This document shows, in pieces, positions 1 through 50,933 of a DNA stretch of 50,933 nucleotides (positions are counted from its first letter, which is position 1; each line of letters opens with the position of its first letter). The DNA comes from Minisyncoccota bacterium. Its GTDB lineage: Bacteria > Patescibacteriota > Minisyncoccia > Phycocordibacterales > UBA918. The stretch spans positions 1-50,933 of the forward strand of contig JAJOLD010000006.1 of NCBI GenBank assembly GCA_021129515.1, given 5' to 3'. Made by a program: the position numbers and the translations under genes. A model generated the notes under the pieces. That model saw only the letters and a program-made list of their open reading frames with translations. It did not search any database and was not told the origin of the DNA.

Positions 1-564
1 GACCGAAAGAATCTCGGTGTGAAAGCGGGTGACACAGTACGTGTGCACCAAAAGATTCAAGATAAAGGAAAGACCCGAATCCAGGTATTTGAAGGTCTTG
101 TGCTTGCACGAAAGCATGGCAACGAAGCTGGTGCGACCTTTACCGTACGTAAGGTTGTTGATGGTATTGGTGTTGAGAAGGTATTTCCACTCTACTCACC
201 ACTCATCGACAAAATCGAAATTACTCGCCGAAGTAAGGTGCGTCGTTCGAAGCTCTACTACATTCGTGAGAAGGTTGCTCGTGAGATTAAGCGCCAGATG
301 CGCCGCATGCGTCTCGTTGCAATTGCGTCAGAATCTGAAGCAGAAGCAAAGGCTCGTGCTGAAGAGGAAGCAAAGGTAGCAGAAGAAGCGAAGAAAGCCG
401 AGGAAGCAGCAGCTGAAACAACTGAAGAGACTCCATCAGAGGAGGATCCGAAGGGGGAAGAAGCTAAGGCTGACGAAGCTCCAGCTGAAGAAACAAAGGA
501 AGAAGAAGTATTAGACGATGCTAAAGCTCCTGAAGCATCTTCAGAAGAAAAGAAAGAAGGCTAA
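1..564 (+). CDS. rplS: 50S ribosomal protein L19, probably 5'-partial, with long Glu/Ala/Lys-rich C-terminal tail
   Basis: Translation ...[64 protein letters not shown] has the L19 signature. The frame is open back to base 1, and GTG at 19 is the first in-window start. Confidence 0.85.
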
Positions 565-605
565 TATTGCTTGAAGCAATACGCCCAAGCAAAATAGTGA
601 TACTC

Positions 606-641
606 AAAAACCACCCACATCACTCGGGTGGTTTTTGTTTT
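606..641 (+). terminator. Rho-independent terminator after rplS
   Basis: Stem CCACCC/GGGTGG (611-616/626-631) followed by TTTTTGTTTTG. Confidence 0.7.
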
Positions 642-678
642 GTTGTATTAAAAAATAATTGGTAGACATGATATATTA

Positions 679-864
679 GAAACTGTCTAAAGTCTCACCA
701 TGAAAGATGATATGACCGTACTTCATTTCGGGTCGTCGTAGCCAAAAATCTGGCTGCAGCACTTCGATTCGATCGCAATGAACGTGAGTTCATTTTGGTC
801 TCCATCTCGTGTTTCGCTCAGATTTTTGCCTACTTGAGACTCCGATGAGACTCTAGACAGTTTC
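679..864 (+). repeat. Long-range inverted repeat immediately upstream of the homing-endonuclease ORF
   Basis: GAAACTGTCTAAAGTCTCA (679-697) is complementary in 18 of 19 positions to TGAGACTCTAGACAGTTTC (846-864). They enclose about 150 nt. Confidence 0.5.
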
Positions 865-872
865 TTAGAGAA

Positions 873-1528
873 ATGGGGAAGCGTGGACCAAAACCTAAGG
901 GAAGGGTAGATACAGCCTGGTGTCCAGAACTGGCGTATGCAGTCAGTTTGATTGCAGCTGACGGTTCACTATCAAAAGGTGGTCGGCATATTGATTTCAC
1001 ATCCAAAGACCTTGACCTCATGAGGACATATTGTTCATGTCTTGGGATTGCTGACATTACAATTGGCAAGAAGTACAGTGGTAATAAACAAAATGGAACA
1101 TATTGCAGAGTGCAGTTTGGAGATGTCTTGTTCTATAAGTGGCTGCAAGATATTGGATTGTCTCCAAACAAGTCGTTGACCATTGCTTCACTCGATATAC
1201 CCGATGACTACTTTTTGATTTCCTTCGTGGTGAGTGGGATGGCGACGGAACTATATATTGTTCGGAAGATAAACGATGGAACAATAGTTTTGTTGTGAGT
1301 ATTGCGTTTGCGAGTGGAAGTATTGAATTTTTAGAATGGTTGCAGCAAGAAATTAATGCCAGACTAGGAACAACAGGTCATATACAACATACTCGTGCAT
1401 CGCAATTGCGGTATGCACGCAAAGACTCAAAAAAGATTTTTGATGCTATGTTTTACTCAAATAATCTCCCACATTTGAAAAGAAAATTTGCAAAAGCACA
1501 AAAAATCTTTACAATGAACGGGCTCTGA
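873..1528 (+). pseudogene. LAGLIDADG homing endonuclease, frame broken at a T5 run
   Basis: The first motif LAYAVSLIAADGSL lies in ORF 873-1298. The second motif FLRGEWDGDGTIY and the remainder (ORF ending 1528) are in the next frame from 1217. The junction is gac tac ttt tt|gat ttc (T run 1212-1216), and T6 would give DYFFDFLRGEWDGDG. Confidence 0.8.
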
Positions 1529-1538
1529 ATAGAGTTAT

Positions 1539-1625
1539 GCCTAGGTGGCGAAACTGGTAAACGCGTATGCTTGAGGGGCATATGGGAGCAATCCCTTGGA
1601 GGTTCAAGTCCTCTCCTAGGCACCA
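1539..1625 (+). tRNA. tRNA-Leu (anticodon GAG), CCA encoded
   Basis: Acceptor GCCTAGG/CCTAGGC, anticodon stem TATGC/GCATA with loop TTGAGGG, long variable arm, T-loop TTCAAGT, 3' ACCA. Confidence 0.9.
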
Positions 1626-1662
1626 AAATAAATTGTCAGATTTCTATCTGGCAATTTATTTT
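1625..1662 (+). terminator. AT-rich hairpin terminator after tRNA-Leu
   Basis: AAATAAATTGTCAGA / TCTGGCAATTTATTT stem followed by TTGG. Confidence 0.55.
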
Positions 1663-1688
1663 GGTTTGAGGACTTGAAGAGCTTTTGT

Positions 1689-1744
1689 GCTAGATTATGA
1701 GCGAAGCGAAATAATATAGCCAAAAGGTATACTGAAACTGTAAG
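1689..1744 (+). repeat. 56-nt intergenic element, copy 1 (hairpin + CAAAAGGTATAC + CTGTAAG)
   Basis: It has the same length and architecture as 14969-15024. The shared core is AGCCAAAAGGTATAC(A/T)G-N5-CTGTAAG. The 5' hairpin arms differ in sequence but still pair. Confidence 0.6.
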
Positions 1745-1745
1745 T

Positions 1746-1766
1746 TTCAAGTCCTCTCCTAGGCAC
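1746..1766 (+). repeat. Duplicated 3' end of tRNA-Leu (att-like direct repeat)
   Basis: TTCAAGTCCTCTCCTAGGCAC is identical to tRNA positions 1603-1623. Confidence 0.85.
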
Positions 1767-2122
1767 AAAACAGTACACAGAAAACTGCTTTGCTTGTGTG
1801 TTGTTTTGTGAGACGGAACGATGTGCGAGCTCGCTCAATGCGAGCACGAGTGGGTCCGGGGAGAAAGTTCTTGTGAGCGTTAGCGAACTAGAAACTTGAC
1901 CCCACTGGATACGTGACCTGCGTCACGTACGGCTCGGGTGTGAGGCGGAGTGTGAGAAGCAAACGCTCGCAGCTTCACTAGGAGTTGTTGGACGCCACTC
2001 ACATGAACGTTATGTTTTGTCGCGTGGCTCCGAGATAAACCTTATACTCCAAAGATGCTCCATAGTCACGCTCCACCTATGCCAAATTAACATTCAAAAA
2101 AACCACGCTATAATAGACTCAT

Positions 2123-2704
2123 ATGAGAACCACACTTCCTCGTGACGCTATTGTCATCCCCGAAAATGCAACACGTGTATTTGAGGGCATCATTCATGAT
2201 GTATATCAATGGCCACAAGAACAATTTGACGGAAGTACCGTCACCTTTGAAATGACCAAGCGACCAGATACCGTCCAAGTCTTTTTAGTAAAGGAAAATA
2301 AAATCTTAATACAAAAACAAGAACAGCCTTTTGTCGGTGCATTCTATAGTCTCCCTGGAGGACGCCATGAAGTTGCATCAGAAACTGAAGTGGAAGCAAT
2401 GGCACGAGAGCTCAAAGAAGAAACAGGCATTGTTGCAGCAGGGCTCACCCTTGTGGCAGTTGAACAGCCACATTCAAAGACTGAGTTTTTCGTGTATACC
2501 TTTGTTGCAGATGGCGTGAAAACAGAAGGGGAGATGGCGCTCGATGCAGGTGAAAAAATTGAAAATATATGGATGAGTGTTACGGACATTCGGAAGGTTA
2601 TGGATGATGGTGCATTTCGCGGAGTGCATAGTCATTTCTTTGATGAAATTGATGATGCCGACACCTTGCTTGAATTTCCTGAATACGTAGTAGACGCGTC
2701 ATAG
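2123..2704 (+). CDS. NUDIX hydrolase
   Basis: Nudix box GGRHEVASETEVEAMARELKEETG (GX5EX7REUXEEXGU). Confidence 0.85.
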   Translation: MRTTLPRDAIVIPENATRVFEGIIHDVYQWPQEQFDGSTVTFEMTKRPDTVQVFLVKENKILIQKQEQPFVGAFYSLPGGRHEVASETEVEAMARELKEETGIVAAGLTLVAVEQPHSKTEFFVYTFVADGVKTEGEMALDAGEKIENIWMSVTDIRKVMDDGAFRGVHSHFFDEIDDADTLLEFPEYVVDAS

Positions 2705-2753
2705 CACTCGACTTTTACGGCAAAAACCGCTACTATGTTGCGGCATAGATTAT

Positions 2754-2826
2754 GGCGGCTATAGTATAACGGTTAGTGCACCGGTTTGTGGTACCGGCAG
2801 TTCGGGTTCGATTCCCGGTAGCCGCC
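2754..2826 (+). tRNA. tRNA-His (anticodon GTG) with encoded G(-1)
   Basis: G(-1) opposite C73, acceptor GCGGCTA/TAGCCGC, anticodon stem CCGGT/ACCGG with loop TTGTGGT, T-loop TTCGATT. Confidence 0.9.
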
Positions 2827-2921
2827 CAAAATTTTGACAAATACACTAAAATAGTGTATTATATTAATGAACGTTCATTCGAACTTCTCAATTCAAATTC
2901 CCAGCAATCAGGAGACCTCTC

Positions 2922-3245
2922 ATGCTGAACTTTATCTTTGCCATCATGGTTGGTGGACTATTCGCTTTCCTCTCAAAGGCTATCGGCCTTTCGGCTCTCC
3001 TTTTTGTGGGTGACGGATACAATTCCTACATGGACACATCTGCACTGGTGGGCACAATCGGCTGGTTCGTCCTCGGGGCGTGGCTTAGCACGGTTGTGCG
3101 GTTCGTTGGCCCGAAACGGTGCAAAGGATTGCAAGCCTCTACAAACAGCTCACCGGTGCAGAGATGCCACCAAGTATGGTATCTCCAGGTACAGTCAGTA
3201 TGTCTATGCAGACAACCTTACCAACCCCTTCTGGAGGGCAGGTAA
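2922..3245 (+). CDS. Small membrane protein; the 3' part is doubtful and a frame change near 3110 is possible
   Basis: The N-terminal 65 aa are two clean hydrophobic helices (MLNFIFAIMVGGLFAFLSKAIGLSALLF.., IGWFVLGAWLSTVV). The distal part is Cys/Gln-rich and unprotein-like, while the frame of 3119 looks coding. Confidence 0.35.
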   Translation: MLNFIFAIMVGGLFAFLSKAIGLSALLFVGDGYNSYMDTSALVGTIGWFVLGAWLSTVVRFVGPKRCKGLQASTNSSPVQRCHQVWYLQVQSVCLCRQPYQPLLEGR

Positions 3246-3391
3246 GTATAGAAACTTCCAATCCAGCGGAATTTCAGAAGTTTCTGCAATTTTTAATGGT
3301 TTATTTGCAGAGACAAATAAGTAAGATTGGTCTGTTTCAGACAAAACTCGCATCAGATATATGGTGCGGTTTTTTTGTTATACTTTCCGCA

Positions 3392-4087
3392 ATGAACAAA
3401 GTTGCAATTATAGGATACGGACAGTTTGGTCGGTTTATGGCGAAGCATCTGCGACCGTACGTGAAGGTGGTGCCGGTCGATGTTGATACGGACCCAGCAA
3501 AGATTGCCGATTGTGACATGGTGGTGTACGCAGTACCGTTTGATGCGCTTGAGCAGGCGATACACAGTACAAAACCACATGTGAAAGCAGGTGCATTGAT
3601 ACTCGATATCTCTTCGGTGAAGCAAAAGCCGCTTGCGCTCTTAAAGAAGTATTTTAAAAAACATGAAATACTCGGCACTCACCCTATGTTTGGTCCTGAG
3701 TCTGGCGCGAAGGGTATCGAGGGACTGCCGATTGTGCTCTGCAATATCTCGTTTACCCACAGTACCTATAGGCAGACCAAACAGTTCCTTAAAAAAGAAC
3801 TGGGTCTCAAGGTGGTGGAGCAGACTCCAAAGCAGCACGACCAAGAAGTGGCATATATGCAGGGACTTTCGCACTTTATAGGGAAGGCACTGCTTGATAT
3901 GGGGCTCAAAAGTTATGCGGCAAACACACAGTCGTATGCATATCTCTTGCGTTTCTGTGGCAACCTCAAAAATGACAGTTGGGATCTCTTCAAAACTATT
4001 CAAAATGCCAATCCTGAAGCGAAAAAAGTTCGTGCCCAGTTTAGGAAAACGCTTGAGCAGTTAGAAAAGCAGTTGCAGGAAGGGTAG
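3392..4087 (+). CDS. tyrA: Prephenate dehydrogenase
   Basis: NAD-binding MNKVAIIGYGQFG and the signature GTHPMFGPES. The ORF is open in frame back to 3119, so a longer N-terminus is possible. Confidence 0.8.
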   Translation: MNKVAIIGYGQFGRFMAKHLRPYVKVVPVDVDTDPAKIADCDMVVYAVPFDALEQAIHSTKPHVKAGALILDISSVKQKPLALLKKYFKKHEILGTHPMFGPESGAKGIEGLPIVLCNISFTHSTYRQTKQFLKKELGLKVVEQTPKQHDQEVAYMQGLSHFIGKALLDMGLKSYAANTQSYAYLLRFCGNLKNDSWDLFKTIQNANPEAKKVRAQFRKTLEQLEKQLQEG

Positions 4088-4269
4088 AAAAAAGCTCTGT
4101 CAAAGGCAAATGCAAAGTCGAAAAAGAGCCAATAGCCACTTCGGAGAGGGGTCATGTTAGTAAAAAAGATAAAGCAGCTAATTGAGATTAGAATAAAGAT
4201 AGCCACTCCCCAAAACTTGCGAGTCTTATACCAAGGGGTGCCCTGTGTGTGTTCGATGACGTGTTCCAT
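4000..4269 (-). CDS. Hypothetical small membrane protein (weak)
   Basis: Hydrophobic stretch FWGVAIFILISISCFIFF. It overlaps the tyrA 3' end by 88 nt, which argues against it. Confidence 0.25.
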   Translation of the reverse strand: MEHVIEHTQGTPWYKTRKFWGVAIFILISISCFIFFTNMTPLRSGYWLFFDFAFAFDRAFFYPSCNCFSNCSSVFLNWARTFFASGLAF

Positions 4270-4509
4270 AGTGAAAAAGTGAAATAAACATGAGTATGTG
4301 GCGAGTTTCCACTAATAGCGCAGAGATACCTCTACAGAGAGAAATAGTGATATTGAAGTATAGCTTCATGTCTTTGACATGCGATATTGGTTTGGTATCA
4401 TCGAGGGTGATGCAGTGCATTGCAACACAAACACATTGTTGGTGGCATACTCGACATGTTCGTCGGGCGCGTTTTGTGTTGTAAGAAACTTTCTCTGGAA
4501 GTACAAACT

Positions 4510-4534
4510 AAAACCCGCTCTATGAGCGGGTTTT
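4510..4534. terminator. Bidirectional hairpin AAAACCCGCTC-TAT-GAGCGGGTTTT
   Basis: Perfect GC-rich stem flanked by an A run and a T run. Confidence 0.6.
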
Positions 4535-4570
4535 ATGTATAGTTCTTTCAATCACACTTGGGGGTGATAC

Positions 4571-4846
4571 GTGGAAAAAACTGAAATTTCCGAAGGGGAT
4601 ATTGCTCCTACAATTGCTAATGCGGTACGGGGGTATTGTTCGCCTCATTGCATGAGCCGTTATGTAGATATGCTCAAAGAAGGTACGCATGGGCAGATTA
4701 CCAATGACGGGGACAAATGGTTCGTGTGGGTAGACGACTATGGGTGGTTCCTCTTATCCCCAGTGCATCTCACAAAAACGGAGTATGTGCTGCCTACAGC
4801 GTCACCGCGTGGTGGTCCTGGTTGGATTTGTGCGGGACTCTCATGA
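4571..4846 (+). CDS. Hypothetical protein
   Basis: GTG start preceded by GGGGTGA, a terminator hairpin downstream (4862-4888), and balanced composition. Confidence 0.5.
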   Translation: MEKTEISEGDIAPTIANAVRGYCSPHCMSRYVDMLKEGTHGQITNDGDKWFVWVDDYGWFLLSPVHLTKTEYVLPTASPRGGPGWICAGLS

Positions 4847-4861
4847 GGAGGGTAATAATGG

Positions 4862-4888
4862 AGGTCGCACCACGGGTGCGACCTTTTT
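4862..4888 (+). terminator. Rho-independent terminator
   Basis: AGGTCGCACC-ACG-GGTGCGACCT followed by TTTTTG. Confidence 0.75.
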
Positions 4889-4951
4889 GACAAAAATAAA
4901 ATAAATTGTATTATCTGTGCAGAATATTGCTGATTTATTGGAGAGAATGCT

Positions 4952-5554
4952 ATGAGTGATATTAGGAATACAAGGTCAGTTAAACAATTGGTGGAGATGT
5001 CCATGAGGTTAGATGCTGTTCCTAGAGTGCATAATCTTAAATCACTGGAAAGCGTCTATGATGGTATGCATAAGTGTCTTATTACGAGTTCTGCACGAAA
5101 GTTGGTAGAGCGAATTGATTTTTCAGACATGCTACATGTACGCTTTGTCGACTTTATACGTGTTGGTACGTATGGGAAGGATCAGCCTTCATATGATTCT
5201 TTTGTCGCTGAACAATTAGGGAAAGGATATGTGCTTTGTGGTCCTGAGGATGCACTATTTGCACGACTCAAGTATTATCGTCAGCCAGTTGATGTTGTCC
5301 GTGACGAAAAAAATATCAAACAGACAAAAATATTATCGCGTATTATTTTTGCGATGGAGCCTATTGACGGCAGCGTGTTTGAGATATGTCGTGTTCCGCA
5401 GGCGGTTGAAGGTGTCTTGCCTAAAAAATATAGACCGGCGGGATCACGCCCCAAAAGGATTCTTGAAGACTGTCGATTACTCACTGCTCGTGACTACGAA
5501 TTCTATGCTCATCTCGAGCCGACAATGGTGGTTGCTTTTAGGAAGGGAGTGTAG
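4952..5554 (+). CDS. Hypothetical protein
   Basis: 200-aa ORF with normal composition, followed by a terminator at 5565-5594. Confidence 0.5.
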   Translation: MSDIRNTRSVKQLVEMSMRLDAVPRVHNLKSLESVYDGMHKCLITSSARKLVERIDFSDMLHVRFVDFIRVGTYGKDQPSYDSFVAEQLGKGYVLCGPEDALFARLKYYRQPVDVVRDEKNIKQTKILSRIIFAMEPIDGSVFEICRVPQAVEGVLPKKYRPAGSRPKRILEDCRLLTARDYEFYAHLEPTMVVAFRKGV

Positions 5555-5564
5555 TGCTTTCAAC

Positions 5565-5594
5565 AACCCGCGCAAGAATGCGCGGGTTTATTGT
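5565..5594 (+). terminator. Rho-independent terminator
   Basis: AACCCGCGC-AAGAAT-GCGCGGGTT followed by TATTG. Confidence 0.6.
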
Positions 5595-5613
5595 GTCTAT
5601 GCTATGCTTTTTC

Positions 5614-5709
5614 TATGGATAAAAACGACATGATACTCCTGATTACCTTTATGTTTCTGATTGGTGCGGGGCTTGGGTTTTATATTGCACGGGCGTTGTT
5701 TGGTGGGTA
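5614..5709 (+). CDS. Possible 31-aa hydrophobic peptide (below ORF-track cutoff)
   Basis: My own translation is MDKNDMILLITFMFLIGAGLGFYIARALFGG*, a single TM helix. No SD is present. Confidence 0.25.
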
Positions 5710-5787
5710 GCCACTACATATGTTATCCGACTAATTAGGTATCTAGTTGGTCGGATAACGTACTGAGTACCGTCTATCTCAAAACTC

Positions 5788-5914
5788 CTGGATTGCTTCG
5801 CATTCGCTCGCAAAGACAGGCGCTTCGCGCCTGTTTCAGAAGAAAAACTATAGGTTTTTCTTCTGACGGCACCTACGGTGCCGTCATTGCGAAGCATGTG
5901 CTGAAGCAATCCAG
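5788..5914. repeat. Nested palindromic element, copy A (CTGGATTGCTTCGC...GAAGCAATCCAG family)
   Basis: Outer arms are CTGGATTGCTTCGCATTCGCTCGCAA / TTGCGAAGC..GAAGCAATCCAG. Three internal hairpins are present (GACAGGCG/CGCCTGT, AGAAGAAAAAC/GTTTTTCTTCT, ACGGCACC/GGTGCCGT). Confidence 0.8.
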
Positions 5915-6035
5915 TGTTTTAGTAATGTATGGTCAGCATATGTTGACGTGTATGGTGTGTATTGTCTGATACGGAATATGTGAGCGCACGAGGTATACTG
6001 GTCGCAATTTCGTTTAATAATTAATACATGTCTAT

Positions 6036-6416
6036 ATGAAAGGATTTATTACTGAATTTAAAGCATTTGCAATGAAGGGCAACGTAGTTGAGCTGGCAGT
6101 TGCTGTGGTTATTGGTGCTGCGTTTGGGAAGATTGTGTCTTCGCTCGTTGAAAACATCATTACACCAGTTATCGGTACGCTCATGAAGGGTGTCGACTTC
6201 ACGGGGCTTGCGATTGAGGTAGGGGATGCGCACATCACCTACGGTGTATTCTTGCAGTCAGTGCTCGACTTTGTGATTGTCGCGTTTGTTATCTTCATGG
6301 TAGTGAAGGTAATCAACAAAATGCAGAAGGAAGAGCCAGCAGAAGAAGAAAAGCCAGCAGAGTCTTCAGAAGAGGTGCAGCTGCTTCGTGAGATTCGCGA
6401 TGGGCTTCGTCGATAG
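6036..6416 (+). CDS. mscL: Large-conductance mechanosensitive channel
   Basis: [40 protein letters not shown] is the canonical MscL N-terminus/TM1. Confidence 0.92.
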
Positions 6417-6434
6417 GGGAGTTTGACGGATAGC

Positions 6435-6467
6435 AAAGAGGCGCCCGCGTAGCGGGCGCCTCTTTTG
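6435..6467. terminator. Bidirectional terminator between mscL and the convergent ORF
   Basis: AAAGAGGCGCCCGC-GTA-GCGGGCGCCTCTTTT. Confidence 0.75.
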
Positions 6468-6644
6468 CATTAAAAGTGTCCGGTAGTTTCTGACCGGGCT
6501 GAGTCCACCATAAGAGGATGGAGGAGGAAAATACTATGCAAGCAACTTGTGTTTGGGTCAACTAGCATGCTAAGGGTTTGCATTATTGAGTGGGTATTGA
6601 AAATGGCCCAAAGTTTTCAACCAAGGGCCAGTGAAGAGGAATGT

Positions 6645-7106
6645 TTATTCGAGAGACGATGTCGCAGCAGACATCGATGTTTTCTTTGCAACAAAAGGTG
6701 CTTTTCTCGTCGTCTTTTCAGTAGATTTGTTCTTTTGTGCAGCTTTGACGGCCTCGTTTATCTCCACCGCTTCAGACACAATAACCTGCTTCACACGTCG
6801 CCATAATTTGCCAACAATTGCTTCAGCACCAGTCTTCATGACATCGTTTGCTGCGAACTTCGTGATAATGCCATGCATATCACAGAGCGTAACATTATGT
6901 GAGTCTTCCGAATCTTGTACCACCAGATGATTTCCAGTCTCACTGACGGCGATACCTTGATGTGCAAGCATCATGACGATTGAATATGCCGCTTCCATCA
7001 TTTGTGTATCAAGTTCAGGGCCTTCAAGGAGTGGTTCGGATATGATAGGTAGTAAGATGTCTTTAAACGTCGCGTTCAAAGACGCCGGTTTTTCGTGATG
7101 AAACAT
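6645..7106 (-). CDS. Hypothetical protein
   Basis: ATG at 7106 is preceded by AGAGGA with 6-nt spacing. A sigma70-like promoter lies upstream. The ORF is open to 7139. Confidence 0.5.
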   Translation of the reverse strand: MFHHEKPASLNATFKDILLPIISEPLLEGPELDTQMMEAAYSIVMMLAHQGIAVSETGNHLVVQDSEDSHNVTLCDMHGIITKFAANDVMKTGAEAIVGKLWRRVKQVIVSEAVEINEAVKAAQKNKSTEKTTRKAPFVAKKTSMSAATSSLE

Positions 7107-7172
7107 AGGTGTTCCTCTATTTTTGTTTGAGAACATCATCCTTCTTCCAGTACGGGCAGGACGACAAATGAA

Positions 7173-7201
7173 ACTGTACTACCAGAAATATGGCATGTCA
7201 A
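7173..7201 (-). promoter_or_regulatory. Sigma70-like promoter TTGACA-17-TACAGT
   Basis: On the minus strand, TTGACA is at 7201-7196 and TACAGT at 7178-7173, about 60 nt upstream of the 7106 start. Confidence 0.4.
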
Positions 7202-7555
7202 TATCGTAATGATGGTATTTGTAACACTACAAAACACCCTTTGCAGGTGCACAAGACTTGTCTCCCGGTGCGAAATATTGCTATCCACAGACAGCGCACA
7301 GAAGGCTAAAAAACCTTCATTTAAAAAACCAAGGATTTTAAGCATTTATTAAAATGGGGTAGAAAATACATAGGAAATCAGCCAAAGAGTAGTCATGCTA
7401 TTATGTGTCTAACACACGCTACTTGCTCTTCGTGTGTCGGGGGTATACGAAGCACATAATGGTCCGCGTTTCTCCAGTGCGGCGTGCACAGTTCATGTAA
7501 CTCGTTGAGTACACGAACGTCCTTTATTAGTGCCTATTAAACAATAGTACAAGCT

Positions 7556-8659
7556 ATGGTCACAGAGGTTATCAAGCGAGATGGCGTCATCGAAGCATTT
7601 GACGCAACAAAAATTAAAACAGCAATGCACAAGGCATTGGCAGTGGAAGGGGTCCCTGAAGACGAAGAGACTCTAGACGCGATGGTGGAGGCGGTGGGGG
7701 TCACACTACTTGCACTTGGGGAACGCGAAGGGCGCAGACCAACAACCGAAGAAGTGCAAGACACTATTGAACACGTGTTTATGCAGTATTCGTATTTTGC
7801 AGTAGCACGAACCTATATTTTACATCGATATCTTAAAGACGCCGGGAATGCTCAAGTGGTGGGCGATGGCGTCACTGCGGATAGTTTCATGATTACCCGC
7901 ACTGGAGGAAAAAAAGAACCATATGCACGCGAAAAAATGCACGCATACCTCGTGCGATTCGCTGAGGGGCATGCAGCAGCAATCGACTTTGATGCCGTGA
8001 TTGATAATGTGGAGCGTGGTCTCTACGACGGTATCAACACACGTGATATCGCAGCGCTCGTGACTGATGTACTGCGTTCGAGTATTGAAACAGATGCCGC
8101 ATACTCAGTTGTTGCAGCGCGACAGCTCTGTGATCGGGTATGTCAGGAGGTAACAGGTGGCACAACCACCCTTACCCGTGATGAATACAACGACGTATAC
8201 CGCACGGCGTTTGTGCGCGCAATGCGTCGCGGTGTTGAAGGTGGACAGCTTGATCGACGGATTCTTTCATTTGATCTCGAAAAGATGGCAGCGTTGCTTG
8301 ATCCTGCACGAGACAATCTCTTCATGTATCCGGGTGCTGCGCTCTTGCATAAAAAGTATTTGGTACGACTCGATAGTGGCGAGGTAATTGAAACGCCACA
8401 GATGATGTGGATGCGTATCGCAATGGGCGTTGCGCTTAATGAAGCGTATACCGAAACACGGGTACAAGAACTCTATGATGCAATGTCGACACTCCGTTTT
8501 GCACCGTCGAATCATTCACTGATGAGTATGGGCACGTATCAGGCAGCGTCGGTTGGAAATACCGCAGATACTGCTTCAGACGATATCAAGCACATCTTCA
8601 ATGTCTACGATGCTATTTCAGAGGAAATGCCCTCACGTGAAGCACTGAGTACCTTGTAG
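7556..8659 (+). CDS. Ribonucleotide reductase alpha-chain N-terminal fragment (ATP-cone + all-alpha domain); catalytic barrel missing
   Basis: ATP-cone VIKRDGVIEAFDATKIKTAMHKAL, then RNR N-domain-like sequence ending LRFAPSNHSLMSMGT... The usual ...SSCF... Cys region reads QAASVGN, and a stop follows at 367 aa. Confidence 0.65.
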   Translation: MVTEVIKRDGVIEAFDATKIKTAMHKALAVEGVPEDEETLDAMVEAVGVTLLALGEREGRRPTTEEVQDTIEHVFMQYSYFAVARTYILHRYLKDAGNAQVVGDGVTADSFMITRTGGKKEPYAREKMHAYLVRFAEGHAAAIDFDAVIDNVERGLYDGINTRDIAALVTDVLRSSIETDAAYSVVAARQLCDRVCQEVTGGTTTLTRDEYNDVYRTAFVRAMRRGVEGGQLDRRILSFDLEKMAALLDPARDNLFMYPGAALLHKKYLVRLDSGEVIETPQMMWMRIAMGVALNEAYTETRVQELYDAMSTLRFAPSNHSLMSMGTYQAASVGNTADTASDDIKHIFNVYDAISEEMPSREALSTL

Positions 8660-8680
8660 GGTGGGGGTGTTGGGGCATGT

Positions 8681-8854
8681 CTAGAGTATCCATATAATGC
8701 CAATAATGCATGCAATCAGTATCAGTACTCGACTGGTATTGATGATGCGTTCTTGTAACAAGATGGTTTCTGGTGTGATGCCATCATAGTACTCTTCGCG
8801 TGTCACGATTGGTAGCCCATGCTGGTCTCGTGCACGTTTTATAAACAATTTCAT
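8681..8854 (-). CDS. Possible 57-aa tail-anchored peptide (below ORF-track cutoff)
   Basis: My own translation is MKLFIKRARDQHGLPIVTREEYYDGITPETILLQERIINTSRVLILIACIIGIIWIL*. Confidence 0.3.
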   Translation of the reverse strand: MKLFIKRARDQHGLPIVTREEYYDGITPETILLQERIINTSRVLILIACIIGIIWIL

Positions 8855-9146
8855 TGCGCAAGGTTTTTAGGAATTAAACAAACCCGCCTACAGGAGGGTC
8901 TGGAACCTTGCGAGGAAACCAAACCACTATAAGCGGGTTTCTGGACGCAAGGTTTTTAGTGCCCCAGTGGGGCTGTGCGGTGATAATAGCATTATGTCGA
9001 TGTTTTTGAAAGTGTGGGCACTCCATGGTTTGGTGTGTGCAATCGCGCCTGTGCAGAGGAGTGCCCACAGGTTTTGCACAGATGTATATACAGGAAATGC
9101 GCGGTGTTTTGCAGGGGTTGTATACAGCAGTACTGCACAGTGCTGA

Positions 9147-9187
9147 GAATGAAGTCGCCGGCCGCTTTGCGACCGGCGACTTCATTC
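9147..9187. repeat. Perfect 15-bp hairpin in noncoding tract
   Basis: GAATGAAGTCGCCGG (9147-9161) pairs with CCGGCGACTTCATTC (9173-9187). There is no flanking T run. Confidence 0.6.
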
Positions 9188-9277
9188 GTGCAATACTACG
9201 CCAACCGCAAATATGGTTGATACATGTGCAAGATTTGTGCCGCTCATACGTTTATACTAAGTGAACCCTATTATCTT

Positions 9278-10456
9278 ATGACTACCAAATACTTTCTTTC
9301 ATGCACACTTGTGTTGGCATTCCTTGTGCCTGCGGCAGCTGACGCACGTACCTCGCTTGAGGTTGCAGGCTGGATTCCGTACTGGAGCGATACCGACGGC
9401 GTTGCTTCAGCAAAGAAGCACATTCGTGATCTTGATACCATCCACCCCTTTGCCTTTGAAGTGCAAAACGACGGTACCCTCAAAGACCGTGCAGACCTCG
9501 ATGAGTCAAAGTGGAAAAAATTATTTAAAACAGCAAAGAAGAGACGAGTGGACATTGTCCCAACGGTCACCTGGTTTAATGCAGCTGAAATTCACGCAGT
9601 GTTGAGTGACAAAAAGAAGCGCCGCGCGCACATTGATGCAATCGTCGAGATGGTCGACGAGGGGCGGTACGATGGTGTCGATATCGATTATGAAGGGAAG
9701 TGGGCACAGACGAAGGAGTACTTCTCACTCTTTCTCAAAGAACTTGAAGATGAGCTTGGGCGAGACATGCTCACCTGTACCGTTGAGGCGCGCACACCAC
9801 CTGAGTCGCTCTACCGTGACGTTCCTGACGATATTCAGTATGCAAACGACTACCGCGCAATCAACCGCTACTGTGATCGGGTAGAAATCATGGCATATGA
9901 CCAACAGCGTGCAGACCTTACGCTCAATAGCGAAAAGCGCGGTGAGCCATATAATCCGGTTGCGGATGCCGACTGGGTAGAGAAAGTCATCAAGCTTGCG
10001 CTTAAAGATATCGACGAGGACAAAATCATGCTCGGCGTACCAACCTATGGTCGCGAATGGACTATTACCGTGGAACCAGAGTGGTACAAAAGCTATGAGC
10101 GCATCAGTGCACGCAATATGCCGCGCGCGCTAGAGATTGCTGACGAGTACGACATCAAGCCCGGCAGGAACAAAGCAGGTGAGCTGAGCTTCACCTATTT
10201 CCCCGAGTCATCTATTTGGAATCTCCTCAACGTGCTTCCAGCGCCAAAGGGCACTACTAAGGGCAACGAAGCTGCAGCAAAAGCACTTCTTTTTGCAAAC
10301 GCAACGGGGCGAACCGTGACCGTGAACTATGTGACTATGTCTGATGCCGATGCAATTGAAGAGAAAATGGACCTTGCGGAGAAATATGACCTCCGCGGTA
10401 TCGCTATCTTCAAAATCGATGGAGATGAGGATGAGGAGATTTGGGATTTGTTTTAA
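9278..10456 (+). CDS. Secreted glycoside hydrolase family 18 (chitinase/YaaH-like)
   Basis: Signal peptide MTTKYFLSCTLVLAFLVPAAADA and the GH18 catalytic motif YDGVDIDYEG. Confidence 0.85.
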   Translation: MTTKYFLSCTLVLAFLVPAAADARTSLEVAGWIPYWSDTDGVASAKKHIRDLDTIHPFAFEVQNDGTLKDRADLDESKWKKLFKTAKKRRVDIVPTVTWFNAAEIHAVLSDKKKRRAHIDAIVEMVDEGRYDGVDIDYEGKWAQTKEYFSLFLKELEDELGRDMLTCTVEARTPPESLYRDVPDDIQYANDYRAINRYCDRVEIMAYDQQRADLTLNSEKRGEPYNPVADADWVEKVIKLALKDIDEDKIMLGVPTYGREWTITVEPEWYKSYERISARNMPRALEIADEYDIKPGRNKAGELSFTYFPESSIWNLLNVLPAPKGTTKGNEAAAKALLFANATGRTVTVNYVTMSDADAIEEKMDLAEKYDLRGIAIFKIDGDEDEEIWDLF

Positions 10457-10483
10457 TTAAGGGGTCTAACCCCTTAATTTTTC
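10455..10483. terminator. Shared terminator hairpin of convergent genes
   Basis: AATTAAGGGGT-CTA-ACCCCTTAATT followed by TTTC. Confidence 0.65.
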
Positions 10484-10515
10484 TATTGAGCAGTCGTTTT
10501 TGTTTGCATTGTGTG

Positions 10516-10821
10516 TTAGCTGATATTGCGGTCGGCTTTAATATCTTTAATGGTATACGATTTATTGAGGTAGATGCGCTCCATGATTTTGTTTGCGCTC
10601 CATCCAATAAGGGCAAGCACTGCAAAGTAGAAAACACCAGTGAGTGTGAGTGAGGGCAGTTCGGTTTTTGCAAAGAGTCCGAGGAGGGTACCACCAACAC
10701 CCATGGAGGTCACGACGGTCAGGTTTTTAATAGAGTTACTCGTTGCCTTTGATTGCAGGTCTGAAAAGACCTCAAGCGCAGAGCCCACATAGGTTTGGGT
10801 CATAGACCAAATTTCCTTCAC
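10516..10821 (-). CDS. Hypothetical membrane protein
   Basis: Two predicted TM helices (LTVVTSMGVGGTLLGLF, GVFYFAVLALIGW), with a terminator downstream. Confidence 0.5.
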   Translation of the reverse strand: MKEIWSMTQTYVGSALEVFSDLQSKATSNSIKNLTVVTSMGVGGTLLGLFAKTELPSLTLTGVFYFAVLALIGWSANKIMERIYLNKSYTIKDIKADRNIS

Positions 10822-10887
10822 GTATGACAGTGTGTTGCTGCAAAAGAACGATGCTCACAGGTACTATTTGGTATACTGGTACACACT

Positions 10888-11817
10888 ATGCGACTCAGCG
10901 TATTACTGTTGCTCTTGGTAGCCGTGCTATTTGGTTCGGGATACTGGTATACCACCATGATGGGGGGGTGTTTTCGTCCGATTACGTATCGTATTGGTAC
11001 CATCGATGCGTCATTTGCTATTGCGCAGGATGAAGTGTTAAGGCTCACACGTGCAGCAGAACGTATGTGGGAAGACGCCTCTGGGAAGGATCTCTTTGTG
11101 TACGACGAGGCAGGGGATTTGGTCATCAACTTTGTGTATGACAATCGACAGCAATTTGCCGAGCACGAAGCGACATTGCGTCAGGAGCTTGATGACCGAA
11201 AAGATGTGAGCGATAGTGTGCGCGACCAGTATGAGACATTGCTCAACTCCTATGGAGCACTCCAAGAGTCGTATCAACAACAATCAGCAGGCTATGAGGT
11301 GCGCTTGCGTGCCTACAATGCAGAGGTTGCCAAGTGGAATGAGGAGGGTGGGGCTCCTGAGGCAGTGTTTGCAGACCTTGAGGCCCGCCAAGTAGCATTG
11401 GGTGCCGAACAAACAGAACTCAATACCATCGCGCGTAAGCTCAATGGTTTGGTGCAAGAAATGAATGCGCTGAGCGCAAAAGGTAACTCAGTTATTACGG
11501 ACTACAATGAAATCGTTGACCAATACAACGAGCGCTTTACTGAGGAACATGAATTCACACAGGGTGATTATCGAAGCAATATTATCAATATCTACCAGTA
11601 TGATTCATTTGATGAATTGCAAATAGTGCTTGCGCATGAAATGGGGCATGCGCTACTGCTCGACCATGTTGACGGTGAGGAGTCTATTATGTATCATTTA
11701 ATGGAAGCACAATCACTTGAAACGGGTATTACTGAAGCAGATATGGCAGCGCTGACGGCGCGATGTGGCGCGGGCTGGTCACCGTTTTGGTCATTTTTTA
11801 CAGTATTTAATATATAA
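10888..11817 (+). CDS. Matrixin-like zinc metalloprotease with N-terminal TM anchor and internal coiled-coil insert
   Basis: HEMGHALLLDH zinc motif plus Met-turn SIMYH. The N-terminal helix is LLLLLVAVLFGSGYWY. Confidence 0.7.
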   Translation: MRLSVLLLLLVAVLFGSGYWYTTMMGGCFRPITYRIGTIDASFAIAQDEVLRLTRAAERMWEDASGKDLFVYDEAGDLVINFVYDNRQQFAEHEATLRQELDDRKDVSDSVRDQYETLLNSYGALQESYQQQSAGYEVRLRAYNAEVAKWNEEGGAPEAVFADLEARQVALGAEQTELNTIARKLNGLVQEMNALSAKGNSVITDYNEIVDQYNERFTEEHEFTQGDYRSNIINIYQYDSFDELQIVLAHEMGHALLLDHVDGEESIMYHLMEAQSLETGITEADMAALTARCGAGWSPFWSFFTVFNI

Positions 11818-11823
11818 AAGGAT

Positions 11824-12606
11824 ATGGTATTTCAAGAAAAATATATGCGCATGCTTTTTGCGCTGGTGCTCATTATGGGCATTGTTGCGTTGTATGCATA
11901 TACGCAGCGCACACTCAAAGAAGCACAGTATCTGACCGGAAATGCTGCAACTATTTCAGTGTCGGGTGAAGGGGAAGTGCTTGCGCGTCCTGACATTGCA
12001 TCGTTTAGTTTTTCAGTACGTGCTGAGGCTACAGAAGCGGCTGCAGCACAAGCGCAATCTGCAGAGGCAGTGAATGCAATCCTTGCATATCTCAAAGACG
12101 AAGGAATCGCAGAGGAGGATGCAAAGACACAAAAATATCAACTCCGTCCACAATACGACTATGTGCGTGCGACCTGTGCGGTTGGAACTTGTTCGGATAG
12201 CAAGCGGGTGCTCCGCGGCTATGAGGTGAACCAGTCAGTTATAGTGAAGGTACGTGACACCGGTGCAGCAGGTGCGTTGCTTGCAGGCGTTGGTGAGCGT
12301 GGTGCAACCAGTATTTCAGAACTCAACTTCACTGTCGATGAAGAAGATGTGCATGTAGTCGCAGCACGGGAGAAAGCAATTGCTGACGCGAAAGACAAAG
12401 CACAAGAACTCGCCGATGACCTCGGTGTACAGCTGGTGCGGATTGTTGGCTTCAACGAAGCTGGCGGTGGCCGTATAGACTATATGGCAGAGACACGCAT
12501 GATGCCGTTTGATGATGCGGTTGGAGTAGTAGCAATGGTGCCAGAGATGCCTGTTGGTGAAAATACGTTTACCTCGAATGTGAGTATTACGTATGAGGTT
12601 AAATAG
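11824..12606 (+). CDS. SIMPL/DUF541 family periplasmic protein
   Basis: ISVSGEGEVLARPDIASFSFSV...RGYEVNQSVIVKVRD pattern typical of DUF541, with an N-terminal TM/signal anchor. Confidence 0.75.
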   Translation: MVFQEKYMRMLFALVLIMGIVALYAYTQRTLKEAQYLTGNAATISVSGEGEVLARPDIASFSFSVRAEATEAAAAQAQSAEAVNAILAYLKDEGIAEEDAKTQKYQLRPQYDYVRATCAVGTCSDSKRVLRGYEVNQSVIVKVRDTGAAGALLAGVGERGATSISELNFTVDEEDVHVVAAREKAIADAKDKAQELADDLGVQLVRIVGFNEAGGGRIDYMAETRMMPFDDAVGVVAMVPEMPVGENTFTSNVSITYEVK

Positions 12607-12670
12607 CATGGGACGCTATTTAAAACCTTGCCTGATATTTTATAAGGTGTACACCGAAATAAAATATCGA

Positions 12671-12770
12671 TAAGGTGTACAGTTCCTGTATGCAAAGCAT
12701 GCTTGACCTGCACTCGCAGAATATATGAAAGTGAACTTCCATATTTCTCTTCGTTTGCTCAAGTAAGGAG
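12671..12770 (+). repeat. 100-nt noncoding direct repeat, copy R1
   Basis: It matches 15181-15280 at 89 of 100 positions with no gaps (my manual alignment). Confidence 0.85.
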
Positions 12771-12781
12771 AAATAATTTTT

Positions 12782-12885
12782 TCTAGATTGCTTCGTCTTA
12801 AAACAGCCCTCAGGGGCTGTTTTAATTTCTCGCAATGACGGCAGCTACGCTGCCGTCATTGCGAGTGATAACGAAGCAATCCAGA
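12782..12885. repeat. Nested palindromic element, copy B
   Basis: Outer arms are CTAGATTGCTTCG ... CGAAGCAATCCAG. The inner hairpin is CGCAATGACGGCAGC-TAC-GCTGCCGTCATTGCG, plus AAAACAGCCC-TCAG-GGGCTGTTTT. Confidence 0.85.
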
Positions 12886-12976
12886 AGTGTTGCAATTAGC
12901 CTGCAAACTTTGTTGCTTTTAGACATTACCAGTACATATTTACTTTTCCTTAAAATCTGATACTATCTAGCTAATT

Positions 12977-12997
12977 CGCCCTGGAAGGGCGTTTTTT
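12977..12997 (+). terminator. Rho-independent terminator
   Basis: CGCCC-TGGAA-GGGCG followed by TTTTTT. Confidence 0.6.
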
Positions 12998-13245
12998 AGA
13001 AGGTTGCAGAGCAGCAAAGCTGCGACAATAACCTTCTTATGCAGACGCTTCGCAAGTGAGCACGACCCAGTGCGAACATGCGTTAGCATCTGCGCTAGAA
13101 GGAGAGTATGTCGGAACATCGACTATAATTCTCTTATGCAAACGGTAGATATTTTGCGAGAAACACACGAGCAAAAATATCGTACCGTCTTGCGAGAAGG
13201 GAAATATCATTCTCGACTCTAATCCATCTTTTAACTCAAATTACC

Positions 13246-13428
13246 ATGAGCCGATTCATCAACTACCTTAAAGACACAAAAGCTGAGCTGCAGCACGTGT
13301 CATGGCCAACACAAACACAGGCAGTCGTGTACACAGCGCTTGTCATCATTATTTCTATAGTAATTGCAGCATTTCTTGGTGCACTCGACTACGTATTTAC
13401 CACAGGACTCGACTGGTTCCTAAAATAG
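13246..13428 (+). CDS. secE: Preprotein translocase subunit SecE
   Basis: 60 aa with a single TM helix, AELQHVSWPT motif, and position directly upstream of nusG. Confidence 0.9.
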   Translation: MSRFINYLKDTKAELQHVSWPTQTQAVVYTALVIIISIVIAAFLGALDYVFTTGLDWFLK

Positions 13429-13477
13429 GGATAGTACGTAGCGCCTAGCACTTAGAAAATGTGCCACAGGCACATTC

Positions 13478-13514
13478 CACTACTATCTACGAACTAATAA
13501 CTACAAACTCATTT
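13478..13514 (+). promoter_or_regulatory. G-poor CACTAC-N3-CTAC leader before nusG
   Basis: CACTACTATCTACGAACTAATAACTACAAACTCATTT then ATG. It is preceded by the hairpin AATGTGCC-ACA-GGCACATT, and no SD is present. Confidence 0.55.
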
Positions 13515-14060
13515 ATGGCAAAACAACATTCAACAGGAGAGCGACATTGGTACGTTATCCATACATACTCAGGCTATGAAAATGCCGTTGCCCGAAACCT
13601 CAAGCAGCGTATTGAGTCACTCGGCATGCAAAACCTCATTTTTGATGTAGTGGTACCAACTGAGAAAAAAATTCGTGTGAAAGGCGGTAAGCGGGTCACC
13701 GAAGAAGACCAAATGTATCCAGGATACGTGTTGGTTGAAATGATTGTGACCGATGAATCATGGTACGTCGTTCGAAACACACCGCGGGTAACTGGGTTTG
13801 TGGGGAGTGGTACACAACCAGTACCGTTGCAGCAAGGCGAACTTGATGCTCTCCTCAATCGTATGGAAGACGATACACCGAAGCACCGTGTTGATCTCTC
13901 AATTGATGACATCGTCATTATCAGCGATGGTCCATTCAAAGAGCTTGAAGGGAAGGTGGGTGAGATTGATGAAGAGCGTGGGAAAGTGAAGGTGTTGGTG
14001 AGTATGTTCGGTCGCGAAACGCCAGTCGAACTGGACTTCCTCCAAGTGAAGAAGGTCTAA
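13515..14060 (+). CDS. nusG: Transcription termination/antitermination factor NusG
   Basis: NGN domain RHWYVIHTYSGYENAV and KOW motif GPFKELEGKVGEIDEERGKVKVLVSMFGRETPVEL. Confidence 0.92.
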   Translation: MAKQHSTGERHWYVIHTYSGYENAVARNLKQRIESLGMQNLIFDVVVPTEKKIRVKGGKRVTEEDQMYPGYVLVEMIVTDESWYVVRNTPRVTGFVGSGTQPVPLQQGELDALLNRMEDDTPKHRVDLSIDDIVIISDGPFKELEGKVGEIDEERGKVKVLVSMFGRETPVELDFLQVKKV

Positions 14061-14174
14061 ATTGGCAAATTTCTTTGTTGCACTTCAGCAAATTACTGCT
14101 CACCGTATGTCCATATACGGCTCACAATAATTTCTTCGTGCGCCTCGAAATTTATTCAATTTAGAACTTCTTAG

Positions 14175-14200
14175 AAAAAAGACCTACTCAGGTCTTTTTT
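14175..14200 (+). terminator. Rho-independent terminator after nusG
   Basis: AAAAAAGACCT-ACTC-AGGTCTTTTTT. Confidence 0.8.
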
Positions 14201-14292
14201 CTTGTCTTACTATCAAGAGCACTGTCATTCTGAGCTTGTTTCAGAATCTGTGTCGACTAATTCTCATACGAGATACTTATACTTCCAGAGGG

Positions 14293-14321
14293 TTGTCAAA
14301 CAGCCCAGAATTATGTACTAT
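14293..14321 (+). promoter_or_regulatory. Sigma70-like promoter TTGTCA-17-TACTAT upstream of rplK
   Basis: Hexamers lie at 14293-14298 and 14316-14321. Confidence 0.4.
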
Positions 14322-14386
14322 TTCACCGCTTCTATTTTGACACATTCTGGCTATGGAACAGGACGTGTCTGACGCACGTAGTGCGT

Positions 14387-14423
14387 CACTACCGACTACG
14401 AACTACTAACTAACTACTAAGAA
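14387..14423 (+). promoter_or_regulatory. G-poor CACTAC-N3-CTAC leader before rplK
   Basis: CACTACCGACTACGAACTACTAACTAACTACTAAGAA then ATG. It is preceded by the hairpin TGACGCAC-GTA-GTGCGTCA. Confidence 0.55.
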
Positions 14424-14846
14424 ATGGCAAAGCAAGTAATTAACAAAATCAAAGTACAAGCTGTCGGAGGCAAGGCAACACCAGCCCCTCCGCTTGGTCC
14501 AGTACTTGGTCAGGCAGGAATCAACATCGGTGAATTCGTAAACCAGTTCAACGAGCAAACTCGTGAACGTATGGGGGAAGTCGTACCGGTTGAAATTAGT
14601 GTGTACGATGACCGCAGTTTCGATTTCATCATTAAAACCTCACCTGCATCACGTCTTATCCTTAAAAAAATTGGGAAGGACAAAGGTTCAGGAAAGAATC
14701 TCGTGTCAAAGGCGGGAGACATCACGCGAGATCAAATCCGTGAGATTGCAGAAGAAAAGATGCAAGACCTCAGCGCAAACGACATCGACGCTGCAATGAA
14801 AATCATTGAAGGGACTTGTCGGAGTATGGGGGTTCATGTGAAATAG
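14424..14846 (+). CDS. rplK: 50S ribosomal protein L11
   Basis: KVQAVGGKATPAPPLGPVLGQAGINIGEFVNQFN... is the canonical L11 N-domain. Confidence 0.95.
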   Translation: MAKQVINKIKVQAVGGKATPAPPLGPVLGQAGINIGEFVNQFNEQTRERMGEVVPVEISVYDDRSFDFIIKTSPASRLILKKIGKDKGSGKNLVSKAGDITRDQIREIAEEKMQDLSANDIDAAMKIIEGTCRSMGVHVK

Positions 14847-14859
14847 TTCACATAAACTG

Positions 14860-14912
14860 AGGTTGTATGAAAAAATCCTGGTCACTTTGACTAGGATTTT
14901 TTCATACAACCT
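14860..14912 (+). terminator. Very long hairpin after rplK
   Basis: AGGTTGTATGAAAAAATCCT(G)GTCA-CTT-TGAC(T)AGGATTTTTTCATACAACCT. It has no trailing T run, so terminator function is uncertain. Confidence 0.45.
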
Positions 14913-14968
14913 GAACAGTTCCTGTAAGGAATGCATATAATATAAATGTATATGCACGAAGTTTTTGA

Positions 14969-15024
14969 GCTATTTTGCGACTGGAAGGAGCGAAAATAGC
15001 CAAAAGGTATACAGCCTCTGTAAG
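14969..15024 (+). repeat. 56-nt intergenic element, copy 2
   Basis: Hairpin GCTATTTT.../...AAAATAGC, then CAAAAGGTATACAGCCTCTGTAAG. It parallels 1689-1744. Confidence 0.6.
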
Positions 15025-15112
15025 AGGTAAAGGTTACGGGCTAATGTGTACCGACCCTGTCTGATATTTCTGGAGTTTATGAACAGAAACAGCGACTTTC
15101 AATCGAGTGAAT

Positions 15113-15151
15113 AAAACAAAATACTCCAATCGATTGGAGTATTTTGTTTTT
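15113..15151 (+). terminator. Rho-independent terminator (near-duplicate of 21443-21472)
   Basis: AAAACAAAATACTCCAATCGATTGGAGTATTTTGTTTTT. Confidence 0.75.
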
Positions 15152-15180
15152 GAGTGAATGCAGAAAGGAAGCTCTGCTTA

Positions 15181-15280
15181 TAGGGTGTACTGTTCCTGTA
15201 TGCAAAGCATGCTTGAACTGCACTCGCAGAATATATGAAAGTGAACTTTCATATATCTTCTCGTTTGTCCAAGTAAGAGG
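15181..15280 (+). repeat. 100-nt noncoding direct repeat, copy R2
   Basis: See R1. It contains the perfect hairpin ATATGAAAG-TGAA-CTTTCATAT. Confidence 0.85.
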
Positions 15281-15325
15281 TTCACGTAAAATAAGTAGAT
15301 ACAGAACTTCTATATCCGAAACAAG

Positions 15326-15356
15326 AAAAAGCCGGGCGCGAAGCGCCCGGCTTTTT
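15326..15356 (+). terminator. Rho-independent terminator
   Basis: AAAAAGCCGGGCGC-GAA-GCGCCCGGCTTTTT. Confidence 0.85.
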
Positions 15357-15422
15357 CTTTGGAGTATCCAAAAAATCTCTGAGATTTAATATGTCCAAAA
15401 TATATGCTACCCTGCACATATT

Positions 15423-16148
15423 ATGCAATACATTCCTATCAAAACCCGTATCATGCAGCCACCCAAAGACGACCTCTTTGCGGTGCTTGATAAGTACCTT
15501 ACTGGTGTACAAGAAGGTGATGTGGTGCTCATTACTTCCAAAATTGTTGCGATTCATCAAGGTCGCTGTATTCCAAATACAGAGGTTACAAAACGACAAC
15601 TCGTCGAACAGGAGGCTGATTATCTTATTGAAGGTCACACAAAATATGCAATGTCTCCACTTGCTATTAAATATCATGCGATGTTCTACGGTGCAGGTAT
15701 TGATGAGTCAAATGCAAATGACCACTTTATTCTGTTGCCCCAAAAAGCATTTGATATTGCTGAGGAGATTTGGAAGTATCTTAAGCAAAAACATACACTC
15801 AAAAATGTTGGAGTCATTATCACCGACAGCCATTCACAACCGATGCGTATGGGCGCCATAGGCGTTTCACTTGCGTGGTGGGGTTTTCATCCAATTGAGA
15901 GCCATAAAGGAAAGCTAGATTTGTTTAATCGGCATATGCAATTTTGTACAACCAATATTGTTGATTGTATCGCAGCCGGCTCAAATGCGGTCAGTGGCGA
16001 AACTGCAGAATGTACGCCAATCATTATGGTACGCGACGTACCAAACCTCACGTTTACTAACATAGATACGCGTCACGAGGTGTTCCAGTCTCAAAAAGAT
16101 GACATCTACTATCCGTTGATGAAGCCGTTTTATACAAATGAGGAATAG
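15423..16148 (+). CDS. CofE/F420-ligase-fold gamma-glutamyl ligase family protein (putative folate-related)
   Basis: Family-typical blocks GAGIDESNAN and GVIITDSHSQPMRMGAIGVSLAWWG. The folate link is inferred from context with the thymidylate genes. Confidence 0.65.
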   Translation: MQYIPIKTRIMQPPKDDLFAVLDKYLTGVQEGDVVLITSKIVAIHQGRCIPNTEVTKRQLVEQEADYLIEGHTKYAMSPLAIKYHAMFYGAGIDESNANDHFILLPQKAFDIAEEIWKYLKQKHTLKNVGVIITDSHSQPMRMGAIGVSLAWWGFHPIESHKGKLDLFNRHMQFCTTNIVDCIAAGSNAVSGETAECTPIIMVRDVPNLTFTNIDTRHEVFQSQKDDIYYPLMKPFYTNEE

Positions 16149-16225
16149 GGTTGCATTCTTTAAAAAAATACTATTTACTGACACATAAATAGTTCCGAAG
16201 TTCATTTTTATAGTGAGGTGACATA

Positions 16226-17356
16226 ATGTCTGAAAACAGAGGTGTGCTTCCTGGGCAGCGCATTCATGCGTTTTGCGAGGCGGGATACATTACGCATGCC
16301 AAGCCTTCCTCGGTTTCTGGTGCGTCGCTCGATTTGCATGATACAGATGAGATTTATGAGGTTGATCGTGTTGCGCTTCCTCAAGAAGGTGAGTGTGTGC
16401 AAGATTTGCTCACGCTTATGGGTGCTAATGGCCGGCATGATATTAGTCGACCACTCAAGGCTGGTCGAAAATACATTGCAAAACTGAGTGAGGAGATTGA
16501 TTTACCGAAAGGGTTTTATGGGTACACCAATCCAAAGTCATCAACAGGTAGGGTCGATGTGCATGCACGCATTATTGCTGACCGTATGCCACGGTATGAT
16601 TCTATTGAAGCAGGTTTTCACGGCAAACTTTGGATTGTTATTGAGCCAAAATCATTTGGTATTCGTATACCGCCAGGGTACTCATTTGCACAGGCACGAT
16701 TTTTCAATGGCAACACTCGTTTTTCTGATATCGATTTACTGACAAACATCAGTACAGAAAAGTTGGTGTGGTGCCCTGATGAAAAAAGACCGCTTGCATA
16801 TGAGGAAATCCCGCGTCATGACAAAGATGGCTCTATCATGCTCACACTTGATATTCCCGTCGAAGGTGTTGTGGGGTATCGATGTATTGCAACACCAGAA
16901 GATGTGCTCAATCTAGAGCATCGCGATGTTGATCCGTATCGTTTCTTCACACCCATCTATACTGATAGCGGTGTTGTGAATTTATTTAAAGATAATTTCT
17001 ACATTCTTTCAGTACGTGAGTCGGTGCGTATACCCCCTGGGTATGCTGGAGAAATGGTATCAATGGATGATCGAAGCGGAGAGTTTCGTTCTCACTATGC
17101 AGGGTATCTTGACCCTGGTTGGGGATACGGCAAAGATGGTGAGGGTGAAGGTGCACCGTTCACGCTTGAGGTGCGACCATTTGAAAATTTGGTTATCCGA
17201 ATGGGACAGCCTATTGCAAAAATACGTCTTGAGCGAATGATTGAACCACCAGTGAAAGAGTTCTTGTATGCTGCACGCGGCAATGCAAGTTATCAGGTGC
17301 AAACGGCTGCAAAACTTGCAAAACAGTTTGCGCCATTTCCACCACCAAAATCATAG
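16226..17356 (+). CDS. dcd: 2'-deoxycytidine 5'-triphosphate deaminase, long (~370 aa) form
   Basis: The N-terminus GVLPGQRIHAFCEAGYI...SGASLDLH and the length match the long DCD family as I recall it. Confidence 0.7.
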   Translation: MSENRGVLPGQRIHAFCEAGYITHAKPSSVSGASLDLHDTDEIYEVDRVALPQEGECVQDLLTLMGANGRHDISRPLKAGRKYIAKLSEEIDLPKGFYGYTNPKSSTGRVDVHARIIADRMPRYDSIEAGFHGKLWIVIEPKSFGIRIPPGYSFAQARFFNGNTRFSDIDLLTNISTEKLVWCPDEKRPLAYEEIPRHDKDGSIMLTLDIPVEGVVGYRCIATPEDVLNLEHRDVDPYRFFTPIYTDSGVVNLFKDNFYILSVRESVRIPPGYAGEMVSMDDRSGEFRSHYAGYLDPGWGYGKDGEGEGAPFTLEVRPFENLVIRMGQPIAKIRLERMIEPPVKEFLYAARGNASYQVQTAAKLAKQFAPFPPPKS

Positions 17357-17412
17357 GAGTATATAAAAGAACGGCGCACAGAAATGTGCGCCGGTTTCTA
17401 TAGGGAAGACCC

Positions 17413-18829
17413 TTATGCAGTTTGCTTGACGATGTCGTGTTCGCCACGTTTTACGTCAAAGCGATCTGGTTCCGGGTCAAGATGAAGGACATATCCAGTT
17501 TCTCCAAATGCGAGTTGTAATGCATCTGCCATTCGTGCTGCTTGTATACGCAGTGTAGGATACACAAATCGAGTGACACGCAGCTCAGTGATATAGGTCA
17601 TTGCTGGTAGATCACCACTAAAGCTGTTAGCAGTGAGATATCCCATTGGAATATAGTATTGTTCAACTTCTTTACTTACCCTCAAGGCATTGATACGTAC
17701 CTGTTGTGAGGCGAGCAGATCTTCTGCTTCTCTGCGTAGCTCAGGAGTGAGCTCCTCAAGATACCATGGATGAAAACCGATATCGGTGGTCAGCAGCGGC
17801 ATACGTTGTGTTACCGACCGTTGCCGTTGTAGGTCTCTGAAGCTTCCAAAATCTAACAAAAATTGAAACTGCATTGTCCCGCAATCACCGAGCCACTTTG
17901 GCAGCTCTGTTTTTGGAGGGCGCGAAGCGAGTACTTCACGATACTGTTCCAATGCTACCGTGTCTACATCGTTACGAGACAGTACGAACTCAAAAGCTTC
18001 TGGGTCATGCCAATAGTATGCGTCTGACATAACCGATGCCGCGTATGCCTCCGTATCCTCGTACCGTTTTTTTTGAAAACGAGTTCGGATACATCTGCAA
18101 CAAGGCTTCCTCGATTGCTTCTGCAATAGCGCGCACTTCCTCAAGTGGGTGATTTCTCAACCATAGCAGTCTGTCACTAAACTGACGTAATGTTGTGTGC
18201 CAAGAAAGGTTGGTCGACGTACCAGCTGGCAAGAAGCACTGGGTGATGTCGAATGCTCGTGCATTAATTGCCTTTTTGTATTTGGTTCTACTTTCAGATG
18301 CTTCTGTGTCTCCATATGTTTCATATGGATATCGAGACAGGAGCTCTTTTTGCATAACCTGTAGGGCATGGAGGTAAAAATTTCGTTGCCGTTCAAGGAT
18401 GTCGTCACCATCAGCAGTTGTTGCTGGATTGTAGAAGGGTTGTTTGTCAAACGGTATGTACCGAGTTGATGCTTCTTGCCCATTATAGAGCGGTGTATCT
18501 TGTATTGCTTTAGCGGCTAACATCGAAACACCCTCAATAAATATCGTTGCACTCCCGCAGTCACCAATGGATTTATGACCATATCCCACGTAGAACATGC
18601 GCATAAACTTTGCTGCACCATACTTAATAAGTTGCTGTAAGTGTGCACGAATACCACCAATTGAGCGTGAATGCAATGCTTGGAGCATTGCTTCTTCCTC
18701 CGCTCCGATAACCGCACCTGTTTTGAGCAAAATCACTTTTCCGCCATTGGGTAGTGAAACTTCAGTGTGCGTCAGTAGCCGCAACATGATTTTATGTATG
18801 AATGAAGAAATTGCTGTACCAAGATTCAT
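17413..18829 (-). pseudogene. thyX: Flavin-dependent thymidylate synthase (ThyX/Thy1 family, long tandem form) interrupted by a frameshift in an A8 run
   Basis: ORF 18829-18005 (..YGHKSIGDCGSATIFIEGVSML..STRY..) and ORF 18144-17413 (..FRDLQRQRSVTQR..) join as ..MYPNSFSKK|RYEDTEAY.. if the coding-strand A8 (18067-18074) were A7. Confidence 0.7.
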
Positions 18830-19003
18830 TTTGTCTTACTCGTACTAATTTGAAGAGTTGTATTGTGTAGGAACAATCCTGTTGAGAGTGTATCAGCTAG
18901 TGTTGTTTTGTAATATTGACACAAAACTTTTTTGTCATGTGCGGTCTATATTTGGTAAACGTGTGGCATACTTATTGAGTTCTTTTGAAGCAAGGAGTTA
19001 CGT

Positions 19004-19636
19004 ATGAGTAGACTTATTTGTATTGAAAGGTCCTGATGGTTCGGGAAAAACAACACTTTCAAAAAATTTGGTACGCACGCTGACTGAAGACAGTGTCGAG
19101 ACGATTTGCACGCGTGAGCCCGGAGGTACCGACGCAGGAAACAGTATTCGTGAGCTTGTGCTTCGGACTGATGTGGTACATGAAGCAAAGCTTTGTTTAT
19201 TTTACGCCGATCGCCTGCAACATTTGCATACTGTGGTGGTGTCGGCATTGCGGGCTGGAAAAACAGTCATTTCAGATCGTTCGGAATTGTCGACCTATAG
19301 TTACCAGGTACATCCCCATGAAGATGCAGTGTTGTTGGAGCTATTTCAGCATATGAGCAATCAAGTGCAGTCGGTGTTATCTGGGTTTCAGTGGACATGC
19401 TTGTTTGTCATTTGCCATATGAAGAGGCTGAAAGACGCATCCGTGACCGAATGGATGTTGGAGGTGAACATAACTCGTTTGATTGTGAACACGAACGGTT
19501 CAAGCGAGCAGTGCGCGATGGTATGCAACGAGGTCAGCAGCACCTCTGTGCTACCTATACCTTTCACGGTATCGATGCACAAGGTGACGAGCATGCGGTG
19601 TTGCATGAGGCTCGCACAACACTCGGGTATACGTAA
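19004..19636 (+). pseudogene. tmk: Thymidylate kinase with two compensating frameshifts
   Basis: AAGGAG (18992-18997) plus ATG 19004 gives MSRLICIE and then a stop. The P-loop GPDGSGKTT, TREPGGT and ISDRS are in the +1 frame from 19029. The C-terminus VDMLVCHLPYEEAERRIRDR.. returns to the first frame near 19385. Confidence 0.75.
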
Positions 19637-19746
19637 AGGTATCTTTCTATAAAAGCGGTCGATGTGGTTGTCCGCTTTTTATTAATGGTGATGCTCAATG
19701 CTTACAGATATTTACAACTAGGCAAAAAAACTTGTATCATAACAGT

Positions 19747-20076
19747 ATGAAATTTTCTGAGTATCAAAAACAATCTCGTGAGACCGTAGTGTATCCAGAT
19801 GCAGGCAATAATTACGTGTATCCAACACTCGGGCTTGCAGGCGAGGGTGGTGAAATTGCAAATAAAGTGAAGAAAATAGCGCGAGACAATGCAGGCACCT
19901 TGAGTGATGAGGTGCGAGAAGCTCTAAAGGGTGAACTTGGTGACGTGTTGTGGTACGCCGCACAGCTTGCCACAGAGCTTGACCTCTCACTTGAGGACAT
20001 TGCAGAAGAGAATATCGTAAGATTACAATCACGGAAAGCGCGGGGTACATTGCATGGTGACGGGGATACACGATAA
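19747..20076 (+). CDS. MazG-like nucleoside triphosphate pyrophosphohydrolase
   Basis: LGLAGEGGEIANKVKK and ELGDVLWYAAQLATELDLSLEDIAEENIVRL are typical all-alpha MazG motifs. Confidence 0.8.
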   Translation: MKFSEYQKQSRETVVYPDAGNNYVYPTLGLAGEGGEIANKVKKIARDNAGTLSDEVREALKGELGDVLWYAAQLATELDLSLEDIAEENIVRLQSRKARGTLHGDGDTR

Positions 20077-20132
20077 GTATGTTGTAGTAGCAGCACAACA
20101 GAATACGGATTACTAAACTAAGGATTTTTATC

Positions 20133-21401
20133 ATGCAGAACGACGACTACACATACATTGAAAAACAAGACAAGGAGATTTATAACGCCCTTGTGGGTGA
20201 GGAAGAGCGTGAGCGGAAGGGGATTGAAATGATTCCAAGCGAGAACTACGTGTCGCGAGCCGTTCGCGAAGCGAACGGCTCAGTGCTCACGAACAAATAC
20301 GCTGAAGGCTACCCGGGCAAGCGCTACTACGGCGGGCAGATGTACACCGATGTAGTTGAGCAAATTGCCATAGACCGCGCTAAAGAGCTTTTCAATTGTG
20401 CGTACGCTAATGTGCAGCCACTCTCAGGTGCACCAGCAAACATGGCAATGTACTTTGCACTCCTTGAGCCAGGCGATACGGTCTTGGGTATGCACCTCGA
20501 ACACGGAGGTCACCTGACACATGGACATCCGACCACGTCGATCAACAAAGTGTTCAACTTTGTGCGCTACCAAATGAAAGATGTTGAGACAGGGGAGATA
20601 GACTATGACGAACTTCGCCGCGTTGCGCATGAGCATAAACCAAAAATAATTCTCGCTGGATTCTCTGCGTACAGTCGTGAACTCGACTATGCGAAGTTTG
20701 TGGAAATCGCGAAGGAAGTGGGAGCGTACACAGTTGCCGATATGGCACACATCGCAGGACTCATTGCAGGGGGTGCTGCGCGAAACCCATTTGATGATGG
20801 GTTTGACGTCATCACCACCACGACACACAAAACACTGCGCGGACCACGTGGTGGGATGATTCTGGTGCGTGAAGACGCCGATATTGCAAAGCGTATCAAT
20901 AAAACAGTCTTCCCTGGGACACAGGGTGGTCCACATATGAACAACATTGCCGCAAAAGCTGTCGCCTTCCACGAGGCGCTCCAGCCAGCATTCAAAGAAT
21001 ATGCTGTGCAGGTCTTGAAGAATGCAAAAGCAATGGAAGCTGTGTTTAAGGATGCAGATATTCGTATGCTTTGTGGAGGTACAAGCAATCACCTTATCCT
21101 CGCAGACGTGTATGGCTCATTAGGACTCTCAGGAAAAGAGGCAGAGGCAGTGCTCGACGCAGTCGGCATTACGGTAAACAAGAACATGATTGCAGGTGAA
21201 GTACGCTCGGCGCTCGATCCTTCAGGTATTCGGTTTGGAACGCCTGCTATGACCACTCGTGGTATGAAAGAAGTGCAGGCAACCAAAATTGCGGAACTTA
21301 TGGTAGAGACACTCCGCAAAGATGGACGCGCACAGGAGGAAATCAAAAAGGAGCTAGAGGAACTGTGTGAAGCATTTCCAGTACCAGACACATTTGTGTA
21401 A
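20133..21401 (+). CDS. glyA: Serine hydroxymethyltransferase
   Basis: TTTTHKTLRGPRGG PLP-lysine motif, and SHMT-like sequence over the full length. Confidence 0.95.
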   Translation: MQNDDYTYIEKQDKEIYNALVGEEERERKGIEMIPSENYVSRAVREANGSVLTNKYAEGYPGKRYYGGQMYTDVVEQIAIDRAKELFNCAYANVQPLSGAPANMAMYFALLEPGDTVLGMHLEHGGHLTHGHPTTSINKVFNFVRYQMKDVETGEIDYDELRRVAHEHKPKIILAGFSAYSRELDYAKFVEIAKEVGAYTVADMAHIAGLIAGGAARNPFDDGFDVITTTTHKTLRGPRGGMILVREDADIAKRINKTVFPGTQGGPHMNNIAAKAVAFHEALQPAFKEYAVQVLKNAKAMEAVFKDADIRMLCGGTSNHLILADVYGSLGLSGKEAEAVLDAVGITVNKNMIAGEVRSALDPSGIRFGTPAMTTRGMKEVQATKIAELMVETLRKDGRAQEEIKKELEELCEAFPVPDTFV

Positions 21402-21442
21402 TGTAACTTAGGACACCCGATGTCCTAAGTCTCCTTGAACTG

Positions 21443-21472
21443 AAAAATACTCCAATCGAATGGAGTATTTTT
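21443..21472 (+). terminator. Rho-independent terminator after glyA
   Basis: AAAAATACTCCAATCGAATGGAGTATTTTT. Confidence 0.75.
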
Positions 21473-21505
21473 GGTTATATAGAGCTGTATCAGGTACAAT
21501 ACACA

Positions 21506-22603
21506 GTGACTATGATGCAAGCATTTCACAATACAAAAGCCAAGGTATATCGGCTGCGTCGGCACTGGCTCACGCTTTCTTTTTTCCTTGGTTTTGTCAT
21601 CGATAACATCACGCTCAACCGAGTCGACCAAGTGTTTGATAATATCGTGCTCTTTACCTATGTGGTGCTTGCAATGGTGAGTTTGCTGCTGCTCTATGCG
21701 AGTGTGTCAGGCAACATCTACGAACCCATTCGTGAGCGTGTCCGTGCCTTTTCGCCGCTCTTGGTGCAGTTCGCGTTTGGTGGGTTGCTTTCGGGGATTT
21801 TGATTTTCTATGGTCGTAGTGGTACCTGGTATGAAAGTTGGCCATTTCTTTTGGTGATTTTGGCAGTCATTTATGGAAACGAAACTATCAAAGATCGTTC
21901 ACAGCGGTTGGTGTTCAACCTGTCGATTTTGTTTGTGGGGCTCTTCTCGTATGTGGTGTTGGTGATTCCGGTATTCACGGGCATGATGGGTCCGTGGATT
22001 TTTATCGGCAGTGGCTTTATTGCGCTCACGGTCATGCACTTTTTTGTGCGTGTGCTACATCGTATTGTGCCGAACTTTATCGACATGCAGATGCGTTCAA
22101 TTATCTTTGTTATCGGTACTATCTACGCATCACTTAACTTTCTGTACTTCAGCAATATCATTCCGCCGATTCCACTGTCTATTAAAGAAGTGGGCATTTA
22201 CCACAGTGTCGTGCGCTATGGTGATGGTAATTACCAACTGACGTATGAAAAACCTGCATGGTACCAGTTTTTTCGTGATTCAGATAAACATTTCCACCAC
22301 CAGCCAGGTGATAACATCTACTGCTTTGCCTCAGTGTTTGCACCAACGCGACTTGCAACCGAGGTATACCATCGCTGGGAGTGGTATGACGAAGCAAATG
22401 CCGAATGGGTAGAACACGGGCGATTTTCATATTCAATTGAAGGAGGACGCGATGGCGGGTTCCGTGGATACACGCTCATCAAGAATTATCGTGAGGCAAA
22501 GTGGCGCTGTACGGTAGAGACCGAGCGAGGGCAGGTGATTGGTCGCGAGGTGTTCTTTGTTGAGGGAGGTGCACCTGCCGAATTGGTCACTGACATACGG
22601 TAG
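21506..22603 (+). CDS. Polytopic membrane protein with C-terminal DUF2914-like domain
   Basis: About 7 hydrophobic helices, then a soluble beta-rich C-terminus (..YHRWEWYDEANAEWVEHGRFSYSIEGGRDGGFRGYT..WRCTVETERGQVIG). The domain name is from memory. Confidence 0.55.
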   Translation: MTMMQAFHNTKAKVYRLRRHWLTLSFFLGFVIDNITLNRVDQVFDNIVLFTYVVLAMVSLLLLYASVSGNIYEPIRERVRAFSPLLVQFAFGGLLSGILIFYGRSGTWYESWPFLLVILAVIYGNETIKDRSQRLVFNLSILFVGLFSYVVLVIPVFTGMMGPWIFIGSGFIALTVMHFFVRVLHRIVPNFIDMQMRSIIFVIGTIYASLNFLYFSNIIPPIPLSIKEVGIYHSVVRYGDGNYQLTYEKPAWYQFFRDSDKHFHHQPGDNIYCFASVFAPTRLATEVYHRWEWYDEANAEWVEHGRFSYSIEGGRDGGFRGYTLIKNYREAKWRCTVETERGQVIGREVFFVEGGAPAELVTDIR

Positions 22604-22637
22604 TACCTGAGTGAGGGATTGAATCTCTTACTCAGTG

Positions 22638-22660
22638 ATACAGGGGTCGGACCCCTGTAT
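22638..22660 (+). terminator. GGGGT-N3-ACCCC hairpin after the membrane-protein gene
   Basis: ATACAGGGGT-CGG-ACCCCTGTAT, with no T run. Confidence 0.4.
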
Positions 22661-22732
22661 GTGTTGGGTGGATTGGTAATGTGGTGAGAATTTTTGTATT
22701 GTGTGTGGGATATTGCAAATATACGCTACGTT

Positions 22733-24412
22733 ATGAAATCTATTTTAGAGGAGGCAATTAAAAACGCACTGACAGAGCTTGGTCTTGACCATGTTGATTT
22801 TGTGGTGGAGCATCCGTCAGATATGGCGCATGGTGACTATGCAACCAATGTTGCAATGGTCCTCGCGAAGAAAGCTGGGAGAAATCCACGCGAGCTTGCG
22901 GAGGACATTATTGCAGCGCTCGATGGAAAGGTTGCTGCGGTGGCGCAGCTTGAGCTTGCAGGTCCTGGGTTTATTAACGTCCATCTCACACGTGATTTTT
23001 TTACGGAGCAAATCGTATACGCAAACAAGGAGGGTGCACAATGGGGAAGTAACGACATTGCGTCTGAAACCGAGGTTGTGCTCGAGTACACCAGCCCAAA
23101 TCTTTTCAAGCCACTCCATATTGGTAACTTAGTGGGGAATATTATTGGTGAATCACTCACGCGGCTCTTTGAGAACGCGGGAGCAACACTGTATCGCCTT
23201 AACTATCCGTCAGATATTGGTCCGGTGGTAGCAAAAGGTGTGTGGGGTCTTAAGTATCGTGGGCTTAATCCAGATAACATCGAAGACCTTGGTCGTGCCT
23301 ATGTAGCAGGTAATGAAGCGTACGAAGCTGGTGGCGCACAGAAAGAAGAAATCGATGCAGTCAACCGTGCTTTGTATGCTGGAGATGACGATGCATTGAA
23401 TGCATTGCGTGCTCGAGGTATTGCTACGTCACGTGCACGGCTCGCTGAGATTTGTACGGAGCTTGGCACTCATTTTGATTTTGAGATTTTAGAAAGTGAA
23501 TCTGGTCCAATTGGGTCTGAGATTGTGAAAAAACATGTTGATGATGTATTTGAAGTGAGTGATGGTGCTGTTGTCTACCGAGGTGAGCAGGTGGGACTCC
23601 ATACGCGTGTCTTTATCAACTCGCAAGGGCTGCCAACATACGAGGCTAAAGACCTTGGCAACTTCACGATAAAACAAAAAAAATATCCCAACTGGACGCA
23701 TTCGATTATTGTCACTGGTGGTGAGCAGGCTGAGTACTTTAAGGTGCTCTATGCCTCGATTCGTGCTCTATGGCCAGAAGCGAAAGCAAAAAACTTAGAG
23801 CACATTCCAACCGGCTTTCTCACACTCACAACGGGTAAGATGTCCTCTCGAAAAGGAAATGTACTGACCGGAGAGTCGCTTCTTGCTGAGTTGAAGGAAG
23901 CGGTGCAAGAAAGAGCAGCAGCATCACGCGCGGAAGATGTTGAGAAACTCGCATCGCAGCTCGCTGTTGGTGCGCTCAAGTTCCAGATTCTTAAGCAAAA
24001 GGTAGGTATGAATATTGTGTTTGATAAGGGGCGAGCATTGTCGTTTGAGGGTGACTCAGGTCCCTATGTGCAGTACACCCATGCGCGCATCTCCTCACTC
24101 ATACAAAAGGCTGACGCTGAAGGCATTACCGCACATTACAACACAGTTCCCGACACGACGTATGCGATAGAGAAGTTTCTCTATCGCTTTAATGAAGTAA
24201 CGAGTATGGCGCTTGAGGCTCGTGAGCCCCATCATCTGGTGACGTACTTGCTTGAGATCGCAAGTGCTTTCAACACCTTCTATGCGCAAGAAAAGATAGC
24301 TGATGCGGATGATGCATATGCACCATACAAACTCGCACTTACACAGGCGGTAGGGCAGACGATTAAAAATGGACTATGGATGCTGGGTATTGAAGCGCCA
24401 GAGCGGATGTAG
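22733..24412 (+). CDS. argS: Arginyl-tRNA synthetase
   Basis: KPLHIGNLVG (HIGH) and TGKMSSRKGN (KMSK-like). Start chosen at MKSILEEAIKNAL. Confidence 0.92.
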   Translation: MKSILEEAIKNALTELGLDHVDFVVEHPSDMAHGDYATNVAMVLAKKAGRNPRELAEDIIAALDGKVAAVAQLELAGPGFINVHLTRDFFTEQIVYANKEGAQWGSNDIASETEVVLEYTSPNLFKPLHIGNLVGNIIGESLTRLFENAGATLYRLNYPSDIGPVVAKGVWGLKYRGLNPDNIEDLGRAYVAGNEAYEAGGAQKEEIDAVNRALYAGDDDALNALRARGIATSRARLAEICTELGTHFDFEILESESGPIGSEIVKKHVDDVFEVSDGAVVYRGEQVGLHTRVFINSQGLPTYEAKDLGNFTIKQKKYPNWTHSIIVTGGEQAEYFKVLYASIRALWPEAKAKNLEHIPTGFLTLTTGKMSSRKGNVLTGESLLAELKEAVQERAAASRAEDVEKLASQLAVGALKFQILKQKVGMNIVFDKGRALSFEGDSGPYVQYTHARISSLIQKADAEGITAHYNTVPDTTYAIEKFLYRFNEVTSMALEAREPHHLVTYLLEIASAFNTFYAQEKIADADDAYAPYKLALTQAVGQTIKNGLWMLGIEAPERM

Positions 24413-24413
24413 C

Positions 24414-24446
24414 ACATGGGTAAGGGGTTCGACCCCTTACCTATGT
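24414..24446 (+). terminator. GGGGT-N3-ACCCC hairpin after argS
   Basis: ACATGGGTAAGGGG-TTCG-ACCCCTTACCTATGT, with no T run. Confidence 0.45.
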
Positions 24447-24581
24447 GTGCATAACACCGTTGTGGGTTGCACAGATATTTTTTTCGTTATATAAAATAGC
24501 GTTTGCTTTGACTTTGGGCAAAGTCAAAGAAGGACGGGCCCCTGTGCGCGCAGGGTAGAAAGTACTTTTGAGGAAATAAAA

Positions 24582-25136
24582 ATGCTACAACAGAAGCAAC
24601 GAACGACGTGTTCTGTGAATGATTGGTTATATTCGGGCATTGCTCATCCAGATGATGTGGTGAGCTTGTGTATAAAAACGTGTAAGCCGGAACACCTTAC
24701 GGCTCCGCTGTGGATTAAGGTTTGTTCATCAAAAAACCTGCCTGGGTTGGTATTTTATTTTGATGTGTTGCCTGACCGGACCACGATTATTGAAAAAGTG
24801 CAGGAAGGTATCACTGCGTTTCGTAGAGTGCAATGCACTTCGTCACAGCGCTTGATCATAAACGATCTTGTGTTTTGGGCTCCAGAGCCGTTGGACGAGT
24901 CACTAGCGTTACTTCGTGGATACTATTCCTTTTGCAATACTCCTATTCGTACTATTAAGGTGAGAATGGGTACGAGAGTGACACTGGTATATGATCACGA
25001 GCAGGATGCGGACAGTCCGTTTGATGTGCTACAAGCTCATTTGAACCGATATGGTTTCAGACCTGTCGAGTCAGAGCATTCCAAAGGTTTGGAGGCCGCT
25101 GCGGCGCTTGTAGACAGCAATCTTGCACATGCGTAA
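24582..25136 (+). CDS. Hypothetical protein (orphan)
   Basis: GAGGA SD 8 nt before the ATG, and a terminator at 25156-25192. Confidence 0.55.
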   Translation: MLQQKQRTTCSVNDWLYSGIAHPDDVVSLCIKTCKPEHLTAPLWIKVCSSKNLPGLVFYFDVLPDRTTIIEKVQEGITAFRRVQCTSSQRLIINDLVFWAPEPLDESLALLRGYYSFCNTPIRTIKVRMGTRVTLVYDHEQDADSPFDVLQAHLNRYGFRPVESEHSKGLEAAAALVDSNLAHA

Positions 25137-25155
25137 CTAAAAGAGCTAACTGCTC

Positions 25156-25192
25156 AAAACCACGGAAGAAAGGAAACTTCCGTGGCTTTTTA
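25156..25192 (+). terminator. Rho-independent terminator
   Basis: CCACGGAAG...CTTCCGTGG followed by CTTTTTAT. Confidence 0.75.
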
Positions 25193-25298
25193 TTTTCTTG
25201 ACCTCGACACTCGTGCAGTATATAAAGGAAAGACACCCACTCTTGACGTGGTATAGGGGTGACGGGTGCGTTCTGACATAGACGATGGGAGAAGACGG

Positions 25299-25688
25299 AT
25301 GACAGGTGAATTGATTTTGCGAACAACCTTTTCAATAGCTGATAAAGAACCATTTGCATCATCTGGCACGACACCAGACAGTGTGACTGACGACATTATG
25401 CAGTATATGAATCCTGATTCAGGGGATAATACCGTGATGTACGATGGTGCTCGGGTAACGCTGAGTATGGCATACAGCGGCAGTAACAGTGGTGAAATTG
25501 GCAATCCGCAGGTGGCAGACTTTGAACTCGACTCACCAATGGATGCAGGTTTATTTCGTGAAAAAATTCGGGAGCAGGTCACAAAGCTACAGGAAGCGTT
25601 TTTTACCGATGCACAAAACCAGGGTGTCGGTCGTTCAAAAAAAAGCATCGACCGCTCTGGCGGTGGTCGGTACAATCCAGCTTCCTGA
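25299..25688 (+). CDS. Hypothetical protein (orphan); 3' end uncertain because of an A8 run
   Basis: Its composition is more protein-like than the antisense 197-aa ORF. The A8 run at 25637-25644 allows an alternative C-terminus ending at 25740. Confidence 0.45.
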   Translation: MTGELILRTTFSIADKEPFASSGTTPDSVTDDIMQYMNPDSGDNTVMYDGARVTLSMAYSGSNSGEIGNPQVADFELDSPMDAGLFREKIREQVTKLQEAFFTDAQNQGVGRSKKSIDRSGGGRYNPAS

Positions 25689-25765
25689 AAGTCGTGACAG
25701 TGCATATAAACAAACGGTGAGAGTCCATCCTGGACACTAGTAAAGCACCATAAACTCCAACCAAG

Positions 25766-25796
25766 AAAGGTCACGAACACCATGTGGCCTTTTTTA
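25766..25796 (+). terminator. Rho-independent terminator
   Basis: AGGTCAC...GTGGCCT (one G-U pair) followed by TTTTT. Confidence 0.6.
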
Positions 25797-25935
25797 TTGA
25801 GTAATTATGCTGCAAACTTTGGTAGTACACACATAGTACCTATTGTTGGTTGTATAAATGTTCGTACAGGCGTATAAAGAGTTTATACCTGCCCAATATT
25901 TGGGGAGAGGTGTTCACAGGTCAAAGGAGAAGATA

Positions 25936-26406
25936 ATGGAGACACATACACTATGCATGCGTGTTCGAGGTGATGCACGAGAATATCAGCATTCTACTGG
26001 TCGGGAAACAGATATTGGGTACACTGTATCCAACATCCACAGCGGGGTGCAATCACTTCCTGATTGGAAAGGTGAAAAAGGACAGCGGGCAACGTATCCA
26101 AAATGGGTAGTCACGCAAGTTGATGGTGAAGAGATAGATTTTTTATTCTCACCCGTGTGGGATAACCAACGACATACATCTACTGCATTTTGCAATCGGG
26201 TAAATGTGCAGTGGCAGTTCTATACTACGCTTGCGCAACAGATGTCAGGACCAGTGTTTGTCACAATAAACGATGATCATAGTTATGCAGTCCACCAAGA
26301 ACCTAATGGGTTTGTTTCGGTGCTTGCAGACTACCTTGAGTACCTGAATGAAAAACTCAGGTTAATCACACTCCACTGTGGTGAGTATCGGTTCCCATGT
26401 ACATGA
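25936..26406 (+). CDS. Hypothetical protein (orphan)
   Basis: AAGGAG SD 6 nt before ATG 25936. The ORF is open from 25858. Confidence 0.55.
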   Translation: METHTLCMRVRGDAREYQHSTGRETDIGYTVSNIHSGVQSLPDWKGEKGQRATYPKWVVTQVDGEEIDFLFSPVWDNQRHTSTAFCNRVNVQWQFYTTLAQQMSGPVFVTINDDHSYAVHQEPNGFVSVLADYLEYLNEKLRLITLHCGEYRFPCT

Positions 26407-26549
26407 CCGCATACAAACGAGTTTGATAGTTTGGAAAGATTCATGCGTATTTTTCCGAAAAAAATGCATGCGTGCTATAAAATCGCAGAGAAGGGAGATT
26501 CGGTCACATGTCACCCAATTACTCTGTGAGTGTATCAACCTACTCAATG

Positions 26550-26595
26550 AAAGCCCTGCGGTTCCACCAACGACGTGGAAGGGCTTTTTTGTTTT
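26550..26595 (+). terminator. Strong terminator or attenuator hairpin upstream of ileS
   Basis: AAAGCCC/GGGCTTT and TTCCAC/GTGGAA stems with a 5-nt bulge, followed by TTTTTTGTTTT. Confidence 0.65.
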
Positions 26596-26782
26596 GGCAG
26601 ACACCGACGTTTGTTCTGTGCAAATTGTAAAAAAGTGCTAGGATAGGACGTATCCGCATGACTCTATCAGTGTACGGTGACATGAATAGGTGTGCGGGCG
26701 TGTCTGATACACACGGCTGATGTACTTCTCGGATTGCGAGTTGTACATCGGGATTATTATGTCTGATATACATATCATAAGT

Positions 26783-29700
26783 ATGAGTGATAAGAATAAG
26801 TATAAAGAGAATGTGACTGCGTCACATTCTGAAGATGGTGTAAAGAGCGACGTTGCACGTCGCGAAGAGGACGTGCTCGCATTTTGGAACGAGCATGACA
26901 TTTTTAATAAAAGCCTAGAAAAAGAATCACCCGAGGGTGATTTTGTATTTTATGACGGGCCGCCGTTTGCAACGGGTCTGCCGCACTATGGGCATATTTT
27001 GGCAGGGACTATTAAAGACGCAATCCCGCGCTTCTGGACGATGAACGGTTACCATGTGAAGCGAAAGTGGGGATGGGATTGTCATGGGTTGCCGCTTGAA
27101 AATATTATTGAGAAGCGACTTGGATTTTCTACCAAGCGCGACATTGAAGAATTTGGTATTAAAAATTTTAATGAAGCAGCACGAGACGCGGTGATGGAGT
27201 ATGCAGACGATTGGAAACAGGTTATCCCGCGCATGGGTCGTTGGGTAGATATGGAAGATGACTACAAGACCATGGACCCTACCTATACTGAGTCTGTGTG
27301 GCATGTGTTTAGTGAGCTCTATAAGAAGGGGTTGGTGTATGAAGGGTTTAAGAGCATGCACCTGAGTCCACGTAGTGGTACCACGTTGTCGAACTTTGAA
27401 GTTAATCTTGGGTATAAAGACATTAAAGATATTGCGGTTACGGTGAAGTTGCCACTCCTTGATGAAGCTGGCGAGGTGACTGATACATCGCTTCTTGTAT
27501 GGACCACCACCCCATGGACATTGCCGGGCAACATGGCAGCAGCGGTTCATAATGATCTCGAGTACGAGTGCGTAGAAGTAGAAACTGATGCGGGAAAAGA
27601 AAAATATATTTTGGCCAAGGAACGACTTATACAGCTTGGTGATATTCCATATCAAGTGCTGGAAACCATTCTCGGAAGCGCCTTGACGGGTAAGAAATAT
27701 CAACCACCATTCCCATGGCTCGGTGAACAGAAATTTGAAGGTAAAGATACGGCTTGGACTATCTACCACGCTGACTACGTCGAAGTAGGTGAGGAAGGAA
27801 CGGGAGCGGTACACATTGCCCCTGCCTACGGTGAGGAAGACCTCGCACTCGCGCAGGAAGAAGGTATCCCAATTGTGCATCATGTCGACTACGAGGGGCG
27901 TTTCATGGACTTCGTTACTGACTTTGCTGGGCAGCTTGTCAAGCCAAAGGATGACGATGATGCGGGCGTCACGCACCTTGATGCTGATATTGAGATTGTG
28001 AAAGCACTGAATGCGTCAGGGAAACTCTTTAAGAAAGAAAATATCACCCACAGCTATCCACACGATTGGCGCAATGGTGCACCACTTCTCAACTATGCAA
28101 CTACATCATGGTTTGTTGCGGTAACAAAAATCAAGGAAGAGCTTGTTGCTGCGAATAATACCGTGCACTGGGTGCCTGAACATGTCGGCACTAATCGGTT
28201 CGGAAAGTGGCTTGAGGGTGCGCGCGATTGGGCGGTCTCACGGCAGCGATACTGGGGTGCGCCGCTGCCGATTTGGCAGAATCCTGAAACTAAAGACTTC
28301 AAAGTGCTTGGGTCACTGCAAGAGATTCGAGAGCATGTACGTCGGTCAGGGAATGCCTTTTTCTTGATGCGTCATGGGGAGGCGGATTCTAATGTCACAG
28401 GCTTCTCAAGCACCAAGATAGACGCAGCGAACCCAATGACTGAAAACGGTACGGCGCAAGTTGCTGATGCGCTGGTGGGACTCAAAGAGAAAAATATTGA
28501 CCTTATTATTGCATCACCATTCCAGCGCACTCGTGAAACTGCTGAGCAAGTTGCAGAAGGACTCGGTATCGCAAAAGACGCAATTGTATACGACGAACGT
28601 ATCGGCGAGGTGCAGTTGGGGGCGATTGATGGGGTGAGTACCGAGGAGTACCACCAGTTTCTCGATGAGGGCGGGTTGTGGTGCGAGTCTGCACCCGAAG
28701 GTGGTGAGTCATGGTCTGATGTGAAGCGGCGTGTGGGTGCGTTCCTCTATGACACTGACAAAGCATATGAAGGAAAGAATATTTTGGTCATTGCACACAA
28801 CAGCCCGCTACAGATGCTGGGTGCGGTCAATGATGGATTGTCACTGCGTGATGAGGCATTTGCCTATGATGCTGATGGCAAACGATACAACAATGCTGAG
28901 GTGCGTGAGTTGCCATTTGTGCCTATGCCACACAACGACAACTATGAGCTCGACTATCACCGACCGTATATCGATGATATTGAACTGTATGACTTTGACC
29001 CGAATGCACCTGAAGGTGCACGGGCAGGTGGCACCAAGCTCGAACGGGTGCCTGATGTCTTTGACTGTTGGTTTGAGTCGGGCGCAATGCCGTATGGGCA
29101 GCAGCACTATCCGTTCGAAAACCTTGATCAGTTCGACCCTGAGACGGGGAAGGGGTATCCAGCAAACTTCATCGCAGAAGGGCTTGACCAAACGCGTGGG
29201 TGGTTCTACTCACTCATTGTGCTGGGGACGGCACTCTTTGGGAAGTCGCCGTACCAGAACGTGATTGTAAACGGACTGGTACTTGCAGAAGACGGGAAGA
29301 AGATGAGTAAGTCGCTCCAGAACTATCCCGACCCAATGGAACTTGCTGATCGTGTGGGTGTCGATGCGATGCGCTTCTACCTCCTCTCCTCACCAATTAT
29401 CCGTGCTGAGGACCTTAATTTTGCAGAGCAAGGTGTCCTTGAATTGCAGCGAAAGAATATTGGACGGTTGCACAACGTACTTGCGATGTACGAGCAATAT
29501 GCAGACGAGTACACGAAAGCAGATGCAACCTCAACACAGGTCTTAGACCGCTGGATTCTCGCACGCCTCCATGAACTCACACGCGATGTTACTGCAGGAT
29601 TCAAAGGCTATGAACTCGATAAGGCAACGCGACCGATTACTGACTTTATTGATGATCTTTCGGTGTGGTATCTCCGCAGATCTAGAGATAGGCTGAAAAA

Positions 29701-30376
29701 TTCTGAAGATAGTACAGACAAAACAGCGGCACTGAGCACGCTGAAGTATGTGCTTCGAGAACTTGCGCTTGTGATGGCGCCATCGATGCCGTTCTACTCA
29801 GAGTATCTCTACCGCCGCGTGAAGGAAGAAAGTGATATGGAGAGTGTGCACTTAGCGCAGTGGCCTGAAACTGCTGCAGTAGACGAGGAGGTCTTGGCTG
29901 ACATGGCAACCGTGAGGCAAACGGTCACCCTCGCACTTGAGGCGCGTGCAAAGGCGGGTATCAAAGTGCGACAGCCACTTCAAACACTCACCGTGAAGCA
30001 AGAATCTGTCGTGGCTGATGTGGCATACAAAACACTTATTGCAGATGAGGTGAACATAAAGGAGGTTGTTGCTGATGCATCGCTAGAGCATGAAGTTGTA
30101 CTTGATACTGAAATTACCCCAGCACTCCAGGCAGAAGGCAATGCCCGTGAGTTTATGCGTCACGTACAAGACGCACGCAAGAAAGCAGGACTCCAGCCAG
30201 ACGATGTCATTGTGCTTACCGTGACTGACGCAACCAAGGCGCTTATTGGTGTCCATGGGGAAATAGTCGCGATCACCGTCGGTGCGAGCGAGATTACCAC
30301 TGAGAATCTGGGAGAAGACGCACTTGTCGCGAAAGTCGATGGTACCGACTACCAGTTCACCATCACACTCATGTAA
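26783..30376 (+). CDS. ileS: Isoleucyl-tRNA synthetase (type 2-like) carrying an inserted histidine-phosphatase domain
   Basis: GLPHYGHILAG (HIGH), KKMSKSL (KMSKS) and DWAVSRQRYWGAPLPIW. The start is ambiguous (26720, 26759 or 26783). Confidence 0.92.
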   Translation: MSDKNKYKENVTASHSEDGVKSDVARREEDVLAFWNEHDIFNKSLEKESPEGDFVFYDGPPFATGLPHYGHILAGTIKDAIPRFWTMNGYHVKRKWGWDCHGLPLENIIEKRLGFSTKRDIEEFGIKNFNEAARDAVMEYADDWKQVIPRMGRWVDMEDDYKTMDPTYTESVWHVFSELYKKGLVYEGFKSMHLSPRSGTTLSNFEVNLGYKDIKDIAVTVKLPLLDEAGEVTDTSLLVWTTTPWTLPGNMAAAVHNDLEYECVEVETDAGKEKYILAKERLIQLGDIPYQVLETILGSALTGKKYQPPFPWLGEQKFEGKDTAWTIYHADYVEVGEEGTGAVHIAPAYGEEDLALAQEEGIPIVHHVDYEGRFMDFVTDFAGQLVKPKDDDDAGVTHLDADIEIVKALNASGKLFKKENITHSYPHDWRNGAPLLNYATTSWFVAVTKIKEELVAANNTVHWVPEHVGTNRFGKWLEGARDWAVSRQRYWGAPLPIWQNPETKDFKVLGSLQEIREHVRRSGNAFFLMRHGEADSNVTGFSSTKIDAANPMTENGTAQVADALVGLKEKNIDLIIASPFQRTRETAEQVAEGLGIAKDAIVYDERIGEVQLGAIDGVSTEEYHQFLDEGGLWCESAPEGGESWSDVKRRVGAFLYDTDKAYEGKNILVIAHNSPLQMLGAVNDGLSLRDEAFAYDADGKRYNNAEVRELPFVPMPHNDNYELDYHRPYIDDIELYDFDPNAPEGARAGGTKLERVPDVFDCWFESGAMPYGQQHYPFENLDQFDPETGKGYPANFIAEGLDQTRGWFYSLIVLGTALFGKSPYQNVIVNGLVLAEDGKKMSKSLQNYPDPMELADRVGVDAMRFYLLSSPIIRAEDLNFAEQGVLELQRKNIGRLHNVLAMYEQYADEYTKADATSTQVLDRWILARLHELTRDVTAGFKGYELDKATRPITDFIDDLSVWYLRRSRDRLKNSEDSTDKTAALSTLKYVLRELALVMAPSMPFYSEYLYRRVKEESDMESVHLAQWPETAAVDEEVLADMATVRQTVTLALEARAKAGIKVRQPLQTLTVKQESVVADVAYKTLIADEVNIKEVVADASLEHEVVLDTEITPALQAEGNAREFMRHVQDARKKAGLQPDDVIVLTVTDATKALIGVHGEIVAITVGASEITTENLGEDALVAKVDGTDYQFTITLM
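28340..28948 (+). other. Histidine phosphatase superfamily (PGAM-like) domain embedded in ileS
   Basis: FLMRHGEADSN, ASPFQRTRETA, GGESWSDVKRR and LVIAHNSPL. All four catalytic signatures are in frame. Confidence 0.8.
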
Positions 30377-30399
30377 CACGCGTGTCGCAGCCGCGCGTG

Positions 30400-30436
30400 C
30401 ACTACTCTCTACCATCTACCTACTAATTACTACATT
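30400..30436 (+). promoter_or_regulatory. G-free CACTAC-N3-CTAC leader before recO
   Basis: CACTACTCTCTACCATCTACCTACTAATTACTACATT then ATG. It is preceded by the GC hairpin ACGCG...CGCGT. Confidence 0.55.
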
Positions 30437-31012
30437 ATGCCCTACAAGGTATACATCACCGATGCGCTCGTATGCGGACATAAAAACCTCAATACCTCCG
30501 ACAAGGTCTACCAACTCTTTACCCGAGAGGCGGGAATGCTTTGGGTGACCGCGCAGAGTGTCCGTATGGAAAAATCTAAACACCGATACGCACTGCAAGA
30601 TTTTTCTCACATACGGGTGTCACTCGTTCGAGGGAAGGGAGGATGGAGAATTGTTAGCAGCGAAGTACAAGACAACTTGTACTACACCACGAGTAATCGC
30701 TATACACGCGCAACCGTACGTAATGTACTACGACTACTCCGTCGTGTGGTGCGCGGGGAAGAAGCACATGCTGGATTATTTGATGATGTGATGCATGGTT
30801 TTGCACATCTGGGTGTGGTTGCTGATACGCCCCTTGAAACGGTGCTGATGCTGCGTATTATGTATGCACTCGGATATGTGCCTGCGGCTGCGCACTATGA
30901 TGCGGTGCTTGCTGAAAACTACGAGTATACTACAGTAGAGGCACTTACCTCAGACGCCCTTACGGCATGCAAAACAACACTCACACAAGCTATCGCACAC
31001 AGCCAGTTATAG
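30437..31012 (+). CDS. recO: DNA repair protein RecO (short form)
   Basis: N-terminal OB-fold pattern ..LFTREAGMLWVTAQSVR..SKHRYALQDF..., with 191 aa overall. Confidence 0.6.
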   Translation: MPYKVYITDALVCGHKNLNTSDKVYQLFTREAGMLWVTAQSVRMEKSKHRYALQDFSHIRVSLVRGKGGWRIVSSEVQDNLYYTTSNRYTRATVRNVLRLLRRVVRGEEAHAGLFDDVMHGFAHLGVVADTPLETVLMLRIMYALGYVPAAAHYDAVLAENYEYTTVEALTSDALTACKTTLTQAIAHSQL

Positions 31013-31024
31013 AGGGTGTTGCGC

Positions 31025-33058
31025 ATGCTATACTCACCACATATGCCCATGACACCGCAATCACCACACGAACACACTCCGCATCCAAAAAAGGATACTG
31101 AACATGATCCGCGCGAATCGTTGCGTTCGCGGGTGAGTCATTCGGAGGGTATTGAATCAATGCGCGACAGGCTCTATCAGCGTGGTAATACGCAGGCGCC
31201 AACCAAGCGAACCAAGCTTATCGACACGTCTATTCGCACGCCGCGGACTTCCTGGGAACAGCCACCAGTGACAACAAGTGCTACATCAGAAACAATGCAA
31301 GATGCGCTTGCACAGACATCTATGGGTACAAAACGTAAAAAAACATATCGAGTAAAGCTTGTCCTTGCAGGGATATTCTTCTTTGTGGTTGCTATGGGTC
31401 TTTCTAGTGCATTTTTGTATTTTGGTACTAACTCAATTTCAGGCAGCAATATTGCCATTGATGTATCAGGACCATTTTCCATTGGTGGCGGTGAAGAAAT
31501 ACCGATTCAAATTTCAGTCGCCAATCAAAATACGGTATCAATTGAATCAGCAACACTCATTGTTGAGTACCCAGCCGGGACACAATCGACAACCGAACGA
31601 GGTAAGGAGCTGTTTACCGAACGTATCCCACTCAATGATATTGGCACCGGTGAAGTGGTGAATGTACCTGCTCGAGCTATTGTCTATGGTGAAGAAAATG
31701 AAGAAAAAGAGGTGACCGTATCGGTAGAGTATCGTGTCAGCGGTTCGAATGCGACTTTCTTTAAAGAAGCAGACCCTCTTCGCTTTAAAATCAACTCATC
31801 ACCAGTTGCAATGCGTGTCGAGACAGTCGAGAAAATATCTTCAGGTGAAGAAATTGCCGTGCAGGTTGTGGTGTCATCAAATGCCCCAACCGAGATAACA
31901 GACATTTTAGTTAAAGCAGCATATCCATATGGCTTTGATTATTCGACAGCTTCTCCAGAGCCTGTGTCAGGACAAGATGTCTGGCATATTGCATCCTTGG
32001 CACCTGAAGAAACAAAAGTCATAGATATTACAGGTATTATTGTGGGAAAACAAAACGATGAACGAGTCTTCAATTTCTCAACAGGTGTGCCAAACGAACG
32101 TGACCCATATGCACTCGCATCTATCTTTTCTACCACTGATGTCGGTGTGCAAATGGAAGATCCGTTCCTTGGCATTACTGTGAGTGTCAATGGGAAAGAG
32201 AATGATATTGTGGTGATTGAACCTAAAGAGAGTGCAGTGGTGCGTATTAATTTTACCAATACCCTGAATGACACACTCTATGATGGGATTGTTGAGGCAA
32301 AGCTTGATGGTAACGCACTCAACGAAATTACCATCAATAGCGCAGAAGGTTTCTACGATTCAACAACAAATACCATTACATGGGATTCTGTGGATGTAGG
32401 GTCATTGTCTGAGCTACTTCCCGGTGGTAGTAGTCAAGTTGATTTTCAGTTAGTATCGAGCAAGGATGCTGCACAGACACCAGAAATAAATCTTGAAGTG
32501 TCAGTCAAAGGGCGTCGTGTCTTTGAAGACCGGGTACCACAAGAACTCAATGGCGGTGTGTCACGGATTATCCGTGTTGAGAGTGCGGTGACATTTGCTT
32601 CTTCGGTACTCCATTCAGCAGGACCGTTTACCAACACTGGTCCTGTGCCACCAGTTGCAGAAGAAGTGACGCAGTACACTCTTGATTTATCGGTGGAAAA
32701 TGGAAGTAACGATATCACGCTCGCCGAAGTGACTGCTGTGTTGCCGCCATATGTCACTTGGCTTGATTTAAAAACAGCTGATGATGTTGTGGTCTATGAT
32801 GCAGTAAATCGTTTGATGACATGGACCATTGGAGATATGGATGCAAATACTCGTGAGACCGCTTCGGTGCAGGTCTCAGTGACTCCGAGTCTCAACCAAA
32901 TCGGCACCGTACCAAATATACTTGAGTCACAGCAGTTTAAAGCCACTGACCGATTTACCGGCACTGTACTTCGCGCATCCACTCCTGCAATTACAACGAT
33001 GTTATTGGAAGATCCCTACCACGAAGCACGTTCAGGCGGGCAAGTACAAGCACCGTAA
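31025..33058 (+). CDS. Membrane-anchored surface protein with repeated beta-rich domains
   Basis: Disordered N-terminus, a single TM helix (LVLAGIFFFVVAMGLSSAFLYF), then about 540 aa of Ig/CARDB-like beta-rich sequence. GAGGG lies 9 nt before ATG 31025. Confidence 0.6.
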   Translation: MLYSPHMPMTPQSPHEHTPHPKKDTEHDPRESLRSRVSHSEGIESMRDRLYQRGNTQAPTKRTKLIDTSIRTPRTSWEQPPVTTSATSETMQDALAQTSMGTKRKKTYRVKLVLAGIFFFVVAMGLSSAFLYFGTNSISGSNIAIDVSGPFSIGGGEEIPIQISVANQNTVSIESATLIVEYPAGTQSTTERGKELFTERIPLNDIGTGEVVNVPARAIVYGEENEEKEVTVSVEYRVSGSNATFFKEADPLRFKINSSPVAMRVETVEKISSGEEIAVQVVVSSNAPTEITDILVKAAYPYGFDYSTASPEPVSGQDVWHIASLAPEETKVIDITGIIVGKQNDERVFNFSTGVPNERDPYALASIFSTTDVGVQMEDPFLGITVSVNGKENDIVVIEPKESAVVRINFTNTLNDTLYDGIVEAKLDGNALNEITINSAEGFYDSTTNTITWDSVDVGSLSELLPGGSSQVDFQLVSSKDAAQTPEINLEVSVKGRRVFEDRVPQELNGGVSRIIRVESAVTFASSVLHSAGPFTNTGPVPPVAEEVTQYTLDLSVENGSNDITLAEVTAVLPPYVTWLDLKTADDVVVYDAVNRLMTWTIGDMDANTRETASVQVSVTPSLNQIGTVPNILESQQFKATDRFTGTVLRASTPAITTMLLEDPYHEARSGGQVQAP

Positions 33059-33219
33059 GTAGTATACGTAGTTGGTATAGAGGATTCGATACGCTCACGT
33101 GAGAGAACAAAAGTGAAGATTCTGTTCGTGGTGACCGCTTTGTCACCGCAAGCATGGTGTATTTCATGCTACATAAGCACTGGATTAATCCATAATATGC
33201 AGGTATAGTACGGGAATTA

Positions 33220-33293
33220 AATGAAGAAATGAGCGCAAGCGACTATTCTAAATTTAGTTCCCAATTTCTTCCTGACCTAGAAGAAATTGCTGG
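33220..33293 (+). repeat. Structured tandem repeat upstream of glyQS, copy 1
   Basis: AATGAAGAAA...CGACTATTCTAAATTTAG..CAATTTCTTC-CTGACCTA-GAAGAAATTGCTGG. Confidence 0.75.
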
Positions 33294-33341
33294 AACACTA
33301 AGCAGTATCAAATGATAATGACCGAAAACAACACAATGGTG

Positions 33342-33436
33342 AATGAAGAAAGGAATGAGAAGGTCTGGGAGACCTTCGAATCGACTATTCTGAATTTACA
33401 TCTCAATTTGCCCCTAGTCTAGGGCAAATTGCTAGG
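33342..33436 (+). repeat. Structured tandem repeat upstream of glyQS, copy 2
   Basis: AATGAAGAAA...CGACTATTCTGAATTTAC..CAATTTGCCC-CTAGTCTA-GGGCAAATTGCTAGG. The stem covaries with copy 1. Confidence 0.75.
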
Positions 33437-33488
33437 TGCTCGTATGTTAAATAATGTTTTAAATATGAAAGAAGAAGGTAACTCAAAA

Positions 33489-34853
33489 ATGGAAAAGATC
33501 GTATCGCTCTGCAAGCGACGAGGGTTTGTCTTCCAAGGTAGTGAAATTTATGGAGGCTTAAAGGGAACCTGGGACCATGGACCGCTTGGTGTCGCACTCA
33601 ACAACAACATAAAGCGCGAGTGGTGGAAGCTGTTTGTCGATAGTCGTGAAGATATGTATGGATTGGATGCTGCAATCATCATGAATGCAAAAACATGGGA
33701 TGTTTCAGGACATACTGGTTCTGGTTTTTGTGACCCACTGGTAGAAGACTCAGAGACGGGTGAGCGTTTCCGCGCTGACCACCTCTTGAAGGACCATGGT
33801 ATTGACGCAGAAGGTATGTTGCTTGAGGAAATTGATGGCATTATTGCAGAAAAAGGAATCAAAAGCCCAAAAGGAAATACACTCTCTCCAGCGCGGCAGT
33901 TTAACCTTATGTTTGAAAGTCGTATTGGTGCAACTGCGGGGGATGAAGGAAAAGTATATCTGCGACCAGAAACTGCGCAGGGTATTTTTGTAAACTTTAA
34001 AAATGTTGTGGATGCAATGAGTCCCAAGATGCCCTTTGGTATTGCGCAGATTGGTAAAGCATTTCGCAACGAAATTGCGCCGCGCGAGTTTCTTTTCCGC
34101 GTACGTGAGTTTGAACAAATGGAGATTGAATATTTTGTAAAAGAAGAGCACTGGGAGGAGGAATATGAGAAACTCCGAAAGGACATCCAGGTGTGGCACA
34201 AACACCTCGGACTTCGTGACGAAAATATCCGCGAGTATGAGGTGCCCGATAATGACCTTGCTCACTACTCGAAGCGTACTATCGACTTTGAATACAACTA
34301 TCCGGGCAAGGGCTTTGATGAACTTGCAGGTTTTGCGTACCGCACCGATCACGACCTTAAAAGCCATATGGAAGCAAGTGGTGTGTCTCAGGAGTATATT
34401 GAGCCAGATGGATCGCGGTATATTCCACATGTGCTCGAACCATCCTTTGGTATTGGGCGCGCAATTACGGCAGTGCTCTGCGAGGCATACACTGAAGACG
34501 AAATGGGTGGTGATACGCGCACGTATCTCAAACTTCCTGCGCACCTTGCACCGTACCGCGCAGCAGTCTCGCCGCTTTTGAAGAACAAGCCGCAGCTCGT
34601 AGAAAAAGCACGCGAGGTATTTACCATGCTGAAAAAGGAATTTGGCAATATCGCGTGGGACGATAACGGCAATGTAGGGAAGCGGTATCGTCGTCAAGAT
34701 GAAATCGGTACTCCTGCATGTATCGTTATCGACTTCGATACCTTGGGAGATGAGAAACCCGAACACAAAGACACGGTCACCGTACGTGACCGCGACACAG
34801 GCGAGCAGGAACGATTCAAAATTGAGGATTTAGTCGCTAAGCTTTCAGAATAA
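33489..34853 (+). CDS. glyQS: Glycyl-tRNA synthetase (dimeric class II type)
   Basis: MEKIVSLCKRRGFVFQGSEIYGGLKGTWDHGPLGVALNNNIKREWW is the canonical N-terminus. Confidence 0.92.
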   Translation: MEKIVSLCKRRGFVFQGSEIYGGLKGTWDHGPLGVALNNNIKREWWKLFVDSREDMYGLDAAIIMNAKTWDVSGHTGSGFCDPLVEDSETGERFRADHLLKDHGIDAEGMLLEEIDGIIAEKGIKSPKGNTLSPARQFNLMFESRIGATAGDEGKVYLRPETAQGIFVNFKNVVDAMSPKMPFGIAQIGKAFRNEIAPREFLFRVREFEQMEIEYFVKEEHWEEEYEKLRKDIQVWHKHLGLRDENIREYEVPDNDLAHYSKRTIDFEYNYPGKGFDELAGFAYRTDHDLKSHMEASGVSQEYIEPDGSRYIPHVLEPSFGIGRAITAVLCEAYTEDEMGGDTRTYLKLPAHLAPYRAAVSPLLKNKPQLVEKAREVFTMLKKEFGNIAWDDNGNVGKRYRRQDEIGTPACIVIDFDTLGDEKPEHKDTVTVRDRDTGEQERFKIEDLVAKLSE

Positions 34854-34870
34854 CCCAAGAATCTTGCTGT

Positions 34871-34902
34871 CGTCATTGCGAGCGGCATGCGAAGCAATCT
34901 AG
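34871..34902. repeat. Half copy of the palindromic element family
   Basis: CGTCATTGCGAGCGGCATGCGAAGCAATCTAG. Only the right arm is present. Confidence 0.6.
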
Positions 34903-34921
34903 TAGTTATAGTACGTACACT

Positions 34922-36361
34922 ATGTCTGAGAAAAAACCAAAATACATCACCACCACGTTGCCATATGTAAACGCAGACCCACATATTGGGTTTGGACTTG
35001 AGATTGTGCAAGCCGATACGCTTGCGCGCTATTATCGTCTTATGGGTGAAGAGGTGTTTTTCACGACGGGTACCGATGAGCACGGACAAAAAATCGCACA
35101 AAAAGCAGATGAAGCAGGGCGTGACCGTCAGGAATATGTTGACCACTTTGCGGGTGAGTTCAATCGACTCAAAGATGCACTCAATCTCTCATACGACACC
35201 TTCATCCGTACTACCGATGCCAACCACATTGCCGCTGCACAAGAGATGTGGAAGCGATGCGATGCAGCTGGTGATATTTATAAGAAAAAATACAAAGGAC
35301 TCTATTGTGTCGGTGATGAAATGTTTGTAAAGGAGTCAGACCTCGTCAACGGGAAATGCCCGAATCACCCCACACAAGATCCAATCGAAGTTGAGGAAGA
35401 GAACTATTTCTTCAAACTCTCAAACTATCAGGAGTACCTCGAGGAGTATCTCTCACAAGAAGGGGTAATAGAGCCCGAATGGCGACGGCAGGAGGCGCTG
35501 AAGTTCGTACAAGGTGGTCTAGAAGATTTCAGCATTTCACGCGAGGTGTCACGTATGGACTGGGGTATCCCGGTTCCAGGAGACGATGCGCATGTCATGT
35601 ATGTGTGGTTTGATGCGCTCACCAACTACATCTCAACGACCGGCTGGCCCGAGGAAAACGGTAACTTTACAAAATTTTGGGAGGAGGGTGAAACACTCCA
35701 GCTTGGCGGTAAGGACCAAGTGCGCTTCCAGTCAATTATGTGGCAGGCAATGCTTAAGAGCGCAGGTGTTGCGGCAACCGACAAGGTCTTCTACCACGGC
35801 TTTATCAATAGTGGGGGACAGAAGATGAGTAAGTCATTGGGGAATGTTATTTCGCCGTACGAGCTTGTCGAGAAGTATGGTACCGATGCAACCCGCTACA
35901 TCCTCCTTCGCCACGTACATCCATTCGATGACTCCGATCTCACCTGGGAAAAGATGGACGAATACTATACCGCGAACCTCGTGAATGGTTTGGGAAACCT
36001 CACTGCACGTATTATGAAAATGGCAGAGACACATCTCGATGGACCTATCGAGCGACCCGAGACAGCAGGATTTGACACTGCATATACTGATGCATTCGAC
36101 ACGTGTAACTTCCAAGCAGCCTGTGACTTCGTGTGGCAAAAGGTAGGAGCACTCGACGAGAAAATCACCGAAACAGAACCATTCCGACTCGTAAAGACCG
36201 ACAAGGAAGCCGCGGTGCAGATAATCAAGGAATTAGTACACGACCTCTATATGGTGGGGCGTATGCTCAATCCAATCATGCCCGAGGCGAATGTCATTAT
36301 CAAAGAAGCCGTCCTCGCAAACAAAAAACCCGACAATCTTTTTGCACGGTTAGAAACATAA
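34922..36361 (+). CDS. metG: Methionyl-tRNA synthetase (minimal, no C-terminal appended domain)
   Basis: YVNADPHIGFG (HIGH-like) and QKMSKSLGNVI (KMSKS). Confidence 0.93.
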   Translation: MSEKKPKYITTTLPYVNADPHIGFGLEIVQADTLARYYRLMGEEVFFTTGTDEHGQKIAQKADEAGRDRQEYVDHFAGEFNRLKDALNLSYDTFIRTTDANHIAAAQEMWKRCDAAGDIYKKKYKGLYCVGDEMFVKESDLVNGKCPNHPTQDPIEVEEENYFFKLSNYQEYLEEYLSQEGVIEPEWRRQEALKFVQGGLEDFSISREVSRMDWGIPVPGDDAHVMYVWFDALTNYISTTGWPEENGNFTKFWEEGETLQLGGKDQVRFQSIMWQAMLKSAGVAATDKVFYHGFINSGGQKMSKSLGNVISPYELVEKYGTDATRYILLRHVHPFDDSDLTWEKMDEYYTANLVNGLGNLTARIMKMAETHLDGPIERPETAGFDTAYTDAFDTCNFQAACDFVWQKVGALDEKITETEPFRLVKTDKEAAVQIIKELVHDLYMVGRMLNPIMPEANVIIKEAVLANKKPDNLFARLET

Positions 36362-36394
36362 ATCTTCGCATTTCATTTTTTAAAAACAGGAATC

Positions 36395-36424
36395 AAAAAC
36401 CTTTCGGGTAACCGAAAGGTTTGT
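36395..36424 (+). terminator. Rho-independent terminator (near-duplicate of 45759-45792)
   Basis: AAAAACCTTTCGG-GTAA-CCGAAAGGTTTGTT. Confidence 0.75.
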
Positions 36425-36559
36425 TAGTGTCTGTCTCCATTGAAAGGTTCAGCCTCTCCATGCAATCTGCTTGGATTTTAGAAAAATTTTATCTTGGTTT
36501 TGTATGATGATTGAGTATGAAATATTTTCTATTGCAATTATGCAGCATGGTACTGGTGC

Positions 36560-37537
36560 TTGGTGCACAAGCCCACCGTTGCAAATAGCGACATGCTCGC
36601 TACCGCACAAGCCCATCACGCAGAAACGCTTGATGTCTGGGAGCCTCCCGAAGGTGTGAGGGTGTGCAACATTGTCGGTACTGGTTTGCCAACCATGTAT
36701 GGACAGTCTGATAGTGATATTTATTATCTTAATTTACCACTTTATAATGCCAACAATCCTGACAGGAAACATTCAGATATTACGGAAGTACCTTCGGTAC
36801 AACAGTTAGTGGAAAATGTACTGAATGGAACATCAACAACTATCGATTTGATTTCAGATAGCAAACCAAAATATATCGACGAGTACGATATAGAAACCAT
36901 CGATTCACCAGTGCATATTTCTGCAGAAGATACCGAAGGCAATATCACAGGGGTAGTAATCGAAGATGACGAAGAGAGTATCAAAGAAGAAATGCCAGGG
37001 AGTCACTATTTCGAGTTTGGCGGCACAAAGTATCTCATTATTCCGTCAGGAGTAACACGAACCACAACACTTATCGGAGAAGCATACGGGGGATATACAC
37101 TCACCATTGCTACATTAAACGAAGAAGACAATCACACCACACTCCACGCCATTGAGAACGCAACCGTGACACCAACCATGCAGGTAACTTATACAAAAGA
37201 TGAAGCAGGATATGGATTGGTCACCACAGACCTTGATGGAGATGGAGAAATTGATATCACAAGTACCATAAATGGCGAGGTTATTCCCGACGAGCAAGTG
37301 ACCTATGAGACGCTCATTGCCGTAATTGAGTCACTTGAACTTTCGCCACGAAAGGAACGCATATTACTTCGTTTAACTAAACTTGCACAGAAGTTTGACA
37401 AGAAAAAGAGAACACAACGACTAGAAAAACGTGTCCTCAAACTACTCAATAGATTTGTTGATAGGTATGAACGGAGAGGGTATATAACAGCAGAGCAGTG
37501 TGATGGGGTGGTTGATATAATTAACATCTTAAAGTAA
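36560..37537 (+). CDS. Hypothetical secreted protein; its signal peptide appears to be out of frame upstream (36517-36588)
   Basis: ATG 36517 encodes MKYFLLQLCSMVLVLGAQA and then stops after 4 more codons. The long ORF runs in the next frame from TTG 36560. Confidence 0.5.
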   Translation: MVHKPTVANSDMLATAQAHHAETLDVWEPPEGVRVCNIVGTGLPTMYGQSDSDIYYLNLPLYNANNPDRKHSDITEVPSVQQLVENVLNGTSTTIDLISDSKPKYIDEYDIETIDSPVHISAEDTEGNITGVVIEDDEESIKEEMPGSHYFEFGGTKYLIIPSGVTRTTTLIGEAYGGYTLTIATLNEEDNHTTLHAIENATVTPTMQVTYTKDEAGYGLVTTDLDGDGEIDITSTINGEVIPDEQVTYETLIAVIESLELSPRKERILLRLTKLAQKFDKKKRTQRLEKRVLKLLNRFVDRYERRGYITAEQCDGVVDIINILK

Positions 37538-37541
37538 TCAT

Positions 37542-37949
37542 ATGTCTATACAAAATATAAGAATTATTTTGACCTCGATATTATTATTTAGTGCTGTAGC
37601 ACTTGGTGTCTACACTGAATATTTTTGCGTTGACGTACAGTGTTATTATGATTTTGAAAGATCATTTGGTGAGCCTGCGTTTTGGTATACAGCATCTTTA
37701 TTACCATCTTTTGTACTTTTATTGTTCGTCAAATCATCCGTTTTCAAAAATTGGCTCAAATATATTGTGTCATGGTACATCCCCGTATCGATTTTTGCAG
37801 TCAACCAAGTTTCAGTAAACAGTTCTTCGATATTGTCGTTTGATAGAAGCACCGTAGCAGTGCTCTGGATGTCAGTGCTCTTCATTATCACTGTTATTTT
37901 CACTGGTGTATTGTGGTGGAAAGACAGAAAGCGCAAAGCGCCTGAGTAA
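37542..37949 (+). CDS. Hypothetical membrane protein
   Basis: Four hydrophobic helices, with the start 4 nt after the preceding stop. Confidence 0.6.
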   Translation: MSIQNIRIILTSILLFSAVALGVYTEYFCVDVQCYYDFERSFGEPAFWYTASLLPSFVLLLFVKSSVFKNWLKYIVSWYIPVSIFAVNQVSVNSSSILSFDRSTVAVLWMSVLFIITVIFTGVLWWKDRKRKAPE

Positions 37950-38000
37950 AGAAACTCATGAGTGACTGTATAGCAGATTTTGTGATAGGCTTATGTGGTA

Positions 38001-38849
38001 ATGAACTACGAATACATCGACACGCATACACATGTGAACCTCCAGGCATATAAGGAAGACTGGGAGGAGGTTATTGCACGTACACGAGCGGCTGGTGTGG
38101 CACATATTAATGTGGGTACCCAGCAAGATACATCTCGGCGCGCGGTTGAAATGGCAGAGGCATACGAAGACGGTGTATACGCTATGGTGGGGCTGCACCC
38201 GGTGCATACCGATGCGTCGTATCATGATGAAAAAGAATTTGGTCCTGAACAAAAAGGATTTACGACACGCGGTGAGGTATTTGATACTGACTATTATCGG
38301 AAGCTTGCAGGGAGCGAGAAGGTGGTTGCCATAGGGGAGTGCGGGCTTGATTACTACCGCATCAGTCCTGAAACAAAAGAAAAACAGGACGCAGCGTTTA
38401 TCGCGCAGATTGAACTTGCGAATGAAGTGGGGAAGCCATTGATGCTCCATATCCGACCAAGTGACGATCCGTCTGCTCCAAATGCGTATGAGGATGCATA
38501 TGCAATTATTAAAAAATATGCGAAGGTGCGTGGGAATGCCCACTTTTTTGCAGGCACTGTAGAAGATGCGAAAAAATTTTGGGACGTGGGATACTCAGTA
38601 TCGTTCACGGGCGTTATTACCTTTACCTGTGACTATGATGAGGTGGTGCAGGCTGCACCGAAAGAACTTATTCATGCAGAAACCGACGCGCCATATGTGA
38701 CCCCTGTACCGTATCGTGGGAAGCGCAATGAACCTCTGCATGTTCGTGAAGTATATAAAAGAATTGCGCAGATACGTGGTGAAGACGAAGCGGCCTTGCG
38801 TGCGCAACTACGTACAAATGCTCAGCATATGTATGGTATTGCATTGTAA
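38001..38849 (+). CDS. tatD: TatD-family metal-dependent hydrolase
   Basis: YIDTHTH, IGECGLDYYR, LMLHIR and ETDAPYVTP motifs. An alternative GTG start lies at 37995. Confidence 0.9.
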   Translation: MNYEYIDTHTHVNLQAYKEDWEEVIARTRAAGVAHINVGTQQDTSRRAVEMAEAYEDGVYAMVGLHPVHTDASYHDEKEFGPEQKGFTTRGEVFDTDYYRKLAGSEKVVAIGECGLDYYRISPETKEKQDAAFIAQIELANEVGKPLMLHIRPSDDPSAPNAYEDAYAIIKKYAKVRGNAHFFAGTVEDAKKFWDVGYSVSFTGVITFTCDYDEVVQAAPKELIHAETDAPYVTPVPYRGKRNEPLHVREVYKRIAQIRGEDEAALRAQLRTNAQHMYGIAL

Positions 38850-38887
38850 TGTGAGCGCACTACATCTGCATACAACGTGTGATACAT

Positions 38888-38914
38888 AAAACACCTGCGT
38901 TACGCAGGTGTTTT
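38888..38914. terminator. Bidirectional terminator
   Basis: AAAACACCTGCG-TTA-CGCAGGTGTTTT. Confidence 0.8.
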
Positions 38915-38948
38915 GGTATGAGGTCGCTGCAGTGCGACCTCATGCTGA

Positions 38949-39311
38949 CTATCTTGGTACCAGTACCACCTTTTCAGGTAACAGTTGTTTGCTACGAATA
39001 ATTGTAAACGCAGCGCTCAGTAGATGTAGCGGTTCTACTGCATTTCTGCTTGCCACGTCGCGAAGCGGCTGCAGTATTTTTTGCTCTGCATGTGTGAGTT
39101 CCGCATATATCCAGGTCTTTTCTGTCACACACGCAGTTGCTTTTGGGTGTAATGCAAGTTTTCTGACGATACTGTTAATCTCAGCGTTGCTCAGTAGTTG
39201 TTGCGCTGCAGCGAGCGTGTCTGTATTAACACAAGGCTTAGCAACCGTAGACGCTGCGACTATGTGTGTAGGTGTGGTAAGTACCAGTACGATAACAATG
39301 TGAAAGAACAT
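38949..39311 (-). CDS. Small secreted two-Cys protein (paralog 1)
   Basis: Signal peptide MFFHIVIVLVLTTPTHIVAA, then KPCVNTDTLAAAQQLL...ACVTEK. Confidence 0.55.
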   Translation of the reverse strand: MFFHIVIVLVLTTPTHIVAASTVAKPCVNTDTLAAAQQLLSNAEINSIVRKLALHPKATACVTEKTWIYAELTHAEQKILQPLRDVASRNAVEPLHLLSAAFTIIRSKQLLPEKVVLVPR

Positions 39312-39581
39312 AACCCATACTCCCTCATGTTGGTTGCTGATATTACTGAAATATCATGGGAAGAATACCAAAACAAAAAACTGCAGATAGGAATGAAAGA
39401 CTCAAAACGAGTAGTAACCCTTTGAACTTAGGTATTTCTTGAGTTTGTATATAACCATCTTCCGTCGATAGGTGGCGTTACCTGCTCACTATACTTGGAG
39501 AGTATGGATACTGTCAAATACAGCCATGGCACCTGTGCTAATTAAAAGTCATATTTTAAGTCGTACTATGTAACAAAGATT

Positions 39582-39691
39582 CTGGATTGCCTGCCTGTGC
39601 GTGGCACGCAGTCAGGCTTCGCATTCGCTCGCAATGACGGCAAAAAGCAACGCTTTTTGCCGTCATTGCGAGCCGTAGCGAAGCAATCCAG
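39582..39691. repeat. Nested palindromic element, copy D (most complete)
   Basis: CTGGATTGC[hairpin]CTTCGCATTCGCTCGCAATGACGG-CAAAAAGCAACGCTTTTTG-CCGTCATTGCGAGCCGTAGCGAAGCAATCCAG. Confidence 0.85.
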
Positions 39692-39834
39692 AAAAGTAAT
39701 TAGTACAGGTGCCGCTATGAGTCATCAATTGCAGTGAGGTATGCATTGATGTCATGGTAATGAGAAATGGAGATGAAGTGAAAAATGCGCGAGCAACTCA
39801 TGGAGAGTGCTCGCGCGATGTCCGGTGTTCCGAA

Positions 39835-40206
39835 CTAGGTCTCTGCTATGTGCCCTTTGAAATGTTTGCGGAGTCGCTGTTCTTCCTCGCTATTCTTTCT
39901 TCGTTTTTCTTGCTCGAGATATATCATTGCAACAATGATTTGTCTCATGCCTGCACTGCGTATTCGAGAGTATGATTGTACGAAACTCAAAACTGAAACA
40001 GGAAATTCGAGTGTGATTTTTCCAGATGCACAGATAGATTTTTTATGTACTACATATTTCTCCAAATATGGTTTGATATAAACACCTTCTGTTGCCAGCA
40101 ATTCTTGTGCAATACGTAGTTCGTGCTCGGTGTTGCACGGATTTGCATACGTAGTGGGTACAAAAAAACATAGATAGGCAAGAGTTGCAAAAAGTACTTG
40201 CTTCAT
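39835..40206 (-). CDS. Small secreted two-Cys protein (paralog 2)
   Basis: GGAGG 6 nt before ATG 40206. Signal peptide MKQVLFATLAYLCFFVPTTYA, then NPCNTEHELRIAQELL...ICASGK. Confidence 0.6.
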   Translation of the reverse strand: MKQVLFATLAYLCFFVPTTYANPCNTEHELRIAQELLATEGVYIKPYLEKYVVHKKSICASGKITLEFPVSVLSFVQSYSRIRSAGMRQIIVAMIYLEQEKRRKNSEEEQRLRKHFKGHIAET

Positions 40207-40291
40207 GGTCAACCTCCATTCTTTATGTGGTTTGGACATATGCAATCCTACTCCTCATAAAAACAGCTGTCAATACGGTGATAAGGGTGTG

Positions 40292-41206
40292 TTAATCAAA
40301 AATTTCAATCAAGTACGCATCAATATCGCGTTGGTCCATATCGTAGAAATAGAGATTGTTTTTGTGGAGATGTCGTGCGAGTTTAGTCCCAACAAATCGC
40401 CAGTGCCACGGCTCGTATACATAGTACTCGTTGCCTTTAGGATATGAGAGTATGAATCCATGTTTGTATGCATTTGTTTGCATCCATGTATATGCCTCGG
40501 TGTCACCAAACCCTGAGAGTCCGCCACCAAGTCCGGTGGTCGTGAAATCAACCGCCGTACCGAGCTGGTGTTCAGAAAAACCTTGGTCTGCGGAGAAGGT
40601 ATTTGCTCCCTCACCATATTGCACTGTATACGCGCCTTTGAGTGCATGCTGTTCATCATATGATCGATATGCAGAGACCACCCAGAGGTCTATGTCGTCT
40701 TTCTGTGCATCTGCAATGAGGTCTTCGAGAAATGGTTGCACTTGGTCGTGTATGTACTCAAGGTTCAATTCGTTGTAGAGATATTCTGCTGCGATAGCAG
40801 TAACCTTTGGCGGCACATAATGCTCGTTGAGAAAGTACACCTTTGAGTATTTTTTCAGGAGCTCGGTGTCGATTTCAGAGAGTTTATCGAGTTTGTCGAC
40901 GGTGCTGGTGATGTCTTTGATTTGATCTTCAAATTCCTCGTTGCGACCCTTTTCGTCTTCGAGGTCTTCAGAGAGTTCCGCCTTTTCTGCTACACTTTCT
41001 GCCAATGCACGCATGGCACTACTCAGCGTAGTATCGAGCTCTGAAGTAAGTGCGGTGCACGAAGCAAGGTCTGCTTCCTTGTCTGCGAGTTGTGCACGGA
41101 GTGATTGGGTGTGTGCTCGCTCTGAGGAAAGTGCAGACCATAAATACACAGAGAGGAGCAACCCAATACCTGTTGACACAACACATACGTATAACCAATG
41201 CTTCAT
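40292..41206 (-). CDS. D-alanyl-D-alanine carboxypeptidase, VanY/peptidase M15B family, with TM anchor and coiled coil
   Basis: SAYRSYDEQ, SEHQLGTAVD and EPWHWRFVG motifs. Confidence 0.88.
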   Translation of the reverse strand: MKHWLYVCVVSTGIGLLLSVYLWSALSSERAHTQSLRAQLADKEADLASCTALTSELDTTLSSAMRALAESVAEKAELSEDLEDEKGRNEEFEDQIKDITSTVDKLDKLSEIDTELLKKYSKVYFLNEHYVPPKVTAIAAEYLYNELNLEYIHDQVQPFLEDLIADAQKDDIDLWVVSAYRSYDEQHALKGAYTVQYGEGANTFSADQGFSEHQLGTAVDFTTTGLGGGLSGFGDTEAYTWMQTNAYKHGFILSYPKGNEYYVYEPWHWRFVGTKLARHLHKNNLYFYDMDQRDIDAYLIEIFD

Positions 41207-41440
41207 ATGTTCTTGATTTTAGCATGCGAAGCAAAATTATCTAAGAACCAGTCTAACCATGCACTGTGGCACTGTCTCCCGAATGGACGAAAGGCACCAG
41301 AGCTCATTAAAACGTATATCGTGTGTTGTATTTTGTAGCAAAGTAATCCAAAAAATTTGGGCGTAGGTGCCCGACAATATATTGAAAAATATGGATATAT
41401 GTGGTACCGTGTCGCCACTTATTAATTAATGTCAAAATAA

Positions 41441-42025
41441 ATGGCAGAAAACAATATGCCAGCAGCTGAGGCACCAGAGCTTTTCGACGATGAGCGAAAG
41501 AGCTATGAATTTGCCTTCCACGTACTTCCAACAGTTGCTGAAGGGGAAGTAGCTGGAGTGTTTGAAGCACTCAAGGCGCTCATTACACAACAGGGTGGTG
41601 AGATTTTTTCAGAAGAAGCACCCGAACGTATTGATTTAGCGTATGCAATCGTACAGTCAGTGCAGGGAAAGCATCGCAAATATGCAAGCGCGTATTTTGG
41701 GTGGATTCGCTTTACGCTCAATGGGGAGCGTATGGAAGCACTTGCTGAAGAAATTGATGCAAACCAGTCACTCCTACGACACCTGATTATCAAACTCACC
41801 AAGGCGGAAGAAGAAAATCCGTATCGATTCCACGAAAACCGAAAATCTAAAAAGGTCGTTGATGTGGTTGATACGCCAGTAGCTGATTCGAAAGAAACAA
41901 AGGATGCAGTTGAAGAACCTGCGACCAAAGAGGCTACTGCTAGCGAGGCTAGCACGCCTGATGCTGCTAAAGAAGCATCAAAAGAGGCAGCAGCTGATAC
42001 TGATGCAGAGAAAAAGGAGGTATAA
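41441..42025 (+). CDS. rpsF: 30S ribosomal protein S6 with long acidic C-terminal tail
   Basis: YEFAFHVLP...ERIDLAYAI...YFGWIRF...LLRHLIIKL core, and position upstream of ssb-rpsR. Confidence 0.75.
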   Translation: MAENNMPAAEAPELFDDERKSYEFAFHVLPTVAEGEVAGVFEALKALITQQGGEIFSEEAPERIDLAYAIVQSVQGKHRKYASAYFGWIRFTLNGERMEALAEEIDANQSLLRHLIIKLTKAEEENPYRFHENRKSKKVVDVVDTPVADSKETKDAVEEPATKEATASEASTPDAAKEASKEAAADTDAEKKEV

Positions 42026-42063
42026 TACTACACACTACTTACTCATAACTACCTACTAACCTT
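42026..42063 (+). promoter_or_regulatory. G-free TACTAC-N3-CTAC leader before ssb
   Basis: TACTACACACTACTTACTCATAACTACCTACTAACCTT then ATG. Confidence 0.5.
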
Positions 42064-42510
42064 ATGTACCTTAATAAAGCAATGGTGTACGGAAATCTCA
42101 CCCGAGATCCTGAAATGAAAGCACTCCCAAGCGGTATGCAAGTGACTTCATTTTCTATCGCAACTAATCGTCGATACAAAGATCGCGATGGTAATTACCA
42201 AGATGCAGTTGATTATCACAACATTGTGGTGTTTGGCCGTCAGGCTGAGACAAGTGCACAGTATCTTAAGAAAGGGAGTGGTGCGTTTGTTGAAGGACGA
42301 TTGCAAACACGCTCATGGGATAAAGATGGACAGAAACAGTATCGTACAGAAATTGTTGCAGACCGGGTACAGTTTGGTCCTCGAACTGGGGGAGGTAGCG
42401 GCGAGGGTGCGCCAACAAATGCAGCACCGAAAAAGGATGATGCACCGGCACAGCAGAATGCTCCGGAATACCCAGAAGAAGACATCAATCCTGAAGACAT
42501 CCCTTTCTAA
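42064..42510 (+). CDS. ssb: Single-stranded DNA-binding protein
   Basis: OB fold NKAMVYGNLTRDPE.., a Gly/Pro-rich linker, and the acidic tip EDIPF. Confidence 0.93.
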   Translation: MYLNKAMVYGNLTRDPEMKALPSGMQVTSFSIATNRRYKDRDGNYQDAVDYHNIVVFGRQAETSAQYLKKGSGAFVEGRLQTRSWDKDGQKQYRTEIVADRVQFGPRTGGGSGEGAPTNAAPKKDDAPAQQNAPEYPEEDINPEDIPF

Positions 42511-42754
42511 ATTCCTGAACAACCTGTCTACGTCGTTGCGACTATAATTTTGTCAGGCACGGTAGGTCCACTACCGCTTCCTCCAAAATCTTGTTGCGCC
42601 GCGTATCCAAATCATTCAGAAGATTTAGAAAATACAGCTTAGATAATTTTAAGCTCTAAAATAATACTGATATTGAAAATTTGAAACTAAAAAATTATTA
42701 GAAATAATTTTTTAGTCCTAAGTACTAGGTGCTCAGGGCTAAGAACTACACAAC

Positions 42755-42955
42755 ATGGACGACAAGAAAAAAGAAACACACAACGTTGACCACTTTGACT
42801 ACAAAAATGTAGACAAAATCCTTGCAAACCTCAACCCACACTCACGTATGTTCAATCGACGACGTAGTGGATTGACTGCACGGCAGCAGCGCCAGTTTGC
42901 AAAAGCAACGAAGCGGGCGCGGTTTATGGCATTGGTGCCGTACGTATCACGCTAG
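42755..42955 (+). CDS. rpsR: 30S ribosomal protein S18
   Basis: FDYKNVDKILANL...RRRSGLTARQQRQFAKATKRARFMALVPY. Confidence 0.93.
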   Translation: MDDKKKETHNVDHFDYKNVDKILANLNPHSRMFNRRRSGLTARQQRQFAKATKRARFMALVPYVSR

Positions 42956-42972
42956 TGACGTATATGCATGGA

Positions 42973-43007
42973 GGCGCGGCGCCCACGATAGTGGGCGCCG
43001 CGTTTTC
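42973..43007 (+). terminator. Rho-independent terminator after rpsR
   Basis: CGCGGCGCCCAC-GATA-GTGGGCGCCGCG followed by TTTTC. Confidence 0.85.
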
Positions 43008-43075
43008 TGTATAAAAATACACCTGGCAACAAAGTGTCGCCAGGTGGTGGATGTGCTATGAGTAAATGGTTGCTA

Positions 43076-43336
43076 TCAATAGAGCCTTGTTCTCTGTGCT
43101 TGTCGATCTGCGGCAGCAGCGGCAGCACGTGCCTCTGGATGATTCATGTCTCCGGCAGGGCAGGCGGTGCGTCGCAGCTGGACCGATGTGGTCCGTAATG
43201 CTTGGAGGAGTGACTCAAGGTCACTTGTGTCAGTGCCATTTTTTGGGGCAATTCGAATCCAGCGCATGATCCGTTTCATTCGCTTTTTAGTGGAAGCGAA
43301 TGCTTGTCCCGGGTGAGATTCTTTTTTGATTTGCAA
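43076..43336 (-). CDS. Hypothetical small basic protein
   Basis: AAGGAG 6 nt before TTG 43336. A minus-strand terminator hairpin ACCTGGC...GCCAGGT lies at 43019-43047. Confidence 0.5.
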   Translation of the reverse strand: MQIKKESHPGQAFASTKKRMKRIMRWIRIAPKNGTDTSDLESLLQALRTTSVQLRRTACPAGDMNHPEARAAAAAADRQAQRTRLY

Positions 43337-43615
43337 GGTACTCTCCTTATGTCTTTGAAAGGAACATAATTTATATAGTAAAAAGTAAATATACGCAACG
43401 ATGTTTGGTCATGATTGCAACCAAGAGCATTTTATATTAGTTTGAGATAAAGAGTGTCACATGAATTACCAAGATGAGGTACAACACATAGACATACCAC
43501 GTTCTTCACTTATTGCGAGACTATGGTGCTTCTGTATTTCTATGGTAGTGTCTTGTGGGGTACTCGGTAGTTGGATTGTTGTATACAGTTACATCATAAT
43601 AACGAGGAGGCATGT

Positions 43616-43915
43616 ATGTGTCATACAGATACGGTGAGGTATGAGGCTTTTAGTACGGCTAGTATCGGGGTGCTCATTTGGTGTGTTGGTGTTTTCACGG
43701 CATCAACATTATCTGAATCAAGTGCACCAATGCTCCATATATTGTGGTGGAGTTGGTTGCTCTTGGGAGGGTCATTCATTATGGTTGCGGTGCAACATCT
43801 GTTTCGTATCGTGTCTATGCGCAGCACAACATATACTTGGATATCATATGGGTGTATGGGCATATCAGGACTCGGTGTGTGTGGGTGCTTGATACTCTAT
43901 CTCCACGCACAGTGA
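43616..43915 (+). CDS. Hypothetical membrane protein
   Basis: GAGGAGG about 6 nt before ATG 43616, with three hydrophobic helices. A further possible 58-aa membrane ORF at 43461-43637 overlaps its start. Confidence 0.5.
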   Translation: MCHTDTVRYEAFSTASIGVLIWCVGVFTASTLSESSAPMLHILWWSWLLLGGSFIMVAVQHLFRIVSMRSTTYTWISYGCMGISGLGVCGCLILYLHAQ

Positions 43916-43998
43916 TGCACCGTGCGTATGTATAGTACAAAGACAAAGCCACCGACACATGTCGGTGGCTATTGTATTGGGATGGTGAGAAATAAGTA

Positions 43999-44601
43999 CT
44001 ATCCTTTTGCTACCCGTTCGGTATAACTGCCAGATTCAGTATTGACTGCCACTACATCTCCTTCATTGATGAATTGCGGTACTTGGAGTGTGAGTCCGGT
44101 TTCAAGCGTTACTTCTTTAGTTGCGCCGCTTGAGGTATTGCCTTTCACTGCTTCACTTGCTTCGGTCACCTTAAGTTCTACCTTGATAGGGGTGAGTACA
44201 CTCATGATTTTGTTTGTATCCGTGGCTTTGTCATGAGGGTCGTTGAAGACAATTGCCTCAACAATGCTGTTTTCGGTTACGTAGTCCTTGAGGTGTCCCA
44301 CGACATCTTCGCTAAGGTGGAATCGGTCTCCCGGATTGTCTGGTGTGCAGAACCAGTATTCACCACGATTTTCGTAGAGATACTTCACCTCACGTTTTTC
44401 AATATCTGCTTCCTCGAGTACGTCTGATTGGTGGAAGGTGCGGTCGACCACGCCACCGGTTCGAAGGTTCTTCATCCTTACGTTATTACTCGCTTTCTGA
44501 CGGTCTTTTTTTGAAATTGCCGAAGAAAGCACCACATACGGGTCACCGTCCATAATGGCGGTTCGCTTAGGAGTGAGTTCGTTGTATTGTAATTTCGCCA
44601 C
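43999..44601 (-). CDS. efp: Translation elongation factor P (atypical beta3-beta4 loop)
   Basis: ..IMDGDPYVVLSS..VRMKNLRTGGVVDRTF.. and C-terminal ..LQVPQFINEGDVVAVNTESGSYTERV. GTG start. Confidence 0.85.
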   Translation of the reverse strand: MAKLQYNELTPKRTAIMDGDPYVVLSSAISKKDRQKASNNVRMKNLRTGGVVDRTFHQSDVLEEADIEKREVKYLYENRGEYWFCTPDNPGDRFHLSEDVVGHLKDYVTENSIVEAIVFNDPHDKATDTNKIMSVLTPIKVELKVTEASEAVKGNTSSGATKEVTLETGLTLQVPQFINEGDVVAVNTESGSYTERVAKG

Positions 44602-44698
44602 AGTGCTGTCAGTTCTTAAGATTTATAAAATATGCTCTATTTTATACCTACAAAAACGTATCTCTGCAACCTTTGTACTCTGAAATGAGTGCTACTAT

Positions 44699-45301
44699 AT
44701 GAGTATGCTCGGATTAACCACTACCGACGACGCACGTGATTTGACCGATGAGGAAGTGTTGGCTCGCTCACATGCCGAGCCGTGGCTTTTTGCGGTGTTG
44801 CTTGAGCGCTATCAAGATGCATTCTTGCGCAAGGCACAGTCTATTATTTTTAATGCACTTGATGCAGAGGAAGTGGTGCAAGACGCCTTCACCAAAATGT
44901 ATATGCATGCGCATCGGTTTGAGCTTCGAGAAGGTGCCAAGTTTTCTTCATGGGCATATACCATACTTATCAATACAGCACTGACGCGATACCAGAAATG
45001 TGTACGAGAGGGGAAGCGGACGTACAATCTTGATCCAGAGTTAGAGCAGCGGCTTGGTGACATGAAGGGGGGTGATACATTTAATGAACGTCAGGACGCT
45101 ATCGCGCGTATTCTGGACTTACTTCCAGAACATTTTGCGTATGTACTGCGACTCCATTACCTTGAACGATGGTCACACAAGGATATAGCGGCAGAGACGG
45201 GGGAGAGTGTCGGTGCAGTGAAAGCGCGCATTCATAGGGCGAAAGCACAATTTCGAAAGGAGAGTGAGGTGCATGCACCTGATATTCTGAAAGATATCTA
45301 A
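44699..45301 (+). CDS. RNA polymerase sigma factor, ECF/sigma-24 type
   Basis: Region 2 DAEEVVQDAFTKMYMHAHRF and region 4 HTH SHKDIAAETGESVGAVKARIHRAK. Confidence 0.85.
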   Translation: MSMLGLTTTDDARDLTDEEVLARSHAEPWLFAVLLERYQDAFLRKAQSIIFNALDAEEVVQDAFTKMYMHAHRFELREGAKFSSWAYTILINTALTRYQKCVREGKRTYNLDPELEQRLGDMKGGDTFNERQDAIARILDLLPEHFAYVLRLHYLERWSHKDIAAETGESVGAVKARIHRAKAQFRKESEVHAPDILKDI

Positions 45302-45367
45302 TGGTGGTGTGCAACTTTTGCTACAGAGGGTGCGTTATAAGTAATACCAACATAACCATATAGGCGT

Positions 45368-45691
45368 ATGCATACTACACAACTACACACTATCGTAATG
45401 CGCAGAGTGTACTACTCGTTTGCGCTTCGTCTTGCGACACACACCACGACACTGTATCTGGCAATTTTAGCAGTGTCCGTATATGCGCTTGGATATTTCG
45501 TACATGTACAAGCGGTGCTCAATACGGCAGCACAGGTGCCCGCGGGGGAGTTTGGTCCATTTATACTCCGGCTTCTTGCTAATACGGATGGTATTACGCT
45601 CGTGGTGTTAGGTGTCATCATTATGACCTCGCTCTCTATACCGTTTAGTTTGCCCAACTATCAGCGAACTTTGCGACCACAGGCGGCATAA
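45368..45691 (+). CDS. Membrane protein downstream of the sigma factor (candidate anti-sigma partner)
   Basis: Two TM helices. The functional guess rests on position only. Confidence 0.45.
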   Translation: MHTTQLHTIVMRRVYYSFALRLATHTTTLYLAILAVSVYALGYFVHVQAVLNTAAQVPAGEFGPFILRLLANTDGITLVVLGVIIMTSLSIPFSLPNYQRTLRPQAA

Positions 45692-45703
45692 ATACAACGC
45701 GCT

Positions 45704-45729
45704 AACAAAGCCCCGAGAGGGGCTTTGTT
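45704..45729 (+). terminator. Terminator hairpin
   Basis: AACAAAGCCCC-GAGA-GGGGCTTTGTT. Confidence 0.7.
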
Positions 45730-45758
45730 GTGCTCCGCATAAACAAACATACTAGGAT

Positions 45759-45792
45759 ACAAAAACCTTTCGGTTAACCGAAAGGTTTTTGT
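45759..45792. terminator. Bidirectional terminator (near-duplicate of 36395-36424)
   Basis: ACAAAAACCTTTCGG-TTAA-CCGAAAGGTTTTTGT. Confidence 0.75.
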
Positions 45793-45842
45793 ATCTCAAT
45801 GCACTCGTGTTCAGTACTGTATGATATTTGGTTATATCAATA

Positions 45843-45875
45843 CTGGATTGCAAGGCGTCAGCCAAAGCAATCCAG
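45843..45875. repeat. Miniature copy of the palindromic element (outer arms only)
   Basis: CTGGATTGC-AAGGCGTCAGCCAAA-GCAATCCAG. Confidence 0.65.
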
Positions 45876-45929
45876 TCTTTTAATTTTTGCTTTGTATTTT
45901 TTATATCTTCTCTTTACTATTTGATTTTT

Positions 45930-47054
45930 CTATGCGTCCTCCTTCATTGCCTTTCTAATATTCCTAAGTATCTCATTTGAAAGTTTTTTCTCTGCGCGGA
46001 GGGTCTTGCGTGCGGCGTCGTACCCGCGACCAAGTTTTACAAGTGCCGAATCATCGCCGCCTGGGGGAGTATAGCTGTATGAGGCACCTGCTTTGGTGAC
46101 CATTTTGTATTTCTCACCGAGCGCAAGCAATTCTCCCTCACGGCTAATACCTTCGTTATAGATAAGATCAAACTCAGTCGTCTTAAATGGAGGCGCAACC
46201 TTGTTCTTCACCACCTTCACTCGGTGTCGACCACCGACGACCTCGTCACCCTTCTTAATCTGTGCAATGCGGCGGATATCGAGCCGGACTGAGGTATAAA
46301 ACTTGAGTGCCTTTCCACCGGTTGTGGTCTCAGGGTTTCCAAACATCACCCCAATTTGCATACGAATCTGGTTGATGAAAATAACCGAACACTTGGTCTT
46401 CGCAACAATGGCAGTGAGTTTGCGGAGCGCTTGGCTCATGAGTCGTGCTTGCTTCCCGACGTGGTGCGCGCCCATTTCGCCCTCAATTTCATCCTTTGGA
46501 GTCAGTGCTGCCACAGAGTCCACGACTACGACATCGAGCTTGCCGCTTCTGACGAGTGATTCGACAATCTCGAGTGCTTGTTCACCGGTGTCTGGTTGTG
46601 AAATGAGGAGTTCATCAAGCTTCACGCCAATTTTGGCTGCGTATTCTGGGTCGAGCGCATGTTCCGCATCGACAAATGCACAAATACCGCCTGCCTTCTG
46701 CGCTTCAGCAATAGCATGCAGGGAGAGGGTGGTCTTACCAGAAGACTCAGGTCCATAGATTTCAACAATACGACCACGGGGGAATCCGCCAATACCGAGT
46801 GCATCGTCAAGACCAATAGAACCAGTTGAAATAGCATCAATGTCAACATGCTTGGTCTCACCTAAGGTCATGATAGCTTCATCGCCAAACTTGGTTTTGA
46901 TGCTGCGCAGTGTTTCGGTAATTCCGGCATCAGCTGCGGGAGCCGCTGTGTCTTTGGGCGTCTTTTTGCTTGCCTGAGCAGCTTTAGCTGCTTTAGGGGT
47001 TGTGGCAGCTTTCTTGGAGGCTGCCTTTGCGCTTTTAGGTTTCTTTGCTGGCAT
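45930..47054 (-). CDS. recA: Recombinase RecA with ~45-aa Lys/Ala/Pro-rich N-terminal extension
   Basis: Walker [10 protein letters not shown] and L2-loop region [22 protein letters not shown]. Confidence 0.95.
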
Positions 47055-47070
47055 ATGTATTCGTACAATA

Positions 47071-47451
47071 TTAGTTAATAGCTGTGTCTCCTTTGTAGAT
47101 AAATGACCGGGTCATGTCGATGGTCCGACCGTATCTGTTTTTTGCGTGTAGCGTCATTATAGTATACCCATTCTCAAGCACCAGGGGCTCTTCAAATACG
47201 CCATGCTCATCGGTAAATATTTCACGACCATTGAGCGTAATAGCGGTGATGTGTTTTGCCTCTCCCTTGAGGAGCACTATTCGTTCGTGATGCACTGTTT
47301 CGGTTGGTGCATGCAGAATTATTTGAGGACCGTGAATCAAATATCGTGCTTGAAACAATGCATAGACCAAAATACCACAGAGAAAGAGGGTGAGTGCGGC
47401 TGGGCGCATGTAGGTCTCAAGTGCCACTGCTGAGTGAAAGGGGGTGCGCAT
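47071..47451 (-). CDS. Hypothetical membrane-anchored protein between ftsK and recA
   Basis: ATG 47451 lies 14 nt after the ftsK stop. One TM helix ([14 protein letters not shown]) is followed by a beta-rich domain. The ORF-track start at 47649 would overlap ftsK. Confidence 0.55.
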
Positions 47452-47464
47452 GTGCGTTATGTGG

Positions 47465-49663
47465 TTATACGTCGTCTTCTTCCTGCTGTGCAGGCATATC
47501 ATTGCCAGCAAGAATCTCGCGAGGCTTCGAACCGTTTGCGGGTCCAATAACCCCACGTTCTTCAAGAATATCCATGAGTCGTGCTGCACGTGAGTAGCCA
47601 ACGCGGAGTTTTCGCTGCAAGTATGAGGTTGATGCTTTGTTTGCCTCAATCACGGCTTGTTTTGCATCTTCGTAGAGGTCATCTTCCTCCTCGTCGTCAA
47701 CCATTGCACCGAAGAATGCGTCTGCAGAATCGTTTTCTGCTTCGGTAGCGTTGCCATCGAGGCCGATGGCGTCGAGCTCTTGTACGTCAGTCTGGTTCTT
47801 GAGGTATTTCACGACCTTCTTCATCTCATCTTCAGAAATATATGGAGACTGAAGTCGCATCGGCTTGTTCATATCACCTGAAAGGAAGAGCATGTCTCCA
47901 GCGCCAAGGAGTTTCTCAGCACCAACTTGGTCGAGAATGGTACGGGAGTCAATTTGCGATGCAACCTGGAGTGCGAGCCGAGTCGGAATATTTGCCTTAA
48001 TGGTACCGGTAATGACGTTGACCGATGGACGCTGTGTTGCGAGAAGCAGGTGAATACCAACCGCACGACTCATCTGTGCAAGGCGCACAATAGATGCCTC
48101 AAGTTCACGTGGGTATGCCTGCATGAGGTCGGCGAGCTCATCCATGACCACGACGATGTAGGGAAGTGGTTCTGGAAGTTCGTCCTTTTCTTCTTCAAGC
48201 GAGCCATTTGCTACCCAGTCGTCCTTGGCAGGGCGGTAGACATTCTCGTGGTATGACCCGAGGTCACGCACTTTGTTTGATTGCAAAATGTCGTACCGCC
48301 GTTCCATCTCCTTAATTGCCCACTTGAGAGAGAGGATTGCCTTCTTTGCGTCGGTAATCACTGGGGTGAGAAGATGCGGGATACCGTTGTAGAGGGTGAG
48401 TTCAACACGCTTCGGGTCGACCATGATAAACCGGAGCTGTTCAGGAGAGTTGCGGAAGAGGAGTGAGGTCACTACCGCGTGAATCATCACCGACTTACCA
48501 GAACCGGTGGTGCCTGCAATAAGTCCATGTGGCATTTTGGCAAGATTGGTGAAGTGGGGGAGCCCTGAGATATCTTTACCAAGGGCAACCAAGAGTGGCT
48601 TTGGTGAGTCGGTGTATTCAGGTGAAGCCAACAATCCTGCAAGCCCCACACTTGCCTTAGTTGTATTTGGCACCTCAATACCAACAAGTGATTTTCCTGG
48701 AATCGGTGCCTCGATACGAATAGTGCCGGCTGCGAGGTTGAGCTCAAGCTCGCGTTGCAAGCCAACGATGCGAGAAATCTTCACACCTTGCGCAGGCTTA
48801 AAGGCGTAGCGGGTGACGGTTGGACCAATCTCAACTGCATCCATCTCAACCGGGATACCAAAGTTCTTGAGGGTACGCTTAATGCTGTTTGCTGCAGCTT
48901 TCACATCGTCTACCTTTGCCTTGCCGCGATCCTTCTTAAGGAGTGAAAGGGGGGGTGGGTCATATGGTCCCTCAAAGCTCGAAACAGCAAATTCACCTTT
49001 CGATGCTTTGCCGAGTCCAAGACGTTCTTTCATAGACTTCTTTGGTTCGTCTCCCTCAGCATCTTCGTCTGCAGGTTCTTCTTCGGGATCGTCTGCACCC
49101 TCTTCAGGAAGTTCATCAAGCAGGATTTCTTCCTCAAGGAGTTCCTCATCTTCTTCCTCGTCCTGCTTCTTAAAGAGGGAGAAGGAGAGAAGCGTGCTGT
49201 TGAAGGTGAGGAAGATGCTCACGAGCATGAGCGCGCCGAGTATGATGCCAGTCACCATGTCACCAAAGAGCCATTGGAATGGGTAGGCGAGTGCAAGCCC
49301 CACAATGCCTCCATTTTGGCTACTCAGTGCCAACAATCCCAATGCTGAGAGAAAGAGGAGTGAGACACCAATTGCTTTGGACACACTGACATGCTCGTCC
49401 TCACGAGGTTTCATGAGGACATACACATAGAGTGCACAGACCACTGGCGCAAGCACAAAGCCCAACCCAAATAAAAAGGTCAGTGCCGAATGGGTAAAAT
49501 CACCTGCAATACCTGCATACCCCAATGAAGAAAGTATGAAAAATACTCCCAATACCACAAACCCCACAGCGCCTATTGCTTGCTTTGTGTGCGGAGAAAC
49601 ATCGTCAAAAAAACCTGTGTCTCGTTTATGCTTTTTACGTCGTGCTGCCATGTATAAAACCAC
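47465..49663 (-). CDS. ftsK: DNA translocase FtsK
   Basis: N-terminal TM helices, acidic linker, Walker A GTTGSGKSV, LLATQRPS, and C-terminal gamma domain STSYLQRKLRVGYSRAARLMD. Confidence 0.95.
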   Translation of the reverse strand: MVLYMAARRKKHKRDTGFFDDVSPHTKQAIGAVGFVVLGVFFILSSLGYAGIAGDFTHSALTFLFGLGFVLAPVVCALYVYVLMKPREDEHVSVSKAIGVSLLFLSALGLLALSSQNGGIVGLALAYPFQWLFGDMVTGIILGALMLVSIFLTFNSTLLSFSLFKKQDEEEDEELLEEEILLDELPEEGADDPEEEPADEDAEGDEPKKSMKERLGLGKASKGEFAVSSFEGPYDPPPLSLLKKDRGKAKVDDVKAAANSIKRTLKNFGIPVEMDAVEIGPTVTRYAFKPAQGVKISRIVGLQRELELNLAAGTIRIEAPIPGKSLVGIEVPNTTKASVGLAGLLASPEYTDSPKPLLVALGKDISGLPHFTNLAKMPHGLIAGTTGSGKSVMIHAVVTSLLFRNSPEQLRFIMVDPKRVELTLYNGIPHLLTPVITDAKKAILSLKWAIKEMERRYDILQSNKVRDLGSYHENVYRPAKDDWVANGSLEEEKDELPEPLPYIVVVMDELADLMQAYPRELEASIVRLAQMSRAVGIHLLLATQRPSVNVITGTIKANIPTRLALQVASQIDSRTILDQVGAEKLLGAGDMLFLSGDMNKPMRLQSPYISEDEMKKVVKYLKNQTDVQELDAIGLDGNATEAENDSADAFFGAMVDDEEEDDLYEDAKQAVIEANKASTSYLQRKLRVGYSRAARLMDILEERGVIGPANGSKPREILAGNDMPAQQEEDDV

Positions 49664-49850
49664 CTATTTATCGGCTGATATAGGAATATCATACCACGTT
49701 GTGTGGATACCTGGGATTAGTAGGAAACGGCAGAAAGACATACTCAAAGACGTAAAAGACCTTTCAAAAAAGACGTTTTATGGTACATTTATAGGCAAAG
49801 AGACATACACAGTGTCCCACAGAGACGAAGTGTATGAGACTAAAAAGACA

Positions 49851-50558
49851 ATGAATAAGACAGATTACGAGGCAGTATTCGGTATAAATGACGAATACTA
49901 CAAATATATTTTTAAAAAGACAGAAAAGATAGTCTGTGCAGTCTTTTATATTACACGCAATGAGACATCTTTTACCCATAATGACCAGTTGGTAAAAGAC
50001 TTAGAAGCAGTAGCGCAAGCGGGTATGTCAGAGACACTCGCAAGCCTTACCGCACGTGCAGGGACACTCCATCAGCATTGTACGCGTATTGCGGCACATC
50101 TTGTCGCACTTGAAGCACACTTACGTATGGTACATGCAGCGGGCATGCTTACCACGGAGCTACTCCACGTCTTTGTAAACAACCTCGACTCTGTCGGGCG
50201 TACATTACGTAAATATATGCGTGTACATGCGCACAATCCACTCCTGACAGACCTTGATGGATCAACCGAGTCAGTCATGCGTACTGGGCGAGCGTCTACT
50301 CCATCTCCAGTACGTCGGAACGGACCACCTGCAGTTGCTGGTGCAGAGATGACACCGGTAGTACCAAAGACACACAATCGTACCACACGTATTATGGAGG
50401 TCCTTAAGGAGAAAGGACAAGCGTCCATAAAAGACGTTTCAGATGTCATAACAGACTGTAGTGAAAAGACAATTCAGCGAGAATTGAATGCTCTTATAAA
50501 GGACGGAACTGTTGTACGAGAAGGAGAGCGAAGATGGAGTCGATATTCAGTGGTATAA
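49851..50558 (+). CDS. Transcriptional regulator with C-terminal winged-helix (DeoR-like) domain
   Basis: C-terminus RIMEVLKEKGQASIKDVSDVITDCSEKTIQRELNALIKDGTVVREGERRWSRY. Start chosen at the first ATG clear of ftsK. Confidence 0.6.
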   Translation: MNKTDYEAVFGINDEYYKYIFKKTEKIVCAVFYITRNETSFTHNDQLVKDLEAVAQAGMSETLASLTARAGTLHQHCTRIAAHLVALEAHLRMVHAAGMLTTELLHVFVNNLDSVGRTLRKYMRVHAHNPLLTDLDGSTESVMRTGRASTPSPVRRNGPPAVAGAEMTPVVPKTHNRTTRIMEVLKEKGQASIKDVSDVITDCSEKTIQRELNALIKDGTVVREGERRWSRYSVV

Positions 50559-50599
50559 GCAACTATTAAGGACGCACAGTGTGCGTCCTTAATAGTTGC
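50559..50599 (+). terminator. Long hairpin after the regulator gene
   Basis: GCAACTATTAAGGACGCAC-AGT-GTGCGTCCTTAATAGTTGC, with no T run. Confidence 0.5.
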
Positions 50600-50762
50600 T
50601 TATGGGACATATGAGAAGCGAAATTGTGTCTTATTAAGTAACAGGTACGATAGGTATGCAGGGTACAGACAATTGATTTTTTTAAATTTTATTGACTAAT
50701 TTTCTTACGTGTAAGAAAGGTTTTAAGCCCTCGTCATCACCATCAGCAGGGAGCATGCGTGA

Positions 50763-50791
50763 TTGACATTGCTATGTGTTCACGGTATCTT
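50763..50791 (+). promoter_or_regulatory. Sigma70-like promoter TTGACA-17-TATCTT
   Basis: Hexamers lie at 50763-50768 and 50786-50791. The downstream target is outside the window. Confidence 0.35.
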
Positions 50792-50933
50792 CCTGAGGTT
50801 GTATATAGGGTTATTTTTGGAGGTGTTGTTGCGCACAGCGTACCACCTATCCACATATGTACGACTCATAATTCACTTAATAGTTTGTATACTAGTAAGT
50901 GTGCGTTTTGGAGCGCCCTTTTTTGAACCACAC

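Follow-up and report, generated by a model that had tools for sequence, protein, structure and literature searches.

The window analyzed here, a 50,933-nt stretch of DNA from a Paceibacteria bacterium (Kaiserbacteria-like; Patescibacteria/CPR), carries arrays of five tandem heptads directly in front of nusG, rplK, recO, ssb, and rpsR. The heptads follow the consensus CTA-M-N-N-W, and the 3′ end of each array lies 0–2 nt from the ATG. The first-pass annotation had described a "YACTAC-N3-CTAC box" located 37, 37, 37, and 38 nt before the start codons of the first four of these genes. Both the copies and their spacing proved to be exact. The motif YACTACNNNCTAC occurs four times in the window (13478, 14387, 30400, and 42026, all on the + strand, with ATGs at 13515, 14424, 30437, and 42064), compared with 0.10 copies expected, and the gene products were assigned by Pfam (NusG, L11, RecO_N, and SSB). 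However, the box is not a discrete element held at a fixed distance, but represents units 1 and 2 of a five-unit array whose end abuts the ATG. A scan for five CTA or CTC triplets at period 7 also revealed the array before rpsR, a fifth gene that had been missed. No such array appears in 100 shuffles of the sequence or inside any gene of the window, and all five arrays are sense-oriented toward their own genes. The features of the window are as follows.

13209–13245, + strand: degenerate secE leader with 1 G, no TG, and only two CTC/CTA units in register; the secE ATG is at 13246
13397–13426, + strand: predicted sigma-70-type nusG promoter, TTACCA-18-TAAAAT, from a consensus scan only, within the last secE codons
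13428–13455, + strand: four inverted heptads, GGGATAG TACGTAG CGCCTAG CACTTAG (UAG every 7 nt), found by the period-7 scan as a CTA array on the − strand
13458–13476, + strand: nusG leader hairpin, AAUGUGCC-aca-GGCACAUU, −9.9 kcal/mol, z −4.4
13480–13514, + strand: nusG array, CTACTAT CTACGAA CTAATAA CTACAAA CTCATTT, abutting ATG 13515
14293–14321, + strand: predicted rplK promoter, TTGTCA-17-TACTAT, TG-extended, from a consensus scan and conserved in relatives
14328–14369, + strand: rplK 5′UTR element, an invariant GCUUC followed by a hairpin (14339–14369) with loop GCUAUGGAA, identified by covariation
14370–14388, + strand: second rplK leader hairpin, UGACGCAC-gua-GUGCGUCA, directly 5′ of the array, −11.6 kcal/mol, z −3.0
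14389–14423, + strand: rplK array, CTACCGA CTACGAA CTACTAA CTAACTA CTAAGAA, abutting ATG 14424
30377–30399, + strand: hairpin directly 3′ of the ileS stop (30374–30376), −12.5 kcal/mol
30402–30436, + strand: recO array, CTACTCT CTACCAT CTACCTA CTAATTA CTACATT, abutting ATG 30437
42028–42063, + strand: ssb array, CTACACA CTACTTA CTCATAA CTACCTA CTAACCTT, the last unit being 8 nt, abutting ATG 42064
42686–42716, + strand: A/U hairpin of 14 bp before the rpsR array, −9.7 kcal/mol, z −6.0
42718–42752, + strand: rpsR (S18) array, CTAAGTA CTAGGTG CTCAGGG CTAAGAA CTACACA, 2 nt (ac) before ATG 42755
16226: dcd start (ATG), Shine–Dalgarno (SD) sequence GAGGTG at a spacing of 5 nt
25936: SD-led start (ATG), AAGGAG at a spacing of 6 nt
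40206: SD-led start (ATG), GGAGGT at a spacing of 5 nt
43336: SD-led start (TTG), AAGGAG at a spacing of 6 nt

The last four entries agree with the earlier statement that genes elsewhere in the window are SD-led. The sequence GGAG or GAGG is absent from all five arrays, and the initial description of a distinct, SD-less, G-poor repeat leader is supported for these genes. The 37 nt before the nusG, rplK, recO, and ssb starts contain 1, 3, 0, and 0 G residues, in line with the range of 0–3 first reported. These stretches lack the dinucleotide TG, and no NUG start codon lies inside the four arrays. The filler of the rpsR array includes G. Units within the arrays diverge from one another at three to four of the seven positions; at position 4, 90% of units have A or C, and 2 of 90 have G.

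As first noted, three of the four copies of the motif follow a hairpin (nusG, rplK, and recO), and the interval from the hairpin, or from the upstream stop codon, to the AUG is 35–38 nt in all five cases. Minimum-energy folds leave the nusG, rplK, recO, and ssb arrays unpaired, except for part of nusG unit 1, whereas pairing of the rpsR array with upstream sequence is predicted to be possible. The inverted heptads, which separate the secE stop codon from the nusG hairpin and begin directly after the former, constitute the lone inverted array in the window. They complement the nusG array only at UAG/CUA. The nusG promoter prediction is weak because its TAAAAT overlaps conserved secE codons.

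Two explanations for the arrays were considered and set aside. Recent copying of a cassette within the window has no strong support, since filler identity is 7–11 of 20 positions compared with a null value of 5.9, and the hairpins are unrelated. A three-frame stop cassette was rejected as the general function. The CTAA/CTAG arrays of relatives put a stop in all three frames, but CTAC arrays leave frames open, both before nusG, recO, and ssb in the window and in L186, L116a, and L199.

Location of the arrays relative to promoters

More than 15 relatives share the promoter arrangement TTGCCA/TTGCAA-17-TGTACGAT (TTGnCA-17-TAnnAT) upstream of rplK. The rplK promoter precedes the array by ∼60–95 nt, with a covarying hairpin between the two. 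Each of the 10 pairs of this 5′UTR hairpin shows compensatory changes among 20 sequences. In the alignment, 77% of cells are paired, compared with 36%–46% when the partners are slid, and the covariation score is 0.69 versus 0.14–0.23. Rfam 15 returned only two tRNAs for the whole window at the gathering score. Between 13380 and 14460, matches at E ≤ 10 were at chance level only, and the hairpin had no match.

In relatives L017 and L019, TTGACA-17-TAATAT-type promoters likewise precede the secE arrays. The recO and ssb arrays are intercistronic and occupy gaps of 60 nt (ileS–recO) and 38 nt (rpsF–ssb) behind the upstream stops, which leave no room for a promoter; the ssb copy of YACTACNNNCTAC begins 2 nt after the rpsF stop. 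Because a conserved promoter and hairpin precede the rplK array and the recO and ssb gaps are too short, the arrays are probably carried in mRNA rather than in promoters. Judged from sequence, they appear to lie within transcripts, upstream of the start codon. A consensus scan found no promoter inside the nusG or rplK array, and the recO, ssb, and rpsR arrays were inspected visually. None of the putative −10 hexamers in the arrays (TACAAA, TAACTA, TAATTA, and TACCTA) has the final T, and ACTACN occupies the −35 position.

Arrays in relatives, strains, and metagenome contigs

The possibility that the motif is conserved upstream of orthologues was realized only in part. The exact sequence YACTACNNNCTAC is not conserved, with one chance match in 80 loci from relatives. 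In contrast, the underlying architecture, five heptads with CTA every 7 nt, recurs in 6 of the 80 relatives (L006, L015, L017, L019, L020, and L055) and in the unrelated metagenome contigs L116, L127, and L186. Ten arrays were found in the relatives' loci. Seven end at most 10 nt from a secE, nusG, or rplK start, five of these at most 1 nt away, and the remaining three are inverted partners of start-adjoining arrays. No TAG-oriented array abuts a start in these 80 loci, and of more than 12 start-adjoining arrays overall, none is reversed. Five units is the mode among the matches listed for relatives and metagenome contigs, and repeats at lag 7 are enriched over lags 4–12 in relatives.

The absence of an SD extends well beyond the window. 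Neither GGAG nor GAGG occurs at −18 to −4 in any of 59 rplK or 67 nusG leaders of relatives (126 in total). The G content of these nusG and rplK leaders falls toward the start, reaching 4%–7% at −10 to −1, and the fraction of A at +3 to +29 of rplK is 0.61. The lineage as a whole lacks an SD before nusG and rplK.

The closest relative, L211, has a NusG protein 90% identical to that of the window, and its nusG hairpin is kept with compensatory changes. Its nusG leader retains the core ACTAWTAACTACAAACYCATT, has gained one unit beside the ATG, and has lost 5′ units. Despite this gain and loss, the spacer remains 36–38 nt. Array length is held near five units while the units turn over. The rplK array is missing from L211.

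Several arrays outside the window differ from those described above. In L019 and L214, the nusG leader is also preceded by UAG heptads resembling those of the window. The L019 nusG leader folds back on itself through pairing of its arms, and L019 and L055 both have largely complementary arms. Contig L127 carries arrays before genes for L22, S3, L29, L24, and L5, and L186 carries one before nusA; the arrays of both contigs contain G. The intergenic cassettes of L127 are near-identical, begin ∼8 nt past the upstream stop, and fold into long stems (−38 kcal/mol, z −5.3) in which four of the five heptads are buried. More than one heptad can occur in a genome: L055 has the unrelated heptads CTAACAC, CTATAAG, and TTGCTTn before neighboring genes, and L127 has two families. 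Tandem repeats of CTACNNN-type heptamers are abundant in metagenomes, with at least about 10 informative contigs among the matches listed.

Other assemblies from different samples (two to six per array) are 99.7%–100% identical to the window, with no changes inside the five arrays. Only two strain changes lie nearby, a SNP within the inverted UAG heptads that precede the nusG hairpin and another in the hairpin of rpsR. This comparison is uninformative about selection on the arrays. No further contig of the window's species was present among the metagenome matches listed.

Possible functions of the arrays

The best-supported reading of these sequence patterns is that the arrays would serve SD-independent translation initiation. 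More specifically, we tentatively favor the view that they form a single-stranded leader for ribosome loading, with heptamer slippage as its origin and a length maintained at ∼35 nt. Five CUA-M-N-N-W units would fill the distance from a stable hairpin, or an upstream stop, to the AUG. The single-stranded tract might then be a landing or standby site for the 30S subunit, either directly or via bS1, and stand in for an SD. It might also set the first AUG about one upstream ribosome footprint from the hairpin, which would insulate, stabilize, or terminate the upstream RNA. Slippage of heptamers would create and resize the tract, and selection would fix its length and composition.

Known unstructured leaders and standby sites are single-stranded, as is predicted for four of the window arrays, and share with them a G-poor repeat tract before the start, the lack of an SD, and often an adjacent stable hairpin. 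The TMV omega leader, as Gallie and Kado reportedly found in 1989, acts in bacteria. In Escherichia coli, single-stranded CA-repeat tails are ribosome standby sites (PMC5934652). The CA tails saturate at 16–18 nt and have no register, whereas the window arrays have a strict 7-nt period, a CUA core, and five units. Unlike the CA tails, the arrays are natural chromosomal leaders of several genes. The Bacteroidetes also initiate without an SD, where the anti-SD is occluded by bS21, bS18, and bS6, and no heptad arrays have been described in that group (PMC7797042). Like this lineage, they have SD-less highly expressed genes, retain an SD before few genes, and have A-rich, G-poor start regions. In the window, the gene for bS18 (rpsR) is itself preceded by an array and not by an SD.

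Some observations count against the loading-leader reading. A generic unstructured leader needs no CUA at period 7, so the periodicity is a mark against it, and a plain landing pad does not predict the inverted UAG heptads of the window, L019, and L214. The model thus leaves unexplained both the CUA kept at each seventh position and the upstream inverted UAG arrays. The patchy distribution, with 6 of 80 relatives carrying arrays and the rplK array lost in L211, also counts against it. Furthermore, the original proposal of a G-less, unstructured leader fits the four window arrays that are predicted to be unpaired, but it does not extend to all arrays. Those of rpsR, L127, and L186 contain G, so G-poverty is not essential, and some arrays pair with upstream sequence.

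The strict 7-nt period, the conserved CUA(M) core with free filler, the fixed number of five units, and the adjoining structured element are features expected of a phased site for an oligomeric or cooperative ssRNA-binding protein. Such a protein would have a 7-nt site size (e.g., cold-shock/OB or KH), nucleate at the hairpin, and cover five sites to the AUG. The proteins gp32 and cold-shock proteins occupy ∼7 nt each. The outcome would be translational co-regulation of core genes, as at the T4 gene 32 operator, and the genes with arrays are mostly gene-expression machinery (nusG, secE, rplK, rpsR, and ssb, the ribosomal genes of L127, and nusA in L186). That operator, reportedly described by McPheeters et al. 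in 1988 and by Shamoo et al. in 1993, is a structured nucleation element plus an unstructured tract of ∼40 nt that runs into the start codon. Its short repeats are covered cooperatively at ∼7 nt per monomer, and the likeness includes the presence of ssb among the window's genes. However, the T4 operator serves a single autoregulated gene through UUAAA/UAAA repeats, whereas the window arrays precede five unrelated genes.

A precedent for triplets at period 7 is provided by HutP, which recognizes XAG followed by a 4-nt spacer, with three such repeats bound on each face (PMC2425495). Its sites lie to either side of a GC-rich stem, and their spacing is identical to that of the UAG heptads before the nusG hairpin. 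HutP and TRAP resemble the window arrays in their use of triplets at a fixed period. HutP differs in that it reads A and G, whereas the start-adjoining arrays are CUA(C/A) and nearly devoid of G, and in that it acts in antitermination rather than at start codons. The arrays do not show the XAG-N4 pattern with its conserved A and G, and only the upstream nusG arm reads UAG-N4. Moreover, arrays appear and vanish between close relatives, no candidate protein was identified, and the window's unannotated ORFs have no Pfam match on record. The unrelated heptad units within the genomes of L055 and L127 make a single specific reader unlikely. Overall, we consider a dedicated RNA-binding protein to be an unlikely but serious candidate. 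Similarly limited weight can be given to a phased CUA code, in which a reader (an oligomeric ssRNA-binding factor or the 30S platform/bS1) would measure five 7-nt steps from the hairpin to the AUG and replace the SD for a core regulon. If so, this regulon would span core transcription, translation, and DNA-maintenance genes.

It is improbable that the arrays are arms of interrupted stems or cleavage-prone tracts for mRNA processing or decay (by RNase III or single-strand endonucleases), or that they enforce strict translational coupling with an upstream ribosome opening the stem. The long stems of the L127 cassettes, the largely complementary arms of L019 and L055, and the intercistronic location of the recO and ssb arrays would fit such roles, and UA(C/A) steps are typical endonuclease targets. 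However, four of the five arrays in the window lack a complementary partner and stay unpaired in the predicted folds, and the window's nusG arms match at UAG/CUA only.

Recognition as duplex DNA is quite improbable. The omega repressor/ParB of pSM19035 binds contiguous 7-bp units, of which at least four are needed, in direct or inverted orientation (PMC9499535), and a ribbon-helix-helix-type protein might likewise use the arrays as an operator, as a roadblock or repressor. Each array has five contiguous units, and in the window, L214, and L186 the nusG hairpin lies between inverted CTA/TAG arrays with noncomplementary filler, as duplex-DNA recognition would predict. In contrast to omega/ParB sites, which are located at promoters and centromeres with the unit WATCACW, the window arrays are strand-specific, start-locked, and apparently transcribed. 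A duplex site needs neither the uniform sense orientation of start-adjoining arrays nor their ending at the ATG. Arrays lie downstream of promoters rather than on them, several unrelated heptads occur within one small genome, and no ribbon-helix-helix gene was identified in these 51 kb of genome. The strand-specific depletion of G points to RNA rather than to a DNA operator.

It is very doubtful that CUAC/CUAA units pair with single-stranded GUAG/UUAG of rRNA and thereby replace the SD:anti-SD interaction. The conserved CUA(M) core and the fixed register to the AUG are the only points in its favor. Some window genes have a canonical, correctly spaced SD, which indicates that the anti-SD is probably standard, and pairing with a molecule as conserved as rRNA fits poorly with the patchy occurrence of arrays among relatives. 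No 16S rRNA sequence, its 3′ end included, is present in any of the loci retrieved.

A purely neutral nature of the arrays, as functionless heptamer microsatellites within AT-rich leaders, is likewise hard to credit. The abundance of CTACNNN-type repeats in metagenomes and the unit turnover between the window and L211, which shows slippage dynamics, are compatible with this idea. However, unit number stays near five, the units are imperfect, the arrays all abut starts in the sense orientation, and lag 7 is favored in relatives. Contingency-type microsatellites have near-perfect units and strain-variable copy number; the arrays have neither, and the two to six other assemblies per array show no copy-number variation.

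The least probable reading, a promoter (−35 to −1) for a leaderless mRNA starting at the ATG, draws on the exact 35-bp span of the array, the TA at −13/−12, and the −10-like box found 5–11 nt before the ATG in ∼14 of 50 window genes, which makes leaderless genes look common in the window, but it was rejected on hexamer content and on the conserved genuine promoter and covarying hairpin upstream of the rplK array, and the ssb and recO arrays lie inside operons.

Implications for Patescibacteria

Patescibacteria (CPR) account for a large part of bacterial diversity and are not growable alone, and translation initiation in these organisms is therefore essentially unstudied. Our search found no published description of heptad leaders and no work on translation initiation, leaders, or SD usage in this group. 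Across the whole clade, nusG and rplK operate without an SD. The arrays offer a scannable rule, five CUA-phased heptads between a hairpin and an AUG, that picks out true start codons and would make gene-start calling more accurate in Patescibacteria genomes. The array is a compact candidate for an SD-independent initiation signal or for a post-transcriptional regulon. If the phased-code reading is true, these genes would represent a bacterial counterpart of leader-encoded regulons such as the eukaryotic TOP mRNAs. If a specific factor reads the periodicity, this would constitute a new mode of start-site selection.

Heptad arrays at start codons in the window

Four copies of the motif YACTACNNNCTAC, all on the plus strand, are present in the 50,933-nt window, where 0.10 would be expected. 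The copies lie 37 nt (nusG, rplK and recO) or 38 nt (ssb) from the ATG, and Pfam identifies the genes they precede as NusG, L11, RecO(N) and SSB. The motif, spacing and gene identities proposed in the first-pass annotation are thus borne out, and the observation now reaches a fifth gene, rpsR. Placed in register, the four leaders consist of five tandem 7-nt units whose 3′ end falls exactly at the ATG. A scan of the window for five CTA at period 7, with CTC scored as half, recovered these arrays and an additional one at rpsR; 100 shuffles yielded none.

Array leaders and the rplK 5′UTR element in the window
nusG leader, plus strand: CA CTACTAT CTACGAA CTAATAA CTACAAA CTCATTT ATG
rplK leader, plus strand: CA CTACCGA CTACGAA CTACTAA CTAACTA CTAAGAA ATG
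recO leader, plus strand: CA CTACTCT CTACCAT CTACCTA CTAATTA CTACATT ATG
ssb leader, plus strand: TA CTACACA CTACTTA CTCATAA CTACCTA CTAACCTT ATG
rpsR leader, fifth array, from the period-7 scan: CTAAGTA CTAGGTG CTCAGGG CTAAGAA CTACACA ac ATG
rplK 5′UTR element, 14328–14369: invariant GCUUC, then a hairpin with the near-invariant loop (G)CUAUGGA(A)C

The unit opens with CTA; its fourth base is A or C in 90% of cases, and its seventh is usually A. The nusG, rplK, recO and ssb arrays have 0–3 G each and no TG, and therefore contain no NUG start codon. A stable hairpin lies 5′ of four arrays and the rpsF stop codon takes its place at ssb; in all five cases, 35–38 nt separate the hairpin or stop from the AUG. 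The single opposite-strand array in the window, four UAG heptads read on the plus strand (13428–13455), lies immediately 5′ of the nusG hairpin. At 13426–13455, the secE stop TAG is followed by more TAGs spaced 6–7 nt, so that all three frames are stopped 5′ of this hairpin; such series also occur in two relatives (L214, 4069–4090; L019, ∼411–438).

Among 50 window genes, five starts carry heptad arrays, ∼14 have a −10-like box 5–11 nt before the ATG, and ∼8 have an SD-like motif. The clear SD cases (dcd, 25936, 40206 and 43336) uphold the earlier claim that other genes use this signal. TATAAT-like boxes 5–11 nt 5′ of the ATG are found at many genes (e.g., 2123, 7556, 19747, 26783 and 34922), a pattern suggesting widespread use of leaderless mRNAs in this genome. 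A perfect AAGGAGGT at 42014–42021, in the final rpsF codons, is 43 nt 5′ of the ssb ATG, too distant for a normal SD, and may be a simple by-product of coding sequence.

Two direct-repeat families occupy long non-coding stretches flanking the secE–nusG–rplK cluster (12670–12767 and 15180–15277, 91% over 98 nt; 1680–1744 and 14960–15024, 71% over 65 nt), one copy being just 3′ of tRNA-Leu. The isoleucyl-tRNA synthetase (26783–30376) has an inserted histidine-phosphatase domain (His_Phos_1, residues 548–702 of the 1218-residue ORF translation, 26720–30376). At 7556–10456, a ribonucleotide reductase large subunit of just 367 amino acids (ATP-cone plus N-terminal domain) precedes a GH18 gene; the counterpart in L211 (1–1992), the closest relative, comprises a 967-amino-acid large subunit and a small subunit. 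A truncation or rearrangement in this strain is suggested.

Arrays in relatives and metagenome contigs

NusG relatives are without exception Patescibacteria (Paceibacteria, Kaiserbacteria and similar). The same strain (99.7–100% identity) is present in several assemblies from different samples, and arrays are identical across the 2–6 assemblies covering each one. In L211 (NusG 90% identical), the nusG leader keeps the hairpin, with compensatory changes, a G-poor spacer of 36 nt and the core ACTAWTAACTACAAACYCATT. An extra unit adjoins the ATG, with degenerate units at the 5′ end; thus, total length is conserved despite unit turnover. The rplK array is absent in L211. The nusG leader of L214 (88% identical) reads (TAGNNNN)x3, hairpin, CTACATA CTAAGAA CAAATAA CTAATTA atc ATG.

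Neither GGAG nor GAGG occurs at −18 to −4 in any of the 59 rplK and 67 nusG leaders of relatives, where G drops to 4–7% at −10 to −1. Judged from sequence, SD is not the signal used for nusG and rplK in this clade as a whole. Lag-7 repeats are commoner in the relatives' loci than at lags 4–12. The 80 loci contain ten CTA arrays. Seven of them stop no more than 10 nt from a secE, nusG or rplK start, five of these within 1 nt (L006, L015, L017, L019, L020 and L055 carry start-adjacent arrays), and the other three are inverted partners of start-adjacent arrays. In most relatives (L001–L080), a −10-like box, followed by a GC hairpin with a U-run (e.g., cgcccgcCGGGCGTTTTAATTTTG) ∼25 nt before the ATG, lies ahead of secE. 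The whole feature, ∼25–45 nt upstream of secE, is a predicted promoter-proximal, terminator-like leader; it is absent from the window.

The metagenome scan gave mainly microsatellites, and the informative contigs are those among the matches listed. One, L127 (OFRM01000288.1, gene-sense strand minus), carries a ribosomal-protein operon in which at least six near-identical cassettes are ordered as GUAG heptads, GAAA-loop hairpin, five CTAC heptads and ATG. Most of its intergenic gaps hold ∼85-nt heptad-built hairpin cassettes of two families (CTTGTAG/CTACCAG; AGTACCT/GTACTAA), and rplP is missing between rpsC and rpmC. Five heptads lie ahead of each divergent gene in L116, arrays precede nusA and ppa in L186, and L100, L114, L122, L189 and L199 are more examples among the matches listed.

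Probable action of the arrays in mRNA

More than 15 relatives share an rplK upstream layout of TTGCCA or TTGCAA, 17 nt, TGTACGAT, an invariant GCTTC and, last, a hairpin whose loop is GCUAUGGAA. This order recurs in the window, where the promoter spans 14293–14321. The hairpin covaries strongly, with compensatory changes in 10 of 10 pairs, 77% paired cells versus 36%–46% when partners are slid, and a covariation score of 0.69 versus 0.14–0.23. Given this conserved promoter and covarying hairpin upstream, the rplK array therefore lies ∼60–95 nt within the transcribed 5′UTR. The 5′UTR element also occurs in L001, L006, L012, L014–L017, L021–L026, L029, L032, L033 and L036, has no match in Rfam, and could represent a novel ribosomal-protein (L11?) leader of a clade in which rplK is not followed by rplA.

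Good promoters also lie upstream of the secE arrays of L017 and L019, the recO and ssb arrays occupy gaps of 60 and 38 nt after the preceding gene's stop codon, start-adjacent arrays are in sense orientation in every case, and would-be −10 hexamers within arrays have no final T. From these features and the rplK arrangement, we infer that the arrays work at the mRNA level. A promoter function was rejected on the hexamers, the rplK promoter and hairpin, and the intercistronic recO and ssb arrays.

Translation initiation and alternative readings

The first-pass annotation proposed an SD-independent initiation context at a YACTAC-N3-CTAC box. Its SD-less, G-poor leaders at the mRNA level stand, but the box is only part of a five-unit array. 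The best-supported reading, which we favor tentatively, is that the arrays are SD-independent translation-initiation leaders. Each would be a single-stranded tract lacking NUG and SD, as long as the upstream 30S contact region (∼35 nt by 30S footprinting), with the hairpin as its 5′ boundary; slippage would create the tract and selection would hold its length. The TMV omega leader in bacteria is one precedent. Others are CA-repeat standby tails (PMC5934652) and SD-less Bacteroidetes (PMC7797042).

The SD-independent leader gives no account of the conserved CUA phase, of G-containing or paired arrays (rpsR, L127 and L019), or of inverted UAG arrays with non-complementary filler (window, L214 and L186), and because of these features three alternatives were retained. 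Sites for a phased single-strand RNA-binding protein, akin to the gp32 operator and HutP XAG-N4 sites, are unlikely but come first among them; the patchy presence of arrays among relatives and the unrelated heptads side by side in one genome (L055 and L127) count against any single sequence-specific reader. A hairpin for processing or coupling is more doubtful still, and an omega-type duplex-DNA heptad operator is improbable.

Rfam has no family matching the array leaders, and no description of them was found in literature on Patescibacteria leaders and translation initiation. The arrays are best read as a lineage-specific form of SD-independent leader, hitherto undescribed.

Follow-up and report, generated by a model that had tools for sequence, protein, structure and literature searches.

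The aminoacyl-tRNA synthetases belong to the best-studied enzymes, and an accessory domain on one of them usually reveals further biology such as editing, signalling or resistance. The 50,933-nucleotide stretch of an ultra-small Minisyncoccota bacterium analysed here (contig JAJOLD010000006.1; hereafter the window) raises the question why an isoleucyl-tRNA synthetase (IleRS) should carry a phosphatase within its own polypeptide. To our knowledge, no textbook scheme of isoleucylation contains a dephosphorylation step. The initial annotation of this locus knew of no described role for a phosphatase embedded in a synthetase, and we likewise found no description of an IleRS, or of any other aminoacyl-tRNA synthetase, paired with a histidine phosphatase in the full-text literature outside subscription journals.

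The synthetase body and the site of the insertion

Translation of the ileS reading frame from its first ATG gave a product of 1218 aa, as had been noted from the reading frames (Table 1). The true start is probably M22 at 26783, because homologues measure ~1165-1180 aa; M14 at 26759 is another candidate. The protein is a complete type-2 IleRS, closer to the eukaryote-like, T. thermophilus and IleRS2 enzymes than to type 1. It scored 876.7 bits against the TIGR00392 ileS model, above the equivalog cut-off of 621.4; this match fell in two stretches, and the Pfam tRNA-synt_1 match was broken into two stretches flanking the insert. Sequence comparisons with PDB entries gave E-values of 6e-215 to 8e-191 for type-2 enzymes, and of 3e-98 or weaker for S. 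aureus and other type-1 IleRS. The best solved relatives were yeast IleRS (8WND), T. thermophilus IleRS (1ILE) and P. megaterium IleRS2 (8C8U), which matched the window protein in Foldseek with E-values of 1e-55 to 1e-69. In common with these structures it has the HYGH and KMSKS motifs, the CP1 editing domain, the anticodon-binding domain and, at its C-terminus, the DUF5915 domain (Pfam) of the type-2 kind. Read from its sequence, the synthetic site is intact. The same appears to be true of the editing site: TTTPWT and GTGxVHxAPxxGxxD, which mark the editing site of IleRS, are represented by TTTPWT itself and by a second motif at aa 360-374 that fits the longer pattern. Models for the mupirocin-resistance enzymes MupA and MupB (NF000257 and NF000258) gave 643 and 629 bits, far below their cut-off of 1900.

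Table 1. Features of the ileS locus, in coordinates of the window.
Feature	Position	Strand	Basis
argS, upstream synteny anchor	22694..24412	+	synteny
ileS, type-2 IleRS with internal phosphatase module	26720..30376	+	Pfam, TIGR00392, solved relatives
HIGH-type motif HYGH, aa 89-92	26984..26995	+	invariant in homologue alignment
CP1 editing signatures TTTPWT (aa 262-267) and GTGAVHIAPAYGEED (aa 360-374)	27503..27841	+	sequence
Upstream half of CP3/Zn-knuckle subdomain, RYWGAPLPIWQNPETKDFKVLGSLQEIREHV	28247..28336	+	alignments
Inserted module, aa 540-743, complete His_Phos_1 domain and C-terminal linker	28337..28948	+	alignment, Pfam
His_Phos_1 (PF00300) match, aa 548-702	28361..28825	+	Pfam scan
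RHG motif: R551, H552 (predicted phospho-accepting nucleophile), G553	28370..28378	+	conservation
N558, phosphate-pocket Asn	28391..28393	+	conservation
R603, second phosphate-binding Arg	28526..28528	+	conservation
E663, predicted general acid	28706..28708	+	conservation
H693, distal His	28796..28798	+	conservation
PHNDNYE linker, brings the chain back to CP3	28928..28948	+	alignments
Downstream half of CP3 (LDYHRPYIDD ... DCWFESG)	28949..29083	+	alignments
Window-specific 13-aa insertion FDPNAPEGARAGG	28994..29032	+	alignments
KMSKS motif, aa 861-865	29300..29314	+	invariant in homologue alignment
recO-like gene, downstream synteny anchor	30437..31012	+	synteny

The annotation had placed an in-frame module without stops or frame change at 28340-28948. 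This interval indeed translated into an open 203-aa segment with zero stop codons, and our alignments moved its boundaries by no more than one codon. Pfam identified His_Phos_1 (PF00300) both in the full protein (E=1.2e-27, 97 bits against a gathering cut-off of 21.7) and in the segment scanned alone (aa ~541-743; E=4e-29), with 97-102 bits over the scans. Alignment to type-2 IleRS fixed the insertion point in the CP3/Zn-knuckle loop, between RYWGxPLPIW and DxHRPYID. The same loop measures 6-22 residues in other IleRS and 6-15 in insert-less Patescibacteria IleRS. Solved type-2 structures can be aligned with residues 43-538 and 768-1120 of the window protein, and yeast residues 490 to 513 span its residues 538 to 768. 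Where a short linker had been expected from type-2 enzymes, 1ILE, 8C8U and 8WND have a CP3 turn of 6-22 residues and the window protein has a 204-residue enzyme domain. These comparisons with solved and insert-less IleRS, the HMM match, the predicted fold and the clade-wide conservation described below uphold the view that the module is a domain insertion, and neither a neighbouring gene nor a normal IleRS subdomain.

The junctions have features of their own. The linker that closes the module follows the consensus P-H-N-x-x-Y-E in insert-bearing IleRS, and this consensus was found in none of the free-standing phosphatases or insert-less IleRS. The CxxC cysteine pair that relatives have in the upstream half of CP3 is missing from the window protein, and FDPNAPEGARAGG occupies the position of their second Zn-knuckle Cys pair. 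Using the CP nomenclature of class Ia synthetases (PMC11685878), we compared the site with the leucine-specific domain of LeuRS and other class Ia CP3 insertions. As judged from alignment, these lie at the same site, with the RQRxWGxPxP strand on one side and the DxWFxSG/KMSKS half of the Rossmann fold on the other. They are small and non-enzymatic, whereas the insertion in the window has an autonomous enzyme fold.

Catalytic residues, fold and family of the module

All four histidine-phosphatase signatures reported earlier were present at the expected places (RHG at aa 551-553, FQRTRE at 601-606, GGESW at 661-665 and IAHNS at 691-695). The residues R551, H552, N558, R603, E663 and H693 were invariant in 121 of 121 close homologues. 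The catalytic residues were also invariant in 20 representatives of 32-51% identity, with N558 nearly invariant in distant ones, and they were retained in each copy of proteins with two to four copies of the domain. Median identity was 46% for the insert and 70% for the synthetase body, which makes the insert the faster-evolving part. Invariance of the catalytic set in a segment that evolves faster than its host suggests selection for catalysis.

AlphaFold2 predicted a confident fold for the domain alone (pLDDT 88, pTM 0.87). The full-length model, a check proposed in the initial annotation, was moderate (pLDDT 76.5, pTM 0.64), but the insert within it reached pLDDT 87-95. The top Foldseek matches, with TM-scores of 0.72-0.80, were PhoE/YhfR (1EBB, 1H2E), CobC (6NRU, 6E4B), PspA (4IJ5), GpgP Rv2419c (4PZ9) and the riboflavin-pathway HFP (9MMH), all of them small-molecule phosphatases. 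These share with the insert the fold of short broad-specificity branch-1 phosphatases, a length of ~190 aa and the full catalytic set. They differ from it in being only 21-28% identical and in that all are stand-alone proteins, none of which is associated with a synthetase. By score, motif set and predicted fold, the insert is a PF00300 branch-1 histidine phosphatase. The invariant residues and the confident model agree with the original reading of a catalytically intact enzyme, and the domain is almost certainly active.

Within this superfamily, sequence and model place the domain in the short PhoE/CobC/PspA-like group. The label 'PGAM-like' does not apply in the mutase sense, since the scores for dPGM (TIGR01258 and NF038349) stayed below the cut-offs (pgm_1, 17.5 against 81.7; dPGM_arch, 76.5 against 225). 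The same was true of alpha-ribazole phosphatase CobC (TIGR03162; 69.6 against 162.9) and of phosphoserine phosphatase PspA (NF045917; 61.8 against 350), although PspA was the best PDB match to the insert by sequence and by fold. The SixA model matched weakly (34 bits against 74.5). The family-model scan found no substrate-specific signature in the insert, every equivalog score lying below its cut-off. The top NCBIfam match was the Rv2228c-type RNase H/CobC-like acid phosphatase (PRK07238), in which the same type of phosphatase is fused to a nucleic-acid enzyme. That fusion is end to end and involves another partner enzyme, and the match reached 82 bits against a cut-off of 326.

Distribution of the insert and the gene beside ileS

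The initial annotation suggested a survey of other IleRS, and the insert proved to be widespread. PF00300 was present in 120 of the 120 best IleRS homologues, and in 101 of the 150 best representatives of 50%-identity clusters the domain was embedded in IleRS. Among sampled GTDB species, 55 loci carry the insert, all from Patescibacteria, and the architecture recurs in hundreds of independent assemblies (NCBI, JGI, ENA and Logan). An apparently active IleRS-bound phosphatase spans a vast and poorly understood group of bacteria, the Patescibacteria (CPR), in which NCBI names the proteins only 'class I tRNA ligase family protein'. Some IleRS contain two to four intact phosphatase copies, at four different sites. 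The only hosts among the 150 best representative clusters were IleRS (101) and TsaC (one); the other clusters were free-standing proteins, fragments and tandem phosphatase repeats. A neighbour-joining tree of the phosphatase domains was star-like and favours neither a single capture nor several.

These counts rule out an assembly chimera or a neighbouring gene. An uninterrupted reading frame and conserved junctions also speak against an artefact of any kind, whose probability is negligible. An intein or other mobile in-frame element was also rejected. An intein would be marked by a Hint domain and by C, S or T at position +1 after a terminal HN; Pfam detected no Hint domain, the junction has no splice residues, and the residue after PHN among the representatives is D, E, K, A, S, P, T, H or F.

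The nearest relatives of the insert outside IleRS are free-standing Patescibacteria phosphatases of ~190 aa with 35-42% identity (for example P0194, P0306, P0294, P0342 and P0380). They share with the insert the invariant residues, the phylum and the argS-ileS-recO neighbourhood, and differ in being separate polypeptides without the PHNxxYE linker. In all six informative contigs the free-standing gene lay directly 5' of an insert-less ileS. The adjacency persisted where argS was absent, and the gap to the ileS start was an overlap or a few bases in most contigs examined, with one case of stop/start overlap. The order argS-ileS-recO is common to these contigs and the window, and in sister lineages the phosphatase gene sits between argS and ileS. 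A separate phosphatase copy within 10 kb was found at none of the 55 insert-bearing loci and not in the window either; argS lies immediately next to ileS at 10 or more of the 55 loci, where a separate copy would have no space. The upstream gene, newly recognised here, is the strongest evidence for a functional link, since the same phosphatase directly 5' of ileS in sister lineages marks the two as conserved partners. The upstream gene and the internal domain or domains are two interchangeable arrangements of an IleRS-phosphatase partnership in Patescibacteria.

Four protein clusters had the phosphatase domain fused to TsaC, and the TsaC-phosphatase gene adjoins those for a CCA-adding enzyme with an HD domain, TGT and TruD. 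We give the TsaC fusion little weight because TsaC in Patescibacteria is joined to many unrelated domains, including 2H cyclic phosphodiesterases and TruB.

In the 310-nt gap 5' of the window ileS, Rfam returned no T-box or other leader RNA at the gathering threshold. The sole feature seen there was a terminator-like hairpin at 26562-26590.

Possible roles of an IleRS-associated phosphatase

We consider it likely, with a probability of roughly 0.72, that the active phosphatase is a dedicated functional partner of IleRS. The same enzyme occurs as an upstream gene or as one to four internal domains, and this Rosetta-stone pattern argues strongly, on comparative grounds, that isoleucylation in these organisms requires a dephosphorylation or benefits from one. 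By analogy with the family, the reaction would begin with an attack of H552 on a phosphomonoester and pass through a phospho-histidine intermediate, with the phosphate gripped by R551, R603, N558 and H693 and the leaving group protonated by E663. The module is probably anchored at the entrance to the synthetic site, because CP3 comes before the KMSKS strand and is the counterpart of the place where LeuRS has its leucine-specific domain; CP3 may also simply be a permissive loop. Of the substrates suggested in the original annotation, phosphomonoesters such as a tRNA 2'- or 3'-phosphate fit the histidine-phosphatase mechanism, and Ap4A fits it poorly.

Tentatively, and at clearly less than even odds, we propose as the substrate a small molecule of the nucleotide type that IleRS makes or binds. 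Among the small-molecule ligands of IleRS itself, only AMP is a phosphomonoester, and its hydrolysis would remove an inhibitory product or tune aminoacylation. PPi would be a less canonical alternative, as it is a non-canonical substrate for branch-1 histidine phosphatases. Several observations lean towards a small molecule: the nearest characterised relatives are small-molecule enzymes, the domain lacks any appendage for binding nucleic acids, it tolerates variation in both insertion site and copy number, and TsaC, the other fusion partner, also converts ATP to an acyl-AMP and PPi. The median net charge of the domain is -3 (-16 for the window insert), which says little about RNA binding because the range is wide and the proteins of this organism are acidic overall. 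All 20 synthetases make AMP and PPi, so that neither product accounts for a partner found on IleRS only, and AMP hydrolysis would be costly in organisms thought incapable of purine synthesis. Identification of the substrate could expose new tRNA or nucleotide quality control in minimal cells.

The main rival to a nucleotide-type substrate is a phosphorylated tRNA end. The module might free the acceptor end of tRNA-Ile of a 2'- or 3'-phosphate and thereby allow IleRS to charge a bound tRNA that a nuclease or toxin had blocked; in a variant, it could act on the product of cyclic-phosphate opening or on a pyrophosphorylated CCA end. We hold this to be doubtful. Both fusion partners act on tRNA, t6A37 being an IleRS identity element, and the 2H phosphodiesterase and TruB fusions of TsaC and the tRNA-related neighbours of the TsaC-phosphatase gene point in the same direction. 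CP3 is thought to lie near the acceptor-end entry, as judged from the leucine-specific domain of LeuRS, and the HD domain of the E. coli CCA-adding enzyme provides a precedent for a phosphatase within a tRNA 3'-end enzyme. One would, however, look for a general repair activity on the CCA-adding enzyme and not on a single synthetase, and we know of no agent in these organisms that damages tRNA-Ile specifically. The domain also has neither an RNA-binding extension nor a consistent basic charge, its close structural relatives all act on small molecules, and four tolerated insertion sites argue against a need for precise geometry. It is unlikely, on a par with the hitch-hiking domain considered next, that the IleRS of a large part of Patescibacteria has its own RNA-repair or counter-toxin activity, clearing bound tRNA-Ile of a blocking 2'/3'-phosphate or of what is left of a cyclic or pyrophosphorylated end. 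If it did, no aminoacyl-tRNA synthetase before it would have been known to contain an enzyme that heals tRNA ends, and the variation in copy number and insertion site would be the mark of an arms race against nucleases or kinases that target tRNA.

A general housekeeping phosphatase with no bearing on isoleucylation could hitch-hike beside or inside ileS, a location that would guarantee constitutive co-expression in a tiny genome and offer tolerant surface loops. CP3 is a known variable site, several loops take the domain, reduced genomes often pack unrelated neighbours, TsaC represents the promiscuous fusions common in the phylum, and a chemistry specific to IleRS cannot be named. Against this unlikely scenario, the adjacency is specific to ileS and survives the loss of argS, the upstream-gene and insert states are complementary over >60 loci, and IleRS is nearly the only host in the 150 best clusters. 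Four independent sites inside an essential enzyme, with two to four intact copies, are hard to explain without selection for proximity. We regard as very unlikely a protein phosphatase that removes an inhibitory phosphoryl group, placed by a kinase near the KMSKS/ATP site, from IleRS or a bound factor. HipA-type toxins phosphorylate GltX and TrpS, the superfamily includes the protein and phospho-histidine phosphatases SixA, PGAM5 and Sts-1, the SixA model matched weakly, and attachment in cis to several surface loops surrounding the catalytic domain would be a suitable arrangement for an enzyme that dephosphorylates its own polypeptide. The fold neighbours are, however, small-molecule enzymes and not SixA or Sts; no conserved kinase was found in the ileS neighbourhoods examined, and we know of no toxin that phosphorylates IleRS. 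Slimmer still is the chance that the module is a non-catalytic sensor or scaffold, which would modulate IleRS allosterically by binding a phosphorylated metabolite or by adding bulk or tRNA contacts. The leucine-specific domain of LeuRS, at the equivalent position, does modulate aminoacylation without catalysis of its own, yet a nucleophilic His and a general-acid Glu, needless for binding, are invariant in all copies examined, including the extra and the free-standing ones.

A precedent for an IleRS with a second catalytic domain is provided by ileS_w_GNAT (NF040702), whose accessory domain is a GNAT and not a phosphatase; the window protein is not a member of that family (314 bits against 1999, no GNAT match). 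A class I synthetase that tolerates an enzyme domain at four different loops is also a natural example of practical value in both engineering and annotation.

Histidine phosphatase domain in the IleRS body

The initial annotation had described an unusually long ileS frame with a catalytically intact, PGAM-like histidine phosphatase domain inserted in it. The frame is indeed a single ORF of 1218 aa from the first ATG, although M22 (nt 26783) is probably the true start because homologues span 1165-1180 aa. NCBIfam scoring assigns the protein to ileS (TIGR00392, 877 bits against a cut-off of 621, in two stretches), and the Pfam tRNA-synt_1 match is likewise broken into two stretches on either side of His_Phos_1. 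The protein belongs to type-2 IleRS; membership of MupA/B and of the GNAT-containing IleRS family was ruled out in the same scoring. The synthetase part looks fully functional, with HYGH, KMSKS, TTTPWT and GTGxVHxAPxxGxxD each present and conserved.

The stop-free segment at nt 28340-28948 translates to the 203 residues originally quoted. Profile PF00300 matches aa 548-702 (E=1.2e-27, 97 bits against a gathering score of 21.7), and the four signatures lie where they had been placed (RHG 551-553, FQRTRE 601-606, GGESW 661-665 and IAHNS 691-695). Conservation is much lower in the insert than in the synthetase body (median identity 46% versus 70%), yet 121/121 aligned sequences share R551, H552, N558, S599, R603, E663, R671 and H693, and R, H, S, R, T, E and H are still unchanged in 20 representatives with only 32-51% identity in this region. 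Invariant residues in such a fast-changing insert point to selection on the active site, and the insert looks like a working enzyme. Judged by conservation, the protein thus combines an intact IleRS with an intact histidine phosphatase active site under purifying selection.

AlphaFold modelled the insert confidently, both in the full-length protein (pLDDT 87-95) and alone (pLDDT 88, pTM 0.87). Its top structural matches are short small-molecule histidine phosphatases (TM 0.72-0.80, 21-28% identity), namely PspA phosphoserine phosphatase, mycobacterial GpgP, riboflavin-pathway HFP, PhoE and CobC. The protein falls in branch 1 of the histidine phosphatase superfamily. Since the domain stays below the NCBIfam equivalog cut-offs for dPGM, CobC and PspA, the term PGAM-like holds for the fold but not for a mutase.

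Residues 43-538 and 768-1120 align to the solved type-2 enzymes from yeast (8WND), T. thermophilus (1ILE) and P. megaterium (IleRS2, 8C8U), and yeast IleRS spans the gap with residues 490-513. A short bridge is also found in five insert-less Patescibacteria IleRS, where only 6-15 residues, flanked by CxxC and CxxC/CxC pairs (the Zn knuckle), separate ...GS.xEL... from D.H[RK]..[IV]D; on this basis the insert was bounded at aa 540-743. In the yeast nomenclature of CP core, CP1/editing, CP2 and CP3 (PMC11685878), the alignment would put the insertion site in the CP3 subdomain, a region that follows the RYWGxPxPxW strand and precedes the DxWFESG/KMSKS half of the Rossmann fold. Several insert-bearing relatives retain the knuckle cysteines on both sides of the insert. 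Both pairs are gone from the window IleRS, which has a private 13-residue insertion (aa 759-771, nt 28994-29032; FDPNAPEGARAGG) in place of the second, and this enzyme therefore probably does not bind zinc at CP3.

Distribution of the domain and its position relative to ileS

PF00300 was present in 120/120 best homologues from NCBI, JGI, ENA and Logan (62-69% identity). An exhaustive HMMER search of 1.84 billion 50%-identity representatives, with only the insert as query, returned 549 clusters at E<=1e-10, and in 101 of the best 150 IleRS sequence lay on one or both sides of the domain. Among GTDB species genomes at least 55 loci carry the insert, and all those listed are titled Patescibacteria (among them Paceibacterota, Nomura-, Zambryski-, Wolfe-, Colwell-, Yanofsky- and Falkowbacteria, Parcubacteria). 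The insert is therefore a clade-wide feature of IleRS and not an artefact. One insert-bearing homologue (P0003) is labelled 'Candidatus Azotimanducaceae bacterium' by NCBI, the name of a gammaproteobacterial family, while every other named source is Patescibacteria; this probably reflects a binning error for the contig and not a transfer.

Outside IleRS, the sequences most closely related to the insert belong to Patescibacteria and are complete, free-standing proteins of about 187-205 aa (35-42% identity), labelled 'histidine phosphatase family protein' or 'PhoE'. In 6/6 contigs with a readable downstream gene, that gene is an insert-less ileS; a seventh contig (L064) runs out just past the phosphatase gene. 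The order is argS, phosphatase, a 1-nt spacer and ileS (931 aa) in L057, and argS, phosphatase, a CYTH gene and ileS in L059. The phosphatase lies immediately 5' of ileS in L061 and L062, its stop overlaps the ileS start in L063, where other genes replace argS, and in L065 the downstream IleRS is 54% identical to that of the window. The order argS - ileS - recO - DUF11-like gene - class II aaRS is common to the window and the phosphatase-upstream contigs, and is kept in 42 of the insert-bearing loci listed. No further phosphatase gene lies within 10 kb in the window or in any of the 55 insert-bearing loci listed, and in at least ten of these loci argS directly abuts ileS, leaving no space for one. 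A gene before an insert-less ileS and a domain inside ileS are therefore complementary states, the classic signature of functionally coupled proteins. This conserved partnership, physical as well as genomic, is the new finding of our analysis.

The link is reinforced by variation in the modules, as some Patescibacteria IleRS carry two to four of them. At CP3, P0266 carries a tandem pair; P0253 and P0221 each combine a CP3 module with another past the KMSKS region; in P0158 the CP3 module is joined by one ~60 residues further downstream, the sole site used by the single module of P0240; and P0126 carries a total of four, three of them in tandem and the other in the CP-core/CP2 region. Each of two extra insertion sites is backed by two independent clusters, and every copy in the multi-module enzymes retains the RH, R, E and H residues.

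In the best 150 of the 549 clusters the only domain hosts were IleRS and TsaC, the remainder being free-standing proteins, fragments or tandem phosphatase repeats. In four clusters (P0202, P0388, P0389 and P0390) the phosphatase is attached to the C-terminus of TsaC/Sua5 (threonylcarbamoyl-AMP synthase). This fusion is a weak functional clue, since other fusions of Patescibacteria TsaC join it to MGMT (MGMT-C), TruB, 2H phosphoesterase (2H/CPDase), NUDIX, GNAT and glycosylase (AAG-type) domains.

A full-text literature search found no description of IleRS, or any aaRS, paired with a histidine phosphatase. The nearest precedents are the CP3 insertions of class Ia synthetases, which are non-enzymatic, the NCBIfam 'ileS_w_GNAT' family, of which the window protein is not a member, and the RNase H-CobC-like fusion Rv2228c. 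Hundreds of such sequences are deposited in public databases, where their only labels are 'class I tRNA ligase family protein' and 'isoleucyl-tRNA synthetase'. The insert is thus a real and widespread accessory enzyme of IleRS, apparently undescribed, and its interest rests on strong comparative evidence for coupling and on direct bench testability.

Candidate mechanism and substrate

By analogy with the family, H552 would form the phospho-enzyme, with phosphate held by R551, R603, N558 and H693 and E663 acting as general acid; the substrate would typically be a phosphomonoester, a phosphoanhydride or phosphoramidate being less usual. In LeuRS the leucine-specific domain presumably occupies CP3, which adjoins the KMSKS loop, so that the module is probably anchored at the entrance to the synthetic site.

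We rank a nucleotide-type small molecule first as candidate substrate. AMP is the only phosphomonoester among the small-molecule ligands of IleRS and is reportedly accepted by PhoE-type enzymes; TsaC, too, converts ATP to acyl-AMP and PPi. Every fold neighbour of the insert acts on small molecules, and the domain is slightly acidic (median net charge -3), has no RNA-binding appendage and tolerates various insertion sites and copy numbers. A small-molecule substrate does not explain why, among synthetases, IleRS alone has a phosphatase partner. The same objection meets a phosphorylated tRNA-Ile end, ranked second, unless a tRNA-Ile-specific insult exists. It is also possible that the phosphatase is a pure hitch-hiker carried along with ileS, but the adjacency specific to ileS, the complementary gene and insert states, and the repeated insertion into an essential enzyme agree poorly with this.

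Gene neighbourhood

Four aminoacyl-tRNA synthetase genes lie on one strand within 14 kb (window 22694-36361), interleaved with recO and a DUF11/CLIPPER-like surface protein, and this order is conserved over many Patescibacteria loci. Three ORFs between argS and ileS (24582-26406) gave no Pfam match; in relatives the same interval holds the phosphatase gene, or argS abuts ileS.

Coordinates of the features discussed (window positions unless a relative's contig is named)
Feature	Position	Strand	Remark
367-aa ORF	7556-8659		two ATP-cone stretches; of ribonucleotide reductase (RNR), N-terminal all-alpha domain only
dCTP deaminase	16226-17356		bifunctional-type
ThyX	18005-18829	-
Thymidylate kinase	19023-19652
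SHMT	20133-21401
argS	22694-24412		synthetase array
Pfam-less ORF	24582-25136	+	between argS and ileS
Terminator-like hairpin	25160-25185
Pfam-less ORF	25190-25783	-	between argS and ileS
Pfam-less ORF	25858-26406	+	between argS and ileS
Terminator-like hairpin	26562-26590
ileS ORF	26720-30376	+	single long ORF
Insert (aa 540-743)	28337-28948	+	from alignment to solved and insert-less IleRS
Class II aaRS	33429-34853		HGTP anticodon domain; synthetase array
metG-like	34922-36361		synthetase array
TsaC-phosphatase gene	L066 1964-3292		near HD-domain CCA-adding enzyme, TGT, queuosine-salvage gene and TruD

The CYTH (triphosphate-tunnel) gene of L059 (10570-11160), seen in one lineage, is a second phosphohydrolase in the operon-like array. 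Reverse-transcriptase genes lie just 5' of the phosphatase-ileS pair in L063 (1313-2819) and L059 (6890-7663); the former is paired with a bAvd accessory gene and resembles a diversity-generating retroelement. Window 16226-21401 holds a pyrimidine and one-carbon gene cluster. The RNR catalytic barrel is not within the ORF at 7556-8659, and the large ORF that follows it encodes a GH18 glycosidase; the 367-aa ORF may be an RNR fragment, whether truncated, split or regulatory.

What the first reader, a model, noticed from the sequence alone, without database searches (positions are those of the whole stretch)
33220..33436. Tandem noncoding repeats with compensatory stem changes upstream of glyQS
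Two units share AATGAAGAAA...CGACTATTCT(A/G)AATTTA.., and each ends in a 10-bp hairpin. Copy 1 is CAATTTCTTC-ctgaccta-GAAGAAATTG and copy 2 is CAATTTGCCC-ctagtcta-GGGCAAATTG.

Three adjacent stem positions differ between the copies, and each change is matched on the opposite arm (CTTC/GAAG versus GCCC/GGGC). The structure rather than the sequence is therefore preserved, which is the hallmark of a functional RNA or ssDNA hairpin.

Copy 2 also carries an extra hairpin, AGGTC-TGGGA-GACCT. The whole 430-nt gap (33059-33488) has no credible ORF and ends about 50 nt before the glyQS start. It could be a leader or riboswitch-like regulator of glyQS, or an independent sRNA.
Basis: seen in the sequence. 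Interest (0 to 1): 0.6.

Follow-up and report, generated by a model that had tools for sequence, protein, structure and literature searches.

The report
Dispersed two-hairpin repeat, not glyQS leader
The two repeats in front of the glycyl-tRNA synthetase gene are copies of an about 80-base folded element scattered between genes in this tiny bacterium and its close relatives, so they form a new family of structured genome repeats and are not a switch dedicated to that gene.

Summary
Two units (33218-33296 and 33340-33438) each fold into the same shape (z about -5). The compensatory stem changes are there.

They are not a glyQS leader:
- The unit is a dispersed family, with 12 copies in this 857-kb genome.
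- It occurs in 21 of 36 other genomes of the same family, with up to 23 copies each. It occurs in 0 of 24 genomes sampled from 24 other families.
- None of 29 relatives has it within 1.5 kb of glyS. In two close relatives the same gene pair is 40 and about 60 nt apart, against 430 nt here.

The structure is P1 with tandem G-A, a small P2 hairpin and a 15-bp bulged P3. It is recovered de novo from 40 copies of other genomes: 96.7% of cells are paired and 21 of 26 pairs show double changes. Rfam has no match.

Copies are intergenic and mostly sense (32 against 11). Their 5' end often sits on a stop or start codon. One orthologous copy is 76/78 identical where synonymous sites are 49% identical.

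Best reading: a new REP/BOX-like mobile structured element that probably acts in mRNA. Transcription could not be tested.

The parts
33218..33296 (+). Copy 1 of the element (79 nt, whole three-helix fold). Similarity to the C14 copy runs from 33220 to 33302.
   Evidence: CM hit at 104.7 bits. The MFE equals the consensus fold, z -5.0. Boundary taken from loose ends of contigs.
33218..33256 (+). Copy 1, domain 1. P1a is 33218-33222 with 33252-33256. The G-A internal loop is 33223-33224 with 33250-33251 (AA in this copy). P1b is 33225-33228 with 33246-33249. P2 is GC-GCAA-GC at 33233-33240. The conserved CGACUAU junction is at 33240-33246.
   Evidence: covariation
33257..33296 (+). Copy 1, domain 2 (P3). 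The lower stem is 33257-33261 with 33292-33296. The upper stem is 33262-33271 with 33280-33289. The loop CUGACCUA is at 33272-33279 and the CU bulge at 33290-33291.
33340..33438 (+). Copy 2 of the element (99 nt). It has the same fold, with P2 replaced by a longer hairpin.
   Evidence: CM hit at 80.4 bits. MFE fold z -5.05.
33359..33377 (+). Copy 2, expanded P2 hairpin GAAGGUC-UGGGA-GACCUUC. A similar small hairpin module occurs elsewhere in the genome and inside a long copy in a relative.
33399..33438 (+). Copy 2, P3. The lower stem is 33399-33403 with 33434-33438, including one U-G pair. The upper stem is 33404-33413 with 33422-33431. The loop is at 33414-33421 and the CU bulge at 33432-33433.
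33059..33217 (+). Unique sequence between the upstream gene and copy 1, not repeated in the genome. It holds a terminator-like hairpin at 33144-33159.
31016..33058 (+). Upstream gene, a DUF11-domain protein. Its orthologue lies directly before glyS in relatives.
33489..34853 (+). glyS/glyQS-type glycyl-tRNA synthetase (class II core plus anticodon-binding domain). It is followed by metG at 34922-36361.

Best explanation
The two units are tandem copies of a lineage-specific interspersed structured element about 80 nt long.

Architecture: the element is two abutting irregular hairpins.
- Domain 1 is P1 (5 bp, tandem G-A, 4 bp) closing a small P2 hairpin of variable length.
- Domain 2 is P3 (5 bp, a CU bulge, 10 bp, and an 8-nt loop ending CCUA).

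Shown:
- It is a multi-copy family confined essentially to one family of Patescibacteria-type genomes.
- It moves or duplicates between intergenic sites, and its presence in front of glyS is a peculiarity of this genome.
- Its fold is maintained by compensatory change.
- It lies mostly in the sense orientation of the flanking genes.
- At least one orthologous copy is far better conserved than neutral sites.

Inferred:
- It is co-transcribed with the neighbouring genes and works at the RNA level as REP/BIME and BOX elements do. That is, it would be a folded module in 3' UTRs and between cistrons, recognised by a host protein or RNase.
- Such a module could protect or process the mRNA. Where its first bases form the stop codon of the upstream gene, termination of that gene would be coupled to melting of P1.
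- For glyS it would then be a passenger in the 5' UTR or intercistronic region. Its effect would be generic at most (stability or processing) and not amino-acid-specific.

The confidence given is for the whole statement including the inferred RNA-level role. The shown part alone (a dispersed, covarying, mobile repeat family that is not glyQS-specific) I hold at about 0.9.
For: Dispersed family
- There are 12 CM hits with E below 1e-4 in the own genome.
- 21 of 36 other genomes of the same family have it, with up to 23 copies. None of 24 genomes from 24 other families has it.
- In the order scan, 3 of 149 genomes outside the family gave only weak hits.

Not tied to glyS
- 0 of 29 relatives' glyS loci carry it.
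- The orthologous gene pair is 40 and about 60 nt apart in G032 and G028.

Structure
- RNAalifold finds the same 26 pairs on 7 own copies and on 40 copies from other genomes aligned by MAFFT alone.
- On the latter, 96.7% of cells are paired, against 77.3% in shuffles and 32-48% when partners are slid. 21 of 26 pairs show double changes, and 0 of 500 shuffles reach any measure. The CM alignment gives 97.5% and 24 of 26.

Strand
- G-U 31 against A-C 8.
- In co-directional gene pairs, 32 copies are sense and 11 antisense.
- The - strand of copy 2 does not give the consensus fold.

Mobility
- Copy number runs from 0 to 23 among relatives.
- Near-identical pairs occur within genomes: 97% in G028, 96% in G029 and 87% for C3a/C14 here.
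- The nearest copies between genomes lie at non-orthologous loci in 11 of 11 pairs tested.

Constraint
- The rplJ-rplL copy of G023 and G030 is 76/78 identical. By comparison rplJ third positions are 78/158 identical and the flanking spacers 33/55 and 14/27.
- Copies recur at the dnaN stop in 3 of 6 genomes and upstream of the Asp/Asn/Lys-type synthetase in 2 of 6.

Precedent
- REPs within 15 nt of a stop codon stall ribosomes and lower translation. I read passages of PMC12306157 that cite Liang et al. 2015.
- Here 16 of 46 co-directional upstream genes end inside the first 7-8 nt of the element.
Against: - No transcript evidence exists. No RNA run holds the region, so transcription, processing and any effect on expression are all inferred.
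- 11 of 43 copies between co-directional genes are antisense. In G000 these include obg and secF, whose start codons abut the element. Sense transcription is therefore not obligatory.
- The 5' end abuts a coding boundary in the same DNA geometry in sense and antisense contexts: 23 of 71 at the 5' end against 2 of 69 at the 3' end. This points to a DNA-level insertion rule, not an RNA function.
- The conserved loop, bulge and junction would equally fit recognition by a recombinase.
- The high identity of the orthologous rplJ-rplL pair could come from recent conversion or re-insertion and not from selection.
- Gene calls are crude longest-ORF calls. The loci were the best hits and hit clusters, not a random sample.
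- The G-U excess may be inflated, because the hits were chosen by a model that favours G-U.
Confidence: 0.6

Rival explanations
1. The element is a non-autonomous single-stranded-DNA transposable element. The two hairpins would be the left and right end structures recognised by a Y1 (HUH) transposase of the IS200/IS605 or RAYT kind. The fold would then be conserved because only folded copies transpose, and the sense bias would be a by-product of strand-specific insertion.
For: - There are no terminal inverted repeats and no target duplication at the C3a/C14 boundaries. There are two subterminal hairpins and strand asymmetry (G-T tolerated, 31 against 8).
- The 5'-end junction is precise and has the same DNA geometry in both transcriptional contexts. 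A T precedes P1 in 41 of 60 copies.
- Turnover is patchy, and recent copies occur within genomes.
- Y1_Tnp genes are present in G000 (3) and in 16 of 22 element-bearing genomes of the family, against 4 of 15 element-free ones (my tally).
Against: - G034 (20 copies), G036 (8), G020 (7), G030 (4), G032 and G001 have the element but no Y1_Tnp match. 15 of 24 genomes from the other sampled families have Y1_Tnp without the element.
- The three Y1-like genes of G000 are not flanked by the element.
- No strongly conserved 4-5-nt target is seen, only the T and an A-rich context.
- Orientation within the single-contig genome G023 is mixed between 325 and 503 kb.
- The orthologous copy is conserved well above neutral sites, which a decaying transposon remnant would not show.
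- Kin are not independent, so the Y1 tallies are weak.
Confidence: 0.25
2. The element is a cis-regulatory leader of glyQS (T-box-like, glycine-sensing or another riboswitch), present in tandem.
For: - The tandem copies lie 50 nt before the glyS start, on the same strand.
- Two other copies in G000 lie next to synthetase genes, and one faces the CCA-adding enzyme gene.
- The fold has conserved unpaired nucleotides.
Against: - No Rfam family, T-box or glycine riboswitch matches, even at E up to 10.
- 0 of 29 relatives have it at glyS, and the site is empty in the closest relatives.
- Other copies precede or follow polA, dnaN, obg, secF, rpiB, gyrA, smc, ftsK, efp and rplL.
- Some copies are antisense or lie between convergent genes.
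- No terminator or Shine-Dalgarno-sequestering alternative structure was found.
Confidence: 0.03
3. The element is a family of trans-acting small RNA genes, as with multicopy sRNAs whose C/U-rich loops pair with ribosome-binding sites.
For: - There are multiple copies, some in tandem.
- The P3 loop is pyrimidine-rich and ends in CCUA.
- Some copies have -10-like hexamers shortly upstream, for example TATAGT at 33204-33209 (by eye).
Against: - No U-tract terminator follows P3.
- 23 of 71 copies begin on the codon that ends or starts the neighbouring gene, which leaves no room for a promoter.
- The flanks are not conserved.
- No expression data exist.
Confidence: 0.05
4. The unit encodes a short peptide (ATG in AAATGA to the TAG in the P3 loop), translationally coupled to the upstream gene.
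For: - Four copies read as similar 19-residue peptides (MSK..TI.N..PN..LT*).
- The ATG often directly follows a stop codon.
Against: - 16 of the 31 copies that carry the ATGA have a stop within the first 5 codons, including both copies in the window region (MKK* for copy 1).
- The frame shifts with the 1-nt length change of the P2 loop.
- The 3' arm lies beyond the stop, yet it is conserved and covaries.
Confidence: 0.01

Closest known systems
REP/BIME elements of enterobacteria and pseudomonads (repetitive extragenic palindromes)
   Same: - Short, extragenic, multi-copy hairpin-forming repeats, often in tandem.
- Transcribed with flanking genes in 3' UTRs and between cistrons.
- Stems kept by compensatory change.
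- Many lie within a few nt of the upstream stop codon, where REPs stall ribosomes (passages of PMC12306157 citing Liang et al. 2015).
   Different: - The unit is twice as long and has two distinct domains: tandem G-A pairs, a GNRA-type mini-hairpin, and a conserved bulge and loop.
- Copy number is tens, not hundreds.
- There is no GTAG-type 5' motif (a feature I recall, not one from a call).
- It is not found flanking the Y1/RAYT-like genes of this genome.
BOX elements of Streptococcus pneumoniae (modular boxA-boxB-boxC repeats; features recalled, not checked in a paper here)
   Same: - Modular structured intergenic repeats without an encoded transposase.
- Modules can occur alone or be multiplied. 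Here P3-only and P1/P2-only copies and P2 expansions are seen.
- They are predicted to fold in mRNA.
   Different: No sequence relation, a different host phylum and a different fold. No match to any Rfam family was found.
IS200/IS605-derived palindrome-associated elements (PATEs) and their Y1 transposases (features recalled)
   Same: No terminal inverted repeats, no target duplication, hairpins near both ends, and strand asymmetry.
   Different: - No cognate full-length IS with these ends was found.
- Presence of the element does not track Y1_Tnp genes.
- No conserved 4-5-nt target was found.
T-box leaders of glyQS (Rfam RF00230)
   Same: Position upstream of a glyQS-type gene, with G-A motifs in a helix.
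   Different: - No model match.
- No specifier or T-box sequence.
- Not conserved at glyS (0 of 29).
- Found next to many unrelated genes.

Membership tests
T-box riboswitch (RF00230) | Match to the covariance model (Stem I, specifier loop, T-box sequence, antiterminator) | tested here: not met
   cmscan of 32800-33800 at E up to 10 lists no T-box. The whole window at gathering scores gives only two tRNAs.
T-box riboswitch (RF00230) | Conserved position upstream of the regulated aminoacyl-tRNA synthetase gene in relatives | tested here: not met
   0 of 29 relatives' glyS loci (1.5-kb flanks) have the element. The spacer is 40 and about 60 nt in G032 and G028.
Glycine riboswitch (RF00504) | Match to the covariance model | tested here: not met
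   Not among the matches at E up to 10.
REP/BIME-type interspersed palindromic repeats | Multi-copy, extragenic, hairpin-forming units, often in tandem | tested here: met
   12 copies, all intergenic, with 3 tandem pairs in G000. The hairpins covary.
REP/BIME-type interspersed palindromic repeats | Cognate RAYT (Y1) gene flanked by the repeats, and co-distribution of gene and repeat | tested here: not met
   The three Y1-like genes of G000 are not flanked by the element. Six element-bearing genomes lack Y1_Tnp, and 15 of 24 genomes from the other sampled families have Y1_Tnp without the element.
REP/BIME-type interspersed palindromic repeats | Transcribed, with an effect on mRNA stability or translation | not testable with these tools
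   No RNA run holds the region.
MITE (miniature inverted-repeat transposable element) | Terminal inverted repeats and target-site duplication | tested here: not met
   The ends AATGAAG... and ...CACTAAG are not inverted repeats. The flanks of C3a and C14 share no duplication (read by eye).
IS200/IS605-derived PATE | Subterminal hairpins, no TIR or TSD, strand-specific | tested here: met
   Two hairpin domains reach within 0-6 nt of the unit's ends. G-T pairs outnumber A-C pairs 31 to 8.
IS200/IS605-derived PATE | Conserved 4-5-nt target at the left junction, and a full-length IS with the same ends | tested here: inconclusive
   Only a T (41 of 60) in an A-rich context precedes P1. The one IS200-like tnpA near a copy (L016) has no second element hit beside it. 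The IS ends themselves were not compared.
Small protein-coding gene | Open frame kept across copies | tested here: not met
   16 of 31 copies have a stop within 5 codons.

The most novel reading that the evidence does not exclude
The element is a new class of functional structured RNA, not junk. Its two-domain fold (tandem G-A helix, GNRA mini-hairpin, bulged 15-bp hairpin with a CCUA loop) would be the docking site for a dedicated protein or RNase of this Patescibacteria family. It would be placed exactly on stop codons so that termination of the upstream gene opens P1. It would thereby set relative expression within operons (rplJ/rplL, dnaN/dciA, tsaE/polA, DUF11/glyS) in genomes that show little sign of Shine-Dalgarno signals. 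The element would spread by a still unknown, transposase-independent route that joins its first base to start or stop codons.
Probability: 0.2. Interest if true: 0.7.

Novelty: new member of a known kind. Interest (0 to 1): 0.55.

Why it matters
Ultra-small Patescibacteria (CPR) genomes are thought to carry almost no spare DNA. Few structured non-coding elements have been described for them.

- This is a strongly covarying fold of about 80 nt that is absent from Rfam. It is present in up to 23 copies per genome of under 1.1 Mb, and at least one copy is conserved above second codon positions of a ribosomal protein gene.
- The copies either cost these genomes something or do something useful.
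- The family gives a concrete, testable handle on operon-internal RNA processing or stop-codon-linked control in organisms that are hard to grow.
- It also bears on how repeats spread in genomes where no cognate transposase is evident.
- For annotation, it warns against reading a covarying hairpin upstream of a synthetase gene as a riboswitch.

Tried and rejected
Rfam. No family matched at E up to 10 around the site (only chance snoRNA, viral and lncRNA rows). Only two tRNAs matched in the whole window.

Promoter and terminator scan. It gave nothing convincing on the + strand apart from a hairpin at 33144-33159.

Small-ORF reading. Rejected.

RNA runs. No RNA holder is listed for window 32500-34500, so expression could not be examined.

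DNA contigs. Laying contigs of X1, X2, X3 and X6 gave no joint that skips a unit. Other contigs matched only 33220-33302, that is, other copies of the element.

Pattern scans. Only 7 CM-confirmed hits in 6 of the 80 loci returned were real. They lie in records titled Patescibacteria group bacterium, Candidatus Saccharibacteria, Candidatus Paceibacterota and 'bacterium'.

Hairpin scan. A generic scan for P3-like hairpins in the genome was swamped by terminators and chance hits. It added no copies beyond the CM hits.

Y1 transposase link. Weak and inconsistent.

A 3' extension of the element. None is conserved; only a subset shares ..A(A/T)TCG(G/T).

Rest of the gap. The left part of the gap and the spacer between the units are unique in the genome.

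Literature. Four searches found no description of such a repeat in Saccharibacteria, Patescibacteria or CPR. I saw only the listings. Supplements of the large motif catalogues were not available and could hold it. Liang et al. 2015 was seen only as cited in passages of PMC12306157. PMC5009743 gave no passage.

Unused tools. Protein-structure, complex and atlas tools were not relevant.

Full report
**What is in the window.** The gap 33059-33488 lies between a DUF11-domain gene (31016-33058) and a glyQS-type glycyl-tRNA synthetase gene (33489-34853, followed by metG). Each unit is larger than described. Nucleotides 33218-33296 and 33340-33438 fold as their minimum-free-energy structure into the same three-helix shape. 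The energies are -21.0 and -34.6 kcal/mol, with z -5.0 and -5.05, and 0 of 200 shuffles fold as well.

**The unit is a dispersed family.**
- A DNA search of the window's own 857-kb, 24-contig genome found further copies on four other contigs.
- Seven copies aligned by MAFFT gave an RNAalifold consensus of 26 pairs, 15 of them with double compensatory changes.
- A covariance model built from them finds 12 places with E of 7e-5 or better in the genome.
- These are the two copies here and single or tandem copies in the following positions:
  - between tsaE and polA;
  - at the stop of dnaN (two copies, before a DciA-like gene);
  - between a Trp/Tyr-type and an Asp/Asn/Lys-type synthetase gene;
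  - beside obg;
  - between secD and secF;
  - after an FGE-sulfatase-domain gene (two copies);
  - between gap and rpiB (partial);
  - between an exo/endonuclease-phosphatase gene and the convergent CCA-adding enzyme gene.

**Distribution.**
- Among 60 relatives, 21 of 36 genomes of the same family have matches at E of 0.01 or better. G028 has 23, G034 has 20 and G005 has 16. None of 24 genomes from 24 other families of the order has one.
- An even sample of 150 genomes of the order gave only 3 weak matches (38-48 bits) in 149 genomes outside the family.
- Public records with confirmed copies are titled Patescibacteria group bacterium, Candidatus Saccharibacteria or Candidatus Paceibacterota. 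I did not establish the taxon more precisely.

**The structure is real.**
- Forty copies from other genomes (none from G000), aligned by MAFFT without any structural guide, gave the same 26 pairs de novo. 21 of them showed changes on both sides.
- On that alignment 96.7% of cells are standard pairs. Shuffles give 77.3% and slid partners 32-48%. No shuffle of 500 reaches the observed value for any of five measures.
- The model-fitted alignment of 40 hits gives 97.5% and 24 of 26. That alignment leans towards the model.
- The fold has these parts:
  - P1: UAAAU/AUUUA, then a tandem G-A/G-A internal loop, then 4 covarying pairs.
  - P2: a mini-hairpin, mostly GC-GNAA-GC flanked by another G-A/G-A. 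In some copies it is replaced by 5-6 Watson-Crick pairs, in window copy 2 by a 7-8-bp hairpin, and in one relative by three hairpins.
  - A conserved CGACUAU junction.
  - P3, directly abutting: 5 bp, a conserved CU bulge, 10 bp, and a loop ending CCUA.
- G-U pairs outnumber A-C pairs 31 to 8, so the strand as given is the one that folds.
- Rfam 15 has nothing like it.

**Not a glyQS leader.**
- The glyS loci of 29 relatives (1.5-kb flanks) contain no copy. The only extra row is a 16-bit chance match.
- In G032 (GlyRS 86% identical) the orthologue of the DUF11 gene (36% identity over 487 residues, E 8e-112) ends 40 nt before the glyS ATG. In G028 the spacer is about 60 nt.
- The 430-nt gap here is therefore an acquisition of this lineage: 159 nt of unique sequence plus two copies of the element.

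**Not a small gene.** Of the 31 copies that carry the ATGA, 16 have a stop within five codons, and the frame is not kept.

**Behaviour of the family.**
- I analysed 72 distinct copies with flanks. Gene calls were crude (longest ORFs of 80 aa or more), and the loci were the best hits and hit clusters. All copies lie between ORFs.
- Between co-directional genes, 32 are sense and 11 antisense. 14 lie between convergent and 11 between divergent genes.
- The 5' end is placed with striking precision. In 23 of 71 copies the neighbouring coding sequence ends or begins within -10 to +5 nt of the first P1 base. At the 3' end this holds for 2 of 69.
- For co-directional upstream genes, the stop codon is the conserved U before P1 plus the first two P1 bases (8 cases), or the UGA of AAUGA (5 cases).
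- For divergent genes, the start codon ends on that same U (5 cases). I verified this for obg through its MFVD start.
- The dnaN case shows the geometry. All six genomes end dnaN with ...PMNK*. In three the next gene starts 2-15 nt later. In G000, G028 and G011 the element begins on the stop codon.
- No terminal inverted repeat or target duplication is visible at the sharply defined C3a/C14 boundaries.

**Mobility and constraint are both seen.**
- Copy numbers differ widely between close genomes: G000 has 12, and G032 has 1.
- Near-identical pairs occur within genomes (97%, 96%, 87%).
- The most similar copies between genomes sit at non-orthologous loci in 11 of 11 pairs tested.
- Yet some sites are shared across genomes: the dnaN stop, the region upstream of the Asp/Asn/Lys-type synthetase gene, the stop of smc and the stop of argS (the last two by eye from flanks).
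- At the orthologous rplJ-rplL site of G023 and G030 the element is 76/78 identical with one indel. By comparison rplJ third codon positions are 78/158 identical and second positions 147/158. The adjoining spacers are 33/55 and 14/27 identical and differ in length.

**Mechanism.**
- I could not test transcription, because no RNA holder is listed.
- The best-supported reading is a REP/BOX-like structured interspersed element that is carried in mRNAs and recognised through its conserved loop, bulge and junction.
- Copies that overlap stop codons resemble the REPs within 15 nt of stop codons that stall ribosomes (passages of PMC12306157).
- The main rival is an ssDNA element moved by a Y1 transposase. 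Y1_Tnp genes are common in the order, but they neither flank the element nor track it.
- The two readings are not exclusive.

**Limits.** Supplements of motif catalogues could not be read. Four literature searches found no prior description. The tally of Y1 presence against element presence, and the G-U and A-C sums for alignment A3 (38 against 9), are my own counts from the tables.

Noticed in passing
window 33359-33377; G000 C1:157831-157867 and C1:174353-174391; L212:9707-9875: A small hairpin module GAARGUC-UGGGA-GACYUUC recurs. It sits inside P2 of window copy 2, at two other places in the genome, and inside an expanded copy in relative G028. It may be a second small repeat family, or a terminator type.
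   Followed up: partly
G000 C3:54316-55008 (beyond the window end), C1:548-1222, C1:113076-113789: Three Y1_Tnp-like (IS200/RAYT-type) open frames of 225-238 aa. The first two are flanked by perfect 18- and 23-nt inverted repeats. No copy of the element lies beside them.
   Followed up: partly
window 33059-33217: Unique 159-nt segment with a terminator-like hairpin at 33144-33159. A -10-like TATAGT lies at 33204-33209, 8 nt before copy 1 (by eye). This is a possible glyS promoter that would start the transcript at the element.
   Followed up: no
L016 and L018 (rplJ-rplL loci of G023 and G030); window 33440-33488: rplJ and rplL in the relatives have no recognisable Shine-Dalgarno sequence upstream of their start codons. 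glyS here has only GAAGG 10 nt upstream.
   Followed up: no
G017:C6:35032-36681; G003:C31; G012:C9: The GlyRS match is split into two parts in three relatives. In G017 about 390 nt lie between residues about 103 and 134. This could be an insertion, an intein or a frameshift.
   Followed up: no
G023:C1 (six places, e.g. 436166-436519): Six identical copies of an IS200-like tnpA (155 aa) in one relative. One lies 1.1 kb from an element copy, which I judged to be coincidence.
   Followed up: partly
G000 C1:17186-17989: A protein with an FGE-sulfatase-type C-terminal domain ends inside the first bases of an element copy. Such domains are typical variable proteins of diversity-generating retroelements (recalled). 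No retroelement was looked for.
   Followed up: no
window 33418: One contig of run X6 reads C instead of T in the P3 loop of copy 2, which brings the loop closer to the family consensus CCUA.
   Followed up: no
window 1539-1625 and 2755-2827: tRNA-Leu(GAG) and tRNA-His(GUG) genes. They are the only Rfam and ARAGORN hits in the window.
   Followed up: no
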